64,000 nucleotides of DNA from Acidimicrobiales bacterium (GTDB lineage Bacteria; Actinomycetota; Acidimicrobiia; Acidimicrobiales; GCA-2861595): NCBI GenBank assembly GCA_030448025.1, contig JAUJNQ010000001.1, positions 608,432-672,431 of the forward strand, in the 5' to 3' direction. Of this stretch, positions 1 through 64,000 are shown piece after piece. The translations under genes and the position numbers were made by a program. The notes below the pieces were generated by a model that did not search any database, was not told where the DNA came from, and worked only from the letters and a program-made list of their open reading frames with translations. Each line of letters opens with the position of its first letter. Positions within the stretch are counted from its first letter, which is position 1.

Positions 1-293
1 GCTCCTCCCGTTGGACGCATGGCCCAGAACCGAACCGCCTTGGGGCGCCCCCGCTGGTCGGTGTAGAAGATGTCGCCCAGGTGTGGACCCAGGTCGCAGG
101 CCAGGCCGGTCTCCTCCCGGACCTCCCGCAGGGCGCACGCCTCGTCGCTCTCATCGGGCTCGTTCTTTCCCTTGGGCAGCGACCAGTCGTCGTACTTGGG
201 GCGATGCACGAGCAGTACCTCCGTGCCTCCGGTACCGCCCTGCTCCCGGCGCCAGACCACCCCTCCGGCCGCCCTCACCCACTCTTCGCCCAC
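1..293 (-). CDS. NUDIX hydrolase (MutT1-like), 3' end cut by window edge
   Basis: Own minus-strand translation just below the ppk stop: PVGEEWVRAAGGVVWRREQGGTGGTEVLLVHRPKYDDWSLPKGKNEPDESDEACALREVREETGLACDLG. It contains the Nudix box Gx5Ex7REVxEETG. GTG at 293 is the first start after the ppk stop. Absent from the ORF track because it runs off the window. Confidence 0.7.
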   Translation of the reverse strand, partial: MGEEWVRAAGGVVWRREQGGTGGTEVLLVHRPKYDDWSLPKGKNEPDESDEACALREVREETGLACDLGPHLGDIFYTDQRGRPKAVRFWAMRPTGG

Positions 294-297
294 AGGC

Positions 298-2451
298 CTA
301 CCGGCCCGCCGCGTTGGCGCGCTCCAGAGCACGAGCCCGCAGGGACTCGTGGAGGCCCACTCCCTTGGTGGTGGTGACCTTCTTCCAATCGCAGTCCGGG
401 CTGAGCTCCCAGGAGTGGAGGTCGTCCTCGAGGGCGAGGTCGAGGATCTCCTGGAGCCGCCGGCAAAGGGCCTCTGACTCCACGGGGGTTACGGCTTCCA
501 CCCTGAGGTCGAAGTTGCGCGGCATGGCATCGGCCGAGCCGATGAAGTAGCGGACCGGCCGGTGCTCACCGTCGCCGAAGGCGAAGATCCGAGAATGCTC
601 GAGGTAGCGGCCCACGATGGAGCGCACCCTGATGTTCTCCGAGAGGCCGGGCACGCCCGGGTCGAGGCAGCAGATCCCCCGGACGATCAGGTCGATCGAC
701 ACTCCTGCCGCCGAGGCCTCGTACAGCGCGTCTATTACGGCCTTGTCGACCAGGCTGTTCATCTTCATCACGACGCGGCCGTTGGAACCGGCCTCCGTCT
801 CCCCGCCGATCAGCTCGAGCATCCTGTGGCGCAGCTCACCGGGGGCCATCAGCAGCTTTCGGTAGGACATCCGCCGGCTGTAGCCGGTGAGGAAGTTGAA
901 CATGTTGGTCAGGTCGGCGCCGAGGTCGGGGTCAGCCGACAGCAGGCCCAGGTCCTCGTAGATGCGCGCCGTCTTGGGGTTGTAGTTGCCCGTCCCCACG
1001 TGGCAGTAGCGGCGGATGCCGTCCTCCTCCTGGCGTACGACCAGTGCCGTCTTGCTGTGGGTCTTCAGGCCCAGCATGCCGTAGACCACGTGGACGCCCG
1101 CATCTTCCAGAGCACGGGCCCATGCGATGTTGGCCTGCTCGTCGAAACGGGCCTTGAGCTCCACCAGGGCGGCCACCTGCTTGCCCCGCTCGGAGGCCCG
1201 GATGAGGGCCTTGATGATAGGGCTGTCACCCGAGGTCCGGTACAGGGTCTGCTTGATGGCCAGCACGTGAGGGTCGGCAGCGGCCTGCTTGATGAAGGCC
1301 TCGACGGAGGTGGCGAACGACTCGTACGGGTGGTGGACGAGGATGTCACCCTCCCGCAAGACGGCGAAGAAATCGACGGTCCCGTCCTCGGCCCGGACCA
1401 GCCGGGGCTGGGTGACCGCGTTCCACACCTCATCCTTCAGTTGCGGTCGGTCGAGGTCGTGGACGGCCCACAGGCCGCTCAGGTCGAGCGGGGCGTGGAG
1501 CAGGTAGACGTCGTCCGAGGCCACCTCCAGCTCGTCCACCAGCAGGCCGCGCATGTCCTCGGTCATGGTGGGGTCGATCTCCAGCCGCACCGCCTTGCCG
1601 AAGCGCCGGCGTTGCAGCTCGGTCTCGAGCGCCGCCAGCAGGTCGTCCGCCTCGTCCTCCTCCAGGCTGAGGTCGGCGTTGCGGATGACGCGAAAGGGAT
1701 GGTGGGACTCGATGACCATCCCCGGGAACAGGCTGTCCAGGTGGGCGGCGATCACCTGCTCGAGGGGCACGAACCGCTCGCCGTCGGGCATGACCACGAA
1801 ACGGGGAAGGAGAGGGGGAACCTTCACCCGGGCGAACCGGCGCTCTCCGGACTTCGGATCGCGCACCATGACGGCCAGGTTGAGAGAGAGGTTGGAGATG
1901 TAGGGGAAAGGGTGGCCGGGATCGACGGAGAGGGGAGTGAGCACGGGAAAGATCCGCTCGTGGAACACCCTGACCAGGTCTTCCCGGTCGTCTTCGTCGA
2001 GCGACTCCCAGTCGGAGAGGCGGATGCCGTTGTCAGCGAGCGCCGGCACCAGCTCCTTTAGGAACGTGTGATCCTCGATCTCGGACAGCTTCCTCACTCG
2101 GGCCCTGATGCGCTCCAGCTCCTCCTGGGGCGTCAGGCCGTCGGGCGAGGTGGCGCCCACGCCGGCCACTACCTGGTCCTTGATGCCGGCCACCCGGATC
2201 TGGAAGAACTCGTCGAGGTTCTGGCTGAATATGGCCAGGAACTTGGCCCGCTCCAAAAGGGGGACGGCCTGGTCCTGGGCCAGGCTCAGGACCCTGGCGT
2301 TGAACTCGAGCCAGGAGAGATCCCGGCTCAGGTACCGGGGTGACTCGGCGCCTTCGCCCTGCTCCGCATCATCGGGAGACTCGTCCGGCTCAGAGACGTC
2401 CGTGGACGCTGAGACCTCAGTGGACATTGGGCTCAGGCTATCGATCGGCAC
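298..2451 (-). CDS. ppk1: polyphosphate kinase 1
   Basis: 717 aa. N-terminal SRDLSWLEFNARVL and FLAIFSQNLDEFF motifs. Two PLD/HKD-like catalytic regions (LKTHSKTALVV, YLEHSRIFAF). Typical PPK1 length. Confidence 0.95.
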   Translation of the reverse strand: MPIDSLSPMSTEVSASTDVSEPDESPDDAEQGEGAESPRYLSRDLSWLEFNARVLSLAQDQAVPLLERAKFLAIFSQNLDEFFQIRVAGIKDQVVAGVGATSPDGLTPQEELERIRARVRKLSEIEDHTFLKELVPALADNGIRLSDWESLDEDDREDLVRVFHERIFPVLTPLSVDPGHPFPYISNLSLNLAVMVRDPKSGERRFARVKVPPLLPRFVVMPDGERFVPLEQVIAAHLDSLFPGMVIESHHPFRVIRNADLSLEEDEADDLLAALETELQRRRFGKAVRLEIDPTMTEDMRGLLVDELEVASDDVYLLHAPLDLSGLWAVHDLDRPQLKDEVWNAVTQPRLVRAEDGTVDFFAVLREGDILVHHPYESFATSVEAFIKQAAADPHVLAIKQTLYRTSGDSPIIKALIRASERGKQVAALVELKARFDEQANIAWARALEDAGVHVVYGMLGLKTHSKTALVVRQEEDGIRRYCHVGTGNYNPKTARIYEDLGLLSADPDLGADLTNMFNFLTGYSRRMSYRKLLMAPGELRHRMLELIGGETEAGSNGRVVMKMNSLVDKAVIDALYEASAAGVSIDLIVRGICCLDPGVPGLSENIRVRSIVGRYLEHSRIFAFGDGEHRPVRYFIGSADAMPRNFDLRVEAVTPVESEALCRRLQEILDLALEDDLHSWELSPDCDWKKVTTTKGVGLHESLRARALERANAAGR

Positions 2452-3388
2452 CGTCGACGGACTCGAGGGCCACCCGCGCCGCCCCTATGGCGCCGCCCTG
2501 GTCGCCGAGCGTGGCGGGGACCACCCGCAGGGGAGCATCCTTGAGGAAGAGTTGTTCCCGGGCGGCGCTGTCCACACGCTCCACGAAGCCGGGCCCCAAG
2601 CGGTCCGCCAGCCCACCGCCCACCACCACAGTGTCCAGGTCGAGGAGGGCGACGCAGGAGGCAATGGCCGTGCCCAGAGCCGCCACCGCCTCTTCCAGCA
2701 GCTCGACGGTGACCTCGTCATCGGCAGCCAGAGCCTTGGCGAAGCTGCTCGAGGTCAGCCGGTTCTTCTTGCCCAGCTCGACCAGGAGGCTGTCCTGACC
2801 ATCGGCCGCCAGGCGCCGGGCCCGCTTCTCCATTCCCCACCTTCCGGCGTACGCCTCCAGGTGGCCGCGGCCGCCGCAGCCGCACTTGCGCGCTCCCTGG
2901 CGCACCACCATGTGCCCCAGCTCGCCGGCCACGCCGGTGGGGCCTCGTCGCAGCGCGCCGTCGAGCACGACGCCGCCGCCCACCCCGGTGCCCACGAAGA
3001 TCCCGAGGACGTCGGCGCTGCCCTGGGCGGCACCGAGGCGAAGCTCGGCGAGCGTGCCCACGTTCACGTCGTTGTCCACGGCCACCGCCAGCCCCCCGAG
3101 GCATTCGCTGACCGCCCCGCCGAGGGGGAACGGCTGGTCCCAGCCGGGAAGGTTCGGGGCTCGCTGCACGACGCCGAGGGCGTCGACGGCGCCGGGGGCG
3201 CCGATCCCCACGCCCGTCACGCCGTCGGTGCCGCCGAGCTGGCTCACCACGTCGGCGATGGCGTCGACCACGCCCATCGGCCCGCCCCGAACAGGGGTCT
3301 TGCGCTTGGCCTCCCGCACGACGTTCCCGTCGTCGAGCACCACGCCGTAGATCTTGGTGCCTCCGAGGTCGATCCCGATGTGAGACAC
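2438..3388 (-). CDS. ROK-family glucokinase
   Basis: 316 aa. IGIDLGGTKI phosphate-binding N-terminus and ROK zinc motif CGCGGRGHLEAYAG. Its stop overlaps the ppk1 start by 14 nt. Confidence 0.85.
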   Translation of the reverse strand: MSHIGIDLGGTKIYGVVLDDGNVVREAKRKTPVRGGPMGVVDAIADVVSQLGGTDGVTGVGIGAPGAVDALGVVQRAPNLPGWDQPFPLGGAVSECLGGLAVAVDNDVNVGTLAELRLGAAQGSADVLGIFVGTGVGGGVVLDGALRRGPTGVAGELGHMVVRQGARKCGCGGRGHLEAYAGRWGMEKRARRLAADGQDSLLVELGKKNRLTSSSFAKALAADDEVTVELLEEAVAALGTAIASCVALLDLDTVVVGGGLADRLGPGFVERVDSAAREQLFLKDAPLRVVPATLGDQGGAIGAARVALESVDGADR

Positions 3389-3513
3389 GGCTATTCCCGC
3401 ACGAGGGTAGAGAGCATCCCGTGAGGCTACCGGCAGGCAGGCGCGTGACTCTGGTCAAAGGGCCCGTGAGGATGGGCGGATCACACTCTGGTACGTGCCG
3501 CGCTAAGACAAGC

Positions 3514-5019
3514 GTGGTGAATCGCCTCGGAGAGCTGGTGGCAGGTGTGGACGTGGCCACCGCCGACGTCCGGGTGACCGTCTGCGACCCGGACGGCCAC
3601 GTGCGGGCCTTCGCCACCACGAGCCTCCCGGCACCCAAGCGGCCACGGCGCGGCTGGTCGGAGCAGGACCCCGCCGTGTGGTGGCCGGGCGTGGCCAAGG
3701 CGCTCCGGCAGGCCGGCGAAGCACTCGATGACGGAGACGGACGGATCGTCTCGGTCTGCGTGTCGGCCACGTCAGGCACGGTGATGCTGGCGGGTGCCGA
3801 CGGTGAGCCGTTAGGACCGGCGCTGATGTACGACGACCAGCGGGCGTCGGCGGAGGCGGAACGGGCGCAGGAGGCGGCAGCCTCGCGGTGGGAGTCCCTC
3901 GGACTGCAGGTGTCCGCGTCGTTCGGTCTGCCCAAGTGGGCCTGGCTCCTCTCCCGGACGGACGAGGCCGGCGGCAAGGTGAGGTGGGCGTGGCACGTGT
4001 CCGACCTGGTGGTGTCCAGGCTCACCGGTGGGGAGACACCCACCGACACCAGCCACGCCCTCAAGAGCGGCTACGACCCGCTGCGCCGGGAATGGGCAGA
4101 CGAGGCCATGGATGCGCTCGCGATCCCCGCCGGGGTTCTTCCCGAGGTGAGCCCGCCGACCACGCCAGTGGGAACGGTCAGCCCGGAAGCGGCGTCGAGC
4201 ACCGGACTGCCCGCCGGCTGCGAGGTGCGCCTCGGCATGACCGACAGCTGCGCCGGCCAGGTGGCGGCGGGAGCCGACCAGCCCGGCCGGTTCGTGTCGG
4301 TGCTCGGCACCACCCTCGCCCTGAAGGGCGTCACCGCCGACCTGGTGCGAGATCCCACAGGCGCGGTATACAGCCACTGGCATCCCGACGGGTGGTGGCT
4401 GCCCGGGGGCGCGTCGAACACCGGTGGGGCGGCGCTGGAGGAGCACTTCGGAGACGCCGACCTGGCCGCGTTCGACCGCCGCGCCGGCGAGCATGGTCCG
4501 GCCGGCTTCGTGTGCTACCCCCTGGTGGGATCGGGAGAGCGGTTCCCCTTCGTGCAGCCGGACGCCGAGGGCTTCCGTGAGGGATCGCCCCATAGCGACG
4601 TGGACGCCTACCGGGCGACGCTCGAGGGTGTGGCCTTCCTCGAGCGACTCGGACTCGCCCACCTGGCTGCCCTGGGCGCCCGTCTCGAGGCTCCGCTGGC
4701 CGTGGCCGGTGCCGCCAGCCGCAGCCCTACGTGGAACGCCATCCGGGCCACCACGCTCGGAGTCCCCCTGGTGGTCCCGGCCCGGGCAGAGACGTCTTTG
4801 GGCGCCTGCGTGTTGGCCGCGACGGGGAGCATTTACGAGAACCTGGCTGATGCCGTCCGGGCCATGGTCCACGTCGAGCACGAGGTAGAGCCGGTGGAGG
4901 AGGAGCGGGAGCAACTGCAGAGAAGCTACGAGCGCTTCGTACGCGCCCTCGACGAGCGAGGCTGGCTGGACCCTCTGCTGCGGGAAGCCGCGTTCACCGA
5001 GGTGGGAGAGGAACGGTGA
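3514..5019 (+). CDS. FGGY-family carbohydrate kinase (xylulokinase/glycerol-kinase-like)
   Basis: Track ORF 3421-5019. Conserved part starts VAGVDVATADV... and includes GWSEQDPAVWW. I chose the internal GTG at 3514 (residue 32), which leaves a ~125-nt divergent intergenic region with the ROK gene. The exact start is uncertain. Confidence 0.8.
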   Translation: MVNRLGELVAGVDVATADVRVTVCDPDGHVRAFATTSLPAPKRPRRGWSEQDPAVWWPGVAKALRQAGEALDDGDGRIVSVCVSATSGTVMLAGADGEPLGPALMYDDQRASAEAERAQEAAASRWESLGLQVSASFGLPKWAWLLSRTDEAGGKVRWAWHVSDLVVSRLTGGETPTDTSHALKSGYDPLRREWADEAMDALAIPAGVLPEVSPPTTPVGTVSPEAASSTGLPAGCEVRLGMTDSCAGQVAAGADQPGRFVSVLGTTLALKGVTADLVRDPTGAVYSHWHPDGWWLPGGASNTGGAALEEHFGDADLAAFDRRAGEHGPAGFVCYPLVGSGERFPFVQPDAEGFREGSPHSDVDAYRATLEGVAFLERLGLAHLAALGARLEAPLAVAGAASRSPTWNAIRATTLGVPLVVPARAETSLGACVLAATGSIYENLADAVRAMVHVEHEVEPVEEEREQLQRSYERFVRALDERGWLDPLLREAAFTEVGEER

Positions 5020-5270
5020 CCATCCCGGAGCCGCCCGGGACCGACGGCCTCTCGGAGGAGGACCGGGAGCTGATCCGCCGGGCCCATCACCGCCTGCGCA
5101 AGGCGTCTCAGGAGTTGGAGGCACTGCTTGCGCCGAGGTCCATGCGGGGACGTTGGGAGCCGGTGGTCCCACCGCCCGAGGTCATCGACGCCGTGCGCTC
5201 GGAACTGTCCGCCGCGTACCGCGAGGTTGGGCGGCTCCACCATGAGCTGTTGGGTTGGGAGCCCACGTAG
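5016..5270 (+). CDS. hypothetical small helical protein
   Basis: 84-aa ORF whose start overlaps the FGGY stop (GTGA-type overlap). Non-repetitive, charged helical-looking sequence. No family recognised. Confidence 0.35.
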   Translation: MTIPEPPGTDGLSEEDRELIRRAHHRLRKASQELEALLAPRSMRGRWEPVVPPPEVIDAVRSELSAAYREVGRLHHELLGWEPT

Positions 5271-5280
5271 TGTTCGACAG

Positions 5281-6009
5281 GTGACTGACACCCTGATCTG
5301 GATATCCGGGGCGTCCAGCGGCATCGGGAGGGCGCTGGCCGCCACCGTCCCGTGGAGCGAGGCGCGCCTCATCGACATCAGCCGGCGGGGAGCGCCCGGC
5401 GCCGAGCACGTGGAGGCCGACCTCTCCGATCCCTCGTCGTGGCCGGTCGTCGGCGAGTCCTTCGGCCGGGAGCTCGAGGGCTTCTCCGGGGAGCGGGTGG
5501 TCTTCGTGCATGCCGCCGGCACCATCCAGCCCATCGGCTTCGCCGGCGAGGTGGACACCGGGGAGTACACCCGCAACGCCGTCCTCAACAGCGTCGCACC
5601 CCAGGTGCTGGGCCACGCCTTCCTCGCCGCGGCCAAGGAGGTGGACGCCCACCGGCAGCTCCTCATGCTCACGTCCGGCGCGGCCAAGAGCGTGTACCCA
5701 GGCTGGTCGTCCTACGGCGCGGGCAAGGCGGCGGTCGACCAGTGGGTCCGCAACGTCGGCGCCGAGCAGGAGGAACGGGGCGGCGTCCGCGTGGTGGCGG
5801 TGACGCCAGGCACCGTGGACACGGGTATGCAGGAGCACATCCGTCAGGCGAGCGAACGGGACTTCCCCAAGAGGCAGAAGTTCGTCGACCTGCACGAACG
5901 CGGAGAGCTCGCCAACGCTGAGACGGTGGCCAAGGACATCTGGACCCTTCTCGACGCCGGGCTGGAGAACGGTGCGGTCATCGACCTGCGAGAGGTCACC
6001 GATCCCTGA
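5281..6009 (+). CDS. short-chain dehydrogenase/reductase (SDR)
   Basis: Internal GTG (residue 52 of track ORF 5128-6009) gives VTDTLIWISGASSGIGRA (TGxxxGxG-type glycine motif). Catalytic YGAGK (YxxxK) is present. Confidence 0.85.
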   Translation: MTDTLIWISGASSGIGRALAATVPWSEARLIDISRRGAPGAEHVEADLSDPSSWPVVGESFGRELEGFSGERVVFVHAAGTIQPIGFAGEVDTGEYTRNAVLNSVAPQVLGHAFLAAAKEVDAHRQLLMLTSGAAKSVYPGWSSYGAGKAAVDQWVRNVGAEQEERGGVRVVAVTPGTVDTGMQEHIRQASERDFPKRQKFVDLHERGELANAETVAKDIWTLLDAGLENGAVIDLREVTDP

Positions 6010-6549
6010 TCAGCTGATCGAAGACCCGGGCGTGTGCTCGTCCAGCACCAGGCCCATCATCACCGCGTCCCACAGCTCGCCGTTGCGGCGCGGATAGTGC
6101 CGTCGAAGCAAACCCTCCTGCACGAAACCGAACTTGCGATAGAGCGCAAGTGCGCCGAGGTTGTGAGGCCAGGCCTGCAGTACCAACTTGTGGGCCCCCG
6201 CCGCACGGGTCCAGGCGAGCCCGGCCTCCATCAGGGCGCTGCCCACGCCCCGCCGCCGCCACTCCTGGGCCACCAGCATCCCCAGGTCGCCCACGCCGTA
6301 GGTTCTGAGGTCGATCCACAGGTTGCCCACGAGGGCGCCACCGGCGTCGGCGACGAAGCGGGCGGCCCGCTCGCCTCCCTCCACGGTCTCGCTGATCTGA
6401 CGACGCCGGGCCACGCGGTCGACTGGGGCCTCGGTCCCTATCCATCTGCCCTCGGACGCCACGGCCTCCAGCAGGTCCAGCAGTGGCAGCACGTCACCTC
6501 GTGCGGCAGGCCGCACCACGTACTTCGAACCACCGGTTCCGGCGCTCAT
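6010..6549 (-). CDS. GNAT-family N-acetyltransferase
   Basis: C-terminal 179 aa of track ORF 6010-7347, starting MSAGTGG. Acetyl-CoA motif QEWRRRGVGSALME. The upstream part of the track ORF is antisense to the hydrolase gene and was discarded. Confidence 0.85.
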   Translation of the reverse strand: MSAGTGGSKYVVRPAARGDVLPLLDLLEAVASEGRWIGTEAPVDRVARRRQISETVEGGERAARFVADAGGALVGNLWIDLRTYGVGDLGMLVAQEWRRRGVGSALMEAGLAWTRAAGAHKLVLQAWPHNLGALALYRKFGFVQEGLLRRHYPRRNGELWDAVMMGLVLDEHTPGSSIS

Positions 6550-6609
6550 AGGCTTCGAGCCTGTCACGTATGTACTTGGCCTCTGTAAGAAGGAGGAGAG
6601 AGGAGGGCC

Positions 6610-7413
6610 ATGCCCACGGCCGGCATCGCAGGCATGACCATGAACTACGTCGACGCGGGCGCCGGCGGCGGTGGTCCGCCCGTGCTCCTCCTGCACGCCT
6701 TCCCCCTCCATTCGGGGATGTGGCAACCGCAGCTCGATGCCCTTCGGGGTCGTCACCGCCTGATCGTTCCCGATCTCAAGGGCTTCGGTGCCTCGGACGC
6801 ACCCGATGACGAATCGGCCTATTCGATGGCCAACTACGCCGACGAGGTGGCTGCGCTCCTTGCAGCCCTCGAGGTCGAAGAAGTCGTGGTAGTGGGCCTG
6901 TCCATGGGCGGGTACGTCGCCTTCTCTTTGCTCGATCGCCATCGGCCCCTGGTGACGGCGCTGGTGTTGGCCGACACTCGTGCCGGACGCGACTCGGAGG
7001 AGGTTCTCGAGCGACGGAAGGCGCAGCAGCAACGAGTGCGTGAGCAGGGCACGATGGCCGTGATCGACACCCTGGTGGACACGCTCCTGTCCGAGCACAC
7101 CCAAGAGCTCCGGCCCGAGGTAGTCGTGGAGGCCCGGCGTCTGATGGACAACCCACCGGCAGGGTTCGTGGGTGGGCTGGAGGCCATGAAGACCCGACCG
7201 GACGTCACCACTCGGCTGGGCTCGATCGACGTGCCCACGCTGGTGCTCGTCGGTGACCACGACGAGCCATCGCCGCCGGAGGTGGCCCGGGCCATGCACG
7301 AGCAGATCCCCGGATCGCGCTTCGCGGTGCTGCCCAACGCGGGGCACCTCACCAACCTCGAGGTCCCCGACGCCTTCAACCAGGCTCTGGGCGACTTCGT
7401 GAGCGACCTCTGA
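6610..7413 (+). CDS. alpha/beta-fold hydrolase
   Basis: 267 aa. LLLHAFPL oxyanion region and nucleophile elbow GLSMGGYVA (GxSxG). Confidence 0.85.
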   Translation: MPTAGIAGMTMNYVDAGAGGGGPPVLLLHAFPLHSGMWQPQLDALRGRHRLIVPDLKGFGASDAPDDESAYSMANYADEVAALLAALEVEEVVVVGLSMGGYVAFSLLDRHRPLVTALVLADTRAGRDSEEVLERRKAQQQRVREQGTMAVIDTLVDTLLSEHTQELRPEVVVEARRLMDNPPAGFVGGLEAMKTRPDVTTRLGSIDVPTLVLVGDHDEPSPPEVARAMHEQIPGSRFAVLPNAGHLTNLEVPDAFNQALGDFVSDL

Positions 7414-7429
7414 GGGACCGATCCCTCAG
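7410..7429. terminator. 8-bp stem/4-nt loop hairpin spanning both stop codons of convergent genes
   Basis: CTGAGGGA-ccga-TCCCTCAG. The TGA of the hydrolase (7411-7413) and the TGA of msrB (7426-7428, minus) lie inside the stem arms. No T-tract, so intrinsic-terminator function is only a possibility. Confidence 0.35.
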
Positions 7430-7836
7430 CCCTGCTCGCCCGACTCTGATTGCAGGTCCAACGAGACGGAGTTGATGCAGTAGCGCATCCCGGTGGGCAT
7501 CGGACCGTCGTCGAACACGTGGCCGAGATGGGACCCACACTTGGCGCACACGACCTCCGTGCGCTTCATGAAGTGGCTCCGGTCGGGGATGAGCTGGACG
7601 TTCTCGGTGTTCGCCGGCTCGGTGAAGCTCGGCCACCCTGTGCCGGAGTCGAACTTGGTGGTGGAGGTGAAGAGCTCGGCGCCGCAGCCGGCACAGAGGT
7701 AGGTGCCGTCGTCCTTGGTGTTCACGTACTTGCCCGTGAACGGGCGCTCGGTCCCCTTCTCCCGCAGCACCCGGTACTGGTCGGGACTGAGGGACTCCTT
7801 CCACTCGTCCTCGCTGCGGCTCACGTCTGGGCTCAT
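7426..7836 (-). CDS. msrB: peptide-methionine (R)-S-oxide reductase
   Basis: Starts at Met120 of track ORF 7426-8193 ([12 protein letters not shown]). Two CxxC pairs (CAGCG, CAKCG) and catalytic RYCINS motif. Confidence 0.95.
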
Positions 7837-7905
7837 GCTGGGCTCTCCTCTTCTTACGTGTTCCGTAGGGTACGTGTCCTCAACGAGCGCGAAGGGAGCG
7901 CGAGC

Positions 7906-8214
7906 ATGTCGGCTCGAGTCGAGAAGGCCCCACATGGGTCTGACCCACCCACCAGCGAGGAGCTCCGCCGAGCCTTCGAGGACGAGGGGATGAGTCCGCA
8001 GGTGTGGGGGAACGGTCCCGGCGACACCTACGGCTGGCACGCCCACGGGTACCACAAGGTGCTCTACTGCGTGTCGGGCACCATCGTGTTCCACACCAGG
8101 GGCCACGGTGACCTCGAGCTCCAGCCCGGCGACCGCCTCGACGTCGAGCCCGGAACCGAGCACGCCGCCACCGTTGGCGCGGAGGGTGTGCAATGCATGG
8201 AGGCTGCCCGCTGA
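7906..8214 (+). CDS. cupin-domain protein
   Basis: Starts at Met153 of track ORF 7450-8214 (MSARVEK). [16 protein letters not shown] and PGTEHAA resemble the two cupin motifs. Confidence 0.7.
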
Positions 8215-8238
8215 GGGGTCGTTGCGCTTGGACCCGTT

Positions 8239-8514
8239 TCAGGCGAGGCGAGTGGTGAGCTCCTCGGAGTACTCGGGGAAGTAGCGCGAGATCTCGTTCA
8301 GCGAGAACTCGGGCAGGATCGACGAGGCAGGCTCGCGCTCGAGCAGGAAGGCGAAGGACTCCCGCACGACCCGCTCAAGATCGTCATCGTCGAGCTGGAG
8401 GTCGTCGACCAGGCTGTCGGGAACGGTCACCTTGTGGTTGGTCTCGGTCTCACCCTCGCGGACCTTCACACCGAACTGACGGGGACCCATGGCAATGACG
8501 GCGACGTCGGTCAT
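8239..8514 (-). CDS. hypothetical protein (co-transcribed with the poly-Asp protein)
   Basis: 91-aa ORF with non-repetitive sequence. Its ATG overlaps the stop of the upstream gene by 4 nt (8511-8514). Confidence 0.6.
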   Translation of the reverse strand: MTDVAVIAMGPRQFGVKVREGETETNHKVTVPDSLVDDLQLDDDDLERVVRESFAFLLEREPASSILPEFSLNEISRYFPEYSEELTTRLA

Positions 8515-9164
8515 CCCTCCTCGTCCTTGCCCTTGTCGCCGCCGCCGTCCTCGCCCTTGGCCCGCTCCTCCTCCTCGGCCCCCACCTCGGCCTGGGGCTC
8601 GACGTCGGCCTCGTCCTGGTCCACCTCGTCCTCGGGGCTGCTCAGCAGGTCGTCGGAGTTCTGACGGGCCTGGCTGATGCGCTCTCCGAGCTTGTCCAGC
8701 TTCTGGTCGTCGTCCTCTTCGTCGTCTTCGTCGTCGTCGTCGTCATCGTCATCGTCGTCGTCGTCGTCGTCTTCGTCGTCGTCATCGTCGTCGTCATCGT
8801 CATCGCCATCGCCATCGCCATCGCCATCGTCATCGTCGTCATCGTCATCGTCGTCATCGTCGTCGTCTTGGGCTTCGTCATCATCGTCATCGGCGGCCTG
8901 GTTGCTCTGGCCGGCACCGGACGTCTGGCCTTCGCCGTTCCCAGAGTCGTCCTCCTCGGCGGGTCCCGCCTCAGAACAGTGGGTGCAGCAGAAGGTGTTT
9001 CCGCCGTCCTTGACCCCGTGGCCCATGACCCGTACACGGCAGCGGGCGCACTGGGGCGCCATGGCGTAGACGGCGCACTCGAAGGTGTCGAAAGTGTGGC
9101 GTCCGACGTGGCGGATGACTTCGAAGGCATCCTCGCTCTCGTGGCCGCAGACCTCGCACTCCAC
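8511..9164 (-). CDS. Cys-rich (zinc-ribbon/TRASH-like) N-terminal domain fused to an extreme poly-Asp/Glu tail
   Basis: 217 aa. N-terminus MECEVCGH...FECAVYAMAPQCARCRVRVMGHGV..NTFCCTHCSE has 8 Cys in CxxC-type pairs. Residues ~92-152 are almost pure Asp with a (GD)4 insert. The C-terminal tail is still acidic. Confidence 0.7.
   Translation of the reverse strand: MECEVCGHESEDAFEVIRHVGRHTFDTFECAVYAMAPQCARCRVRVMGHGVKDGGNTFCCTHCSEAGPAEEDDSGNGEGQTSGAGQSNQAADDDDDEAQDDDDDDDDDDDDDDGDGDGDGDDDDDDDDDDEDDDDDDDDDDDDDDEDDEEDDDQKLDKLGERISQARQNSDDLLSSPEDEVDQDEADVEPQAEVGAEEEERAKGEDGGGDKGKDEEG
8709..8891. repeat. (GAC/GAT)n trinucleotide tract encoding the poly-Asp run
   Basis: Plus strand reads (GTC/ATC)n with a GCCATC x4 block. 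Coordinates come from residue counting. Confidence 0.8.
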
Positions 9165-9240
9165 CGTGGCTTCCTCCCTTTTCCGTCGAGCCCGCCTACC
9201 CTACGGGGCGCGCCCTCCTTCTGCCCGGGCGCCGGTGGCC

Positions 9241-10683
9241 TCAGTTCCGGCGCAGGTGCAGGGGTCGGCGCGGGAGCCCGCCGGGGACTGGCGCATAATC
9301 AGGGGCGCCCACTGCGGTCACGAGCATGGGGTCGGCTTCGGAGGCGAAGAACCGAGCCACCTCCCGGTCGTAGAAGGTGAGCCCGGTGGCGCCCAGACCA
9401 CGGTCGTAGGCGAAGAGGTGCAGGCGGCCCTCCACGATTCCGGCTTCGAGCTGGGCCGCCCGGTAGCCGCGGCTCCCGAGCGCGCCCAGCACGTCGTCCA
9501 GAGGAGCACAGTGGAAGGCGGTGTAGGCCCCGTTCCCGCCGAGGGCCTGGTCGAGGCAGAGGTGAGCGGCGACGTCACGCACCTGGCCCGTCCGCAGCTG
9601 CTCGAGCTCTCCTGATCGCCAGCGGTAGGCGCCCGGCTCCACGCCCTCGACGGCGTGCACCGTGAGGTAATGGTCCAGGAGCGTGGCGCCGTCGGCCACG
9701 AAGTCGCCCGGCACGGCCCTGGTGGCCCATGCCATGGCGCCGCCGAGCAGTTCGCCAGGAGCGGTGCGCCTGGGATCGAACTGACGGCACGAGCCCCGCC
9801 CGCGGATCACCTCGTCGAGGGGCCGGCGCAGGGATGGAGCATCGGAGGACCCACGCGGCGTCCCGAGGGGCGCGGCGGCCCGTCGCCACCCCTCCACGTC
9901 TTCGTCGGTGGCCAGGTCTCCGGCCCGCTGGGCCAGCGTGACGAGTGGGAACTCGAGCGGGTCGTCGGCGAGATGACCGACGGTTACCTCATCGGGATCG
10001 GGAAGGGTGGTGGAGGCCCCGGTCAGGGGGACGACGGCAAGGGCGACCTCGTGCACACCGTCCGCCCCCACCAGGGCGGCCACCACGTGGTCTACGAAGC
10101 CCAGCTCGACACGGGCCACCAGCCCCGCCTCCTCGGCCAGCGCCAGCGTCTGGGCCAGCATGGTGCCGGCGTCCCAGTAGAGATGCCGGAAGCCCCGCTC
10201 CCGGTACTTCCAGGCCGTTCGCCACGGCACGCCGGTGAGCACCAGCGCAGGGGGCGTCTCGGCGGGTGCGTCGCCAAGGCGGACGAGGGCGTGCTCGACC
10301 GGCTCGTAGTGGTAGACGCCCGCATCGAGGCCCGCCATGTCGCCGGTGACCACGTACACCTCGACGGGGGAGAGGTTCCCGGCTGACCCCGCGGCCCGGA
10401 AGTACACCTTCTCACCGGCCAGGTCTGCCGTCCTCACCACGCCGGCGGAGAGGAACAGCAGCCGGGACAGGAGGCCCACGCCCAACCCGCCGCCGGGGAT
10501 GAGCGAGATGTCGTCGGGCAGGAGGATGGCTTCCAGGCCGGGGTAGGTCTTGAACTGGGGCGGCTTGCGGTCCCACCGGAGGGGCTGGTAGTCCCGCACC
10601 AACCGAGGGTCGTTGGGACGCAGCCCGCTCGGGTCGTGCATGGTCAGCCGGTGGTAGCCCCGGGCGGCCTCGGGGTCGTTCAT
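9241..10683 (-). CDS. SagB/ThcOx-type nitroreductase-family dehydrogenase (two nitroreductase-like halves)
   Basis: 480 aa. N-terminal YHRLTMHD (SagB-type YHxxTKH-like motif), RGSCRQF, and C-terminal YRAAQLEAGIVEGRLHL...GLGATGLTFYD. Confidence 0.75.
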   Translation of the reverse strand: MNDPEAARGYHRLTMHDPSGLRPNDPRLVRDYQPLRWDRKPPQFKTYPGLEAILLPDDISLIPGGGLGVGLLSRLLFLSAGVVRTADLAGEKVYFRAAGSAGNLSPVEVYVVTGDMAGLDAGVYHYEPVEHALVRLGDAPAETPPALVLTGVPWRTAWKYRERGFRHLYWDAGTMLAQTLALAEEAGLVARVELGFVDHVVAALVGADGVHEVALAVVPLTGASTTLPDPDEVTVGHLADDPLEFPLVTLAQRAGDLATDEDVEGWRRAAAPLGTPRGSSDAPSLRRPLDEVIRGRGSCRQFDPRRTAPGELLGGAMAWATRAVPGDFVADGATLLDHYLTVHAVEGVEPGAYRWRSGELEQLRTGQVRDVAAHLCLDQALGGNGAYTAFHCAPLDDVLGALGSRGYRAAQLEAGIVEGRLHLFAYDRGLGATGLTFYDREVARFFASEADPMLVTAVGAPDYAPVPGGLPRRPLHLRRN

Positions 10684-10692
10684 GGCCCGGCG

Positions 10693-10941
10693 CTAGACGC
10701 GATGGGGACGGCGCAGCGGCGGGAGGGTGGGCGGGGGCCGCTGCCTCGGCGGCAGGTCGGCGAGGAGCTCGGCGGTGGCGCGTGCCACGGTCCTCACTGC
10801 CTCATCGAAGGCCGGACCGGTGCGAGCGGACGCCGCCTGGACGCCGCTCACCTTGCGCACGTACTGGCGTGCGGCCGCTTCGATCTCCTCAGTGGTGGCC
10901 GCGGGTTCGAGCCCTCGCAGGGTGGTTATGTTCCGGCACAC
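10693..10941 (-). CDS. DUF2277-family protein
   Basis: The family starts MCRNI as I recall it. Here the GTG at residue 13 of the track ORF gives (V)CRNITTLRGLEPAATTEEIEAAARQYVRKVSG. This start leaves 10 nt after the upstream small gene. Confidence 0.7.
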   Translation of the reverse strand: MCRNITTLRGLEPAATTEEIEAAARQYVRKVSGVQAASARTGPAFDEAVRTVARATAELLADLPPRQRPPPTLPPLRRPHRV

Positions 10942-10951
10942 GGCTACAAGC

Positions 10952-11113
10952 CTACGAGCCCGGATGAACAGCCTCACCGAACGCCGCGCAGTCGGGGTTC
11001 TCGCACAGGAAGCGGGTGTCCACCACGTTGGCGGGGTCGGCGGGGAGCGCCGTCACGCCACAGTGAGGGCAGATCGGCGCCCGGTCCACCTCGGCGTCGT
11101 TCCAGCCGCTCAT
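10952..11113 (-). CDS. small zinc-ribbon protein (53 aa)
   Basis: Own translation (below the track length cut-off): MSGWNDAEVDRAPICPHCGVTALPADPANVVDTRFLCENPDCAAFGEAVHPGS. It has CxxC plus CxxxxC. ATG start; ends 10 nt before the DUF2277 GTG. Confidence 0.45.
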   Translation of the reverse strand: MSGWNDAEVDRAPICPHCGVTALPADPANVVDTRFLCENPDCAAFGEAVHPGS

Positions 11114-11166
11114 CGGCCGCGATGATGCCATCCGTCCGCCAAAGCGTCCGGCGCCCGGGAGCCGGT

Positions 11167-12243
11167 ATGGTCACGGGCACCATTGGTGTCCAGAGCGTTC
11201 AGAGGGGGGCTGCAGTGGCAGGGTCGGCGCTGATCACGGGAGGTTCGGGGTTCATAGCGGCTCGCCTGGCGCCTGCCCTGGTGGAGGCCGGTTGGAAGGT
11301 GCTGGCGTGCGGGCGCAGCCCTCGCCCCGACTCGCTTCCCGAGGAGGCGGATTACCGCAACGCCGACCTGGCCTCGGGCGAGGGCCTGGACGAGCTCTTC
11401 GAGGGGATCACCCACGTCTTTCACCTGGCCGGTGCGTCGAGCTCCAACTCCACCGACGAGGAGATGCACCGCTCCAACGTGGTGGGCACCGAGAACCTTC
11501 TGAGCGCCGGCGCCGACGCTGGCTTCGAACGGTTCCTCTACATGAGCACCACCGCCATCTACGGTGAGGAAGCCCAACTGCCGGTACCCGTCCTCGAGAG
11601 CGTGGCGCCCCACCCAAGCCGCGGCTACGGCAAGACCAAGTGGGAGGCCGAGCAGGTGGTCTCCCGGTTCGGTGAGAAGGGCGTCCCCGTCGTCACCCTG
11701 CGCCCGGTGTCCACCTACGGCCCGACCAACGTCAAGCTGCTGGGCAGCGCCGCTCTCGACGTGGCCATCGAGCGCTACGACGGTCGGGAGACGCTGATGG
11801 TGCCCAATGCCCCCGTGGAGCAGCGCCTGGTCCACGTGGACGACCTGGTGGCGGCCACCATCCACCTGATGAAGCACGAGGACGCCGTGGGTCGTGTGTT
11901 CAACGTCACGTCGGGCCAGTACCCCACCAGCCACGAGATCGGTCGCATCCTGGCCGGGGAGTTCGGGATGGAGATGGAGCTGTGCGATGAGGACGCCGAC
12001 GACGAGTGCGGGCCGAGCTACGAGGAACGGGGGAAGATCCGCGACCGCATGCTGGCCGACGGCATGAAGGACGCCATCTTCTTCACCGAGGAACGGTTCC
12101 GGTTCATGCGCAAGCAGAACCGGAACAACCGGTTGAGCATCGACGCCCTGCTCGGCACCGGTTTCGAGCTGCAGGAGACCGACCTGGAAGCGAGCATCGC
12201 TGACACCATCGCCTGGTATCGCCGGGAACGCTGGGTGCTGTAG
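11167..12243 (+). CDS. NAD-dependent epimerase/dehydratase (extended SDR)
   Basis: Met178 of track ORF 10636-12243. ALITGGSGFIAARL Rossmann motif. An alternative GTG start at 11215 is possible. Confidence 0.85.
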   Translation: MVTGTIGVQSVQRGAAVAGSALITGGSGFIAARLAPALVEAGWKVLACGRSPRPDSLPEEADYRNADLASGEGLDELFEGITHVFHLAGASSSNSTDEEMHRSNVVGTENLLSAGADAGFERFLYMSTTAIYGEEAQLPVPVLESVAPHPSRGYGKTKWEAEQVVSRFGEKGVPVVTLRPVSTYGPTNVKLLGSAALDVAIERYDGRETLMVPNAPVEQRLVHVDDLVAATIHLMKHEDAVGRVFNVTSGQYPTSHEIGRILAGEFGMEMELCDEDADDECGPSYEERGKIRDRMLADGMKDAIFFTEERFRFMRKQNRNNRLSIDALLGTGFELQETDLEASIADTIAWYRRERWVL

Positions 12244-12267
12244 CCGGCCCCCGTCACCACACGTAGG

Positions 12268-13365
12268 GTGGCTGGCGTGAACGGCCAGCAGGCGGCGGTG
12301 GAGGCCCTCGGGATCGCCGTCGCCGCCCACGTCCCGGTGCTGTTGTGGGGTCCTCCGGGAACGGGCAAGACGTCCGCCGTCAAAGCCATGGCCGACGCCA
12401 TGGGATGGCCTTGCGAGACCGTCATCGCCTCCATCCGAGAACCTTCCGACTTCGCCGGCCTGCCCGTCGTGAGCGGTGGCCAGGTCCACTTCGCCGCGCC
12501 TCGCTGGGCGCAGCGCCTGGCCGACGCCGGGGGCGGCCTCCTGTTCCTCGACGAGATCTCCACCGCTCCCCCCGCGGTCCAGGCCGCGCTGCTGCGGGTG
12601 GTGCTGGAACGAGTGGTGGGCGACGTCGACCTGCCCGACGGCGTGATCGTGGTGGCGGCGGCCAACCCTCCCGAGCAGACCGCCGACGGCTGGGACCTGT
12701 CCGCGCCCCTGGCCAACCGCTTCTGCCACCTGTCGTGGGACGTGGAGCCCCAGGCCTTCGCCCAGGGCATGGCGGGCGGGTGGCCGGCACCCCGCCTGCC
12801 CTCATTGCCCGACGACTGGGAGTCCCGGCTCCGGCACTTCCGCAGCCTCATCGCCGCCTTCGTCACCGTGCGCCCCGGGCTCACGTGCGAGGTGCCCACC
12901 GATGCCGCCCGGGCCGGGCGCGGCTGGCCCAGCCCCCGCACGTGGGAGATGGCCTCGCGCCTCTGGACCGCAGCCATGGCCGCCGGGGCGTCCACCGAGG
13001 CCGAGACCGCGCTCGTGACCGGAGCGGTGGGCGACGGCGCCGGGGTGGAGCTGTTGATGTGGCACGAGGAGATGGACCTGCCCGACCCCGAGGACCTGCT
13101 GGCCGACCCGGACGGCACCGAGGTTCCCGAGCGCGGCGACCGCGCCTTCGCCGTGCTGTCCGCCGTAGCCGCCGCCGTGGCCGCCCAGCCCACGCCCGAG
13201 CGCTGGCTGGCCGGGTGGAAGGTGCTGGCCAGGGTCGGTGAGCACGCCCCCGACGTGGCCGCGGTGCCGGCTCGGGTCCTGGCACAGTGCCGCCCTGCCG
13301 GAGCCGTGGCCCCGCCCGAGGTAAAGCTGTTCATCCCCGTGCTCAAGGACGCCGGGCTGCTGTGA
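12268..13365 (+). CDS. MoxR-like AAA+ ATPase (AAA_5)
   Basis: 365 aa. Walker A GPPGTGKT and Walker B LLFLDEIS. Single AAA module typical of MoxR/CbbQ/NorQ-type chaperones. Confidence 0.9.
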   Translation: MAGVNGQQAAVEALGIAVAAHVPVLLWGPPGTGKTSAVKAMADAMGWPCETVIASIREPSDFAGLPVVSGGQVHFAAPRWAQRLADAGGGLLFLDEISTAPPAVQAALLRVVLERVVGDVDLPDGVIVVAAANPPEQTADGWDLSAPLANRFCHLSWDVEPQAFAQGMAGGWPAPRLPSLPDDWESRLRHFRSLIAAFVTVRPGLTCEVPTDAARAGRGWPSPRTWEMASRLWTAAMAAGASTEAETALVTGAVGDGAGVELLMWHEEMDLPDPEDLLADPDGTEVPERGDRAFAVLSAVAAAVAAQPTPERWLAGWKVLARVGEHAPDVAAVPARVLAQCRPAGAVAPPEVKLFIPVLKDAGLL

Positions 13366-14582
13366 CCGAGGGGCAGGCGAGCGGGGCTCCGCCACTGAAC
13401 GCCCACAAGCTCGCCGTGGCCCGCCTGTGGGCCGTGGAGCGCCATCCCTACCTGGCCTCTGCCCTGTTCGCCATCCAGCCTCTGGCCAAGCCAGGCCTCG
13501 GAGGTGCGGCGGTGGACGAGTCATGGCGCCTCTACGTGGACCCGGCCGTCGTGGAGGAGTGGAGCGTGGGAGTCCTGGGCAGCCTGCTCGTGCACCACAC
13601 CGGTCACCTGCTCCGGGACCATGCCGGCCGGGCGCAGCGCCTGGGCGTGGCCCGGGACACGTCCAAGGACTGGGCCCTCGCGGCCGATGCCGAGATCAAC
13701 GACGACCTGGTGGGCACCGGCCTCCGCCTGCTCGACCCGGTGTTGCCCCAGACCCTCGGTTGGAACCCGGGGCGCATGGCCGAGGAGTACTTTCATTGCG
13801 GCCACCGGGACACCGAGCTCGAGCCGGACTGCGGCAGCGGGGCCGACGGAGTGCGGCGGCCTTGGGAGCTGATGCGCGGAGATGGGGGTGGCCTGCCGCC
13901 CGGCGAGCGAAGGCTGATCGCCTGCCAGGTGGCCAGCCAGGTCCTGGGCCACAGCCGCGAGGGAAGGGGCCGCATGGCCAACAGCTGGGTGCGGTGGGCC
14001 GAGGAGCTGCTCGAGCCCAAGGTGGACTGGCGCAAGGCGCTGGGCGCCGAGCTGCGCAAGGGCGTAGGGGCGGTCTCGGGCCGGGTCGACTACACGTACC
14101 GCCGGCCATCGCGGCGTGCGAGCGTCAGCGGCGACGTCGTCCTGCCCGCCCTGGAGCGGCCCGTCCCCGACCTGGCCGTGGTGTGCGACACCTCGGGCAG
14201 CATGTCCGAGGCCCAGCTCGGCAGGGTGCTGGTGGAGGTGGACGGGCTGCTGCGATCACTGGGCCTGGCTCGCACTCGGGTCCGGGTCCTCGCCGCCGAC
14301 GCCGCGGTGCACACCGTGCAGAAGGTGGCCAACGCCGGGCAGCTGCGGCTCGTGGGCGGGGGCGGCACCGACATGGGAGCGGGCATCGAGGCCGCCGTTC
14401 GGCTGCGGCCGCGACCGTCGATTGTCGTCGTCCTCACCGACGGCATGACGCCGTGGCCGGCGAATCCCCCGAAGGGGGTCCAGGTCGTGGTGGGCCTCAT
14501 CGACGCCGGCGAGGCGCGAGGTGGACGGCCCTGGGCGGCCCCGGCCTGGGCTCGGGTCGTGCACATCGGCTCTGCTGCCTGA
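13362..14582 (+). CDS. VWA-domain protein with N-terminal DUF2201-like putative metallopeptidase region
   Basis: GTG overlaps the MoxR stop (GTGA). Contains HHTGHLLRDH (HExxH-like) and the MIDAS motif VVCDTSGSMS. Confidence 0.8.
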   Translation: MTEGQASGAPPLNAHKLAVARLWAVERHPYLASALFAIQPLAKPGLGGAAVDESWRLYVDPAVVEEWSVGVLGSLLVHHTGHLLRDHAGRAQRLGVARDTSKDWALAADAEINDDLVGTGLRLLDPVLPQTLGWNPGRMAEEYFHCGHRDTELEPDCGSGADGVRRPWELMRGDGGGLPPGERRLIACQVASQVLGHSREGRGRMANSWVRWAEELLEPKVDWRKALGAELRKGVGAVSGRVDYTYRRPSRRASVSGDVVLPALERPVPDLAVVCDTSGSMSEAQLGRVLVEVDGLLRSLGLARTRVRVLAADAAVHTVQKVANAGQLRLVGGGGTDMGAGIEAAVRLRPRPSIVVVLTDGMTPWPANPPKGVQVVVGLIDAGEARGGRPWAAPAWARVVHIGSAA

Positions 14583-14600
14583 ACGATGGCCGCTTGACGC

Positions 14601-15368
14601 GTGGCCGCCGGAGGCCGGTGGTGCGACCACATCGAGCCGTCGACGGCGCTGGTCGACTGCAACGGCGAACGCCACCGCGTCACCTGGCGACGGGGCAAGG
14701 TAGTGCTCGAGGACCACGACCTCAGCGCCGAGACGGCGATGCTGGCCTTTGGTGGTAGGCCCTTTCCTTGCCTTGGGGTGCTGCGGCGCTGGCGGGACAT
14801 GCACACCTGGGCCATGTCTGGTGAGCTCTTCCGGACCATGTCCACCCGTCTCGGCCCCGACGTGGTGCTCCCGGGCCCCCTGGAGCCGGTCCACCAGCTG
14901 GGCCTGATGCTCACGTGGGAGCGGACGTGGCGCCGCTCCTCGTTCTACGCCGGTTACGAGCGCCTCCTGCTCGAGCAGCTGCGCACCCGTGCCCTGCCTC
15001 CTCTGCGCGAGCACCTGGGGCTGTGGCGGGAGCGCAGCGGCGCTCGCCTGCTCTCCTCGGTGGAGGTGGAGGTCCTGCGGCCCGGCCGGGCGCCGTCGAT
15101 CGTGGGAACGATGGACGCGGTGCGGGTGAGGGCGACGGCGGCCATAGGTGTGTCGTGGATCCTTCGGGTCTGGGCCCGGGGACTGGCGTTGGTGGATGAC
15201 GCGTTCGTTCTCGACGTCGGCGAAGAATCCCATGAGACCCCGGTGCAGGTCGTGGCGGTTCGATGGGAGGAGGGCCGGGGCGGATCCTGGTCGCCCCGAG
15301 CTCTTCCTGGACGCGTCGTCAAAGATGCGAGCGGCGAGCGGGCCCTCGTCTGGAACGAACCGGTGTGA
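14601..15368 (+). CDS. hypothetical protein in the MoxR-VWA operon
   Basis: 255-aa ORF starting 19 nt after the VWA gene. Its stop overlaps the next gene's GTG. No family recognised. Confidence 0.5.
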   Translation: MAAGGRWCDHIEPSTALVDCNGERHRVTWRRGKVVLEDHDLSAETAMLAFGGRPFPCLGVLRRWRDMHTWAMSGELFRTMSTRLGPDVVLPGPLEPVHQLGLMLTWERTWRRSSFYAGYERLLLEQLRTRALPPLREHLGLWRERSGARLLSSVEVEVLRPGRAPSIVGTMDAVRVRATAAIGVSWILRVWARGLALVDDAFVLDVGEESHETPVQVVAVRWEEGRGGSWSPRALPGRVVKDASGERALVWNEPV

Positions 15369-16198
15369 GCGCGGCGGCGCGCTGGCGGCGTCTGGTCCGG
15401 GCCCGACTGGCCGAGGTGGCCAGCCTGTCGCCGGAGGCTGCGGTCGACACCCCGGAGTTCTGGGACGCCCAGGCGCGCCGGTTCGCGGCGCGCCTGCCAG
15501 GCCCCGCTCGCAACGACCCGTTCCTGGCGCGGGTCGGTCGTTCCGTCGGTCCCAAGACCACGGTGCTCGACGTGGGCGCGGGGCCGGGTCGCTACGCCCT
15601 TGCCCTCGCGCCCCGGGCGAGGGAAGTGGTGGCCGTCGACCCCAGCCAGGAGATGCTCAGACATCTTCGACGCCGGAGCCGGGGCCTCGGGATCGACAAC
15701 ATCCGTCCCGTCCACGGCAAGTGGCAGGACGTGGCCACCCCGACGGTCGACGTGGCGCTGTGCTCCTATGTCCTGCCCATCATCGAGGACGCAGCCGGCT
15801 TCTTGGCCAAGCTCGACGCCTCGTGCCGGAAGCGCGCCTTCCTCTACTTCGGCGCCATGAGTACCGACGCCGTCTTCGACCCGTTCTGGCGTCACTTTCA
15901 CGGCAAGTCCCGCCGGCCCGGGCCCACCTACCTGGACGCCGCCGACTTGCTCAGGGAGCTGGGGATGACACCCGAGGTGAAGGTCGTCGAGGTGAGGACG
16001 CGCACCCGGTTCACCAACCTGGCTGCCGCAGTGACCGCCTACCGCCAGAGCCTCCTGCTCCCCGACGAGGCCGACGTCCGGCGCGAGCTGCGAGGCCTGC
16101 TGCGGGAGTGGCTCGTGGAGGACGCCGGTGAGCTGCGAGCACCTCTACGGTCGGTACCGGCCGCGGTCATCTCGTGGGAGGGCGGGGGCGGCGACTGA
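15365..16198 (+). CDS. class I SAM-dependent methyltransferase
   Basis: GTG at residue 35 of track ORF 15263-16198 overlaps the upstream stop. Motif I is VLDVGAGPGRYA. Confidence 0.8.
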   Translation: MSAAARWRRLVRARLAEVASLSPEAAVDTPEFWDAQARRFAARLPGPARNDPFLARVGRSVGPKTTVLDVGAGPGRYALALAPRAREVVAVDPSQEMLRHLRRRSRGLGIDNIRPVHGKWQDVATPTVDVALCSYVLPIIEDAAGFLAKLDASCRKRAFLYFGAMSTDAVFDPFWRHFHGKSRRPGPTYLDAADLLRELGMTPEVKVVEVRTRTRFTNLAAAVTAYRQSLLLPDEADVRRELRGLLREWLVEDAGELRAPLRSVPAAVISWEGGGGD

Positions 16199-16792
16199 CA
16201 GGAGCCGAGGCCGGCGGGAAACGGTTGGCGTAGGATTCTCTGCCACCGCTCCTTCGAAAGGACGATGGTGCCTGCATCGATAAGGAGAAACCAGAGCGGG
16301 GCCGCGCCGTCCCGAGAAGACCTCGAGCGCGAGGCCGCCCGAGAGCTGGAGCGGGCCGGTGGAAGACCGCCTGGCCCGCCTTCATCGGTGGGGCAGTGGT
16401 CGCCACCGGCATTCGGAGAAGCGTTGATCTCCGATGAAGAGGGCCCGGCCGGGAGGGCGGGAGCAAGACGACCTCGATGACGACGAGGACGACGGCGAGG
16501 AGGACGAGGGAGCGGTCACCGAGCTCGCTCTCAACTGGTTGGCCGATCAGGACCGCCGGGGACCGAAGAGGTCGGCCGAGGACATGATCGTGCGAGTGGA
16601 TGCCTCATCGGCGAACGCCGCACGGGACCGCGCCCTGCAGGCCCATCTCGATCGCCAGGCGATGCTCAAGAAGGCGCAGGTCACACCCCCTGGGGCCAGA
16701 ACAAGCTCACCGTCGGGCAGCCCTTCTCCACCAAGAAGCACCCCCTCGGGAAGAAGGCCACCAAGAAGAAGGCGGCGGCCAAGAAGAAGGCG

Positions 16793-17791
16793 GTGGCCAA
16801 GCGTGCGGCGCCCCTCATCGAGGCCGAGAGCCTGCCCTTCGAGGACTACGAGGGGCTCACCGCCGCTCAGATCCTGTCGGTGCTCGACGAGCTCGACGAC
16901 GACGATCTGGACTTGGTGGCGGAGTACGAGGTGCAGCACCAGAACCGCTCACAGATCCTCGACGCCATCGACGACCTGTTCGAGGAGCCCGCCGCGCCGC
17001 CGGCCGAGAAGAAGACTGCGGCCCCGAAGAAGACTGCGGCCCCGAAGAAGGCTGCGGCCCCGAAGAAGGCCGTAGCCAAGAAGGCCGTGGCCAAGGCGGC
17101 CGTGGCCAAGAAGGCCGTGGCCAAGAAGGCCGTGGCCAAGAAGGCCGTGGCCAAGAAGGCCGTGGCCAAGGCGGCCGCGCCCGTCATCTCGGCGGACGTC
17201 GACCTGCCCATCGAGAACTACGACCGTCTCACTGCGGCCCAGATACTGCCGACTCTCGACGACCTCGACGACGACGAGCTGGACCTGGTGGCCGAGTACG
17301 AAGCGGCGCACCAGAACCGCTCCCAGGTCCTCGACGCCATCGACGCCATGTTCGAGGAAGAAGACGTCGACCTGCCCATCGAGAACTACGACCGTCTCAC
17401 TGCGGCCCAGATAGTGCCGGCCCTCGACGACCTCGACGACGACGAGCTGGACCTGGTGGCCGAGTACGAAGCGGCGCACCAGAACCGCTCCCAGATTTTC
17501 GACGCCATAGACGACCTGTTGGAGCAACCGTCGCCGCCTCAAGAGAACCTTCGTCAAGTCAAGAACCTTCGTCAAGAAGGCTCCGGTCAAGAAGGCTCCG
17601 GTCAAGAAGGCTCCGGTCAAGAAGGTCGTGGCCGCGAAGAAGAAGGTCGTGGCCGCGAAGAAGAAGGTCATGGCCAAGAAGGCCCCTGTCCCGAAGGCCG
17701 GCGCCAAGAAGTCAGTTCCCCGGTCGAGATAGCCCACTCCCGGCGGGAGGAGTGGTGGGCCCTCAGACCTGCCTGGCCCGGATCAGGCTGA
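16793..17791 (+). CDS. repeat protein: three acidic ~50-aa modules alternating with Lys/Ala-rich (AKKAV/PKK) tracts; the gene probably extends 16265-17732 across frame changes
   Basis: The track ORF frame holds module x3 (..[44 protein letters not shown]..) and the AKKAV repeats (17006-17179). A Lys-rich tail [24 protein letters not shown] is in the +1 frame and ends at 17732. Upstream K-rich and acidic parts lie in other frames. The ATG at 16265 has a GAAAGGA SD-like site. Confidence 0.55.
17195..17530. repeat. near-perfect 168-bp tandem duplication (2 copies) inside the repeat-protein gene
   Basis: Copy 1 is 17195-17362 and copy 2 is 17363-17530. Both begin gacgtcgacctgcccatcgagaactacgaccgtctcactgcggcccagata and differ at only a few positions by eye. 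Confidence 0.85.
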
Positions 17792-20039
17792 GCGCGCCGC
17801 CTGCCTGGAACCACTCGATGTGCCCCGGCGACATCGTGTGGGTGCACTCGAAGTCGACGCTCGAGCCACCGATCTTGACGATGCGGCCGCGAACTGGAGC
17901 ATCGGGCGCAAGCTCGGCCAGACCGAGCAGGGAGACGCGGTCGCCCTCCTGGATCTGGTCGTAGGTGTCGGGATCGGCGAAGGTGAGCGGCAGCACGCCC
18001 TGCTTCTTCAGGTTGGTCTCGTGGATTCGGGCGAAGGAGCGCACCAGGATGGCCTTGGCGCCCATGAAGCGCGGCTCCATGGCCGCGTGCTCGCGCGACG
18101 AGCCCTCGCCGTAGTTCTCGTCGCCCACCACCACCCATGACATCTGCGCCTCGCGGTAGTGCCTGGCCACGTCGGGCAGGGGCTCGACGGTGGCGTGCAC
18201 GAGGCAGTGGGCGGTTCCCACCTCGCCGGTGAAGGCGTTGAAGGCGCCGAGGAAGAGGTTCTGCGAGATGTTCTCCAGATGGCCCCGGTACTTGAGCCAC
18301 GGCCCCGCCGCCGAGATATGGTCGGTGGTGCACTTGCCCTTGGCCTTCAACAGGACGGGGAGGTCGAGGAAGTCCTCGCCGTCCCAGGCCGGGAACGCCT
18401 CGAGCAGCTGCAGTCGCTCGCTGTCCGGCCGGACCACGATCTCGACCGTGGACCCCTCCTCGGGCGGAGCTAGGAACCCAGCCTCCCCCGGCTCGAACCC
18501 CCGCGCCGGCAGCTCCTCGCCCGACGGTGGCTCCAGACCGACGCTGTTTCCTGCTCCGTTGCCGTTCACCGGGTCGGTGAGCGGGTTGAAGTCGAGGGTC
18601 CCGGCCAGGGCATAGGCAACCACGGTCTCGGGGGAGCCGATGAACGAGAGGGTGGCGGCGTTGCCGTCGTTGCGCTTCGGGAAGTTCCGGTTGTACGAGC
18701 TGAGGATGGAGTTGACCTGTCCCGGCGCCACGTCATCGCGCTTCCACTGGCCGATGCACGGGCCACAGGCGTTGGCCAGCACCGTCGCGCCGATCCCCTC
18801 GAGGTCGGCGAGCAGGCCGTCGCGCTCGATGGTGGCCCGCACCCGCTCGGATCCGGGGGTGACGAGAAGCGGCACCTTGGAGCGCAGGCCGAGGGCCGCG
18901 GCCTGGCGGGCCACCGCGGCGGCGCGGGTGATGTCCTCGTAGGAGGAGTTGGTGCACGATCCCACCAGGCAGCTCGTGAGCTCCGCCGGCCAACCATTGG
19001 CCCGAGCGTCGTCACCCATCTGGGACGTGGGTCGGGCCAGGTCCGGGGTGTGCGGGCCGACGATGTGTGGCTCGAGAGAGTCGAGGTCGAGCTCGATCAC
19101 CTGGTCGAAGTAGCGCTCCGGGTGCTGTTCGACTTCGGGGTCGGCCCGCAGGTGTTCGCTGACCGCGGATGCCAGATCGGCGTAGTCCGCTCGATCGGTG
19201 GCGGCCAGGTAGCGGGCCGCGGCGTCGTCGTAGGGGAACAGTGAGGTCGTGGCGCCGACCTCGGCGCCCATGTTGCACACCGTGGCCTTGCCGGTGGCGC
19301 TGATGGTGGTTGTGCCGGGGCCGAAGTACTCGACGATGGCGCCGGTCCCTCCCCTCACCGTGAGGAGCCCCGCCACCTTCAAGATGATGTCCTTGGGCGC
19401 GGCCCAGCCCGACAGCGACCCGGTGAGCCGGATGCCGATGAGCTTGGGCCAACGCAGCCCGAAGGTGTCGCCCACCATTACGTCCACGGCGTCGGCGCCA
19501 CCGACGCCCACCGCCACCATGGCCATCCCACCGGCGTTGGGCGTGTGCGAGTCGGTGCCGATCAGCATCCCGCCCGGGAAGGCGTACTGCTCCAGCACGA
19601 CCTGGTGGATGATGCCCGAGCCCGGCTGCCAGAACCCGATGCCGTACTTGGCCGCCACCGAGCGGAGGAAGTCGTACACCTCCTTGTTGGACGACTCGGC
19701 CGCAGCCAGGTCCGACCTGGCATCCACGTGGGCCTGGATGAGGTGATCGCAGTGCACGGTGGTGGGCACGGCCACCCGGGCCAGTCCGGCGGTCATGAAC
19801 TGCAGCAGCGCCATCTGCGCCGTGGCGTCCTGCATGGCCACTCGGTCGGGCCTCAGCTCGGTGTAGGACCGTCCCCGTTCCGTCCCCGCCGTCTCGGGGT
19901 CGGCAACGTGGTTGAAGAGGATCTTCTCGGACAGAGTGAGAGGGCGCCCGAGACGGCGACGGGCGATCCTCATCCGCTCGGGGAGCCGGGAGTACACCTC
20001 GTCCAGCAGCGTGGTCGGAGTGGTTGCGGTGTCGACCAT
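17763..20039 (-). CDS. acn: aconitate hydratase, mitochondrial-type (~758 aa)
   Basis: Met66 of track ORF 17763-20234 (MVDTATT). Motifs [38 protein letters not shown]. Cluster cysteines in SCTNSS and CGPCIGQW. Confidence 0.9.
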
Positions 20040-20055
20040 GGCGCTTTCTGACTTG

Positions 20056-23000
20056 CTAGGTGGAGGCGCCGACTCGGCCGGCGCTGTGGGCCTCGATCCG
20101 CTGCACCCGTCCGATCGGGGCCACGCGCCAGAGGTGCTCGAGCGCGACTGACCAGTCATCGAGGATGGCCTTGGCGGTCGCCGAGCCGGTGAGCTCGAGG
20201 TGGCGCTCCACCAGCCAGCGGAGCTGTTCCACATGCTCGGCGGCGGGGAGCTGGGCGTCCACGAGGGCAGTGTTGAGCCGGGTGGTGAGCAGGGCGTGAG
20301 GGTCGTAGATGTAAGCCTCGCCGCCCGTCATGCCGGCGCCCACGTTGTAGCCCACCGGGCCCAGCACGACCACGCTGCCACCGGTCATGTACTCGCACAG
20401 GTGGTCCCCGGCGCCCTCCACCACGGCCACGGCACCGGAGTTGCGAACGCCGAAGCGCTCGCCCACGCTGCCGCCGACGAACAGGTCGCCGCCGGTCGCT
20501 CCGTACAGGCAGGTGTTGCCGGCGAGCACGGGGTCACCGGCGTCGTCGGCGGGGGGCGGATGACGATGCGCCCGCCGGCCATGCCCTTGCCCACGTAGTC
20601 GTTGGCCTCCCCCACCAGGTGGAGCTCGATGCCGTGGGTGAGGAAGCCTCCGAAGCTCTGACCGGCCGATCCTTCGAGGTGGACGACGGCCGTGCCCCGA
20701 GGCGCTCCCTCGCCCCACTCGAGGGCGATGGCACCCCCCAGGGCGGCGCCGACCGCCCGGTCGCGGTTGGTGATGGGGTAGCGCAGCTCGAGGTCGTCGC
20801 CGTCCCACACGGCGTGGAAGGCGTCGGCCTCGATGCGGTCGCCGAGGCGGGAACGGGTCCGCTGGAGGGGGACCTTGGCCACGAACCGGCGAGGCGCCTC
20901 GGAGTCCTCCGGGGGGTGATGATGGGAGTGAGGTCCACCGAATCGACCCGGGGATCGCCGGTCCGGCGCTGGCGGAGGCACTCAACCCGGCCGACGGCCT
21001 CGTCCATCGACCGCATGCCGAGCGATGCCAGCAGCCGGCGGGCCTCACCGGCCACGAACAGGAGGTAGGCGGCGACGCCCTCGGGCGTCCCGGTGAACTT
21101 GGCCCGCAGGTTGGGCCGCTGGGTGGCGATGCCGGTGGAGCAGGTGTCGCGGTGGCAGGCCCGGAGCATGATGCAGCCCTCGGCGATCATGGCCGCAGTG
21201 CCGAAGGAGTACTCGTCGGCGCCGAGCAGCGCGGCCATCACCACGTCGCGGCCGGTCATGAGGTTGCCGTCGATGCGCAGGCGGGCCCGGTCACGCAGCC
21301 CGTTCTCGATCAGCGCGCCCTGGGCGTCGGCCAGCCCCAGCTCCCACGGCATGCCCGCGTGATGGAGGAAAGCGGCGACGCGCCCGTTCCCCCGTTGGCG
21401 CCCGAGATCTGCACGATCTCGGCGAGGGCCTTCACCACGCCCGCCGCCACCGTGCCCACGCCCTCCTCGGCCACGAGCTTCACCGAGACCTCGGCGTAGC
21501 GGTTCACCTGCTTCAGGTCGAAGATGAGCTGGGCCAGATCCTCGATGGAGTAGATGTCGTGGTGCGGTGGGGGAGATGAGAGTGACGTTGGGCTGGGTGT
21601 GACGCAGGAGGGCGATCTCGTCACTGACCTTGTGGCCCGGGAGCTGGCCGCCCTCGCCGGGCTTGGAGCCCTGGGCGACCTTGATCTGCAGCTCGTCGGC
21701 ATAGGCGCAGTACTGGGGGGTGACGCCGAAACGCCCAGAGGCGATCTGCTTGATGCGGCTGTTCTTGTCGCCCTTGGGGAGGCCTCTGGTGTGGAAGCGG
21801 TACTCGGCTTCCCCGCCCTCGCCGCAGTTGGACTTGCCGCCGATGAGGTTCATGGCCTCGGCCAAGGTCTCGTGGGCCTCGGCCGACAGCGAGCCGTGTG
21901 ACATGGCGCCGGTGGAGAAGCGCCTGGTGATCTCGGTGACCGGCTCGACCTCGTCCACCGGGATGGGGTCCTTCTGCGGGACCAGCTCGAGCAAGTCCCG
22001 CAACTCGGTGGGGGCTCGGTCGTTGACCAAGGAGGCGAACTGCTCGTACAGGTCCTCGTTGTCGGCTCGGAGAGCCCGCTGGAGGAGATGGGCGGCGTTC
22101 ATGTTGTTGAGGGCGTCCACCACCTCCTTGTTGTGGGCGTGGTACTCGCCGCCGCGCTTGAGGCTCCGGTAGTAGCCGGGGTTGGGCAGGCGCCCGGCTT
22201 CCTCTGCCGGCGGCCACCCGGCCTCGGCGTGGCGCGCCAGCACGTCCTCTCCGAGGGCGTCCCACCCGATGCCCCCGACGGTGGACGTCGTGCCCGTGAA
22301 GCACACGTCGACCACCTCGTGACCGAGACCGACGACCTCGAAGATCTGTGCTCCCCGGTAGGAGTCGACGGTGGAGATCCCCATCTTGGAGAGGATCTTC
22401 AAAACGCCGTCCTCCACCGCCGCGTGGTAGCGCTCCTGGGCCTCGGTGCTCAACATGTCCGAGTCCTCCGACGCGCCGGCGTCGGCCGCCACCGTGAGAA
22501 GGGCCAGGCGGGGGCAGATGGCGTCGGCGCCGTACCCCAGCAGGCAGGCCATGTGATGGACGTCGCGGGCGTCGTCGGCCACCACCACCAGGCTGGTGTT
22601 CGAGCGCAGACCCCTGGCGATCAGGCGCTGGTGGACGGCGCCGGCGGCCAGCAACGACGGTACCGGGGCGCGGTCGGAGGACACGTCTCCGTCGTCCACC
22701 ACGAGGACTCCCGCACCCTGGGTGACGAGGGACTCGGCCTCGTCGCACAGGCGCATGACCGCTGCACGCAGGCCACCGGGCCCGTCGGTCACGGCGAAGT
22801 CAGCGTGGAGCCGGGCGGGGGAGAACTCGGCGCGCGCTCGCTGGCGAGCTTGTCGACGGCGGAGGGGTAGACGAAGAAGGAGTCGAGCTCGATCTGATGG
22901 GCGGCCTCCGGACCGTCGGTCAGCAGGGGCCGACGGGGGCCGATCAGGGTCCGCAGGCTCATCACCAGCCGCTCCCGCAGATGGTCGATGGCGGGGTTGG

Positions 23001-24441
23001 TGACCTGTGCGAAGCGCTGCTTCAAGTAGTGGTGCAGCGGGCGGGGACGCCCGGCCCAGTTCGGCAGGGGGTGTCGTCGCCCATGGAGAAGGTGGGCTCC
23101 TTGGCCTCGCTGGCCATGGGCTTGATCACCATGCGCAGCTCCTCCACGGTGTACCCGTGGGTGATCTGTCGCCGCTCGAGCGACGCAGCTCCGTTGGTCT
23201 CCTGGATCGGCCGGCCGAGGTTCATGCGCCACAAACCGTCTGCGGCCCAGATGCCGTAGGGCGCCAGTGCGCCCAGCTGCTGCTTGCACTCGTCGTCGAG
23301 CATCACGCCCCGTTCAGGGTCGACGAAGAGCATCTGGCCGGGGCCGAGGCGACCCCGCCGCACGCGGCCGTGACCGCCGACGTCGACGGCGCCGGCCTCC
23401 GAGCAGCAGGCCACCAGGCCGTCTTCGCATATGGCGTAGCGGAGGGGCCGCAGGCCGTTGCGATCGAGAGACGCCCCCACGCCCCGGCCGTCGGTGAAGA
23501 CGAGGCCGGCCGGACCGTCCCACGGCTCCACCAGGCAGGCGTGGTAGCGGTAGAAGCCCCGCACCGCCGGCTCCAGGTCCCGGGCGCCCTCCCACGCCTC
23601 GGGCACGAGCATGGCCACGGCGTGGCGGATGTCCCGCCCGCCCTGGACGAGCAGCTCCACGGCGGAGTCGATCTGGCCCGAATCCGAGTCCTCGGCGTCC
23701 AGCACCGGCCGGAACATCTCTTCGGGCCCGAGGCCCACCTCGACGGTGCCGAGCCTGCCCGCGCCTTCATGCGGTTGAGGTTGCCGCCGATGGCGTTGAT
23801 CTCGCCGTTGTGGCAGAGGGTCCTGAAGGGCTGGGCTCGCTCCCACGTGGGGGCGGTGTTGGTGGAGAAGCGTTGGTGGAAGACGGCGAAGTTCCCCTCG
23901 AAGCGCTCGTCGGCCAGGTCCAGGTAGTAACGGGACAGCAGGTCGGCTGCCACCAGGCCCTTGTAGAGCACCGTGCGGAACGAGCAGCTGACCACGTAGG
24001 TGCCGGCGGCGGTGGTCGTCACCCGGCGGCGCAGTCGATAGGCCGCTCGCTCCGGGTCGCCCTCTCCTTCCACGCCAGGATGGCCTGGACGATTCCCGGG
24101 CGACTCCGGCGGGCCACCTCTCCGATCTGGTCCTCGTCTGTGGGTGGGGTCCGCCAGTCGAGGACCTCGATGCCCTCCGCCGTGGCGGCGGCTTCCAATG
24201 CGGCCCGAGGGTCATCACCCCGGACGAAGAGCACGGCGACGCCGTGGCCCTCGCCGAAGAGGGCGGACGGTATGGGGGTGAGCAGCCCCGAGCCGTCAGC
24301 CGTCTTGGCATCGGCGGCCAGGGCGCCCCGGTGGATGACGCACGCCAGGCCCTTCAGGGCCGTGGCCACGACGGCGCGGGAGGACCGTCCCTGGGCGTCG
24401 GCGACGAAGCCGATCCCGCATGCATCACGTTCAGGCCGCAC
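20056..24441 (-). pseudogene. gltB: glutamate synthase large subunit with at least 8 frame changes (pseudogene or assembly indels)
   Basis: Colinear GltB segments lie in alternating frames: CGIGFVA (Ntn Cys), [91 protein letters not shown], and C-terminal GxGxG-type repeats. Junctions are near 24050, 23760, 23070, 22835, 21575, 21362, 20925 and 20555. Confidence 0.85.
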
Positions 24442-24617
24442 TGAGGGGGAGAGACCTTTCAGGAAAATGGCTCGGTTGCCGTTTCAGCAGCCAGGGACCT
24501 CATCGCTGAGAGGAGGCGCCATTGCCCACGCCCCGTGCTGTGGGCGGGGAGTGTACATCGGCCCTTGGCCCACGCCGCCGTCAAAGTTGTCACAACCCCT
24601 TCGCTGTACTTGATGCC

Positions 24618-25198
24618 ATGTCGTCGGCCGGTTCGACCAATCTGGGGTCATCTGGTTCCGGAAAGCGGAACCAGGCAGCCGGAGAACCGCCGGACGCCGC
24701 CCTTGACCGTCTGGCAGCGCGCCAGCACGGGCTCTTCAGCCATGTCCAAGCCCAGGAGACGGGTCTGCACAGGAGCCTGTGCACCGCCGCGTGGTCTCAG
24801 CACGGATCGAACGTCTCCAGCCAGGCGTCTATCGAGTGCCGAGCTATCCGTCGTCGTTCCCGCAACGGGTCATGGCGGCCGTTCTCGGTGCTGGCCCTGG
24901 TGCCGCCGCTTCCCACCGGAGCGCAGCGGCGCTGCTCGGCCTCGATGGGGTGGACGAGGGGACGGTGGAGATCTGCGTACCGCCTGACCGGCGCTACCTC
25001 GCTTCGATATCGGCGTGCGTCGAAGGCATACCGTGCACGACGACCGGACATGCGTCGACCTGGCTCGCTTCGATATCACGTGCGTCGAAGGCATACCGTG
25101 CACGACGCCCACCCGGACATGCGACGGTCCTGCGCTTCACCTGGCACGACGTGATCAAAAAGGGTTCGGCGGTAGCTGCCACGCTCAGGAACGGCTAG
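24618..25198 (+). pseudogene. degraded AbiEi-N/DUF559-type gene remnant
   Basis: LDRLAARQHGLFSHVQAQETGL, then (other frame) RRVVSARIERLQPGVYRV..MAAVLGAGPGAAASHRSAAALLGL..VEICVP, GIPCTT, and the terminal VLRFTWHDV. The middle of the family is missing. There is one frame change and an internal 66-bp tandem duplication (24998-25063, 25064-~25128). Confidence 0.5.
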
Positions 25199-26090
25199 TG
25201 CGGGGCCAGCGGCGGGGGCCGCCGGTGCGCCGCTTTCCCTCGCCGAGGGCCCAGGTCCGCCGCCAGCGCGGTGCGGCCGGGCCGACCAGGGTGGGGGTGG
25301 TGCCCGCCGAGGCGCGCCGGCGGGCCTGCCAGAACCCGACGGCCTCCTCGTCGGCCAGAACGGCGATGGCCCGCTCGACCCGTGCGGCGAAGGTCCGGGT
25401 GTCCTCGCCGTCGTCCGGGTGAAGGGGTTGGCCGAAGCTGACGCGGGTGGAGGAGGGACGAATGCCCTTGGCCCCCTTCTTCTGGATGCGCCGGGTTCCG
25501 TCCAGGTGCACCGGCACGACGGGCGCACCGGTGCGCTGAGCCAGGTACGCGGCGCCGGCTCTGTGTGACCGGCCCCAACCGTCGGGGCTGCGACCCCCCT
25601 CGGGGAAGATGACCAGGTTCCAGCCGTCTTTGATCAGCTCGGAGCCGAGCCGGGTGGACTGCGGGCTCACCCGGACCCGCTCGATCGGGATGGCGCCGAT
25701 GCCGAAGGCGGACAGCGCCGCCTTCCATTCCTTGTCGAAGAACGTGTCGGCGGCGGCGGCGATCGCGGTGCGGTGGCGGATGCGTTCGGGAAGGGCCGTG
25801 AGCAAGAGCGGAGTGTCGATGTGGCTGGCGTGGTTGGCGGCGAAGATGGCCGGGCCCGTCATGGCCTCGAGGCGGTCGAGGCCCTCCATGGTGGGCGAGG
25901 CGACGGCGTGCACCAGCGGCCGGGTGACACCGTCGAGCACGGCGGCGCGCACCAGCCGGACGGGATAGCGCCGTGCCCAGCTGGTGTCGTAGTTCACACC
26001 GGTGCGCCCCTCGGCCCGTGGCCGCGGGACTCCTCTGGGCCACGTGGGCGCGCCGTAGGGAAAGCGAGCCGGCAGCCTCGGAACCCTCAC
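25185..26090 (-). CDS. lysophospholipid (1-acylglycerol-3-phosphate-type) acyltransferase, PlsC family
   Basis: NHASHID (HX4D) and FPEGGRS motifs. The GTG at 26090 overlaps the upstream TGA (GTGA). An alternative GTG at 25997 is possible. Confidence 0.8.
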   Translation of the reverse strand: MRVPRLPARFPYGAPTWPRGVPRPRAEGRTGVNYDTSWARRYPVRLVRAAVLDGVTRPLVHAVASPTMEGLDRLEAMTGPAIFAANHASHIDTPLLLTALPERIRHRTAIAAAADTFFDKEWKAALSAFGIGAIPIERVRVSPQSTRLGSELIKDGWNLVIFPEGGRSPDGWGRSHRAGAAYLAQRTGAPVVPVHLDGTRRIQKKGAKGIRPSSTRVSFGQPLHPDDGEDTRTFAARVERAIAVLADEEAVGFWQARRRASAGTTPTLVGPAAPRWRRTWALGEGKRRTGGPRRWPRTSRS

Positions 26091-27685
26091 TTGACGTCGG
26101 CGATGAGCAGCGGGGGCGTGTGCATGTGGGTGATCGACGGGTCGCGCCCCACCACGTCCTCGGCCATCTCCAGTGCGTCCCTCATGGTGGAGGCGGGCTT
26201 GAATCCCATGCGCCGCACCGCCTTGGGATCGCCTCCCACCAGGATCACCCCGCCCAGGTGCTGGAGGGCGTGGGCGCACCAGTACCACATGTAGAAGGGG
26301 TGCACGCCGTGATAGGCGTAGCTGGTCCGGTACAGGTGGACGTACCACGGGTCGGTGGCGAAGCCCTCCTCGAACTTGGACTCGATCTCGAGGGGGTCGG
26401 TGGTCTCGGCCAGCACCTGCTCGAAGAAGTCGATGTAGCTCGGGTGGTGGACGGGATGGAAGGCCCACGGCGTGGGATGGCGCATGATCACCACGCCGCC
26501 TTCCCGCACCAGAGGCTTGCCCCGGTAGAGGTTGAAGAAGTACCCGAGCCCCAGGCAGGCCACGAGGATGGGGTTCATGATCGAGTTCACGTTGTAGGGA
26601 CAGATGTACGGCAGGCCCATGGTGAGGATGTCGCTCTGCCCTTGTACCTCCACGAGCTGCTGGCGGTAGACGTTCCGGGTGGTCACCTCGTGCACGGCCT
26701 CAACCTCGCCGGCCTGGACGCTCTGCATCTGGTGAGGTGAGCGGATCGACTGGAAGATCGACCGGGCCAGTCGTGCCGGCGTGCGGTCGAGCGACTTGCT
26801 GACACCGAGGAAGGTGGCACGGTCCCGCGCCGTCCACTCCCACTCGCGCCGCTGGAGGAAGGCGAACTGCTCGGGGAAGGTGTTCGAGTTGAGGGTGGTC
26901 TCGATCTGGAAGATCTTGATCCCGCAGGCGGCGATGTGGCGACCCATGCGCCAGTTGCTGGAGTGCAGCTCGGATCGGTGCTGGTCCATGAACGACCGGC
27001 TGTGCTGCATCGTGCGCACGTTGTGGTGGTGGCGCAGCGAGCGGTACGACGCCAGTCCCGTGGCCACGCTCTTGTGGCCGCCGTCCATGGCCACCAGGTT
27101 GATGTTCACGTACACGATCAGGTCGCTGGTGGCGGCCCGCTTGCTGATCTCGACGTCTTCGCCGGCGTCGGTGGTGCCCAGGTGGAGCATGGACTCGGGA
27201 TCCTCGGCGTCGAGCTGGGTGAGGAGCCCCTGGGGGGCGAAGGCGTCATAGACCCGGTCGCCCAGGGCGTGGCGCAGCTCCTGCTCGGTCATGCGCCGGT
27301 GCAGGGCCAGAGCGGCGATGAGCACCACGTCGTCCACGCCCGCCTCGGCCGCCATGTCGAGAACCGCCTCTATGACGCGCTGGCGGACGTCGGGGCGCCG
27401 CATGGGTGGGAGGGGCAGGGAGATGTCGTCGAAGCAGATCGTGAGCCTCATCCCCGCCCGCAGCAACGACGGCAGCGGCTGGCTGTCACCGAGCGGGTTG
27501 AGCAGCGCGTGGCGGATGGCGGCGTCGGGGTGCTCTAGGGCGGGGAGGGCCTCCGGTGGGTACACCACCCGCGAGCCGGCCGGCAGGCGCTCCAGGTGGT
27601 ACTGCTCGCCGTGCCAGAACAGCGTGGGCGGCGTGGAGCGGTCCACGTCCAACACGAATCCGGGACGAGCAGAGCGTGCAGGCAT
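26087..27685 (-). CDS. LarA-like (lactate racemase N-terminal/DUF2088) domain protein
   Basis: The conserved part of track ORF 26087-28234 starts MPARSARPGFVLDV. I chose the ATG at 27685 because GGAGGA lies 7 nt upstream and it overlaps the upstream TGA (TGATG). Contains the MDGGHKSVATG motif. An alternative ATG lies at 27700. Confidence 0.75.
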   Translation of the reverse strand: MPARSARPGFVLDVDRSTPPTLFWHGEQYHLERLPAGSRVVYPPEALPALEHPDAAIRHALLNPLGDSQPLPSLLRAGMRLTICFDDISLPLPPMRRPDVRQRVIEAVLDMAAEAGVDDVVLIAALALHRRMTEQELRHALGDRVYDAFAPQGLLTQLDAEDPESMLHLGTTDAGEDVEISKRAATSDLIVYVNINLVAMDGGHKSVATGLASYRSLRHHHNVRTMQHSRSFMDQHRSELHSSNWRMGRHIAACGIKIFQIETTLNSNTFPEQFAFLQRREWEWTARDRATFLGVSKSLDRTPARLARSIFQSIRSPHQMQSVQAGEVEAVHEVTTRNVYRQQLVEVQGQSDILTMGLPYICPYNVNSIMNPILVACLGLGYFFNLYRGKPLVREGGVVIMRHPTPWAFHPVHHPSYIDFFEQVLAETTDPLEIESKFEEGFATDPWYVHLYRTSYAYHGVHPFYMWYWCAHALQHLGGVILVGGDPKAVRRMGFKPASTMRDALEMAEDVVGRDPSITHMHTPPLLIADVK

Positions 27686-28854
27686 CAGCCCATCCTCCAT
27701 GGTGCAGCGCTCGTTCCCTTGCGCAGGTCGAAGGCGATCTTGACCGCACCTCGCCGTCCGGCGTGGGCGGCGTGATCGATGGCCTCCCGGTAGCGGTCGA
27801 GCGGGTACAGGGCGGACACCAGCCGGCCGAGGGCGGCGGCGTGGACCACCTCGAAGGCGGTCGGGAACGTCTGGTGACGGTAGGCGTAGGAGCCGGCCAG
27901 CCGCACCTCTCGCTGCCAGAGCGGGGCCAGGTCCACCAGCACCGGGCCGGGCATTCCCACCAGCACGACGGTGCCGCGTGGACGCACGATGGAAAGGGCC
28001 TCGGCCAGTGATGTCTGGTTGCCTACGCAGTCCACCACCACGTCGGCACCACCGGTGAGCTGGCGGCCCGCGGCCAGCGACGCCGTGTGGCGTCGCACCG
28101 CCCGGTGGACCTGGTCCGGCTCCACCACGATGTCGGCCCCGAGGTCGGTGGCCAGCCGGCGCTGGTCGGGGTGCTTGGCGCCCGCGATCACGACGCCCGG
28201 CAGTGCCAGGCGCCTGAGGGCGGCGATGGTGCACAGCCCCAGCGTGCCGGCGCCGAGCACCACCACCGTTGCACCTTCGCCGACCTCGGTGGACTGCACC
28301 GCGTGCACGGCGCAGGCCATCGGCTCGACCATGACGGCATCCTCGTCGGCCATGTCGGCAGGGACGGCGTGGAGCTGGCTTTCATGGGCCACCAGGGCCT
28401 CTGACCAGCCCCCGCCGGTGTCGGCGCAGTACCCGGTCTGGAGGCCGGGCTCGAGGTGGCCGAAGGCGATGCGCTCGCAGTTGCCGTTGGTGCTCGCGGC
28501 GCAGGAGGCGCACGGCGGGTCGATGCCCCGGGCGGCACAGGCCAGCACCGGCTCGAGCACCACGCGGCTGCCGTCGTCCAGCTCACCCACCACCTCGTGG
28601 CCGGGGACGAACGGGAAGCTGACGATGGGCTCGAAGTAGCGGCTGCTGCGGCCGTCGACCGTGGCCAGGTCGGACCCGCAGATGCCGGCCAGGCGGGGCC
28701 GGACCCGCTGCCACCCCGGTCCGGGAAGGGGCGGTTCTTCGAGTTGCGCCAGCCGCAGGGGGCCGACCCGTGAGCCCCCGCCGGGGGCCACGGTGGAGGC
28801 CACCCGGGCGGCGGCGAAGCGTGGGAGTGAACGCTCGAAAAGCAGGCCCTTCAA
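27685..28854 (-). CDS. zinc-dependent medium-chain alcohol/polyol dehydrogenase
   Basis: 389 aa. Motifs GICGSDL, PGHEVVGEL, and VLGAGTLGL (GxGxxG). Confidence 0.85.
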   Translation of the reverse strand: MKGLLFERSLPRFAAARVASTVAPGGGSRVGPLRLAQLEEPPLPGPGWQRVRPRLAGICGSDLATVDGRSSRYFEPIVSFPFVPGHEVVGELDDGSRVVLEPVLACAARGIDPPCASCAASTNGNCERIAFGHLEPGLQTGYCADTGGGWSEALVAHESQLHAVPADMADEDAVMVEPMACAVHAVQSTEVGEGATVVVLGAGTLGLCTIAALRRLALPGVVIAGAKHPDQRRLATDLGADIVVEPDQVHRAVRRHTASLAAGRQLTGGADVVVDCVGNQTSLAEALSIVRPRGTVVLVGMPGPVLVDLAPLWQREVRLAGSYAYRHQTFPTAFEVVHAAALGRLVSALYPLDRYREAIDHAAHAGRRGAVKIAFDLRKGTSAAPWRMG

Positions 28855-28879
28855 GACCGGCCTTTCACCGATGGAGCAG

Positions 28880-31237
28880 TCACGAGCGGGCTCCCACCCG
28901 GGCCGAGCGAAGCAGTGGGCCGATCGGCATCAGGGGTCGGGGCCCGCCCGGGGAGCGGGACCACTGCTCGACGTGCCATCCCCGCTTCCGGGCGATGGTG
29001 GCCAGCTTGGCCTCGGGGTTCACCGCCACGGGGTAGCCGACGGCCTCGAGCATGGGAAGGTCCGAGGCGGAGTCGGCGTAGGCGATGGACTCCTCCAGCC
29101 GCAGGCCCTCGGACGCGGCATAGTCGGCCATCGTGAGGGCCCGAGCCTCCCCGGTTGGAGGCGCAGAGCGCAGCTCGCCGGTGAGGTGACCCTCGGCGTC
29201 TCGGTCGAGGGTGGCGCACACGATGTCGTCGAAGAGCGGCCGCAGGGGCTCCACGATGAAGTCCAGCGAGCCGGTGATGAGCAGGGTGCGGTGCCCGAGG
29301 GCCCGGTGCTCGCGCACCCGGCGGAAGCCGGCGGGGAAGGACTTGGTGAGGATGAGCTGGGAGAACAGCTCCCACGCGTCCTGCTGCACCCGGTCGGCGG
29401 GTGCGTCCTCGTAGCGCCGGTAGAAGTAGCGCAGGAAGTCCCCCCGGTCGCGGCGATCGAGAGCCAGCAGCGTGGGTGCCTCGCGCAGGGTCCGCAGGGT
29501 GAAGCGCACCCGTTCGTCGGCGGGCAGGTGGCGCGTGGCCAACCAGGAGTAAGACTCCACCACGTTGGAGGCGATCAGGGTGTTCTCGAGGTCGAAGGCC
29601 GCGATGTGTCGATCCTTGGAGAGGAGAGCCCGGCGACCACGCTCGGCACGGTTCGCTCCCGTCTTTCCTCCCGGTGTGGTGCGCACGCGCGCGCTGGCCA
29701 CGATGGCGGGCAGGTGGATCTCCTGCACGTACTTGCGCCAGTCGATGGTGGCTGGGTCGAAGCAGAACTCGGCTCGGTCGCCGTCGTCGAGGCTGTGCCA
29801 CAGCGCCAGCAGCCGGTCGACGCCGAACACCGCCTCCACCTCGGTGTAGGCACCGTAGAGCTGCACGTACCCGAGGGCCCGCTCGGCCTGTGAACGGCGG
29901 TTCTCGAGGTGGCCGGGCAGCTCGGCGGCACGGCCCCGGATAGGGAGGGCGGTGACGGCGCGCTCTGCGACCGAGAGGGCCTTGGTCGCTCGCTGGAGCT
30001 GGCGCTGCACCCGGCCCCGTCCGGGGAAAGACCACTCGGGCCCGACGATGGGCTGTCCTTCGGCGTCGTAGAGGGGGTGCTCCCAGAACCACTCCTGGAC
30101 CAGGTCCACCAGGCGGCGGTACCGCAGGGGGTTGCGGGCCCCGGAGGCCACCTGCACCACGTCCGGGCCGGCGGGCTCAGGCCCGCGGGCGGCCACGGCC
30201 AAGATGGCGGCGGTGACCAGGTCCGCGGGGATGACGTCCAGTACGCCCTCGGGGATGCCGGGGAACTCCTTGAGCAGGCCCCGGCCGTAGGAGATGATCA
30301 CCGGCTCGGCCATGCGGAAGCCCCGGATCCAACCCGGGTGGGGCTGGCTGAGCGTGGACTCGATGATCGAGGGCCGCACGATGGTGACGGGGACGTGGGC
30401 TCTCGACTCCAGCAGGGCGCGCTCGGCGAGGGCCTTGGTGTAGGCGTACACGTCGGGCCAGCCCAGGCCCTGGGCCCGGGACTGTCCCGCTTCCACCATG
30501 CGATCCCCGACCCAGTCCCGGCGCAGGCGCTCGAGCTTTTCGGCCAGCACCGGCGCGCCGGCCGCTCCCAGCTCGGCGCGGGCCAACTTGGCGAAGCGCT
30601 TCAGGCACTCGGGACGGCGGCTCTCGGCGTCGGTGTCGGCGCGCGCCCGGCGGGCGGCGTCCACCTCCCCCTTCCAGTCCACCTCGGTGGAGAAGGGGGT
30701 GTCGGGCAACAGCGCCTCTGGCGACAGGCCGCGGCGGGAGCCGGCGACGTAGGCCGTGGACACGGCCACCATGTGTGCCCGGGACCCCGACGAGGCGAGG
30801 ACCCCAACCAGGCGCGCCGGGCCCAGGAGGTTGACCTCGACCGCCGTGTCGAGGGGTGAGTCGAAGCTCACCGCGGCGGCCGAGTGGATGACCACGTCAC
30901 AGCTGCAGAGCGTGAGCCGGTCGTCCTCGTTCAGGCCCAGGCCGTCGGTGGCGACATCGCCGCTCACCACGGTGAGCCGCCGCTCCACCTCGGCGTCGAA
31001 GCCGTCCCCCCACTCGTCGCGCAGACGGTGGAAGCAGTCGTTGCGGAGGATCTCCCGGCGCACCCGCTCCTCCGCCGAGGCCCGCCGGCCGGGGCGGACC
31101 AGGGCCACCACCTCGCAGCCGGGCACGGCCCGCAGGAGACGCTCGACCAGCGCCGTGCCGAGGAAACCCGTTGCGCCGGTGACGGCGACGCGCTTGCCCG
31201 ACAGCCGTTCTCGGATCACAGCGGGATTGTCTACCAT
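28880..31237 (-). CDS. fatty acyl-CoA/thioester reductase (NAD_binding_4 SDR) fused to a C-terminal HAD-IB hydrolase
   Basis: Met39 of track ORF 28880-31351 (MVDNPAVIRERLSGKRVAVTGATGFLG). YAYTK (YxxxK). The C-terminal half has AAFDLENTL (HAD motif I-like) and YADSASDLPML (motif IV). The ATG is only 7 nt from the divergent TetR ATG. Confidence 0.8.
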   Translation of the reverse strand: MVDNPAVIRERLSGKRVAVTGATGFLGTALVERLLRAVPGCEVVALVRPGRRASAEERVRREILRNDCFHRLRDEWGDGFDAEVERRLTVVSGDVATDGLGLNEDDRLTLCSCDVVIHSAAAVSFDSPLDTAVEVNLLGPARLVGVLASSGSRAHMVAVSTAYVAGSRRGLSPEALLPDTPFSTEVDWKGEVDAARRARADTDAESRRPECLKRFAKLARAELGAAGAPVLAEKLERLRRDWVGDRMVEAGQSRAQGLGWPDVYAYTKALAERALLESRAHVPVTIVRPSIIESTLSQPHPGWIRGFRMAEPVIISYGRGLLKEFPGIPEGVLDVIPADLVTAAILAVAARGPEPAGPDVVQVASGARNPLRYRRLVDLVQEWFWEHPLYDAEGQPIVGPEWSFPGRGRVQRQLQRATKALSVAERAVTALPIRGRAAELPGHLENRRSQAERALGYVQLYGAYTEVEAVFGVDRLLALWHSLDDGDRAEFCFDPATIDWRKYVQEIHLPAIVASARVRTTPGGKTGANRAERGRRALLSKDRHIAAFDLENTLIASNVVESYSWLATRHLPADERVRFTLRTLREAPTLLALDRRDRGDFLRYFYRRYEDAPADRVQQDAWELFSQLILTKSFPAGFRRVREHRALGHRTLLITGSLDFIVEPLRPLFDDIVCATLDRDAEGHLTGELRSAPPTGEARALTMADYAASEGLRLEESIAYADSASDLPMLEAVGYPVAVNPEAKLATIARKRGWHVEQWSRSPGGPRPLMPIGPLLRSARVGARS

Positions 31238-31244
31238 CTGGTAG

Positions 31245-31931
31245 ATGCCAGTCGCATCCCGCACACGGCAAGCCACGACGGGCAGAGCCGCGACGAAGAG
31301 ATCCTCGACGGGCCGGGCCACGACCGGCGAGCGGATCCTCGACGCGGCCAAGGTTTCCTTCGGTTCTCGGGGCTACGAGGCCACCTCGCTCGACACGCTG
31401 GCAGCCGGTCTGGGCCTGCGCAAGCAGACGATCCTCTACTGGTATCCCAGCAAGGAGGTGCTTCTGACTGCCGCCGTGGAGCGCACGGCCAGCGACCTGG
31501 CCCTGGCGCTGGAGCGGGCCCTCGCTCGGGCCGGGCCAGGGTGGCCCAGGGTGGAGGCCCTCGTGAAGTCGGTCTTCCGCCTGTCGGTTCGCCGCCCGGA
31601 GCTGCTCGGTGTGGTGCGTGAGGTGAGCCGGCTCGGTCCGCCGGCCTCCACCCAGTTGCTCGAGGCCCTCGAACCTCTTATGGAACGGGCCACGGACTTC
31701 CTTCGATCCGAGATGGCGGCCGGGCGCATGGGGGAGCGGGACCCGCGCCTGGTCCTGCTGGCTGCCTACTCGGCCGTCCTCGGCATGGCCACCGAGGTGG
31801 AGGTGCTCCGGGCGCTCGGTCTAGAGCTCACGGCTCGGGAGTTGGTCCGCCGGCGCGACGAGCTCCTCTCCTTCCTCCGCTCGGCCCTTGGGGTGACGCC
31901 TTCGCAGGCGGAGCCTGCTCGGCGAGCTTGA
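31245..31931 (+). CDS. TetR/AcrR-family transcriptional regulator
   Basis: 228 aa. N-terminal HTH RILDAAKVSFGSRGYEATSLDTLAAGLGLRKQTILYWYPSKE. Divergent from the reductase operon. Confidence 0.85.
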   Translation: MPVASRTRQATTGRAATKRSSTGRATTGERILDAAKVSFGSRGYEATSLDTLAAGLGLRKQTILYWYPSKEVLLTAAVERTASDLALALERALARAGPGWPRVEALVKSVFRLSVRRPELLGVVREVSRLGPPASTQLLEALEPLMERATDFLRSEMAAGRMGERDPRLVLLAAYSAVLGMATEVEVLRALGLELTARELVRRRDELLSFLRSALGVTPSQAEPARRA

Positions 31932-31980
31932 CCGAATCGGCATCGACCGGCGGAGCCGGATCGACGCCGATGCTCTCGAC

Positions 31981-32460
31981 TCATCGCCGCCCTGCGGGCG
32001 GCGTATACCGCTTGCTCCGCTCTGGCGCGGACGGCTTGGTCGGCTCGGTCGGCTCCTTGGCCGCCTTCTTCGCCTTGACCGGTCTGGCCCTGACGGGTTT
32101 CTCGTTGACCGTCCTCTCCTTGGTCGGGCGCCGCCTCACCGCCCTCCCGCCCTCAGCGCGGCGGGCGTTGGCGTCCCGGTACAAGAGCCATCCGGCGAGA
32201 ATGAGGAACGGCAGCCCGATGATGTAGGCGTAGCCCCATGGACCTATGCCGAGTAGGCCGGCGGCCAGGCAGGTGAAGAGCCGGCTCCCCGAGCGGCCGG
32301 CCAGAGCCAGCAAGGCGGCCATCGCCACGCCCACGAGGGCGAGGATGAAAGCCGCCGTGAACTCGTCGAAGGCAGGCGCATAGAAGGCCACGGCGCTCAC
32401 CGCCCCGAAGGCGGCGAGCCACAGGGCGACGCGTCTCTCCCGATCGTCGAGTCGGGTCAC
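31981..32460 (-). CDS. hypothetical membrane protein with a basic C-terminal tail
   Basis: 159 aa. About four hydrophobic segments (LWLAAFGAVSAVAFY, AAFILALVGVAMAALLALA, LFTCLAAGLLGIG, IIGLPFLILAGWLL), then a Lys/Arg/Pro-rich tail. Confidence 0.6.
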   Translation of the reverse strand: MTRLDDRERRVALWLAAFGAVSAVAFYAPAFDEFTAAFILALVGVAMAALLALAGRSGSRLFTCLAAGLLGIGPWGYAYIIGLPFLILAGWLLYRDANARRAEGGRAVRRRPTKERTVNEKPVRARPVKAKKAAKEPTEPTKPSAPERSKRYTPPAGRR

Positions 32461-32509
32461 GCGGCCACGGTAGCCCCGGTCACAGCGCGCCAGGCTGCGC
32501 GAGGCTGCG

Positions 32510-33454
32510 TTGATGAACGAGCACGGCTACCTGTACGACTTGCTGCGCAAGGCGGGCCTGACCGACTTTCAGGCCAGCACCGGCGAGTTCGTGCTCGTGA
32601 GGCCGCTAAAGCTGGGGTTGATCGTCCTGGCGGGCCTGGTGCTGGCCCGCGCCGGCGCCCGTGCGACCCGGCGCTTCGCGCGGACCTTGCACGCCCGTTC
32701 GCTGCTGCGGACCAGCTCTGCTCGTGCCCAGCAACGGACCACGACCATCGGCGACGTGCTGGCCAACCTGGTCCTGGCGGTGGTGTGGACGATCGTCGCC
32801 CTGCTCGTCCTGGGCGAGGTGGGCGTGGACCTGGCGCCTCTGGTGGCCGGTGCCGGCGTGGTGGGCATCGCCCTTGGCTTCGGTGCCCAGAGCCTGGTGA
32901 AGGACTTCCTCTCCGGGCTCTTCATCATCCTCGAGGACCAGTACGGCGTGGGTGACGTGATCACGTTGAAGGACGCCACCGGAACGGTCGAGGACGTGAG
33001 CCTGCGCGTCACCCGCTTCCGTGCCACCGACGGGACTGTGTGGTTCATCCCGAACGGGGAGATCCGCGGGGTGGGTAACGCCTCCATGGAATGGTCCCGG
33101 GCCATGATCGACGTGCTCGTCTCCTATGACAACGACGTGGGCGCCGTCGGGCGCTACGTGACTGAGGTCACCGAGGAGTTCGCCAACGAACCTGCGTGGG
33201 ACGACATCGTGCTGGAGCCTCCCGAGGTGTGGGGGGTCCAGGCCATGAGCGCCGACGGCCTGACCGTGCGGGTGGTGGTGAAGACCGCTCCCGGTGAGCA
33301 GTACGCCGTGGCCCGAGACCTCCGGGGGAGGATCAGCGAACGGCTGCGCCGGGAAGGAGTCCGCGGGCCGGGCCAGAGCGTGCTCGTGAACGCCGGCATC
33401 CTCGACACCGCCACACCACCTCCACCGCCACCGTCGGAGGGCGTCACGCCCTAG
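32510..33454 (+). CDS. small-conductance mechanosensitive channel (MscS family)
   Basis: 314 aa. TM segments followed by GAQSLVKDFLSGLFIILEDQYGVGDVI, the conserved MscS pore-helix/beta-domain junction. Confidence 0.9.
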   Translation: MMNEHGYLYDLLRKAGLTDFQASTGEFVLVRPLKLGLIVLAGLVLARAGARATRRFARTLHARSLLRTSSARAQQRTTTIGDVLANLVLAVVWTIVALLVLGEVGVDLAPLVAGAGVVGIALGFGAQSLVKDFLSGLFIILEDQYGVGDVITLKDATGTVEDVSLRVTRFRATDGTVWFIPNGEIRGVGNASMEWSRAMIDVLVSYDNDVGAVGRYVTEVTEEFANEPAWDDIVLEPPEVWGVQAMSADGLTVRVVVKTAPGEQYAVARDLRGRISERLRREGVRGPGQSVLVNAGILDTATPPPPPPSEGVTP

Positions 33455-36400
33455 CGCCGATCCTCACCCGACCCGCGGGTGGCGGACTGGCCGGCCTGGC
33501 AGAAGGGGAGGAAGTCACAGCGGCCGCACCACGCACCGGGGGTGGGGTCGAAGCGGCGGTCTGCCACCCCTTTCACCCAACCAGCGAGGGCCGAGCGCAC
33601 TCCGTCGATCCGCTCTGTGTCCCATGTGCGGCTGTCCAGCTGGGCGGGCCCGTCGGCGCGGAGATAACAGTTCGTGGTTCGCAATGCGTCAGGGGCCTGG
33701 CCCCAGACCTCCACGGCGGCAAGGGCATAGAGGTCGAGCTGCACGCCATCGCCGGGGTCGCCGGGGAAGGGTCGCAGGCCGGTCTTCCAATCCACGAGCT
33801 CGGTGCGGCCGTCGCGGCGGTACACGGCGTCGATCCGACCCCGGACGAGACGGCTCTCGAGCACCAGCTCGAAAGGCGCTTCTACGGCGACCGGTTCGAT
33901 GTCGGCATAGGGGCTGGACAAGAAGGAAGCCCGGAGCGCTGCCGGCGACGGGGCACCGACACCCCCTCCTTCGTCGTGGGCGCGGTGGGGGTCCCACTGA
34001 GCCCGGTGCTCGGGGTCTTCGGGTTCGCTCATGGCGGAGGATCCTTGGATGCGCTCCTCGATCCATTCGTGGACCTCGTTGCCGAGCCGGGAAGCCGGCG
34101 ACGGGGGCCTGGGCAGTGGCCGGACCGCCGACCAGTAGTACTGCAGTGCACAGCGGGCATAGGACACGAGGCCGGTGACGGAGAAGGTGTCAGGCAGCGG
34201 CCGGGCCGGTGCCGGTGGTGGCCGCCGCCCGCGCCGGAGCGCCATGGCGGTGACGTGGTCGTCCACCTCGACCGGCGCCACATCGTGTCGTGTGGCCGCG
34301 GCCTTCTGCCGCTCCTTGGCCGCCGTGGCCGGGTCGAGGGGGGGAGGTTCGTGGCGAAACCGCTCGCTCACCAGGTCCGCCTGGGAGGCGATGAACTCGT
34401 AGAACTCCGAGGGCCCCTGAGGTTCGGCCGGTCCGGGGTACCAGTGGGCGGTCGAGCACACCAGGCGCCGCCGGGCACGGGTACAGGCCACGTAGAACAG
34501 GCGCCATTCCTCGTCGGCTCGGCGACGGCGAACCTCGGCCGTGATGAGGGACTCGGTGTTGGCCTTCTCCCGCCAGTCGGGCATGCCCTCGTCGTCCGGC
34601 CGTACCCACCAGGGCAGCGTCGACGCCTGGCCCAGGGGATTGTCCCCGGCCCGACTGTCCGGGAAGATGCCCCAGCCCCGCCCCGCGCCCCCGGCCAGGC
34701 CGGGCACCCAGACGCAGTCGAACTCCAGGCCCTTGGCCTGGTGGACGGTCATCACCCGAACGGCGTCCACACCGGCGCCATGGGCCTCGGCAAGCTCCTC
34801 CTCGGCCTCGTCCAGGAGTTGGAGGTACTCCACGAAGGCCAGGAGGCCGGGGTCACCCGCCACCGGGTCGAAGCGAGCGGCGAGGTCGAAGAAGCGCAGG
34901 AGGTTCTCCCGGCCCTTCTCACCGGCCGTGGCCCAGAGGCCGGTCTGCTGGGTCACGGCCTCGGCCAGGTCCAGCACGGACAGGCGGGAGGCCAGTGCCG
35001 ACAGCGCCCGGTGCTCGCGGCAGAAGGCCGCCAACCGGCCCTGGGCTGCCGCCGAGAGGTCGGCTCCACCAAATAAACCTGGGGTGTCGAGCTCCTGCAG
35101 GACGTCGGCCAGCTGCAGGCTCTCCTGGCCCGGAGCGCGAAGATCCCGGGCTCGCCTGGCCAGGACGGCCAGGTCCCGCCATCCGATGCGGTAGCGCGGG
35201 CCCTGAAGGATGCGCAGGAGAGCCACCGACGAGGAGAGGTCGACGAGGACTTCGAGCCAGGACACGAGGTCCACGATCTCGGGCCGGTCGAGCAGGCCGC
35301 CGGCCCCCACCACCTCGGTGGGCACGCCCGCACCCTCGAGCGCCGCGGCCACGGCTCCGATGAGGCGACGCTTGCGGCAGAGCACGGCGTGGCCGGACCA
35401 CGGAGGTCCGAGGTCATGGATCTGTCGGGCGATCTCTGCCGCCTCCTCGGCGTCGTCGGCGGCCAGGAAGCACTCGATCGTGGTGGGCTCGGCGCCTGCC
35501 AGCGCGGCCAGGTGCTTGGCCAGCGCCGCCGGCACCTTCGCCTGGATGCGGTTGGCCAGCTCCACCAGCTCGGGACCGGAACGGCGATTGATCTCCAGAG
35601 GCTTCCGCTCGGCGGGAGGGAAGTGGTCGACGAAGGCGAAGATGTTGCCCAGATGGGCTCCGCGGAAGGCGTAGATCGACTGCATGTCGTCGCCCACGGC
35701 CGTAACCGCCGACCCTGGTGGGTAGATGTGCTGCAGCAGCACCCGCTGCGCATAGTTGGTGTCCTGGTACTCGTCCAGGAGGGCGACCGGGTGGCGGTGG
35801 CGCAACGTCGAGGCCACCTCGGGTTCTTGACGCAGGAGGCGGACGGCGAGGGCGACCTGGTCGCCGTAGTCCAGAAGGTTCCTTTCCCTTTTCCGACGGG
35901 CGTAGGCCGAGACCACCTGGCACAGCTCCAGCCGCTTGGCCGCCGTCTCCCGCTGGCGCTGCCACCTGCCGGTGGCCATCACCTCCTCGCAATCGGCCAC
36001 CACCTCCTCCACCGCTACCAGGTGGTCGGCGCAATGCGACGCCAGGGCCAGAGCGTCGTTCACCACGAGGGACGGGACGAAGCTGCTGCGGCGCTCGAAC
36101 CGGAACTCGTCGAACACGGCGAAGAGCAGCTGCCACGCCTGAGCCCGGTTGAGCACCTGGGTTCCCGGATCGAGGCCCAGCTCCAAGCCGTGGGCGGCCA
36201 CGAGGGCGGCCCCGAAGGCGTGGTAGGTGGAGACCGTCACGTCGGCGTCCGGGCCCAGTCGCTCGCGCACGCGTTCCTTGAAGTTGGCCGCGGCCTTGTT
36301 GGTGAAGGTGAGCCCGAGGATCTGGTGGGGCGAGGCCAGACCCCCCTCCACCAGGTGGAGCATGCGTGCGGCCATGACCGTGGTCTTCCCCGTCCCTGCA

Positions 36401-36495
36401 CCGGCCACGACCAGGAGCCCAGACAGGGGATGCTCGATCACGGCCCGCTGGTCGTCGGTGGGCGTGAAGAGCGGCGTGTCAGCGGTTCGGCTCAC
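33451..36495 (-). CDS. UvrD-type helicase fused to a RecB/Cas4-like nuclease (AdnB-like)
   Basis: GTG at residue 186 of track ORF 33451-37050 overlaps the upstream TGA (GTGA). Walker A VVAGAGTGKT and motif II LLDEYQDTN. C-terminal nuclease region with CGRCDFLPFC cysteines. Confidence 0.85.
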   Translation of the reverse strand: MSRTADTPLFTPTDDQRAVIEHPLSGLLVVAGAGTGKTTVMAARMLHLVEGGLASPHQILGLTFTNKAAANFKERVRERLGPDADVTVSTYHAFGAALVAAHGLELGLDPGTQVLNRAQAWQLLFAVFDEFRFERRSSFVPSLVVNDALALASHCADHLVAVEEVVADCEEVMATGRWQRQRETAAKRLELCQVVSAYARRKRERNLLDYGDQVALAVRLLRQEPEVASTLRHRHPVALLDEYQDTNYAQRVLLQHIYPPGSAVTAVGDDMQSIYAFRGAHLGNIFAFVDHFPPAERKPLEINRRSGPELVELANRIQAKVPAALAKHLAALAGAEPTTIECFLAADDAEEAAEIARQIHDLGPPWSGHAVLCRKRRLIGAVAAALEGAGVPTEVVGAGGLLDRPEIVDLVSWLEVLVDLSSSVALLRILQGPRYRIGWRDLAVLARRARDLRAPGQESLQLADVLQELDTPGLFGGADLSAAAQGRLAAFCREHRALSALASRLSVLDLAEAVTQQTGLWATAGEKGRENLLRFFDLAARFDPVAGDPGLLAFVEYLQLLDEAEEELAEAHGAGVDAVRVMTVHQAKGLEFDCVWVPGLAGGAGRGWGIFPDSRAGDNPLGQASTLPWWVRPDDEGMPDWREKANTESLITAEVRRRRADEEWRLFYVACTRARRRLVCSTAHWYPGPAEPQGPSEFYEFIASQADLVSERFRHEPPPLDPATAAKERQKAAATRHDVAPVEVDDHVTAMALRRGRRPPPAPARPLPDTFSVTGLVSYARCALQYYWSAVRPLPRPPSPASRLGNEVHEWIEERIQGSSAMSEPEDPEHRAQWDPHRAHDEGGGVGAPSPAALRASFLSSPYADIEPVAVEAPFELVLESRLVRGRIDAVYRRDGRTELVDWKTGLRPFPGDPGDGVQLDLYALAAVEVWGQAPDALRTTNCYLRADGPAQLDSRTWDTERIDGVRSALAGWVKGVADRRFDPTPGAWCGRCDFLPFCQAGQSATRGSGEDRR

Positions 36496-39218
36496 TCCTG
36501 TCCCACCTCCCGGCCCTCCGGCCACAGCGGGCACAGCCGGTGGAACTCGCAGTGGTCGCAGTCGGCGTCGACCTCGGGGCTGATCTCCTCGGCCCTCATC
36601 CGGGCGGCGAGGGCCAGGATCCACTCCTGGGTGGAGCGGGCATGGCCCGGGGTTATCTCCTGCTCGAAGGCGGTCATGGTGCGCAGGTGCAGGAGGCGCA
36701 GCTGGCGCACGGGTCCAAGTCTGGCCAGCTCGGTGTCCAGCGACGCGCCCAGGTGGTAGGTGGCCAGCTGGATGTCGCCCGACACCTCGGCCGCCCTGGG
36801 CTTGTGCTTTCCGCTCTTGTAGTCCACGACGCGCAGCCCCTCGCCGTCGTCGCTGCGGTCCACCCGGTCTATGCGGCCGGTGAGTCGGTGAGGGCCGACG
36901 TCGACGTGGAAGGGGTGCTCGGTGGCCAGCACCACGGGTGGGTCCTCCCTCCCGCCTTCGTGGTCCCACCAGAGATCCAACATGGCGAACAGGTCCCGGC
37001 GGGCCTCCTCGAGCTGGGGACGGAAAGGTGCCAGGTCGTCGTGCCAGCACTCCTCGGCCAGGCGGTGAAGGCGATCCCGGGTGCGCTCATGGGGAGGCAC
37101 CGGTCCCTCGGGATCACAGAAGCGCTCGAGCACGCCATGCACCAGGTTGCCGAGGTTGGCGTGAACGCCGCTCTGTCCTCGCACACCGAGCCCGTAGCGA
37201 TAGGCGTGCTTGAGCGGGCAGTCCTGGTAGGTGTCGAGCTGGCTGGCCGACAGCGACAGCGCGTCCTCCGGCCACATGGGCAAGGGCCCTGCGGTCGGCG
37301 GCAGGGCCACCGGCGGCGGGCCGTGCTCCAGGGGAATGTGCGGTTCACGCTCGTGCCACCCTTCGACGAAGCGGCTGAGCAGCACGCCCGGCTCGGGAGC
37401 GGCCACCCCAACCAACGCCCCCGTCGCCCGGGTGGTCGCCGACGCGAATAGGCGGCGCTCCTCCTGCAGGCGGGCCAGGTGACGATCATCGGCGGAGCCG
37501 TGCGCTCCCAGACCAATGGTCCAAGGGTCGAAGAACCGCATGCCCTCTCCGACGCGCGGCAGCTCACCTTCCACGCAGCCGGCGACGACCACGGTGTGCC
37601 ACTGTTGACCGGCGGCGGCGGAAACCGATGTGACGGTGACTGTGCCCGGCGACGCCGCACCGGCGACCCACGGGTCCGGGCCGCCGGAAGGGGCTTCGAG
37701 CAGAGTCAGGTAGTCGTCCAGGGCGGTGCCCGGGTGTTGCTCGACGTGGTGGCTCACGCCTTCCAGGAAGGCGCGCACGGCGTCGAGGGCCCGCTCCTCG
37801 GGGGCGGTGGCGGGCTGGTCAGGCCCGTGCACCAGGTGGGCCAGGCCCAGCCTGAAGGCCCGGTGGGCGAGCGTTGCCACATCGTCAGTGGCCGCTCGAG
37901 CGACCAGGGCGTCGCGGATCGACACCAGGGGGGCCAGAGCGGGCTGGCTCTCGAGATCGACACCGGCACTCTTCGTCTCCCGGCGGAGCCGGCGGACCGT
38001 GGCCGGCTCGAGGTCGGTGAGCGGGGAGCTGAGGAGCCGTTCGAGGGCGCTCGGGTCGCCGTTCACCCAGCGCAGGAGGTCGATCAGGCTTCGAACGACT
38101 GGTTCATCGGCCATTCGGGACGCGATGGGCGCGACGGGGACGCCATGGCGCTCCAGGGCTCGGGTGATCGCCCGGGCGCGCCGACCGGTGCTTCGCACGA
38201 GCACAGCCATGTTCTCCCACTCCACCCCCGCGCCGTGGGCGGTGAGCAGCTCGCCGGCCACGGCTTCGGGTTCGTTAGAGGGATGACGGCATCGCACGAT
38301 CGCTGGGGCGGCAGGCCGGCGGAAGCCACGTGCCAGAACGACGTCCTCGTCCGCCTCCAGGCTCTCGAAGCAGGCAGCCGAGGAACCCCGTGCCGGGTCG
38401 ACGGCTCCGGCGGGGTTGGCGGCCACCGTGAGACCGGCCCCCGTGACGCCGGAGCCATCCGTCGGCACGAGTCGGCGAACCAGGTGGTGGACGGCTGGCG
38501 TGGCCGCTTCGTAGTCGTCGATCAGCACGTGTGGATGGCGGGCTCGCTGCGTCTGCGCCCGGCCGGCGTCGTCGAGGAGAGCGCCTGCCTCGGTGAGCAC
38601 GCCGGCGCTGTCCACCAAGCCCCGCTCGGCCAGAGTGGCGCGGTAGCGCTCGGCGAAGCCGGCCAGCTCATCCCATCGGGCCTCGGCGCCTGGACTTGCC
38701 CCAGCGGGGGCCCGCAGCTGGTCCGGCGCCAGGCCAGCGGACCCTGCGTGGAGGACGGCGGCGGCCACCTCGTCGACGAAGGCCCTCCTGCCCACGAGCG
38801 GGTGCAGGGTGGGCCAGCGGGCGCGGTCGCCGGTCTCGGTGGCCAGCAGCCCCCTGACCAGCGCCCACTGCTCTGCCCCGGGGACCAAGCGCGGGCGGCG
38901 CCCGGCCAGACGCAGGATGTCGAAGGCCAGACCCCATGGGGTGGTGATGGGCAGGGATTGGAACCCTCCCCTCAGATGGGGCAGGACGACCTGGCCGAAC
39001 CGCTGAGCAGCCGCTCGATTGCCGACCAGCACCAGGACCCGATGGGCGCCGACCTCGGCGGCCAAGCGGAGGTAGCGGTGGACGAGGACCGTGGTCTTTC
39101 CCGTTCCTGCCCCGCCGCGCACACGGAACAGTCCTCGGTCGTGGGCCACGACCCGTCGTTGTGCGGCGGTGAGGTCTTCGGTGGTGAGATCTGCCGGCAC
39201 GGCCCCGACGGTACCCAT
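36492..39218 (-). CDS. UvrD-like ATPase fused to a RecB/Cas4-like nuclease (AdnA-like)
   Basis: 908 aa, from the internal ATG (MGTVGAVPADL) of the artefactual 1345-aa track ORF. Contains GGAGTGKTT, then C-terminal DYKSGK and CDHCEFHRLC. Confidence 0.8.
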   Translation of the reverse strand: MGTVGAVPADLTTEDLTAAQRRVVAHDRGLFRVRGGAGTGKTTVLVHRYLRLAAEVGAHRVLVLVGNRAAAQRFGQVVLPHLRGGFQSLPITTPWGLAFDILRLAGRRPRLVPGAEQWALVRGLLATETGDRARWPTLHPLVGRRAFVDEVAAAVLHAGSAGLAPDQLRAPAGASPGAEARWDELAGFAERYRATLAERGLVDSAGVLTEAGALLDDAGRAQTQRARHPHVLIDDYEAATPAVHHLVRRLVPTDGSGVTGAGLTVAANPAGAVDPARGSSAACFESLEADEDVVLARGFRRPAAPAIVRCRHPSNEPEAVAGELLTAHGAGVEWENMAVLVRSTGRRARAITRALERHGVPVAPIASRMADEPVVRSLIDLLRWVNGDPSALERLLSSPLTDLEPATVRRLRRETKSAGVDLESQPALAPLVSIRDALVARAATDDVATLAHRAFRLGLAHLVHGPDQPATAPEERALDAVRAFLEGVSHHVEQHPGTALDDYLTLLEAPSGGPDPWVAGAASPGTVTVTSVSAAAGQQWHTVVVAGCVEGELPRVGEGMRFFDPWTIGLGAHGSADDRHLARLQEERRLFASATTRATGALVGVAAPEPGVLLSRFVEGWHEREPHIPLEHGPPPVALPPTAGPLPMWPEDALSLSASQLDTYQDCPLKHAYRYGLGVRGQSGVHANLGNLVHGVLERFCDPEGPVPPHERTRDRLHRLAEECWHDDLAPFRPQLEEARRDLFAMLDLWWDHEGGREDPPVVLATEHPFHVDVGPHRLTGRIDRVDRSDDGEGLRVVDYKSGKHKPRAAEVSGDIQLATYHLGASLDTELARLGPVRQLRLLHLRTMTAFEQEITPGHARSTQEWILALAARMRAEEISPEVDADCDHCEFHRLCPLWPEGREVGQE

Positions 39219-39292
39219 CGGGTGTGACACCTCTCGGGTGTGACACCTCGAAGCCGGTCCGGCGACAGGGCCGTGAGCCGAGGCGGGGGCTG

Positions 39293-39460
39293 CTAGTCCT
39301 TGGTCACGAAGCCTTTGACCTTCTCGCCCACCTCGTCGATCTTCTCCTTGGTCTTGCCCTTGGTCTGGTCGACCTTGCCCTCCCGCTGAAGGTCCTCGTT
39401 GTCGGTGAGGTCCCCGGCGGCCTCCTTGGCCCTGCCCTTGAGCTCGTCCTTGTTTGCCAT
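39293..39460 (-). CDS. CsbD-family stress-response protein (55 aa)
   Basis: Own translation: MANKDELKGRAKEAAGDLTDNEDLQREGKVDQTKGKTKEKIDEVGEKVKGFVTKD. Classic CsbD pattern. Below the track length cut-off. Confidence 0.8.
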   Translation of the reverse strand: MANKDELKGRAKEAAGDLTDNEDLQREGKVDQTKGKTKEKIDEVGEKVKGFVTKD

Positions 39461-39495
39461 GGGAACAGGATAGGGGCCGGGCGAGCCAGCAGGGC

Positions 39496-40512
39496 TCAGC
39501 GGGCGAGGATCTCCTCGAAGAGGTCCAGGTGCTCGCCCACCATGCGCTTGGCCGAGAAGTAGTCCTCGGTCGAGGCCCGGCAGTCGTTGCGGTCGAGCTG
39601 GTCGACTCGGCTGATGGCCTCGGCCATGTCGTTCTCGTCGTGGCAGAGGAAGCCGGTCTTGCCGTCCTCCACGTCTCGGGGGCGGCGCCCTCGGAGAAGG
39701 CGAGAACTGGTGTCCCGCAGGCGAGGGCCTCGACCATCACCATGCCGAACGGCTCGTTCCAGCGGATGGGCACCAGGAGGCAGCGGGCATTGGCCAGAAG
39801 CTCCAGCTTGTCCTCGTGCGACACCTCGCCCATGTAGTGGATGTTGTCGTCGAGCTGCGGCTCGACCTCGGCGCGGTAGTACTCGTGCTCCCAGGGCTCA
39901 CGCATCTTGGCCGCCATCCGCAGCGGGTAGCCGGCCTTGTTGGCCGCGACGCTGGCCCGGTGCGCGCCCTTGTCGGCGGACATGCGGCCGAGGAACATGC
40001 AGTAGTCACCTTCACCGGTGCCCACAGGGAACATCTTGACGTCGACCCCGTGGTGGATGACCCGGGCGATGGGGATGTCCGGCACGGGCTCGTGCTGGGC
40101 GTGGGAGATGGCGATGAGCGGGACCCGGTGGGCGGTCCGCCGGTAGATGTCGGCCAGCTCGTCGTTCGAACGGGCCGTGGTTGGTGGTGACCACGTTGAG
40201 GTCGGGGAAGCGCTCCGAGTAGAGGGGACCGACCACGCTGTGATCGTGGACGATGTCGAAGTCCTGGACGGTGTCATAGGCGTGCATGAGGTGGCGGAGC
40301 TCGGGGACGGCCATGCCGATCCGGTACCCCTCGGCCTCCTCCAGGACGTGGGCCCTGGGCACGGGGCACGTGGAGTCGCCGGTCGTGTAGAGCAGGACCT
40401 CGTGACCCTCGTCCTGGAAGCCGGTGGCGAGCAGGTGCACGACGGATTCGATGCCTCCGTACAGAGGCGGGGGGATCGGTGTCCATGGAGGAGCGATGAG
40501 AGCGATACGCAT
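39496..40512 (-). pseudogene. GT4-family glycosyltransferase with two frame changes (net in-frame)
   Basis: N-terminus MRIALIAPPW..YGGIESVV (frame of ORF 40012-40512). Middle NDELADIYRR..EPFGMVMVEALACGTPVLAF (frame of ORF 36492-40529). C-terminus VEDGKTGFLCHDENDMAEAI..LFEEILAR* is back in the first frame. Junctions are near 40165 and at the G5 run 39678-39682. Confidence 0.75.
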
Positions 40513-40580
40513 GGGCTCCAGTGAAGCACTGCCGACTGCCGCGGTGGCGGTTTGGCCAGCCGTTAAGATGCTGGTTCCCC

Positions 40581-40654
40581 GGGCGTATGGCTCAGTTGGT
40601 TAGAGCGCAGCCTTCACACGGCTGAGGTCACAGGTTCGAGTCCTGTTACGCCCA
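40581..40654 (+). tRNA. tRNA-Val (anticodon CAC)
   Basis: Manual cloverleaf: acceptor GGGCGTA/TACGCCC, D arm GCTC..GAGC, anticodon stem CAGCC/GGCTG with loop TTCACAC, T arm ACAGG-TTCGAGT-CCTGT, discriminator A. CCA is not encoded. Confidence 0.9.
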
Positions 40655-40655
40655 C
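40617..40655 (+). repeat. attL: 39-bp direct repeat (3' part of tRNA-Val)
   Basis: cacggctgaggtcacaggttcgagtcctgttacgcccac. Identical copy at 63336-63374. Confidence 0.85.
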
Positions 40656-40863
40656 CGCAAAAGCCCAGGTCAGAGGGGGTGCGGGCTCCCAGCCCACTTC
40701 CTCAGGTGCCATTCCCCCGCGAGAAACCCGCGAGAACCCGCGGCACAGGGCGACATTCGACGCCATTAGCCGGCACGGGAAGGCACCAAACGGCACGGTC
40801 GGGAGTTGGACCGAGCGTTGCTACGACGTCCGTCGGATGGCGGGCTGGAGTCACGTGGTGACC

Positions 40864-42405
40864 TGTTTCTGAGTTCGCGACACAGATCCCGGTTGGATTA
40901 GCCAACATCGTCGGGTCCCTGGTCGGATTGGGGTGGAGGCTGCTGTCGATGGTAGGCGAGGCGTCGAAGACGGGCGGCTTCGAGATCGGCCTCTCGAGCT
41001 TTGCGGATGGCTGGGCCTCGTCCCTCGTGCTCGTCGTCGGGGGTGACGTAGCCAATGGCGTGGAGCCGCACCCCGTTGTAGCGGCTGCGGATGAGGGCGA
41101 GCTCAGCTCGGAGCACGGCCGGGTCGGCGATGGTGAGGAGGTGGGGCCACTCGGCCTTGAGGTGTCCGAACAGCGACTCGATCCAGGCTTGGTCCGTCGG
41201 GGTGCCGGGCCGGCCGAAGTGCTGGGCGATGGCCATGAGGGCCATGAGGGCCTCTCGAGTCGAGCCCGAAGTCATCTGGGGCCCGTTGTCGGAGATGGCC
41301 AACAGGATGGGGCGGTTGTCGTCATCGACGCTGGGATCGACGCGGCCGTCGGCTCGAGCCTCCACGAGGGGGAGCAGGCCTTCGACGGCCAGGGCGTTGC
41401 TGAAGACGATCTGGACCTGCGTCGAGGTCTCCTCGGCCGAGACGATGTCGGCGATCCACTTTCGAGAGACCAGGTCCTCGATCACCGTCACGGACACGCC
41501 CGCTCGACTGAAGTGCGACGTGTCGTAGATCCACAGCTGCTTGGGCCGGTAGTCGACCCACTCGGGGAAGGCCTGGCGCGCCGAACGCCCGGGGCGGGGC
41601 GGTGGTCGCAGATGAAGGCCCTGAGCAGCCAGAACGCGCCGCACTGAGACGGCGACACCCACACCCGATCGGTGTAGGAGCCTCGGTGGGCGAGCTTGCG
41701 ATGGGAGCGGTCGACCTCGCCCCAGTCGTGGTAGAGCGCCACGATCTCGGCCACCTCGTCATCGAGCAGGCCATGCATGGGGTGGCCACCGGGGTGCGGT
41801 CGCCGAGCTGGCCGGCGGCGCGGCGCTCGGCCCAACGCCACGCCCGTCGCTCGCCCACCTCCAGTTCCCGCCACGCCCGCCGGTGCGACCAGCCGGCCTC
41901 GACCGCTTTGTCGACAAGGTCCAGCAGTCCCGCCTTGGTGGCCTCATCGACACGACTCGGGACTCGGCCACTCAGCCCCAGGCTCCTTTTCCTCCACCAG
42001 CATCAGCTTCACCGCCATCTCCTTGAGCGCCTCGCCCAGACGAGCGGCATCGGCCCGGGCCGCCTCCAACTCGAAGTCTCTGCGCCGCCTTGGCGCCAGG
42101 CCGGGACCTGGCCAGCGCCTCCAAGGCGCCCTCCTTGGCCACCGTGCGGATGCGCATGATCGATCGTCGAGCGGTCCACCTGCCAGCGCTCGGCAGCCTC
42201 GGCCATGGTGGCCTCGTGCCGCACCAGCTGGAGGTAGATCTCGTACTTCTGCAATGGCGTCAGGAACCGCTTGGAGCGGCGTCCCGCATGGTCGGTTCCA
42301 CGGGTGGGATCGGGCATGGTCGGATGCTCCTCTACTGGTCGAGGAGACCCGCGGATGCTGCTTGATCAACCAGCCGATCTGTGACACGAAGTCAGGCGCA
42401 AACCA
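40864..42405 (-). mobile_element. IS3-family-type insertion sequence (orfA/orfB, rve DDE transposase), degraded or error-laden
   Basis: Imperfect terminal inverted repeats: left TGTTTCTGAGTTCGCGACACAGATC (from 40864) and right reverse-complement TGGTTTGCGCCTGACTTCGTGTCACAGATC (to 42405). Flanked by identical GTGGTGACC at 40855-40863 and 42406-42414. Confidence 0.7.
40898..42317 (-). pseudogene. IS transposase orfA-orfB, read through at least 4 non-programmed frame changes
   Basis: OrfA pieces: RFLTPLQKYEIYLQLVRHEATMAEAAERWQVDRSTI / MRIRTVAKEGALEAL / DFELEAARADAARLGEALKEMAVKLMLVEEK. OrfB pieces: GLLDLVDKAVEAGWSHRRAW.. / GLLDDEVAEIVALYHDWGEVDRSHRKLAHRGSY / intact rve core 40898-41662 (WIYDTSHF...SDNGPQMTS...ESLFGHLKAEW). 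Confidence 0.65.
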
Positions 42406-42643
42406 GTGGTGACCGTTCCAGGGTGCCGGCACCGCTCGCCACGAGGAAGTGGCACGGGCTGAAGGTCTCAACCCGCACCGTGCCCGAACAAACGGGCCCA
42501 TCGATCCGGGCGCGTGGAACCCTACGCGCCTGGTTCGCAGAGGGAAAGTGGCGATGCCACCGCGAGCGAAGCTCCGGGCCCCGCGCCCGACAGGGACCCG
42601 CGCTTCGACCGGCCGAACTCCCGCTGGATGGCGAAGCGGCTCC

Positions 42644-43768
42644 TCATAGGTTCGAGGACCCGGGCAGGGCCAGGACATCGGCGTCTGACACCGGAGGGCA
42701 CGAACCAAGATCCTCGAGGCGGGCCAGAACGGCCTCCTCGTGCCCAGGGAATAGGTGACCGTAGCGGTCGAGGACGACCGAGACCGAGGTGTGACCCGCC
42801 CACGTGGCGATCTGCTTTGGGCTGGCGCCGGCGGCGATCCAAAGTGAGACTGCCGTGTGTCGGAGGTCATGCGGGCGCAACGGCTCCAGTCCGGCAGCTC
42901 GAACTGCCGGCCGCCAGTGACGTGCCCGCCATGCGTTCGACCGGAGGGCACCGCCGTCGGCGCCCGGGAACACGAGCGCCTCAGGCGCAGCGTCGGCGAA
43001 CTCTGTCAGGTGGGCGGTCAACTCCTCCGCCACGAACCGAGGGATCGGCACCGTGCGCTGTCCGGCCTTCGTCTTCGGCACGCCGAGGGTGAGTTGACCC
43101 CGTACCTCGACGGCGATCTCGGCGACGCGTACCTGGCTGCGAAGGAGGTCGAGCCGGCCACGGCGGAGCCCTGCCAGTTCGCCGAGGCGCAGTCCGCAAT
43201 AGGCGTCGAAGAGCACGAGGGCTCGATAGCGAGGGTTGATGGCACCGGAGAGGGCGGCCACCTCAGGAGGCGTCAGGAAGCGCATCTCCTGGCGCTCGAC
43301 CCTGGGCAGGGGGATGTTCCGGCAAGGGGAGTGGCTGATGAGGTTGGCGTCCACCGCAGCCCGCAGGACCTTGGAGAGCGTCTGGTAGGCCTTCTGCACG
43401 GTCGCCGGCGCGAGCCCACGAGCGGTCAGCTCGGCCACCCAGGTTCGAACGTCAAGGTGGGTGATGCGCCCGATAGGCACCGGACCGAAGGCCGGGAGGA
43501 CGTGGGTACGGATATAGGACTCGTCCCGAGCGCGAGAGGTGGCTCGGAGGTTGACGGTGGTGCCCCACCAGGCATCGAGCCAGTCGGTGAGGAGGATGCG
43601 TCCGCCTGCCGGGTCGCACCAATCACCACGCTGCTGGTCGGCGCCCACCCGTTCGAGGAAGCGCACCGCGTCCCGCTTGGTGCCGAATCGCTGGGATCGC
43701 TCGCGCCGATCCACACCCCGGTAGCGGGCCTCATAGCGGCCGTTGGCAAGTTTTCGCACGTGCCCCAA
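42644..43768 (-). CDS. int: tyrosine-type site-specific integrase
   Basis: 374 aa. N-terminal SAM-like arm/core-binding region. Catalytic HDLRHTAVSLW and GHTSVSVVLDRYGH (R-H-R-Y signature region). Confidence 0.9.
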   Translation of the reverse strand: MGHVRKLANGRYEARYRGVDRRERSQRFGTKRDAVRFLERVGADQQRGDWCDPAGGRILLTDWLDAWWGTTVNLRATSRARDESYIRTHVLPAFGPVPIGRITHLDVRTWVAELTARGLAPATVQKAYQTLSKVLRAAVDANLISHSPCRNIPLPRVERQEMRFLTPPEVAALSGAINPRYRALVLFDAYCGLRLGELAGLRRGRLDLLRSQVRVAEIAVEVRGQLTLGVPKTKAGQRTVPIPRFVAEELTAHLTEFADAAPEALVFPGADGGALRSNAWRARHWRPAVRAAGLEPLRPHDLRHTAVSLWIAAGASPKQIATWAGHTSVSVVLDRYGHLFPGHEEAVLARLEDLGSCPPVSDADVLALPGSSNL

Positions 43769-43919
43769 CGGGCACCTCCCCGTGCTCGTAGCAAATGCGG
43801 GGCCGGACCGCTGGTGGGGTCAGCACCGGGACCGGCGAGAGTGGATTATCTCACCATCGCCGTTCGAGTGGTTGTTTCTCAGCGCTCAGCGCGAACCGTG
43901 CGGGGGGACCGCTTTCCAG

Positions 43920-44339
43920 CTAGAGCGAACCTCTCGGGACGACCCATTCCTGTCGTTGCCCGGTGATGTCGGCGATGCGCTCGAAGTCGGCGTCGTAGTG
44001 GAGAACGGTCAGGCCGGCGGATTCCGCCGCGGCTGCGATCAACAAGTCGGCGATCGGGAGGCGGTGCTGGCCGATTCCGGCCAACAGCCGCTGCACAGCG
44101 ATTGCCCTGGAGGTCACCTCCGGGGTGATCGGCACGTCATCGAGGGCTCGACGCTCGGCGAGAATGGCGTCGTAGGCAGCGAGGCTCCGGGCGCTGTAGA
44201 GGACCTCGAGGTCGATGATGGCGCAGGTCGCCACGAACCCTTCCTCGAGGAGTGGGCGGAGACGTGCCTCGACCGCCGCATGGGTCATCCGGGCGAGGGC
44301 GCTCTTGTCGACCAGGTGGGTCGCCCTCAGGAGCGCCAC
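43920..44339 (-). CDS. vapC: PIN-domain toxin (VapC-like)
   Basis: 139 aa. Acidic PIN positions in HLVDKSAL, IIDLEVL, IADLLIAAAA and HYDADFERI. Overlaps the upstream antitoxin gene by 13 nt. Confidence 0.85.
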   Translation of the reverse strand: MALLRATHLVDKSALARMTHAAVEARLRPLLEEGFVATCAIIDLEVLYSARSLAAYDAILAERRALDDVPITPEVTSRAIAVQRLLAGIGQHRLPIADLLIAAAAESAGLTVLHYDADFERIADITGQRQEWVVPRGSL

Positions 44340-44536
44340 GCGCCGGCCATCACCTCCGAGTCGTCGATCTCCAGGCCGTCCATTGCTACGAGGCGGTCAG
44401 CGTGGCGGCGGCGAAGCTCCGACCGGACTACCTCGCCGAGGGCCTGGTTCACGGTGTCTTTCATCGTCCGAGTACGCAGCACACCGCTGGCCTGCTCCAG
44501 GAGCGTGTCGTCGACGTCTATCAAGCGCTTGGTCAC
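44327..44536 (-). CDS. vapB: type II antitoxin (VapB-like)
   Basis: 69-aa ORF (GTG start) directly upstream of and overlapping vapC. N-terminus TKRLIDVDDTLLEQASGVL resembles the DUF2191/VapB type. Confidence 0.7.
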   Translation of the reverse strand: MTKRLIDVDDTLLEQASGVLRTRTMKDTVNQALGEVVRSELRRRHADRLVAMDGLEIDDSEVMAGAWRS

Positions 44537-45191
44537 ACCAGGAGTATATCCGTCGAAGGCTACCTAAGATATACGTCAGCGAGCGATATGACATGGCCCA
44601 GGTCGCTGGGCTGGTCACGCGTGGCCGAGACGGGGGCTGTCTGACTGCCCTGGCTAACCGGGTGGAGGCCGGTCGCGTCAGGCGGGCCGTTGCCGTGAGG
44701 TCGTCGAGGCCTTCTTTGCCTGACCTGATGAGACCGGAGGACCTGGGCATCATCGGACTCGACTCCTCGATGGAAGCGCGCTTCTATCACGGGGCCGGCA
44801 GCCGCGGGCGGGCGCCTGTGTCAGGAGGAAGGGGACACAAGTGCCGCTGCCATTTGCCCCAACGGCCTGTCGGAAGGGCTCCGACGTGTTGACTTCACCC
44901 CAAGTTGATTCGTAATTGTCAGGGAACGACTAGAGGGCATTCAGCGGTACGCAACGGCACAGGACGACACAGGTCGCAACGGTTTGGGAAGCACCGGGCT
45001 GGAAAACTCAAGTAGGACAAGCGCTTCTGTCGATCCACTCCAGCTTGCCGTATCCCATAGCCCCAGCCCGACCTTGGTACGTTCCCGGTCTCGGCCCCAC
45101 CCGACTCCGAACGCCGGGACCGGTCGCACGTCGCCAGGTTCAGCGGTCGTATTCCCGTCGGCCGCGCAAGAGCGGCATTGTGAAACTGGAC

Positions 45192-45746
45192 ATGCGCGCT
45201 CGGCTCGGCTCCCTGACGACGGCGATTGGCGACTGCGAAGTCGCCGTCGCCGCACCGAGGGAGGCGACCGCCGTGCTTGGGCTTCGAGACAGCCTGGCGC
45301 GCTACCTCTTGAACCGAGGGGTTCGGCAGTGGAAGCCAGGTGAGTTCCCAGCCGAATGGATTGAGGAAAAGATCGCTGCCGGCTCGGTGTATGTGGTCCA
45401 CCGCCACACTCAGCTGATCGGCTCGGTGACCATCACGCGTGAGGACACCCTCACTTGGAGCGAGCGTGACGATCTCGCCGGCTATATCCACATGCTCATG
45501 ATTGACCGAGCCTTCGCTGGCTACGGCGTCGGGCGGTCCCTCCTTGGCTGGTCGGAGGCGACGATCGAGGCCGACGGCCGTGGCCTCGCCCGTCTGGACT
45601 GCGTGCGGAGCAACGATCGGCTCCGCCGGTACTACGAGGAGTTCGGTTACCGGCTGGTGGGCTACCGAGACTTCCCGGAGATCCCCTGGGTGCTCGAGAC
45701 AGCGCTGTACGAGAAGCGCCTTGGGGGAACTGATCACGCCCTCTAA
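45192..45746 (+). CDS. GNAT-family N-acetyltransferase
   Basis: Met50 of track ORF 45045-45746. IHMLMIDRAFAGYGVGRSLL (acetyl-CoA motif A) and RRYYEEFGYRLVG. Confidence 0.75.
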   Translation: MRARLGSLTTAIGDCEVAVAAPREATAVLGLRDSLARYLLNRGVRQWKPGEFPAEWIEEKIAAGSVYVVHRHTQLIGSVTITREDTLTWSERDDLAGYIHMLMIDRAFAGYGVGRSLLGWSEATIEADGRGLARLDCVRSNDRLRRYYEEFGYRLVGYRDFPEIPWVLETALYEKRLGGTDHAL

Positions 45747-46896
45747 CGCTGATCGGGGGATCCGTCGCGCGGAGGCCAGGCCCCCGTGGACGGCGCGGTT
45801 ACCGCGCGCAGAACCCGTGCCGAAGTCGGGCGGTCGTCGCCAGTCCCGAGTGCCGAGTGGTTCCGAGTGTTCCGACCCGGGTGCCGATACAACATCAGCG
45901 CCAGAACGTCGATCTGCTCGCTGGCCGGCGTTGGGGGTTGTCGTCCCGACTCGCTGTCAGGCATCGCACTCTCATTGTCCCGCTCCAGACAGACCATCCG
46001 ACGATTTCCCGTGCGCTCGTCTTTACCGGCGACGTCCACTTCCCTCGCCGACGGACTCCCCGGATCGTCCCCTGAGCAGCCTGCGGCCGCAACCAAAGGC
46101 CAGTTGGCTGCACCCGGCTCTCTTGATGGGGGCAGCCGCAGGCTGCGCTGATCGCAGCCCATCGCGGTGATCGTCGGCTGGCGGGCCGGCAGAGCCGGCC
46201 CCATGCGTTCACGTCGGTGATGAACAATGGTCGGCGACAACAACAAGTGCTGGTCGCTCCGGAGACGAACCCCGCCTGAGGAGCACACTTCGATGCGTCG
46301 GCGTCGAGGAGATTTGTCATGGGGGCGTTCGCGAAGATCTCCACCCCGGCGTCGGCTACGTCCGCCACGAGAAACTCGCTTCTGGCCATCGACGACGTCA
46401 AATGCGGCCTCGAAGCTGTGCGAGCACTTCGCCCACCGAGCCTGGCCCCGGTGCTGAACGCTTTCGCCCGCCTCCTCAACCCCATCATGGCCACAGAGAG
46501 TCGGACTCCTCCGGTGACAAGGGCTGGCTCCAGTGGTATCGCTGACCGACGTCGCGCCTCAGCTCGACAGGCACGTTTCAACTCGCCCGAGGTTTCTTCA
46601 CTCCTCGGCTACGACTCGCAAACCTAAGCCGTGAGCCTCGGAAAGGACGCACCGACGACGATTCTTGCATTGGAGTGGGCATTGGATGGGTGTCGGGTCC
46701 TGGAGTCGCCGGGCTAAAGCCAGGGTCGTCGCCGACCGACAAGGAAGTGATGAGCGCGGCGAGGGGCCGGATGAGCTCGCTGTACCAGCACGGGCCGATC
46801 GGTGACCTGCGCCCGGCGTGGCGGGGGGTCGACCCCGACGGCGCCTCTGCCTGGTCGAAGGATGCAGCGTGACGGCACTCGCAGGAGAGGCAAGCG

Positions 46897-48927
<2,031 letters not shown>

Positions 48928-49173
48928 GAGAGCTAGCCGGTCCAGACGACCAGGACACGCCCAAAGTCGAACCAGCCTCCTCGGCGGGCAGCGCGGGTAG
49001 AGCGCCTCCCCTCGAGTCTCGTGCTGGCTGTCGAGGTCAGTCGCCGAGGCGACCTCGCCGATCTGGGGGCGGTGCGGGGGCCTGGACCCCACTATGACGC
49101 TGGCCCGCTGGGGCCCGAAGGGATCCTTGTCACACTGTCATGGTTGAACGAACGGCGACTGTGCCGAGCGACG

Positions 49174-50148
49174 TTAGTTGGCGCCTCCGCCGACCGGCAG
49201 GGCCGCATGGACCCCAACGCGCCGTTGGTCTCCGGTGCCGTCGCACACCTCGAAGCAAGCCTTGCCCCGCTCCTTCGCCCGGTACATGGCGGCGTCGGCC
49301 TGACGGACCAGGGCCGATGGGGTGTCCCTCCGCTCACCGGCTAGGGCGATCCCCACGCTGGCGGTGATGTACACGTCACCGCCGGGCAGCACCACCGCGG
49401 AGTCGCCGATGGTCCTGAGGACCCGATCGCCGATGGCCAAGGCGGAGTGGTCGTCACTCATGTCAAGGCACAGGATGGTGAACTCGTCGCCGCCGAAACG
49501 GGCCAGGGTGTCGCAGGGGCGGAGGACGCCCCGAAGTCGCGACGCAATCTCCACGAGGAGCTGGTCGCCGGCCTCGTGACCGAGCTTGTCGTTGATCGCC
49601 TTGAACCCATCGAGGTCGAAGAAGAGGACGGCGATCCTTCCCGGACGCCGCTCGACGTAAGCGAGGCCCATCTCCAGGCGGTCGAGGAACAGTGTGCGGT
49701 TGGGAAGCCCGGTGAGGTCGTCGTGGAGAGCCCGGTGAGCCAGTCTCTCGGCCTCCCGCTTGAGACGGTAAAGGTCGACGAAGACCGAAACCTTCGAGCG
49801 TAGGACAGCCGGGATGAAGGGCTTGTGCATGTAGTCCACGGCCCCGGTCTCGTAGCCCTGGAACATGCGCTCGGGATCCTCGCCGAAAGCAGTTAGGAAG
49901 ATGATCGGTACGTGCCTCGTCTTCTCCCGATGCTTGACGTACTTGGCCGTCTCGAACCCGCTGATCCCTCCTGGCATCTCCACGTCGAGCAGGATGAGGG
50001 CAAAGTCGTCCTCGAGGAGCCGCTTCAGGGCTTCCTCCCCCGAATGGGCTCGGACCAGGTTCAGCTCCAACGGCTCGAGGATGGCTTCCAGCGTCACCAG
50101 GTTCTCGACCCGGTCGTCCACCATGAGGATGTTCGCCTTCTCGGTCAT
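49174..50148 (-). CDS. response regulator-diguanylate cyclase (REC-GGDEF)
   Basis: Met172 of track ORF 49174-50661 (MTEKANILMVDD). Its ATG overlaps the cheR TGA (TGATG). Contains LTGLPNR, RFGGDEFTIL and the ADAAMYRAKERG motifs. Confidence 0.9.
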   Translation of the reverse strand: MTEKANILMVDDRVENLVTLEAILEPLELNLVRAHSGEEALKRLLEDDFALILLDVEMPGGISGFETAKYVKHREKTRHVPIIFLTAFGEDPERMFQGYETGAVDYMHKPFIPAVLRSKVSVFVDLYRLKREAERLAHRALHDDLTGLPNRTLFLDRLEMGLAYVERRPGRIAVLFFDLDGFKAINDKLGHEAGDQLLVEIASRLRGVLRPCDTLARFGGDEFTILCLDMSDDHSALAIGDRVLRTIGDSAVVLPGGDVYITASVGIALAGERRDTPSALVRQADAAMYRAKERGKACFEVCDGTGDQRRVGVHAALPVGGGAN

Positions 50149-51008
50149 CACGCCGTCCGCCGGTAGAGCTTCTGCCTTGCATCGAGGTCCTGGTAGCGCG
50201 CTTCGTGGGGTGTGAAACGCAGGGACTCCTTCTGTCCGAGCGCCAGGACCCCGAATGAGTTGAGGCTGTTGTAGAACAACTCGTGGACCCGCTCCTGGAG
50301 GGTTCTCCCGAAGTAGATCAGCACGTTGCGGCACAAGATCGCGTTGAACTCGTTGAAAGGGCCATCCGACACCAGGTTGTGCTGAGCGAAGAGTATGTTC
50401 TCCGACAGCGAGGGGCTGATGCGCAGCTTGCCGCCAGCTTCGGCGAAATAGCTGGAGAGCTCCCGGGTTCCTCCGGCACGAAGGTAATTGTCGGTGTAGG
50501 CGGGCATGTCCTTGAGCGCCAATGCGCCGGTCCTGGCCCTCTCGAGCACCACCTCGTTGATATCGGTGGCGTAGATCCTCGTCCGCTCGTAGAGGCCCTC
50601 CTCTTCGAGGACGATCGCCACGGAGTAGGCCTCCTCGCCTGTGGAGCAGCCGGCGATCCAAATGCGGATGACCGGATAGGTACGGAGGAGAGGGACCACC
50701 ATGGCCCGAAAGGCGGCGTAGAAGCCGGGATCCCGGAACATGGCTGTGACGTTGACAGACAGGACTCGGAGGAGCCGCTCCATGCAGGCCGGGTCGTGGA
50801 GGACCTTCTCCTGCAGGCCAGAGAGGCTCTCGAGCTTCTCTGCTTGGACGCGCTTGCGTAGCTGGCGCTTCAGGGAGCTGGGCGCGTACTGGCGGAAATC
50901 GAAGCCGTAGTGGCCATAGATGCCCTCCAGCAGCAGCTGCATCTCGACGTCCTCGAGGGCAGCGTCCGTCCCGCCCGGAACCTCTGCGAACATCCCCTCT
51001 CCGGGCAT
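50148..51008 (-). CDS. cheR: CheR-type protein-glutamate O-methyltransferase
   Basis: 286 aa. N-terminal helical domain (LLLEGIYGHYGFDFRQY), TAMFRDP, SAM-binding RIWIAGCSTGEEAYS, and CRNVLIYF. Confidence 0.9.
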   Translation of the reverse strand: MPGEGMFAEVPGGTDAALEDVEMQLLLEGIYGHYGFDFRQYAPSSLKRQLRKRVQAEKLESLSGLQEKVLHDPACMERLLRVLSVNVTAMFRDPGFYAAFRAMVVPLLRTYPVIRIWIAGCSTGEEAYSVAIVLEEEGLYERTRIYATDINEVVLERARTGALALKDMPAYTDNYLRAGGTRELSSYFAEAGGKLRISPSLSENILFAQHNLVSDGPFNEFNAILCRNVLIYFGRTLQERVHELFYNSLNSFGVLALGQKESLRFTPHEARYQDLDARQKLYRRTA

Positions 51009-51019
51009 CGGCTCCGGCG

Positions 51020-56116
<5,097 letters not shown>

Positions 56117-56880
56117 ACGATCTCCTTTTCTTGCTCAGTGGGTCACCGATCGAGCCGGGGACGCGCCATAGCCGCTTCCGGCCCCGGCCCGAGGCCGGGG
56201 TGAACTCAACGACTTCCCTGCCTTGACGTGTCGACCAATCGGGACTCAGCCTTTAGCGATTCACGATCGGAACCCGGGCGGCTCAGATGAGCTCTCGAGC
56301 AAGACCTCGCCGAGGCGGCTCGCTCGCACCAGCACGTAGGAGTGACCATCGATAGGGTCCAGCTACGACGTTCTGTGCTCGCCAGCCCTTGTGAGATGCT
56401 CCCGAATCAGACACTTCCGGGGTAGGCAACCGTCGTCCGTCGCGCAGGAAGTCGGCGCCACCAAGGGAGCCGACTTGCTGGTTTCACCCTGCTCGTCACG
56501 GTGGACGTCCTCGGCGTCGGCGTGGCGGCCGAGGGCTGGACACCCCCGAGCAGCCGACCTTCCTGCGCCTTCACGCTGCCACCAGGCCGTCTGGCCACCT
56601 AGCCAGCCCAACCGGTGTCGTCGGCGTCGAGCACCGCGGCGAGGCTGCGCCAGTTCTCGCAATTGGTGCTTGGATGCGACACAAGCGTCGATTCTCGGCG
56701 TTCCGCTCGCTATTGGGGCTGTGGACCGCTATGTGTGTTCGCTGTGACCACTATATGTGTTCGCACTACTTTCGGCTCAAGGTCAGGTCATCTGATGCCG
56801 ATGTCTTGCCAAGGTGCTTCGGCACTGGGTTGTCGGCCGCCGGTCGAGCAACAGCTTGACCATGGGAGGTCACAAGAAGC

Positions 56881-59640
56881 GTGCTTCGGGAGTCGCGGGG
56901 CATCACAGAGGTGCGTCCGCGCCAGAACGGCGACAGCGACATAGGCGACACGACATCACAACCAGCATTCGCTGGCGACACCGCCGCATTCCTCACCCAG
57001 GCGGCCCGGACCCTGACTTCCTCACTGGACTTTGAGGAGACGCTCAAGCTTGTGGCCCGCCTTGCCGTTCCGGTCATCGCCGACTGGTGCGTCGTCGACA
57101 TCGTCGACCAAGAGCTCAGCCCCAAATTGCGCCGACTGACTATCACCCATGCCGACCCCGAGAAGGAGCGGTGGGGCCACGAGATCGCTCGTCGCTATCC
57201 CCCCCTTCCCGATCAATCCGTCGGTCCACAGCGGGTGGTGCAGACGGGTCGCCCCGAGCTGGTCGAGGACATTCCTGACTCGATGCTGATGTCGGTGGCC
57301 AGGGACGACGAGCACCTTGCCCTGCTCCGTCAGATCGGCTTCTCCTCATACATGTGCGTGCCGCTGCGGGCCCGAGGGAAAATCCTTGGAGCCATCACCT
57401 GCGTGGCGGCGGACTCGGGCCGTCGCTTCGGAGATGCTGATCTCGAGCTGCTCGAAGCCCTTGCCCGCAGTGCCGCCAGTGCTGTCGACACCGCCTTGCT
57501 GTTCCACGGCGTCGAGGAGGCGAACAGGACGAGCCAGGAAGCACTGGGCCTGCTCGACAGCTTGTTCGTGAGCGCACCGGTTGGCCTCGGGTTCTGGGAC
57601 TCAGACCTGCGCTGTGTCCGGATCAACGACTGTCTTGCGAGCATCAGCGGGGTGCCGGTCGACTCCTGCCTGGGCCAAACGCCCGTTGATATCGTCGGAC
57701 CCCTCGGGGAAGAGATCGAGGCCCTCTTCCGGCGCGTCCTCCTCAGCCGAGAGCCCGTCACCGGCTACGAGCTGTCGGGGCAAACGGCGGCTGCCCCGGA
57801 CGAGGAGCGACATTGGGTCGTCCACTACTACCCGGTCGTCTCCGCGCCCGACGCAGTCCTCGGTGTGGGAGCGGTGGTGGTAGACGTCACTGAGCGCAAG
57901 CGAGCCGAGGAGGCTCTGCGTCAGAGCGAGGAACTTTTCCGCAGCCTGGTGGAGAGCGCCGCCGACTACGCCATCTACATGCTCGACCCCGGCGGAAAGG
58001 TGATGAGCTGGAATCGGGGCGCCGAAAAGGCCAAGGGCTACGGCCGCGACGAGATCTTGGGTCGCCACTTCTCCACTTTCTTCACCAAGGAGGACGTCGA
58101 GCAAGGCACGCCTGAACGTCACCTCAAGCTGGCTCTCGAGGGTGGGAGCTGGGAGCATCAAGGATGGCGGGTGCGCAAGGACGGTTCCCGGTTCTGGGCC
58201 AACACGGTGTTGACCGCCCTGCGGGATGCGTCCGGGGAGGTGCGGGGCTTCTCCAAGGTCTCCCGGGACATGACCGAGGCCAAGGCCATGGAGGAGCAGC
58301 TCAAGCGCCAGGCCCTCACCGACCCTCTCACCAACCTGGCCAACCGGGCCCTGTTTCGAGACCGGGTCGAGCACGCCTTTGCCCGCAGGGAGCGCCGGGA
58401 CGAGCGCCTGGCGGTGCTGTTCTTGGACCTGGACGGGTTCAAGAAGATCAACGACACCCTGGGCCACGAGGCCGGGGACCACTTGCTGGTAGAGGTGGCC
58501 GCCCGCCTGCAGGACTGCGTGCGGCCCTCGGACACGGCGGCGCGCATGGGAGGAGACGAGTTCGCCATCCTCCTCGACGACCTCAAGGGCCCAAGCGACG
58601 CCGCTCGGGTGGCCGAGCGCATCTTGGGGGCGCTGTCGGCTCCTTATGACCTGGCCGAGGGCCGAGTAAGGGTCCAGGCCAGCATCGGGCTGGTGGCCAA
58701 CCCCGCAGGCCAGAGCGGCGCGGAGGCGGTGCGCAACGCGGATCTGGCCATGTACTCGGCAAAGCAGGCTGGCAAGGGTCGCTACGAGCTCTTCGAGCCC
58801 GGCATGCACACCGCGGCGGTGAAGCGTCTCAAGCTGGAGGCGGACTTACGACAGGCGGTCGAGGACGAGGGCTTCGAGCTGCACTACCAGCCAATCGTCG
58901 AGCTCGAGACCAGGCGGATCGCAGGCATAGAGGCCCTGTTGCGCTGGCACCACCCCACAGACGGGTTGCTGACTCCGAGCGCATTCATGGAGGTAGCCGA
59001 GGAAACCGGGCTCATCCTCGCCATCGGTTCGTGGGTGCTCCGCCAAGCCTGCGCCCAGGGGCGCTGGCTGCAGTCGCAGTACCCCATGGAGCCGCCGCTG
59101 TCCATGAGCGTCAACCTCTCCCCCAAGCAGTTCCTCCACCCCGGCTTGGTGGCCGATGTGGCCCGGGCTCTGGACCACTCGGGCCTACCGGCCCAGAACC
59201 TCATCCTTGAGGTGACTGAGGCCGCCCTTCTGGAGGGCGGTGAGGAGAGTGTCACCACGCTCGGGAGGCTGAAGGAGATGGGAGTCCGGATTGCCCTGGA
59301 CGACTTCGGCACCGGCTACTCGTCGCTCACCCATCTTCAACGCTTTCCGGTCGACATACTCAGCCTCGACAAGGATTTCGTCGAAGGGCTCAGGCGGGGG
59401 TCGTCGGAGTGGGCCTTGGCCGGGGCCATCGTCGGGCTCTGCGAAACCCTCGAGTTGGACACCCTTGCCGAAGGCATCGAACGAAGCGACCAGCTGGCGA
59501 AGCTCGAGGAGCTGGGATGCGACGAGGGCCAGGGCTACTACCTGGGTCGGCCCCTGGACGTCGACGAGACGCTCCAACTGGTGAAGTCCTCGGAGTCGCC
59601 TCCCGGCGCCAGCCCCGCGAAAACGTCGAAGGGCTCCTGA
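56881..59640 (+). CDS. GAF-PAS-PAS-GGDEF-EAL c-di-GMP signalling protein
   Basis: 919 aa. GAF (LVARLAVPVIADWCVVD..). Two PAS domains (SRDMTEAKA linker). MGGDEFAIL. EAL region with IEALLRW, DDFGTGYSSL and EGIE. Confidence 0.9.
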   Translation: MLRESRGITEVRPRQNGDSDIGDTTSQPAFAGDTAAFLTQAARTLTSSLDFEETLKLVARLAVPVIADWCVVDIVDQELSPKLRRLTITHADPEKERWGHEIARRYPPLPDQSVGPQRVVQTGRPELVEDIPDSMLMSVARDDEHLALLRQIGFSSYMCVPLRARGKILGAITCVAADSGRRFGDADLELLEALARSAASAVDTALLFHGVEEANRTSQEALGLLDSLFVSAPVGLGFWDSDLRCVRINDCLASISGVPVDSCLGQTPVDIVGPLGEEIEALFRRVLLSREPVTGYELSGQTAAAPDEERHWVVHYYPVVSAPDAVLGVGAVVVDVTERKRAEEALRQSEELFRSLVESAADYAIYMLDPGGKVMSWNRGAEKAKGYGRDEILGRHFSTFFTKEDVEQGTPERHLKLALEGGSWEHQGWRVRKDGSRFWANTVLTALRDASGEVRGFSKVSRDMTEAKAMEEQLKRQALTDPLTNLANRALFRDRVEHAFARRERRDERLAVLFLDLDGFKKINDTLGHEAGDHLLVEVAARLQDCVRPSDTAARMGGDEFAILLDDLKGPSDAARVAERILGALSAPYDLAEGRVRVQASIGLVANPAGQSGAEAVRNADLAMYSAKQAGKGRYELFEPGMHTAAVKRLKLEADLRQAVEDEGFELHYQPIVELETRRIAGIEALLRWHHPTDGLLTPSAFMEVAEETGLILAIGSWVLRQACAQGRWLQSQYPMEPPLSMSVNLSPKQFLHPGLVADVARALDHSGLPAQNLILEVTEAALLEGGEESVTTLGRLKEMGVRIALDDFGTGYSSLTHLQRFPVDILSLDKDFVEGLRRGSSEWALAGAIVGLCETLELDTLAEGIERSDQLAKLEELGCDEGQGYYLGRPLDVDETLQLVKSSESPPGASPAKTSKGS

Positions 59641-59660
59641 GGAGGTTGGCCCGAATCTCG

Positions 59661-62600
59661 ATGAGCGGCGTACAAACACGCGGTGCTCTCCAGGAGACGC
59701 TCGGACACTTCGACGCCAGCTTCGGCCCCGCCCCGGTGGGAATGGCGGCGATCAGCGCCGAGGGTCCCTCGCTGGGGCGCTTCCTACGGGTGAACCCAGC
59801 TCTGTGCGCCATCACCGGGCGCTCGAGCGACCAACTCCTCGTCACCACCTCCAGGCCATCACCCATCCCGACGACCTGGGGGCCGGGCTGGCTTACCTGG
59901 ACGAGGCATTGCACGGCGAGCGGCGCTCCTTCCAGACCGAGAAGCGCTACGTCCACGCTGACGGCCACGTCGTGTGGGTGGCGCTCAGCACCTGGGCCGT
60001 GCCCGACTCCACTGGGCTCCCACTGTGCTTCCTCACCCAGGTGCACGACATCACGGCGGCAAAGCTGGCCGAGGACGCCCTGAGGGATCGGGAGCGCCAG
60101 CTTTCTGAAGCCCAGCAGCTGGCTCGCCTGGGGAGCTGGCAGTGGGACATCGCCTCCAACCGGGTCCAGTGGTCCGACCAGTTGTACCTGATGTTCGGGC
60201 TGGATCCCGCCCACTTCGAGGCCACCTACCAGGCCTACCTGGCCCAGGTCCACGTCGAGGACCGCCAAGTCGTCCACGAGACCATCACCCGGGCCCTGAA
60301 GACCCACGAGCTCTTCTCGCTCGAGCACCGCTCGGTTGAATTCGCCGATGGCGCCAAGTGGATCCGCTCCCGCGGCCTGGTGGAGGTGGACGAGAAGGGT
60401 ACGCCGGTCGCGATGCATGGCACCGCCCAGGATTTCACCGAAGCCAAGCGGGCCGAGGAGGAGAACCAGAAGAGGCAACAGCTGTTGAACGCAGTCCTCG
60501 AACACCTGGAGGAGGTCATCGTCGCCTGTGATGCCGAGGGGATCTTGACCTTGTTCAACCGCGCCGCACGGGACTTTCACGGGCTTCCCCCCCAAGGCCT
60601 CCCGCCTGGGCGCTGGGCCGAGCACTACGACCTCTACGGCGCCGACGGAAGACGCCCATGGAACCCGAGGAGATTCCCCTCTTCCGGGCTCTCATGGGAC
60701 ATCGCGTGCGCAATGCGGAAATGGTGATTGCCCCTAGGAACGCCCCGAGCCGCACGCTGGTGGCCAACGGACAACCCATCTCGGACGCTGGCGGTCGCAG
60801 ACTGGGCGCTGTTGTGGCCCTGCGCGACGTCACCGCTTCACTGGAGGCCAAGGCCCGCCTGGACCACCAGAGCCTCCATGACGCCTTGACCGGCCGGCCC
60901 AATCGAGCCCTGTTCGTGGATCGCGTGGCCCAGGCCCTGGAGCGGGGCAAACGGGGCAGCCGCTGCACCGCGGTGCTGTTCTTGGACTTGGACCGCCTGC
61001 GAGCCGTCAACGACGCATTCGGCTACGGCGCCGGCAGCCAGGTTCTGATGGCTCTGTCCGCCAAGCTCGACCAGGTCCTTCGCCCCGATGGCACCGTGGC
61101 CCGTGTCGGAGGCGATGAGTTCGCCATCCTCTGTGAGGACGTCGCCGATGAGCGGATCGTAATGGACATCGCGGAGCGAACCCTGGCGGCGATCCAGGAG
61201 CCGATGGAGATCGGCGATGGGCAGATCCGTCAGGTCGTGTCACCGCCACGTTGGGGGTGGCCGCGGCTGTGCCGACAGCAGCGATGCGGAGGGTCTGCTC
61301 GCCGACGCCGAGCTCGCCCTGCGACGGGCGAAGGAACAAGGCGGGGCCGGCTGTGAGCTCTTCTCGCCAGAGATGCGAGCCGACACCGTGCAGCGCATCG
61401 CGAATGAAGTGGCCCTGCGACGGGCCCTCGAGGAACGCCAGTTCGGCCTCGTCTACCCAGCCCATCATGGCGCTGAACACCAACAAGATCGTGGGGGCCG
61501 AAGCGCTGATGCGCTGGGAGCATCCCGAGCGGGGCGTGGTGGCGCCCCTCGACTTCATACCGCTGGCCGAGGAGACCGGCCTCATCGTGCCCATCGGCGC
61601 ATGGGTTCTCGAGGTAGCCGCCCGCCAGGCCGCCACGTGGGCTCGTCGTTCCCCGCACGGCTACCCCTGAGGGTGTCGGTGAACGTGTCGGCCGCGCAGT
61701 TCCGAGCCGGGCTGGTGGACACAGTGAGGAGCGTGCTGGACCGGACCGGGATCGATCCGGGGATGCTCTGCCTGGAGGTCACCGAGAGCATCATCATGGA
61801 CGACGTCGAGGAACCCATCGCAACACTGGTTGCCCTGAAGTCCCTCGGCGTGGCCATCTCGATCGACGATTTCGGCACCGGCTACTCCTCGCTCGCTTAC
61901 CTGAAGCGCTTTCCACTCGACGAGATGAAGGTGGACCGCAGCTTTGTCGACGGGCTTGGTCGAGATCCCGAGGACACCGCCATCGTGGCCGCGGTGACGG
62001 CCATGGCCCACGTCTTGGGGCTCTCCGTGGTGGCCGAAGGCGTGGAGACGGCGGAGCAACTGGATAACGTCCGCCTGCTGGGCTGCGAGCTCGCTCAGGG
62101 CTACCACCTGGCCCGACCTCAGGATGCCGCGGCCTTTGCCAAACTCTTGCGAGCCGAGGACGAAGCCGCTTCCAACCCTTCGTTAGATGTTGAGGCGGGC
62201 CGCAGCGGTTCGCGTTGCTCCACCAAAGACACTGTGGTCATCGCTGATGACTCTCCCGATGTCCTGCTGTTGGCCGACGTGAGCCTGGCGTCGGCAGGAT
62301 TCGAGGTGCACACGGCGAGCGGCGGCGAAGAGGCCATCTCGCTTGTCCGAGCGGTCCGGCCCTCATGTGTGGTCCTTGACGTGACGATGCCCGGTCTGAG
62401 CGGCGTGGAGGTCTGTCGAGAGCTCCGCCGATCCCTCCACCAGCGGGTGCACCATCGTGATGCTCACGGCCAACGAACTGGCAGCCAAAAAGGTCGGGGC
62501 CTTCTCGGCCGGTGCCGACGACTACATGCTCAAGCCGTTCTCGCCGCGCGACCTGGTCAGCCGGGTGAGGGCCGCCATGCGCCGCACGTCAGATGGGTCG

Positions 62601-62696
62601 CACTTGGCGGCCCCCGCTGATCAGAGTGCGGACAGCACACGGGCGCCCACCGCCGTTTCCGTTCCTTCATCCGCCAGTGCGAACGCGGCGCGTTGA
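59661..62696 (+). pseudogene. PAS-PAS-PAS-GGDEF-EAL-REC protein with at least 7 frame changes
   Basis: Colinear segments across three frames: MSGVQTRG..PAS; QAITHPDDL..WQWDIASNRVQWSDQLY..; MEPEEIPLFRAL..VGGDEFAIL; [17 protein letters not shown]; [11 protein letters not shown]..; [24 protein letters not shown]..; [21 protein letters not shown] / [16 protein letters not shown]. Junctions are near 59840, 60650, 61240, 61270, 61455, 61660 and 62428. Confidence 0.8.
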
Positions 62697-63335
62697 TGGA
62701 AATGCTGCGCCCTCTTGCCTGTGGCTTGCGCCGGGGCAGATCTCCAAGGAACCATGATCTTCGAGTCTCAGGAGAGACCGCGGAGCGCTCCGGGGCTGCT
62801 TACTTCTTCCTCCAGCTCCTCGTCTCTGTCAGCGTCGCCCTGTTCGCCGTCGGGTTCCGTCCTCCCTCCCTGGTAGGGGGCCTGTGGCGACGGCCCCAGG
62901 AGGAGACCATGCGTCGAGGCCTGCAGGCGCACCCGGTAACCGGCGATATGCAGTGAGTCGACCGGCCGGTAACCGCGGCGCCGACGGCGGTTCCCGTGCG
63001 AGGTGGGGTGCGAAGCAGCGAACGCCGCGACGGAACGCTCGCGGTTGGGGTGGAGCACGCCGAGCAGATCCATGTCGCGGCATAGGGGCCTCGGGGGAGA
63101 AGGCGTAGGGATGCTGGGGCGCCGAGTTGATGCCGCGATTCCCGCTCGACAGTCCGGTGACCGGCTACGGCTGCCACAAGCCTGGCCCCGCGCATGTTCA
63201 CTCAAGGCAGCGCGCCCGCGGATGCCCTGCGGACTGGCTGATATTCAGGGGCACCAGCGGACACCAGCGGTCACAAGAAAGTGGCCCTGACCAGCACGTT
63301 CCTTGAATCCGTCCTGGTCAGCGAACTGGCCGGTT

Positions 63336-63374
63336 CACGGCTGAGGTCACAGGTTCGAGTCCTGTTACGCCCAC
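63336..63374 (+). repeat. attR: second copy of the 39-bp tRNA-Val 3' segment
   Basis: Identical to 40617-40655 and in the same orientation. The preceding sequence does not form the tRNA 5' half. Confidence 0.85.
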
Positions 63375-63572
63375 AGGGAGAAGTTCGGGTCAGACGCCTT
63401 CGGTTCGCCACCAGGCCCTTCCAGGAGCCACCAGTTCGGCAGCCCACCAGGCCGCCAGAGGTCGCCGTTGTCAAGGGTGAATGCCTGTCACCGCCGCGTC
63501 GTGGGCAGGGAAGTGATCGTGGCCATGCAACAGGCTCGGCATCGACACAGGAGTTTGGTGGTGAGGGGCTCT

Positions 63573-64000
63573 CTATGGCGAGAAGCGGGCCCCATCGGCT
63601 GGCCATTCGGGAGGAGAGTCAGCTCCGGCCTGGCCGCCCCAAAGCAGGAGGACGTCCCCTGTCCACGCCACGCTGACGGTGGTGCGAGCCCGAAGCGGCG
63701 ATGGCGGCAGGAGCCCTCCCAACGGTTACCGGCGGGTGAGTAGGCGGCGCCATCGTTCATCCTTTCCTTGTCCCCGCCACCCCAGACCAGGAACTCCTTG
63801 CCCGTCCATGCCCAGGCATGCCCGCCGCGCGGGCCGATCGGTGCCGGCTCAATGGTCCGCCAGGTTCCAGCTACCGGGTCATAGGCGGCGCCATCGCCGA
63901 GGTGCCCGTCCCGTCCCCCGCCCCCCAGACAAGCAGCTCCCGTCCCGTCCAAGCGGTGGCCGCCCCGACCCGCCCAGCCACCGGAGCCGGTTGAATCGGT
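63573..64000 (-). pseudogene. Kelch-repeat (beta-propeller) protein, 5' end outside the window, two frame changes
   Basis: Repeated AWTG(R/K)E(L/F)LVWGG..DGAAY(D/S)P..(T/R)W units. Segments are ..AATAWTGRELLVWG / GDGAAYDPVAGTWRTIEPAP..HAWAWTGKEFLVWGG..DGAAYSPAGNRWE / LPPSPLRARTTVSVAWTGDVLLLWGGQ..ARFSP*. Junctions are near 63925 (G-run) and 63715. Confidence 0.6.

Follow-up and report, generated by a model that had tools for sequence, protein, structure and literature searches.

A tRNA-Val genomic island with a tyrosine integrase and a two-component/c-di-GMP gene cluster in an Acidimicrobiales bacterium

Genomic islands that target tRNA genes by means of lambda/P4-type tyrosine integrases carry a segment of the tRNA 3' end in their attP. 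AICEs and actinophages fall in a size range similar to that of the island described here, integrate into tRNA genes and live in actinobacterial hosts. Described cases of tRNA targeting include NBU1 in tRNA-Leu and the Mesorhizobium symbiosis island in tRNA-Phe (PMC5812530), while SXT/R391 ICEs, as summarised in two citing papers, carry diguanylate cyclases (Bordeleau et al. 2010, cited in PMC4542580 and PMC5812530).

The locus described here lies in a window of 64,000 nt (the whole stretch of DNA that was analysed) and resembles the tRNA-targeting islands in several respects: an integrase gene stands beside the target tRNA gene, the repeat runs from the anticodon loop to the 3' end so that the tRNA would be regenerated, and the interval has a shifted composition and accessory cargo, including a toxin-antitoxin module. 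It differs from the islands listed above in its Acidimicrobiales host, its tRNA-Val target and its lack of a recognisable directionality factor. AICEs (pMLP1 and pMR2 of Micromonospora) and actinophages are the source of the best annotated integrase matches (33-35%), but the island, unlike them, is without Rep, an FtsK/TraB-type transfer protein, Xis, Nudix, a regulator and phage structural genes. As in IMEs, a small integrated element combines an integrase with cargo, and one member of the integrase family (L042) has TrwC; unlike IMEs, the island has no relaxase. With the SXT/R391 ICEs, as portrayed in the citing papers, it shares the status of an integrated mobile element and an adaptive cargo that would act on host c-di-GMP signalling; those elements, on the other hand, are described as self-transmissible Vibrio ICEs in prfC with single DGC genes, whereas the island is non-conjugative and holds a six-gene two-component/c-di-GMP network.

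We consider it very probable that the interval is a site-specific integrative element in tRNA-Val(CAC), which regenerated the tRNA and has since become a non-autonomous island. It is a known kind of element: a genomic island that is clear-cut yet ordinary, situated at a tRNA-Val hotspot of Acidimicrobiales, and it leaves the current understanding of genomic islands unchanged. Its value lies in a cleanly delimited case of horizontal transfer in this soil group, which is represented mainly by metagenome-assembled genomes, and in the resource it offers: the att sequences are exact, the arm motif is a candidate binding site for the integrase, and the related elements differ in their cargo.

Table 1. 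Features of the tRNA-Val locus (positions are those of the window)
Feature	Position	Strand	Basis
tRNA-Val(CAC), intact, putative integration target	40581-40656	+	ARAGORN; Rfam tRNA 73.4 bits
attL identity block, 39 nt, third anticodon base to tRNA 3' end	40617-40655	+	Exact match to 63336-63374
CAGGTCAG motif, 10 nt past attL core, element P' arm	40666-40673	+	Offset conserved wherever a convergent family integrase follows
Nested IS, 1,542 bp, in P' arm between attL and int	40864-42405	-	Inverted repeats; IS-free allele
IS transposase, split	rve part 40898-41758; HTH-like part 42009-42365	-	rve/rve_3 domains
Tyrosine integrase, 374 aa, transcribed toward tRNA	42644-43768	-	Pfam Phage_integrase, Phage_int_SAM_3, Phage_int_M
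VapC (PIN)	43920-44339	-	Pfam PIN; NCBIfam VapC match under curated cut-off
VapB antitoxin	44327-44563	-	Pfam VapB_antitoxin
GNAT acetyltransferase	45192-45746	+	Pfam
1.15-kb stretch without recognisable gene	45747-46896	.	No Pfam hits
Hybrid histidine kinase, REC-HisKA-HATPase-REC-REC	46897-48927	+	Pfam; NCBIfam BarA/TorS-like, under cut-off
Three-gene operon	49174-56116	-	Pfam
REC-GGDEF	49174-50148	-	Pfam; GGDEF motif and RxxD I-site intact
CheR	50148-51008	-	Pfam
polyHAMP(x7)-GAF-HK-REC(x3)	51020-56116	-	Pfam
GAF-PAS-PAS-GGDEF-EAL protein, 919 aa	56881-59640	+	Pfam; GGDEF, EALLR, DDFGTG motifs present
PAS-GGDEF-EAL-REC pseudogene, at least 4 frames (59585-60727, 60658-61356, 61217-62620, 62457-62696)	59585-62696	+	Partial domain matches, successive frames
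Right end of island (P arm), non-coding	62957-63335	.	No Pfam hits
Inverted CTGGTCAG motif pair in P arm	63287-63294; 63314-63321	-; +	Motif positions
attR identity block, orphan tRNA 3' half	63336-63374	+	Exact repeat; no tRNA call
CGGGTCAG, 11 nt past attR, same offset as P'-arm motif	63386-63393	+	14/20 match to attL-side motif
Kelch-repeat gene fragment, right flank, runs off window	63488-64000	-	Pfam Kelch matches under curated cut-offs

The 39-nt direct repeat and its boundaries

The only tRNA that ARAGORN calls within the 64-kb window is tRNA-Val(CAC) (Table 1). The earlier note had claimed that the last 39 nt of this gene recur perfectly and in the same orientation further along the stretch, and computational comparison bears this out (39/39 identity): the 39-mer CACGGCTGAGGTCACAGGTTCGAGTCCTGTTACGCCCAC has exactly two copies in the window, both on one strand and without any mismatch, reaching from the third anticodon base to one base beyond the tRNA discriminator. 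Chance matches appeared in 0 of 100 shuffles even with 3 mismatches tolerated, the expected number being 0. The two copies are 22,719 bp apart and only the left one belongs to an intact tRNA. As had been proposed, the second copy has no tRNA 5' half, with no ungapped match to the 5' part in the 36 nt preceding it and no ARAGORN call at that place. A point against site-specific integration is that the attR identity block is 6-10 nt shorter at its 5' edge than the other orphan copies of the integrase family.

Composition also differs inside and outside the repeats, in a comparison of k-mers and GC that the earlier note had suggested. GC is ~0.66 within the repeats versus ~0.705 in the 40 kb outside, and the tetranucleotide distance from the outside profile reaches 19-28 in 5-kb windows inside, compared with 11.6 +/- 1.8 (maximum 15.3) outside, every inside 5-kb window being farther from that profile than any outside window.

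That no integration took place here, the second 39-mer being a chance match, a fragment of a duplicated tRNA or an assembly chimera at a repeated k-mer, strikes us as extremely improbable. The attR junction is seen in this assembly only, and SNPs and many indels separate the window from the NCBI assembly, which calls for caution over assembly quality and possible mixing of strains. Against this, an independent 252-kb NCBI contig contains both the left junction and the cargo as far as about 61 kb, the chance expectation for the repeat is nil, and the shift in composition coincides with the repeats. Moreover, the geometry of integrase, tRNA-Val and arm motif described below fits throughout the integrase family, and the 39-mer is present 2-3 times in six other Acidimicrobiales genomes, at least five of which have an orphan 3' half as the additional copy.

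The integrase family and its putative arm sites

A tyrosine recombinase gene at the tRNA-proximal end, parted from the tRNA by a nested IS, had been noticed before, and its product has the expected arm-binding, SAM-like and catalytic domains together with the full R-K-H-R-H-Y set (R194, K232, H300, R303, H326 and Y336), each an invariant column in the family alignment. Judging from its sequence, the integrase is catalytically intact. With the IS removed, 437 nt separate it from the tRNA.

The association with this tRNA holds well beyond the present genome. Among 19 assessable metagenomic loci with integrases 57-79% identical to that of the island, 12 have a convergent tRNA-Val (on the opposite strand) 96-156 nt from the int stop codon; a tRNA-Val lies within 2.4 kb in 2 more (14/19), and 3 further loci have a Val-tRNA-like 3' fragment, which brings the count to 17/19 when larger gaps and fragments are included. 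This integrase lineage is specifically tied to tRNA-Val. Relatives at 40-47% identity are located at tRNA-Ala or tRNA-Phe, and annotated phage and plasmid integrases are only 30-36% identical, the best matches being intM of pMLP1 (34%), an integrase of the Micromonospora rosaria plasmid NC_006910 (34%) and those of Gordonia and Glutamicibacter phages (33-35%). Several of the extra 39-mer copies in other Acidimicrobiales genomes adjoin integrase homologues, and in L036 a second copy with one mismatch lies 1.4 kb past its tRNA. Cargo is entirely different among family members. Two relatives (L042 and L058) have an HTH_17 gene, and in L042 this gene and one for a TrwC relaxase-helicase stand next to int. 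The integrase and its 39-nt site could yield a site-specific integration tool for the Acidimicrobiales, which are hard to manipulate.

A short motif, CNGGTCAG, is clustered at both att sites and tracks the presence of the integrase in other genomes. Four of its 16 copies in the window fall within 50 nt of the att cores, versus ~0.06 expected by our estimate, and a comparison of tRNA-Val loci finds it missing from empty sites. The copy next to attL, CAGGTCAG, is a probable integrase-binding site on the P' arm, and CNGGTCAG-type sites on either arm probably serve the integrase in this way. The hairpin in the P arm, where an inverted pair of CTGGTCAG motifs occurs, has z = -2.2.

Together with the composition, the linkage of int to tRNA-Val, the orphan 39-mers elsewhere and the arm motif support the earlier interpretation, in which a tyrosine integrase acting at tRNA-Val left the two repeats as attL and attR. 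Mechanistically, we infer that an element of ~21.2 kb (before the IS was acquired) would have used a lambda-type tyrosine integrase of its own to enter the chromosomal tRNA-Val(CAC) gene in its 3' part. The final 39 nt of the tRNA would also have been present in the attP of the element, so that recombination made the tRNA whole again at attL, with an orphan copy remaining at attR. The predicted attP is CCTGGTCAGCGAACTGGCCGGTT + CACGGCTGAGGTCACAGGTTCGAGTCCTGTTACGCCCAC + CGCAAAAGCCCAGGTCAGAGGGGG and the predicted attB is GCGCAGCCTTCA + CACGGCTGAGGTCACAGGTTCGAGTCCTGTTACGCCCAC + AGGGAGAAGTTCGGGTCAGACGCC. The element would belong to a family of tRNA-Val-specific integrative elements with a common int/att module and interchangeable cargo.

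Accessory genes and signalling cargo

The vapBC pair and the GNAT gene that the earlier note had seen in the island were both confirmed by Pfam. The type II toxin-antitoxin pair (43920-44563) occupies the position of the HTH_17 gene in two relatives. The spacer upstream of the GNAT gene is 188 bp shorter in the window than in the NCBI assembly, according to indel mapping, and the gene-less stretch that follows the GNAT gene (Table 1) has three 1-bp indels between the two assemblies, at 45770, 46199 and 46228.

Six signalling genes then extend over 46897-62696 (15.8 kb), close to the previous estimate of six two-component/c-di-GMP genes covering ~16 kb, although the last of them is a multiply frameshifted pseudogene. 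We class this PAS-GGDEF-EAL-REC gene as such because its coding sequence is spread across four or more reading frames; it is broken in the NCBI assembly too, with further indels. The 919-aa GGDEF-EAL gene is intact in the window and frameshifted in the NCBI assembly (a 1-bp difference at 59181). Exact-protein look-ups with the 919-aa, 1698-aa, 467-aa and 232-aa ORFs returned no match. A homologue of the polyHAMP-HK/CheR/REC-GGDEF operon is found in L067, at 82.6% nucleotide identity and among different neighbours, and a related operon in L069 has CheB in addition. With the island would have come a GNAT gene, vapBC as a stabilisation module and a signalling cluster of a type usual in Actinomycetota, with c-di-GMP synthesis and breakdown as its predicted outputs.

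This cargo had been called unusual, a description that now has to be toned down: integrative elements with diguanylate cyclases have been described in the literature, and signalling genes are also present in further members of the integrase family. On the island side of int, second-messenger signalling genes occur in 3 of the 6 family members examined, one of them the present island with its c-di-GMP genes; at this position L048 has two nucleotide cyclases and a cNMP-binding protein, and L058 a GAF-HK and a GGDEF protein. Whole signalling circuits, beyond resistance or metabolic genes, are among the cargo of integrase-borne islands of Acidimicrobiales. A broader idea, which we regard as a long shot, is that the tRNA-Val gene of soil Acidimicrobiales is a hotspot at which one integrase family repeatedly delivers ready-made second-messenger modules, in this case a self-contained CheR-modulated polyHAMP HK that would feed a diguanylate cyclase. 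If true, a methylation-tuned kinase pathway without MCP or CheA would be spread horizontally as a behavioural module.

As the earlier note had stated for capsid, terminase, relaxase and T4SS genes, none was found by Pfam in the island ORFs, nor were portal, primase-type, FtsK/TraB or Rep domains. The island likewise has no Xis/excisionase, Nudix or regulator genes of the AICE type. Pfam searches of all small ORFs in the unannotated stretches gave no backbone remnants, and the window has no tblastn match to the HTH_17, TrwC and Toprim proteins of relatives or to the proteins encoded beside them. An Rfam scan of 39-64 kb for riboswitches returned the tRNA only, and PADLOC reported no defence system, with receiver-domain cross-matches only.

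Related loci, a possible composite origin and probable decay

An empty site in which tRNA-Val is followed directly by the Kelch-repeat gene had been predicted, and it was seen in 0 of 38 genomes; an empty site bearing this genome's own right flank was not found among them. The sole demonstrable empty site is that of L031, where the tRNA is joined directly to a shared rpsB-tsf-pyrH flank. Its sister L040 has, at the same site, a 1.6-kb remnant consisting of a homologue of the island left end, vapB and a truncated vapC at 88% nucleotide identity, without int. Adjacency of rpsB to tRNA-Val was seen in one clade only. Island-left-end DNA also follows the tRNA in the close relatives L015 and L038, so residence at the tRNA-Val site may predate speciation. 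The left flank is 83-90% identical to that of relatives, similar to the identity of the L067 operon, which suggests that the cargo came from the same lineage and that the island may be old. To the right, the Kelch gene shows an apparent frame change near 63722 and has no near-identical protein on record, a homologue search giving matches of only 39-50% identity.

The interval might also have a composite or tandem origin, which we take to be possible but doubtful. Successive elements could have inserted and lost their internal att, or a small int-vapBC-GNAT element could later have gained the signalling cluster, and the DNA to the right of attR, Kelch gene included, may be an older remnant. Tandem arrays are known in the family, as in the JALYMX contig, which has a full tRNA, an orphan 39-mer copy and two flanking integrases. 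Past attR, the GGTCAG element-type motif CGGGTCAG stands at the right offset and could be where an older tandem element begins, though this is one short match; the right flank differs from the rpsB cluster at the empty site of L031, an argument weakened by the fact that this adjacency was seen in one clade only. Further observations point the same way: L040 has only the left end and vapBC in common with it, the HAMP-HK/CheR/GGDEF operon is a separate module with other neighbours in L067, and the DNA at 45.7-46.9 kb, between backbone and cargo, is gene-less and indel-rich. However, a search between the repeats detected no remnant of an internal att or tRNA that exceeds 14 nt, nor any when up to 9 substitutions were allowed, there is a single integrase, and composition is fairly uniform over the whole interval.

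We retain the reading of one integrative element, which several signs suggest is probably decaying. The nested IS is flanked by a 9-bp target duplication, GTGGTGACC (40855-40863 and 42406-42414), and has imperfect terminal inverted repeats. It is 72% identical in nucleotides to an IS on a Mycolicibacterium plasmid; with a split transposase ORF and NCBIfam scores under the cut-offs (IS3 78.7 versus 160; IS481 38 versus 224), it can be termed IS3-like only at a below-cut-off level. An IS-free allele exists (Logan contig L002). Given the IS in the attL arm, the pseudogene in the cargo and the absence of genes for excision control, replication or transfer, we infer that the island is most likely non-autonomous and excises rarely or never. 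It would have been caught mid-decay, with an IS in one arm, a missing excisionase, a far-end pseudogene and remnants in sister genomes.

The opposite view, a fully active mobilisable element excised by the integrase alone or with an unrecognised or host directionality factor, and transferred by a helper conjugative element or phage, appears rather unlikely to us. The integrase is intact, the repeats are 39/39 identical although attR is free of tRNA selection, the IS-free allele marks the IS as recent, and the TrwC relaxase of one relative indicates that the family includes transferable forms. These points must be set against the lack of a detectable HTH_17/Xis or relaxase gene, the P' arm split by the IS and the terminal cargo gene reduced to a pseudogene. 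In addition, an attP (circular) or attB junction is absent from every contig examined, and the 39-mer is absent from viral contigs, with no related viral sequence, which gives no indication of a phage-borne attP.

A 1345-aa ORF at 36492-40529 was dismissed as an artefact of high GC; it runs across three genuine genes (GT, csbD and addB). For the GT orthologue of L015, the closest proteins are encoded on contigs of 1-9 kb.

Attachment sites and the integrase family

The only tRNA gene of the window is tRNA-Val(CAC), located at 40581–40656 on the + strand (ARAGORN, with Rfam in agreement). The 39-nt sequence CACGGCTGAGGTCACAGGTTCGAGTCCTGTTACGCCCAC, which runs from the third anticodon base to one base beyond the discriminator, has two exact copies in the window, in the same orientation and 22,719 bp apart (the attL and attR cores of the table), while none of 100 dinucleotide-preserving shuffles produced such a match, even with three mismatches tolerated. 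The attR copy has no tRNA 5' half. Compared with the remaining orphan copies of the family (the integrase relatives and their tRNA-Val-linked elements), its identity block is shorter by 6–10 nt at the 5' edge. Gapped alignment would place this shortening at one CA missing from the anticodon-loop CACAC, although the added match is not significant.

The integrase conserves R194, K232, H300, R303, H326 and Y336, each in an invariant column of the family alignment. It shares only 30–36% identity with annotated actinophage and AICE integrases (e.g. pMLP1 intM) and scores far under the Xer cut-offs. A metagenome scan returned 26 loci with relatives, 19 of which (57–79% identity, with sequence present downstream of the integrase) could be assessed. 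In 12 of the 19, an opposite-strand tRNA-Val (CAC, TAC or GAC) lies 96–156 nt beyond the integrase stop codon; in two others it lies at 1.8–2.4 kb, where one gap, like that of the window, contains an IS-type HTH gene, and three carry a Val-tRNA-like 3' fragment. Once its IS is removed, the window gap measures 437 nt, with the same convergent arrangement. More distant relatives are found at tRNA-Ala (47% identity) and tRNA-Phe/Asp (40%). The earlier note had proposed a duplicated tRNA-Val 3' end and a tyrosine integrase inserting into that gene; the 39/39 alignment with its orphan copy bears out the former, and the catalytic residues and tRNA-Val position of the relatives the latter.

The 48 nt beyond every tabulated tRNA 3'-end copy were then compared. 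The motif AAAG..CAGGTCAGRGG, with GGTCAG beginning 13–15 nt past CCCA, is present at every site trailed by a convergent family integrase and at none of the tabulated sites lacking one, including the empty site of the relative L031. Across the whole window CNGGTCAG is not enriched (16 copies against 20.8 expected). Four of these 16, however, lie less than 50 nt from the att cores (40666, 63287 in inverted orientation, 63314 and 63386), where we estimate about 0.06 for that length, and the inverted pair upstream of attR could form a hairpin (z = -2.2). We infer that these are putative integrase-binding sites of attP. Both arms also contain short tandem direct repeats, CCCGCGAGAA twice in the P' arm beside attL (40716–40736) and CACCAGCGG twice in the P arm before attR (63252–63270), which may be extra protein-binding sites or chance matches.

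One GGTCAG-type motif (63386–63393) lies outside the island, 11 nt past attR and at the canonical offset. Such a copy would not be expected in chromosomal DNA; more than anything else, it suggests that the Kelch-side DNA could derive from an older element of this family. The Kelch-repeat gene (63488–64000) shows an apparent reading-frame change near 63722; taken together, motif and frame change could mean that the remnant of another, older island lies here in tandem.

Taken across genomes, the tRNA-Val site is an integration hotspot. The 39-mer has matches in 38 genomes, every one a MAG of Acidimicrobiales or Actinomycetota, which assigns the organism of the window to that group. Most have a syntenic GT, csbD and addB left flank, and six other genomes carry two or three copies each. 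At least five of these six have an orphan 3' half, with no tRNA call, as their additional copy, the remaining extras lying at locus edges. Contig JALYMX010000440.1 (L016 and L026; 21.5 kb) is a tandem array at tRNA-Val, in which a full tRNA with the GT-csbD flank is accompanied by an orphan 39-mer between two convergent integrase homologues. A 1.4-kb mini-insert (L036, 2410–3911) has the tRNA at one end and a one-mismatch 39-mer at the other. Such tRNA-linked hotspots are known across Actinobacteria (PMC9903846).

Gene content and kind of element

Since raw ORF lists are artefact-rich in a genome of about 70% G+C, gene assignment relied on Pfam, on ORFs chosen with GC3 as a guide and on the genes called in a near-identical public record. 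A 1345-aa ORF at 36492–40529 was discarded as an artefact covering three real genes.

Features of the island and its attachment sites (window positions)
Feature	Position	Strand	Remarks
attL core	40617–40655	+	
IS, 1,542 bp	40864–42405	-	imperfect terminal inverted repeats, split rve transposase
9-bp target duplication GTGGTGACC	both sides of the IS		
Tyrosine integrase	42644–43768	-	pointing at the tRNA
vapC + vapB	43920–44563	-	
GNAT	45192–45746	+	
1.15 kb	45747–46896	.	no recognisable gene
Hybrid histidine kinase	46897–48927	+	
REC-GGDEF	49174–50148	-	same operon as the next two
CheR	50148–51008	-	same operon
polyHAMP-GAF-HK-REC3	51020–56116	-	same operon
GAF-PAS-PAS-GGDEF-EAL	56881–59640	+	
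PAS-GGDEF-EAL-REC	59585–62696	+	split across at least four frames
Non-coding, ~380 nt	62957–63335	.	
attR core	63336–63374	+	

The island is flanked by a GT-csbD-addB-addA cluster on the left and a Kelch-repeat gene fragment on the right. The VapBC pair, GNAT, six signalling genes and nested IS listed in the earlier note were all located, by Pfam, inverted repeats and target duplication, and its statement that no capsid, terminase, relaxase or T4SS genes were recognised agrees with the Pfam search, in which the island ORFs yielded no such domain and no excisionase, Rep or FtsK domain either. Both complete c-di-GMP proteins retain intact GGDEF and EAL signature motifs.

Composition, which the same note had suggested comparing, does differ across the repeats. 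Between them GC is about 0.66, against about 0.705 for the 40 kb on the left side, and every 5-kb window wholly inside lies 19–28 units from the outside tetranucleotide profile, compared with 11.6 ± 1.8 (maximum 15.3) for outside windows, on which that profile was itself built, the inside signal coming partly from the repetitive polyHAMP gene.

With its repeats, integrase, target specificity and composition, the locus is a classical tRNA-targeting genomic island; integration into tRNA-Val by a tyrosine recombinase was the right reading. It differs from an ICE/AICE, an IME or a prophage, having no relaxase, T4SS, Rep, FtsK or phage domains. What makes it valuable is the well-defined att/int system, together with the view of a whole family that it gives in a lineage little studied so far.

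Occupied and empty sites, variants and signs of decay

The nearest relatives by nucleotide identity, L031 and L040 (left flank 89–90%), share an rpsB-tsf-pyrH flank: L031 from 10 nt past the tRNA matches L040 from 1,618 nt past it (91.5% over 3.6 kb). The additional 1.6 kb of L040 comprises a homologue of the IS-free island left end (40727–40780 plus 42437–42513), a vapC cut after residue 70 with a complete vapB (88% nt identity to the window) and an OsmC-like gene, without integrase or attR. This content indicates a sister element formerly at the same site and shrunk by deletions, L031 being the unoccupied site. In L015 and L038 island-left-end DNA also follows the tRNA, the available sequence stopping soon beyond. 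The empty site originally predicted, tRNA-Val followed directly by the Kelch gene, appears in no genome compared, and rpsB is absent from the window. In L037 (148–5465; left flank 86% nt), about 5.3 kb separate tRNA-Val from a weak L031-type right-flank match; they encode an MFS transporter and a rhodanese/metallo-beta-lactamase protein, without integrase, arm motif or second 39-mer.

The integrase protein is also encoded on JAUJPE010000004.1 (GCA_030447265.1, 252 kb), a separate sequence about 99.7% identical to the window over 32631–61000. SNPs and indels between the two are clustered, the indels in the GT gene, the right-end pseudogene, the IS and the spacer at 45.7–46.3 kb. In that record a frameshift at 59181 interrupts the GAF-PAS-GGDEF-EAL gene, which is intact in the window. 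Logan contig L002, which comes from a different read set (SRR24765286), matches 42406–45072 at 100% identity and joins 42406 straight to 40863, the uninterrupted target site of an IS-free allele. The indels and this allele are signs of heterogeneous strains or of assemblies uneven in quality. A fairly AT-rich 188-bp segment between vapB and GNAT is present in the NCBI record and missing from the window (45067/45068); neither the window nor the loci fetched hold another copy. Its edges carry a CCGAC direct repeat, exactly where L002 stops; the absence resembles a deletion across short repeats and may have removed the GNAT promoter. Beside the tRNA, the family-4 glycosyltransferase gene (39493–40529, -) is frameshifted relative to intact orthologues in L015, L031, L038 and L040 (338 aa as called, 365–372 aa stop-to-stop) and differs by four 1-bp indels between the two assemblies, and is thus probably a pseudogene.

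Several features are signs of decay or immobility: the island has no directionality factor, relaxase or replication genes or their remnants, the P' arm is interrupted by the IS at 200 nt from the core, neither assembly has an unbroken copy of the last cargo gene, which shows extra strain-specific indels as well, indels between the assemblies concentrate in the IS, the 45.7–46.3 kb spacer and this pseudogene, and the attR block is short. This reading is weakened by the still identical 39-nt repeats and the intact integrase.

Cargo of the family and the signalling operon

None of the related integrase loci shares the window cargo. Putative island-side genes are HTH_17, a TrwC relaxase-helicase and an RHS/PA14 protein in L042; HTH_17, GAF-HK, GGDEF, CapC/Mur-ligase genes and a sigma factor in L058; two nucleotide cyclase-AAA-TPR proteins and one cNMP-binding protein in L048; monooxygenases, hydrolases and a dehydrogenase in L047; and Toprim, HTH-cupin and NiFe hydrogenase in L057. 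The family is thus modular, and certain members are mobilisable. HTH_17, the usual excisionase type, adjoins the integrase in L042 and L058, the place taken by vapBC in the window.

The cargo is less unusual than the earlier note made it. The HAMP-HK/CheR/REC-GGDEF operon recurs with other neighbours in GCA_030155705.1 (L067; 82.6% nt identity over 6.8 kb) and, in a more distant version with CheB added, in L069, so that the cargo is nothing exotic but of a type common to Actinomycetota. Integrative elements with second-messenger cargo also have precedent, SXT/R391 ICEs encoding diguanylate cyclases according to a passage of PMC4542580 that cites Bordeleau et al. 2010.

In the window (49174–56116), L067 (1311–8321) and L069 (3060–13805), the gene order is constant: behind a soluble polyHAMP-GAF-histidine kinase come CheR (in L069 also CheB) and a REC-output protein, and MCP, CheA and CheW are missing from the neighbourhood. 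This arrangement suggests a methylation-tuned histidine kinase; we found no publication on this module. All 7,997 CheR homologues scored pass E <= 1e-40, the best 120 of the 7,997 having 62–100% identity, and by these numbers the module seems widespread in Actinomycetota. Within the polyHAMP gene, 53900–55600 shows strong DNA self-similarity, with about seven HAMP/HAMP_2 units and staggered BLAST matches. Homologues are unequal in copy number (1698 aa in the window, 1721 aa in L067, 2310 aa in L069), suggesting expansion and contraction of the array.
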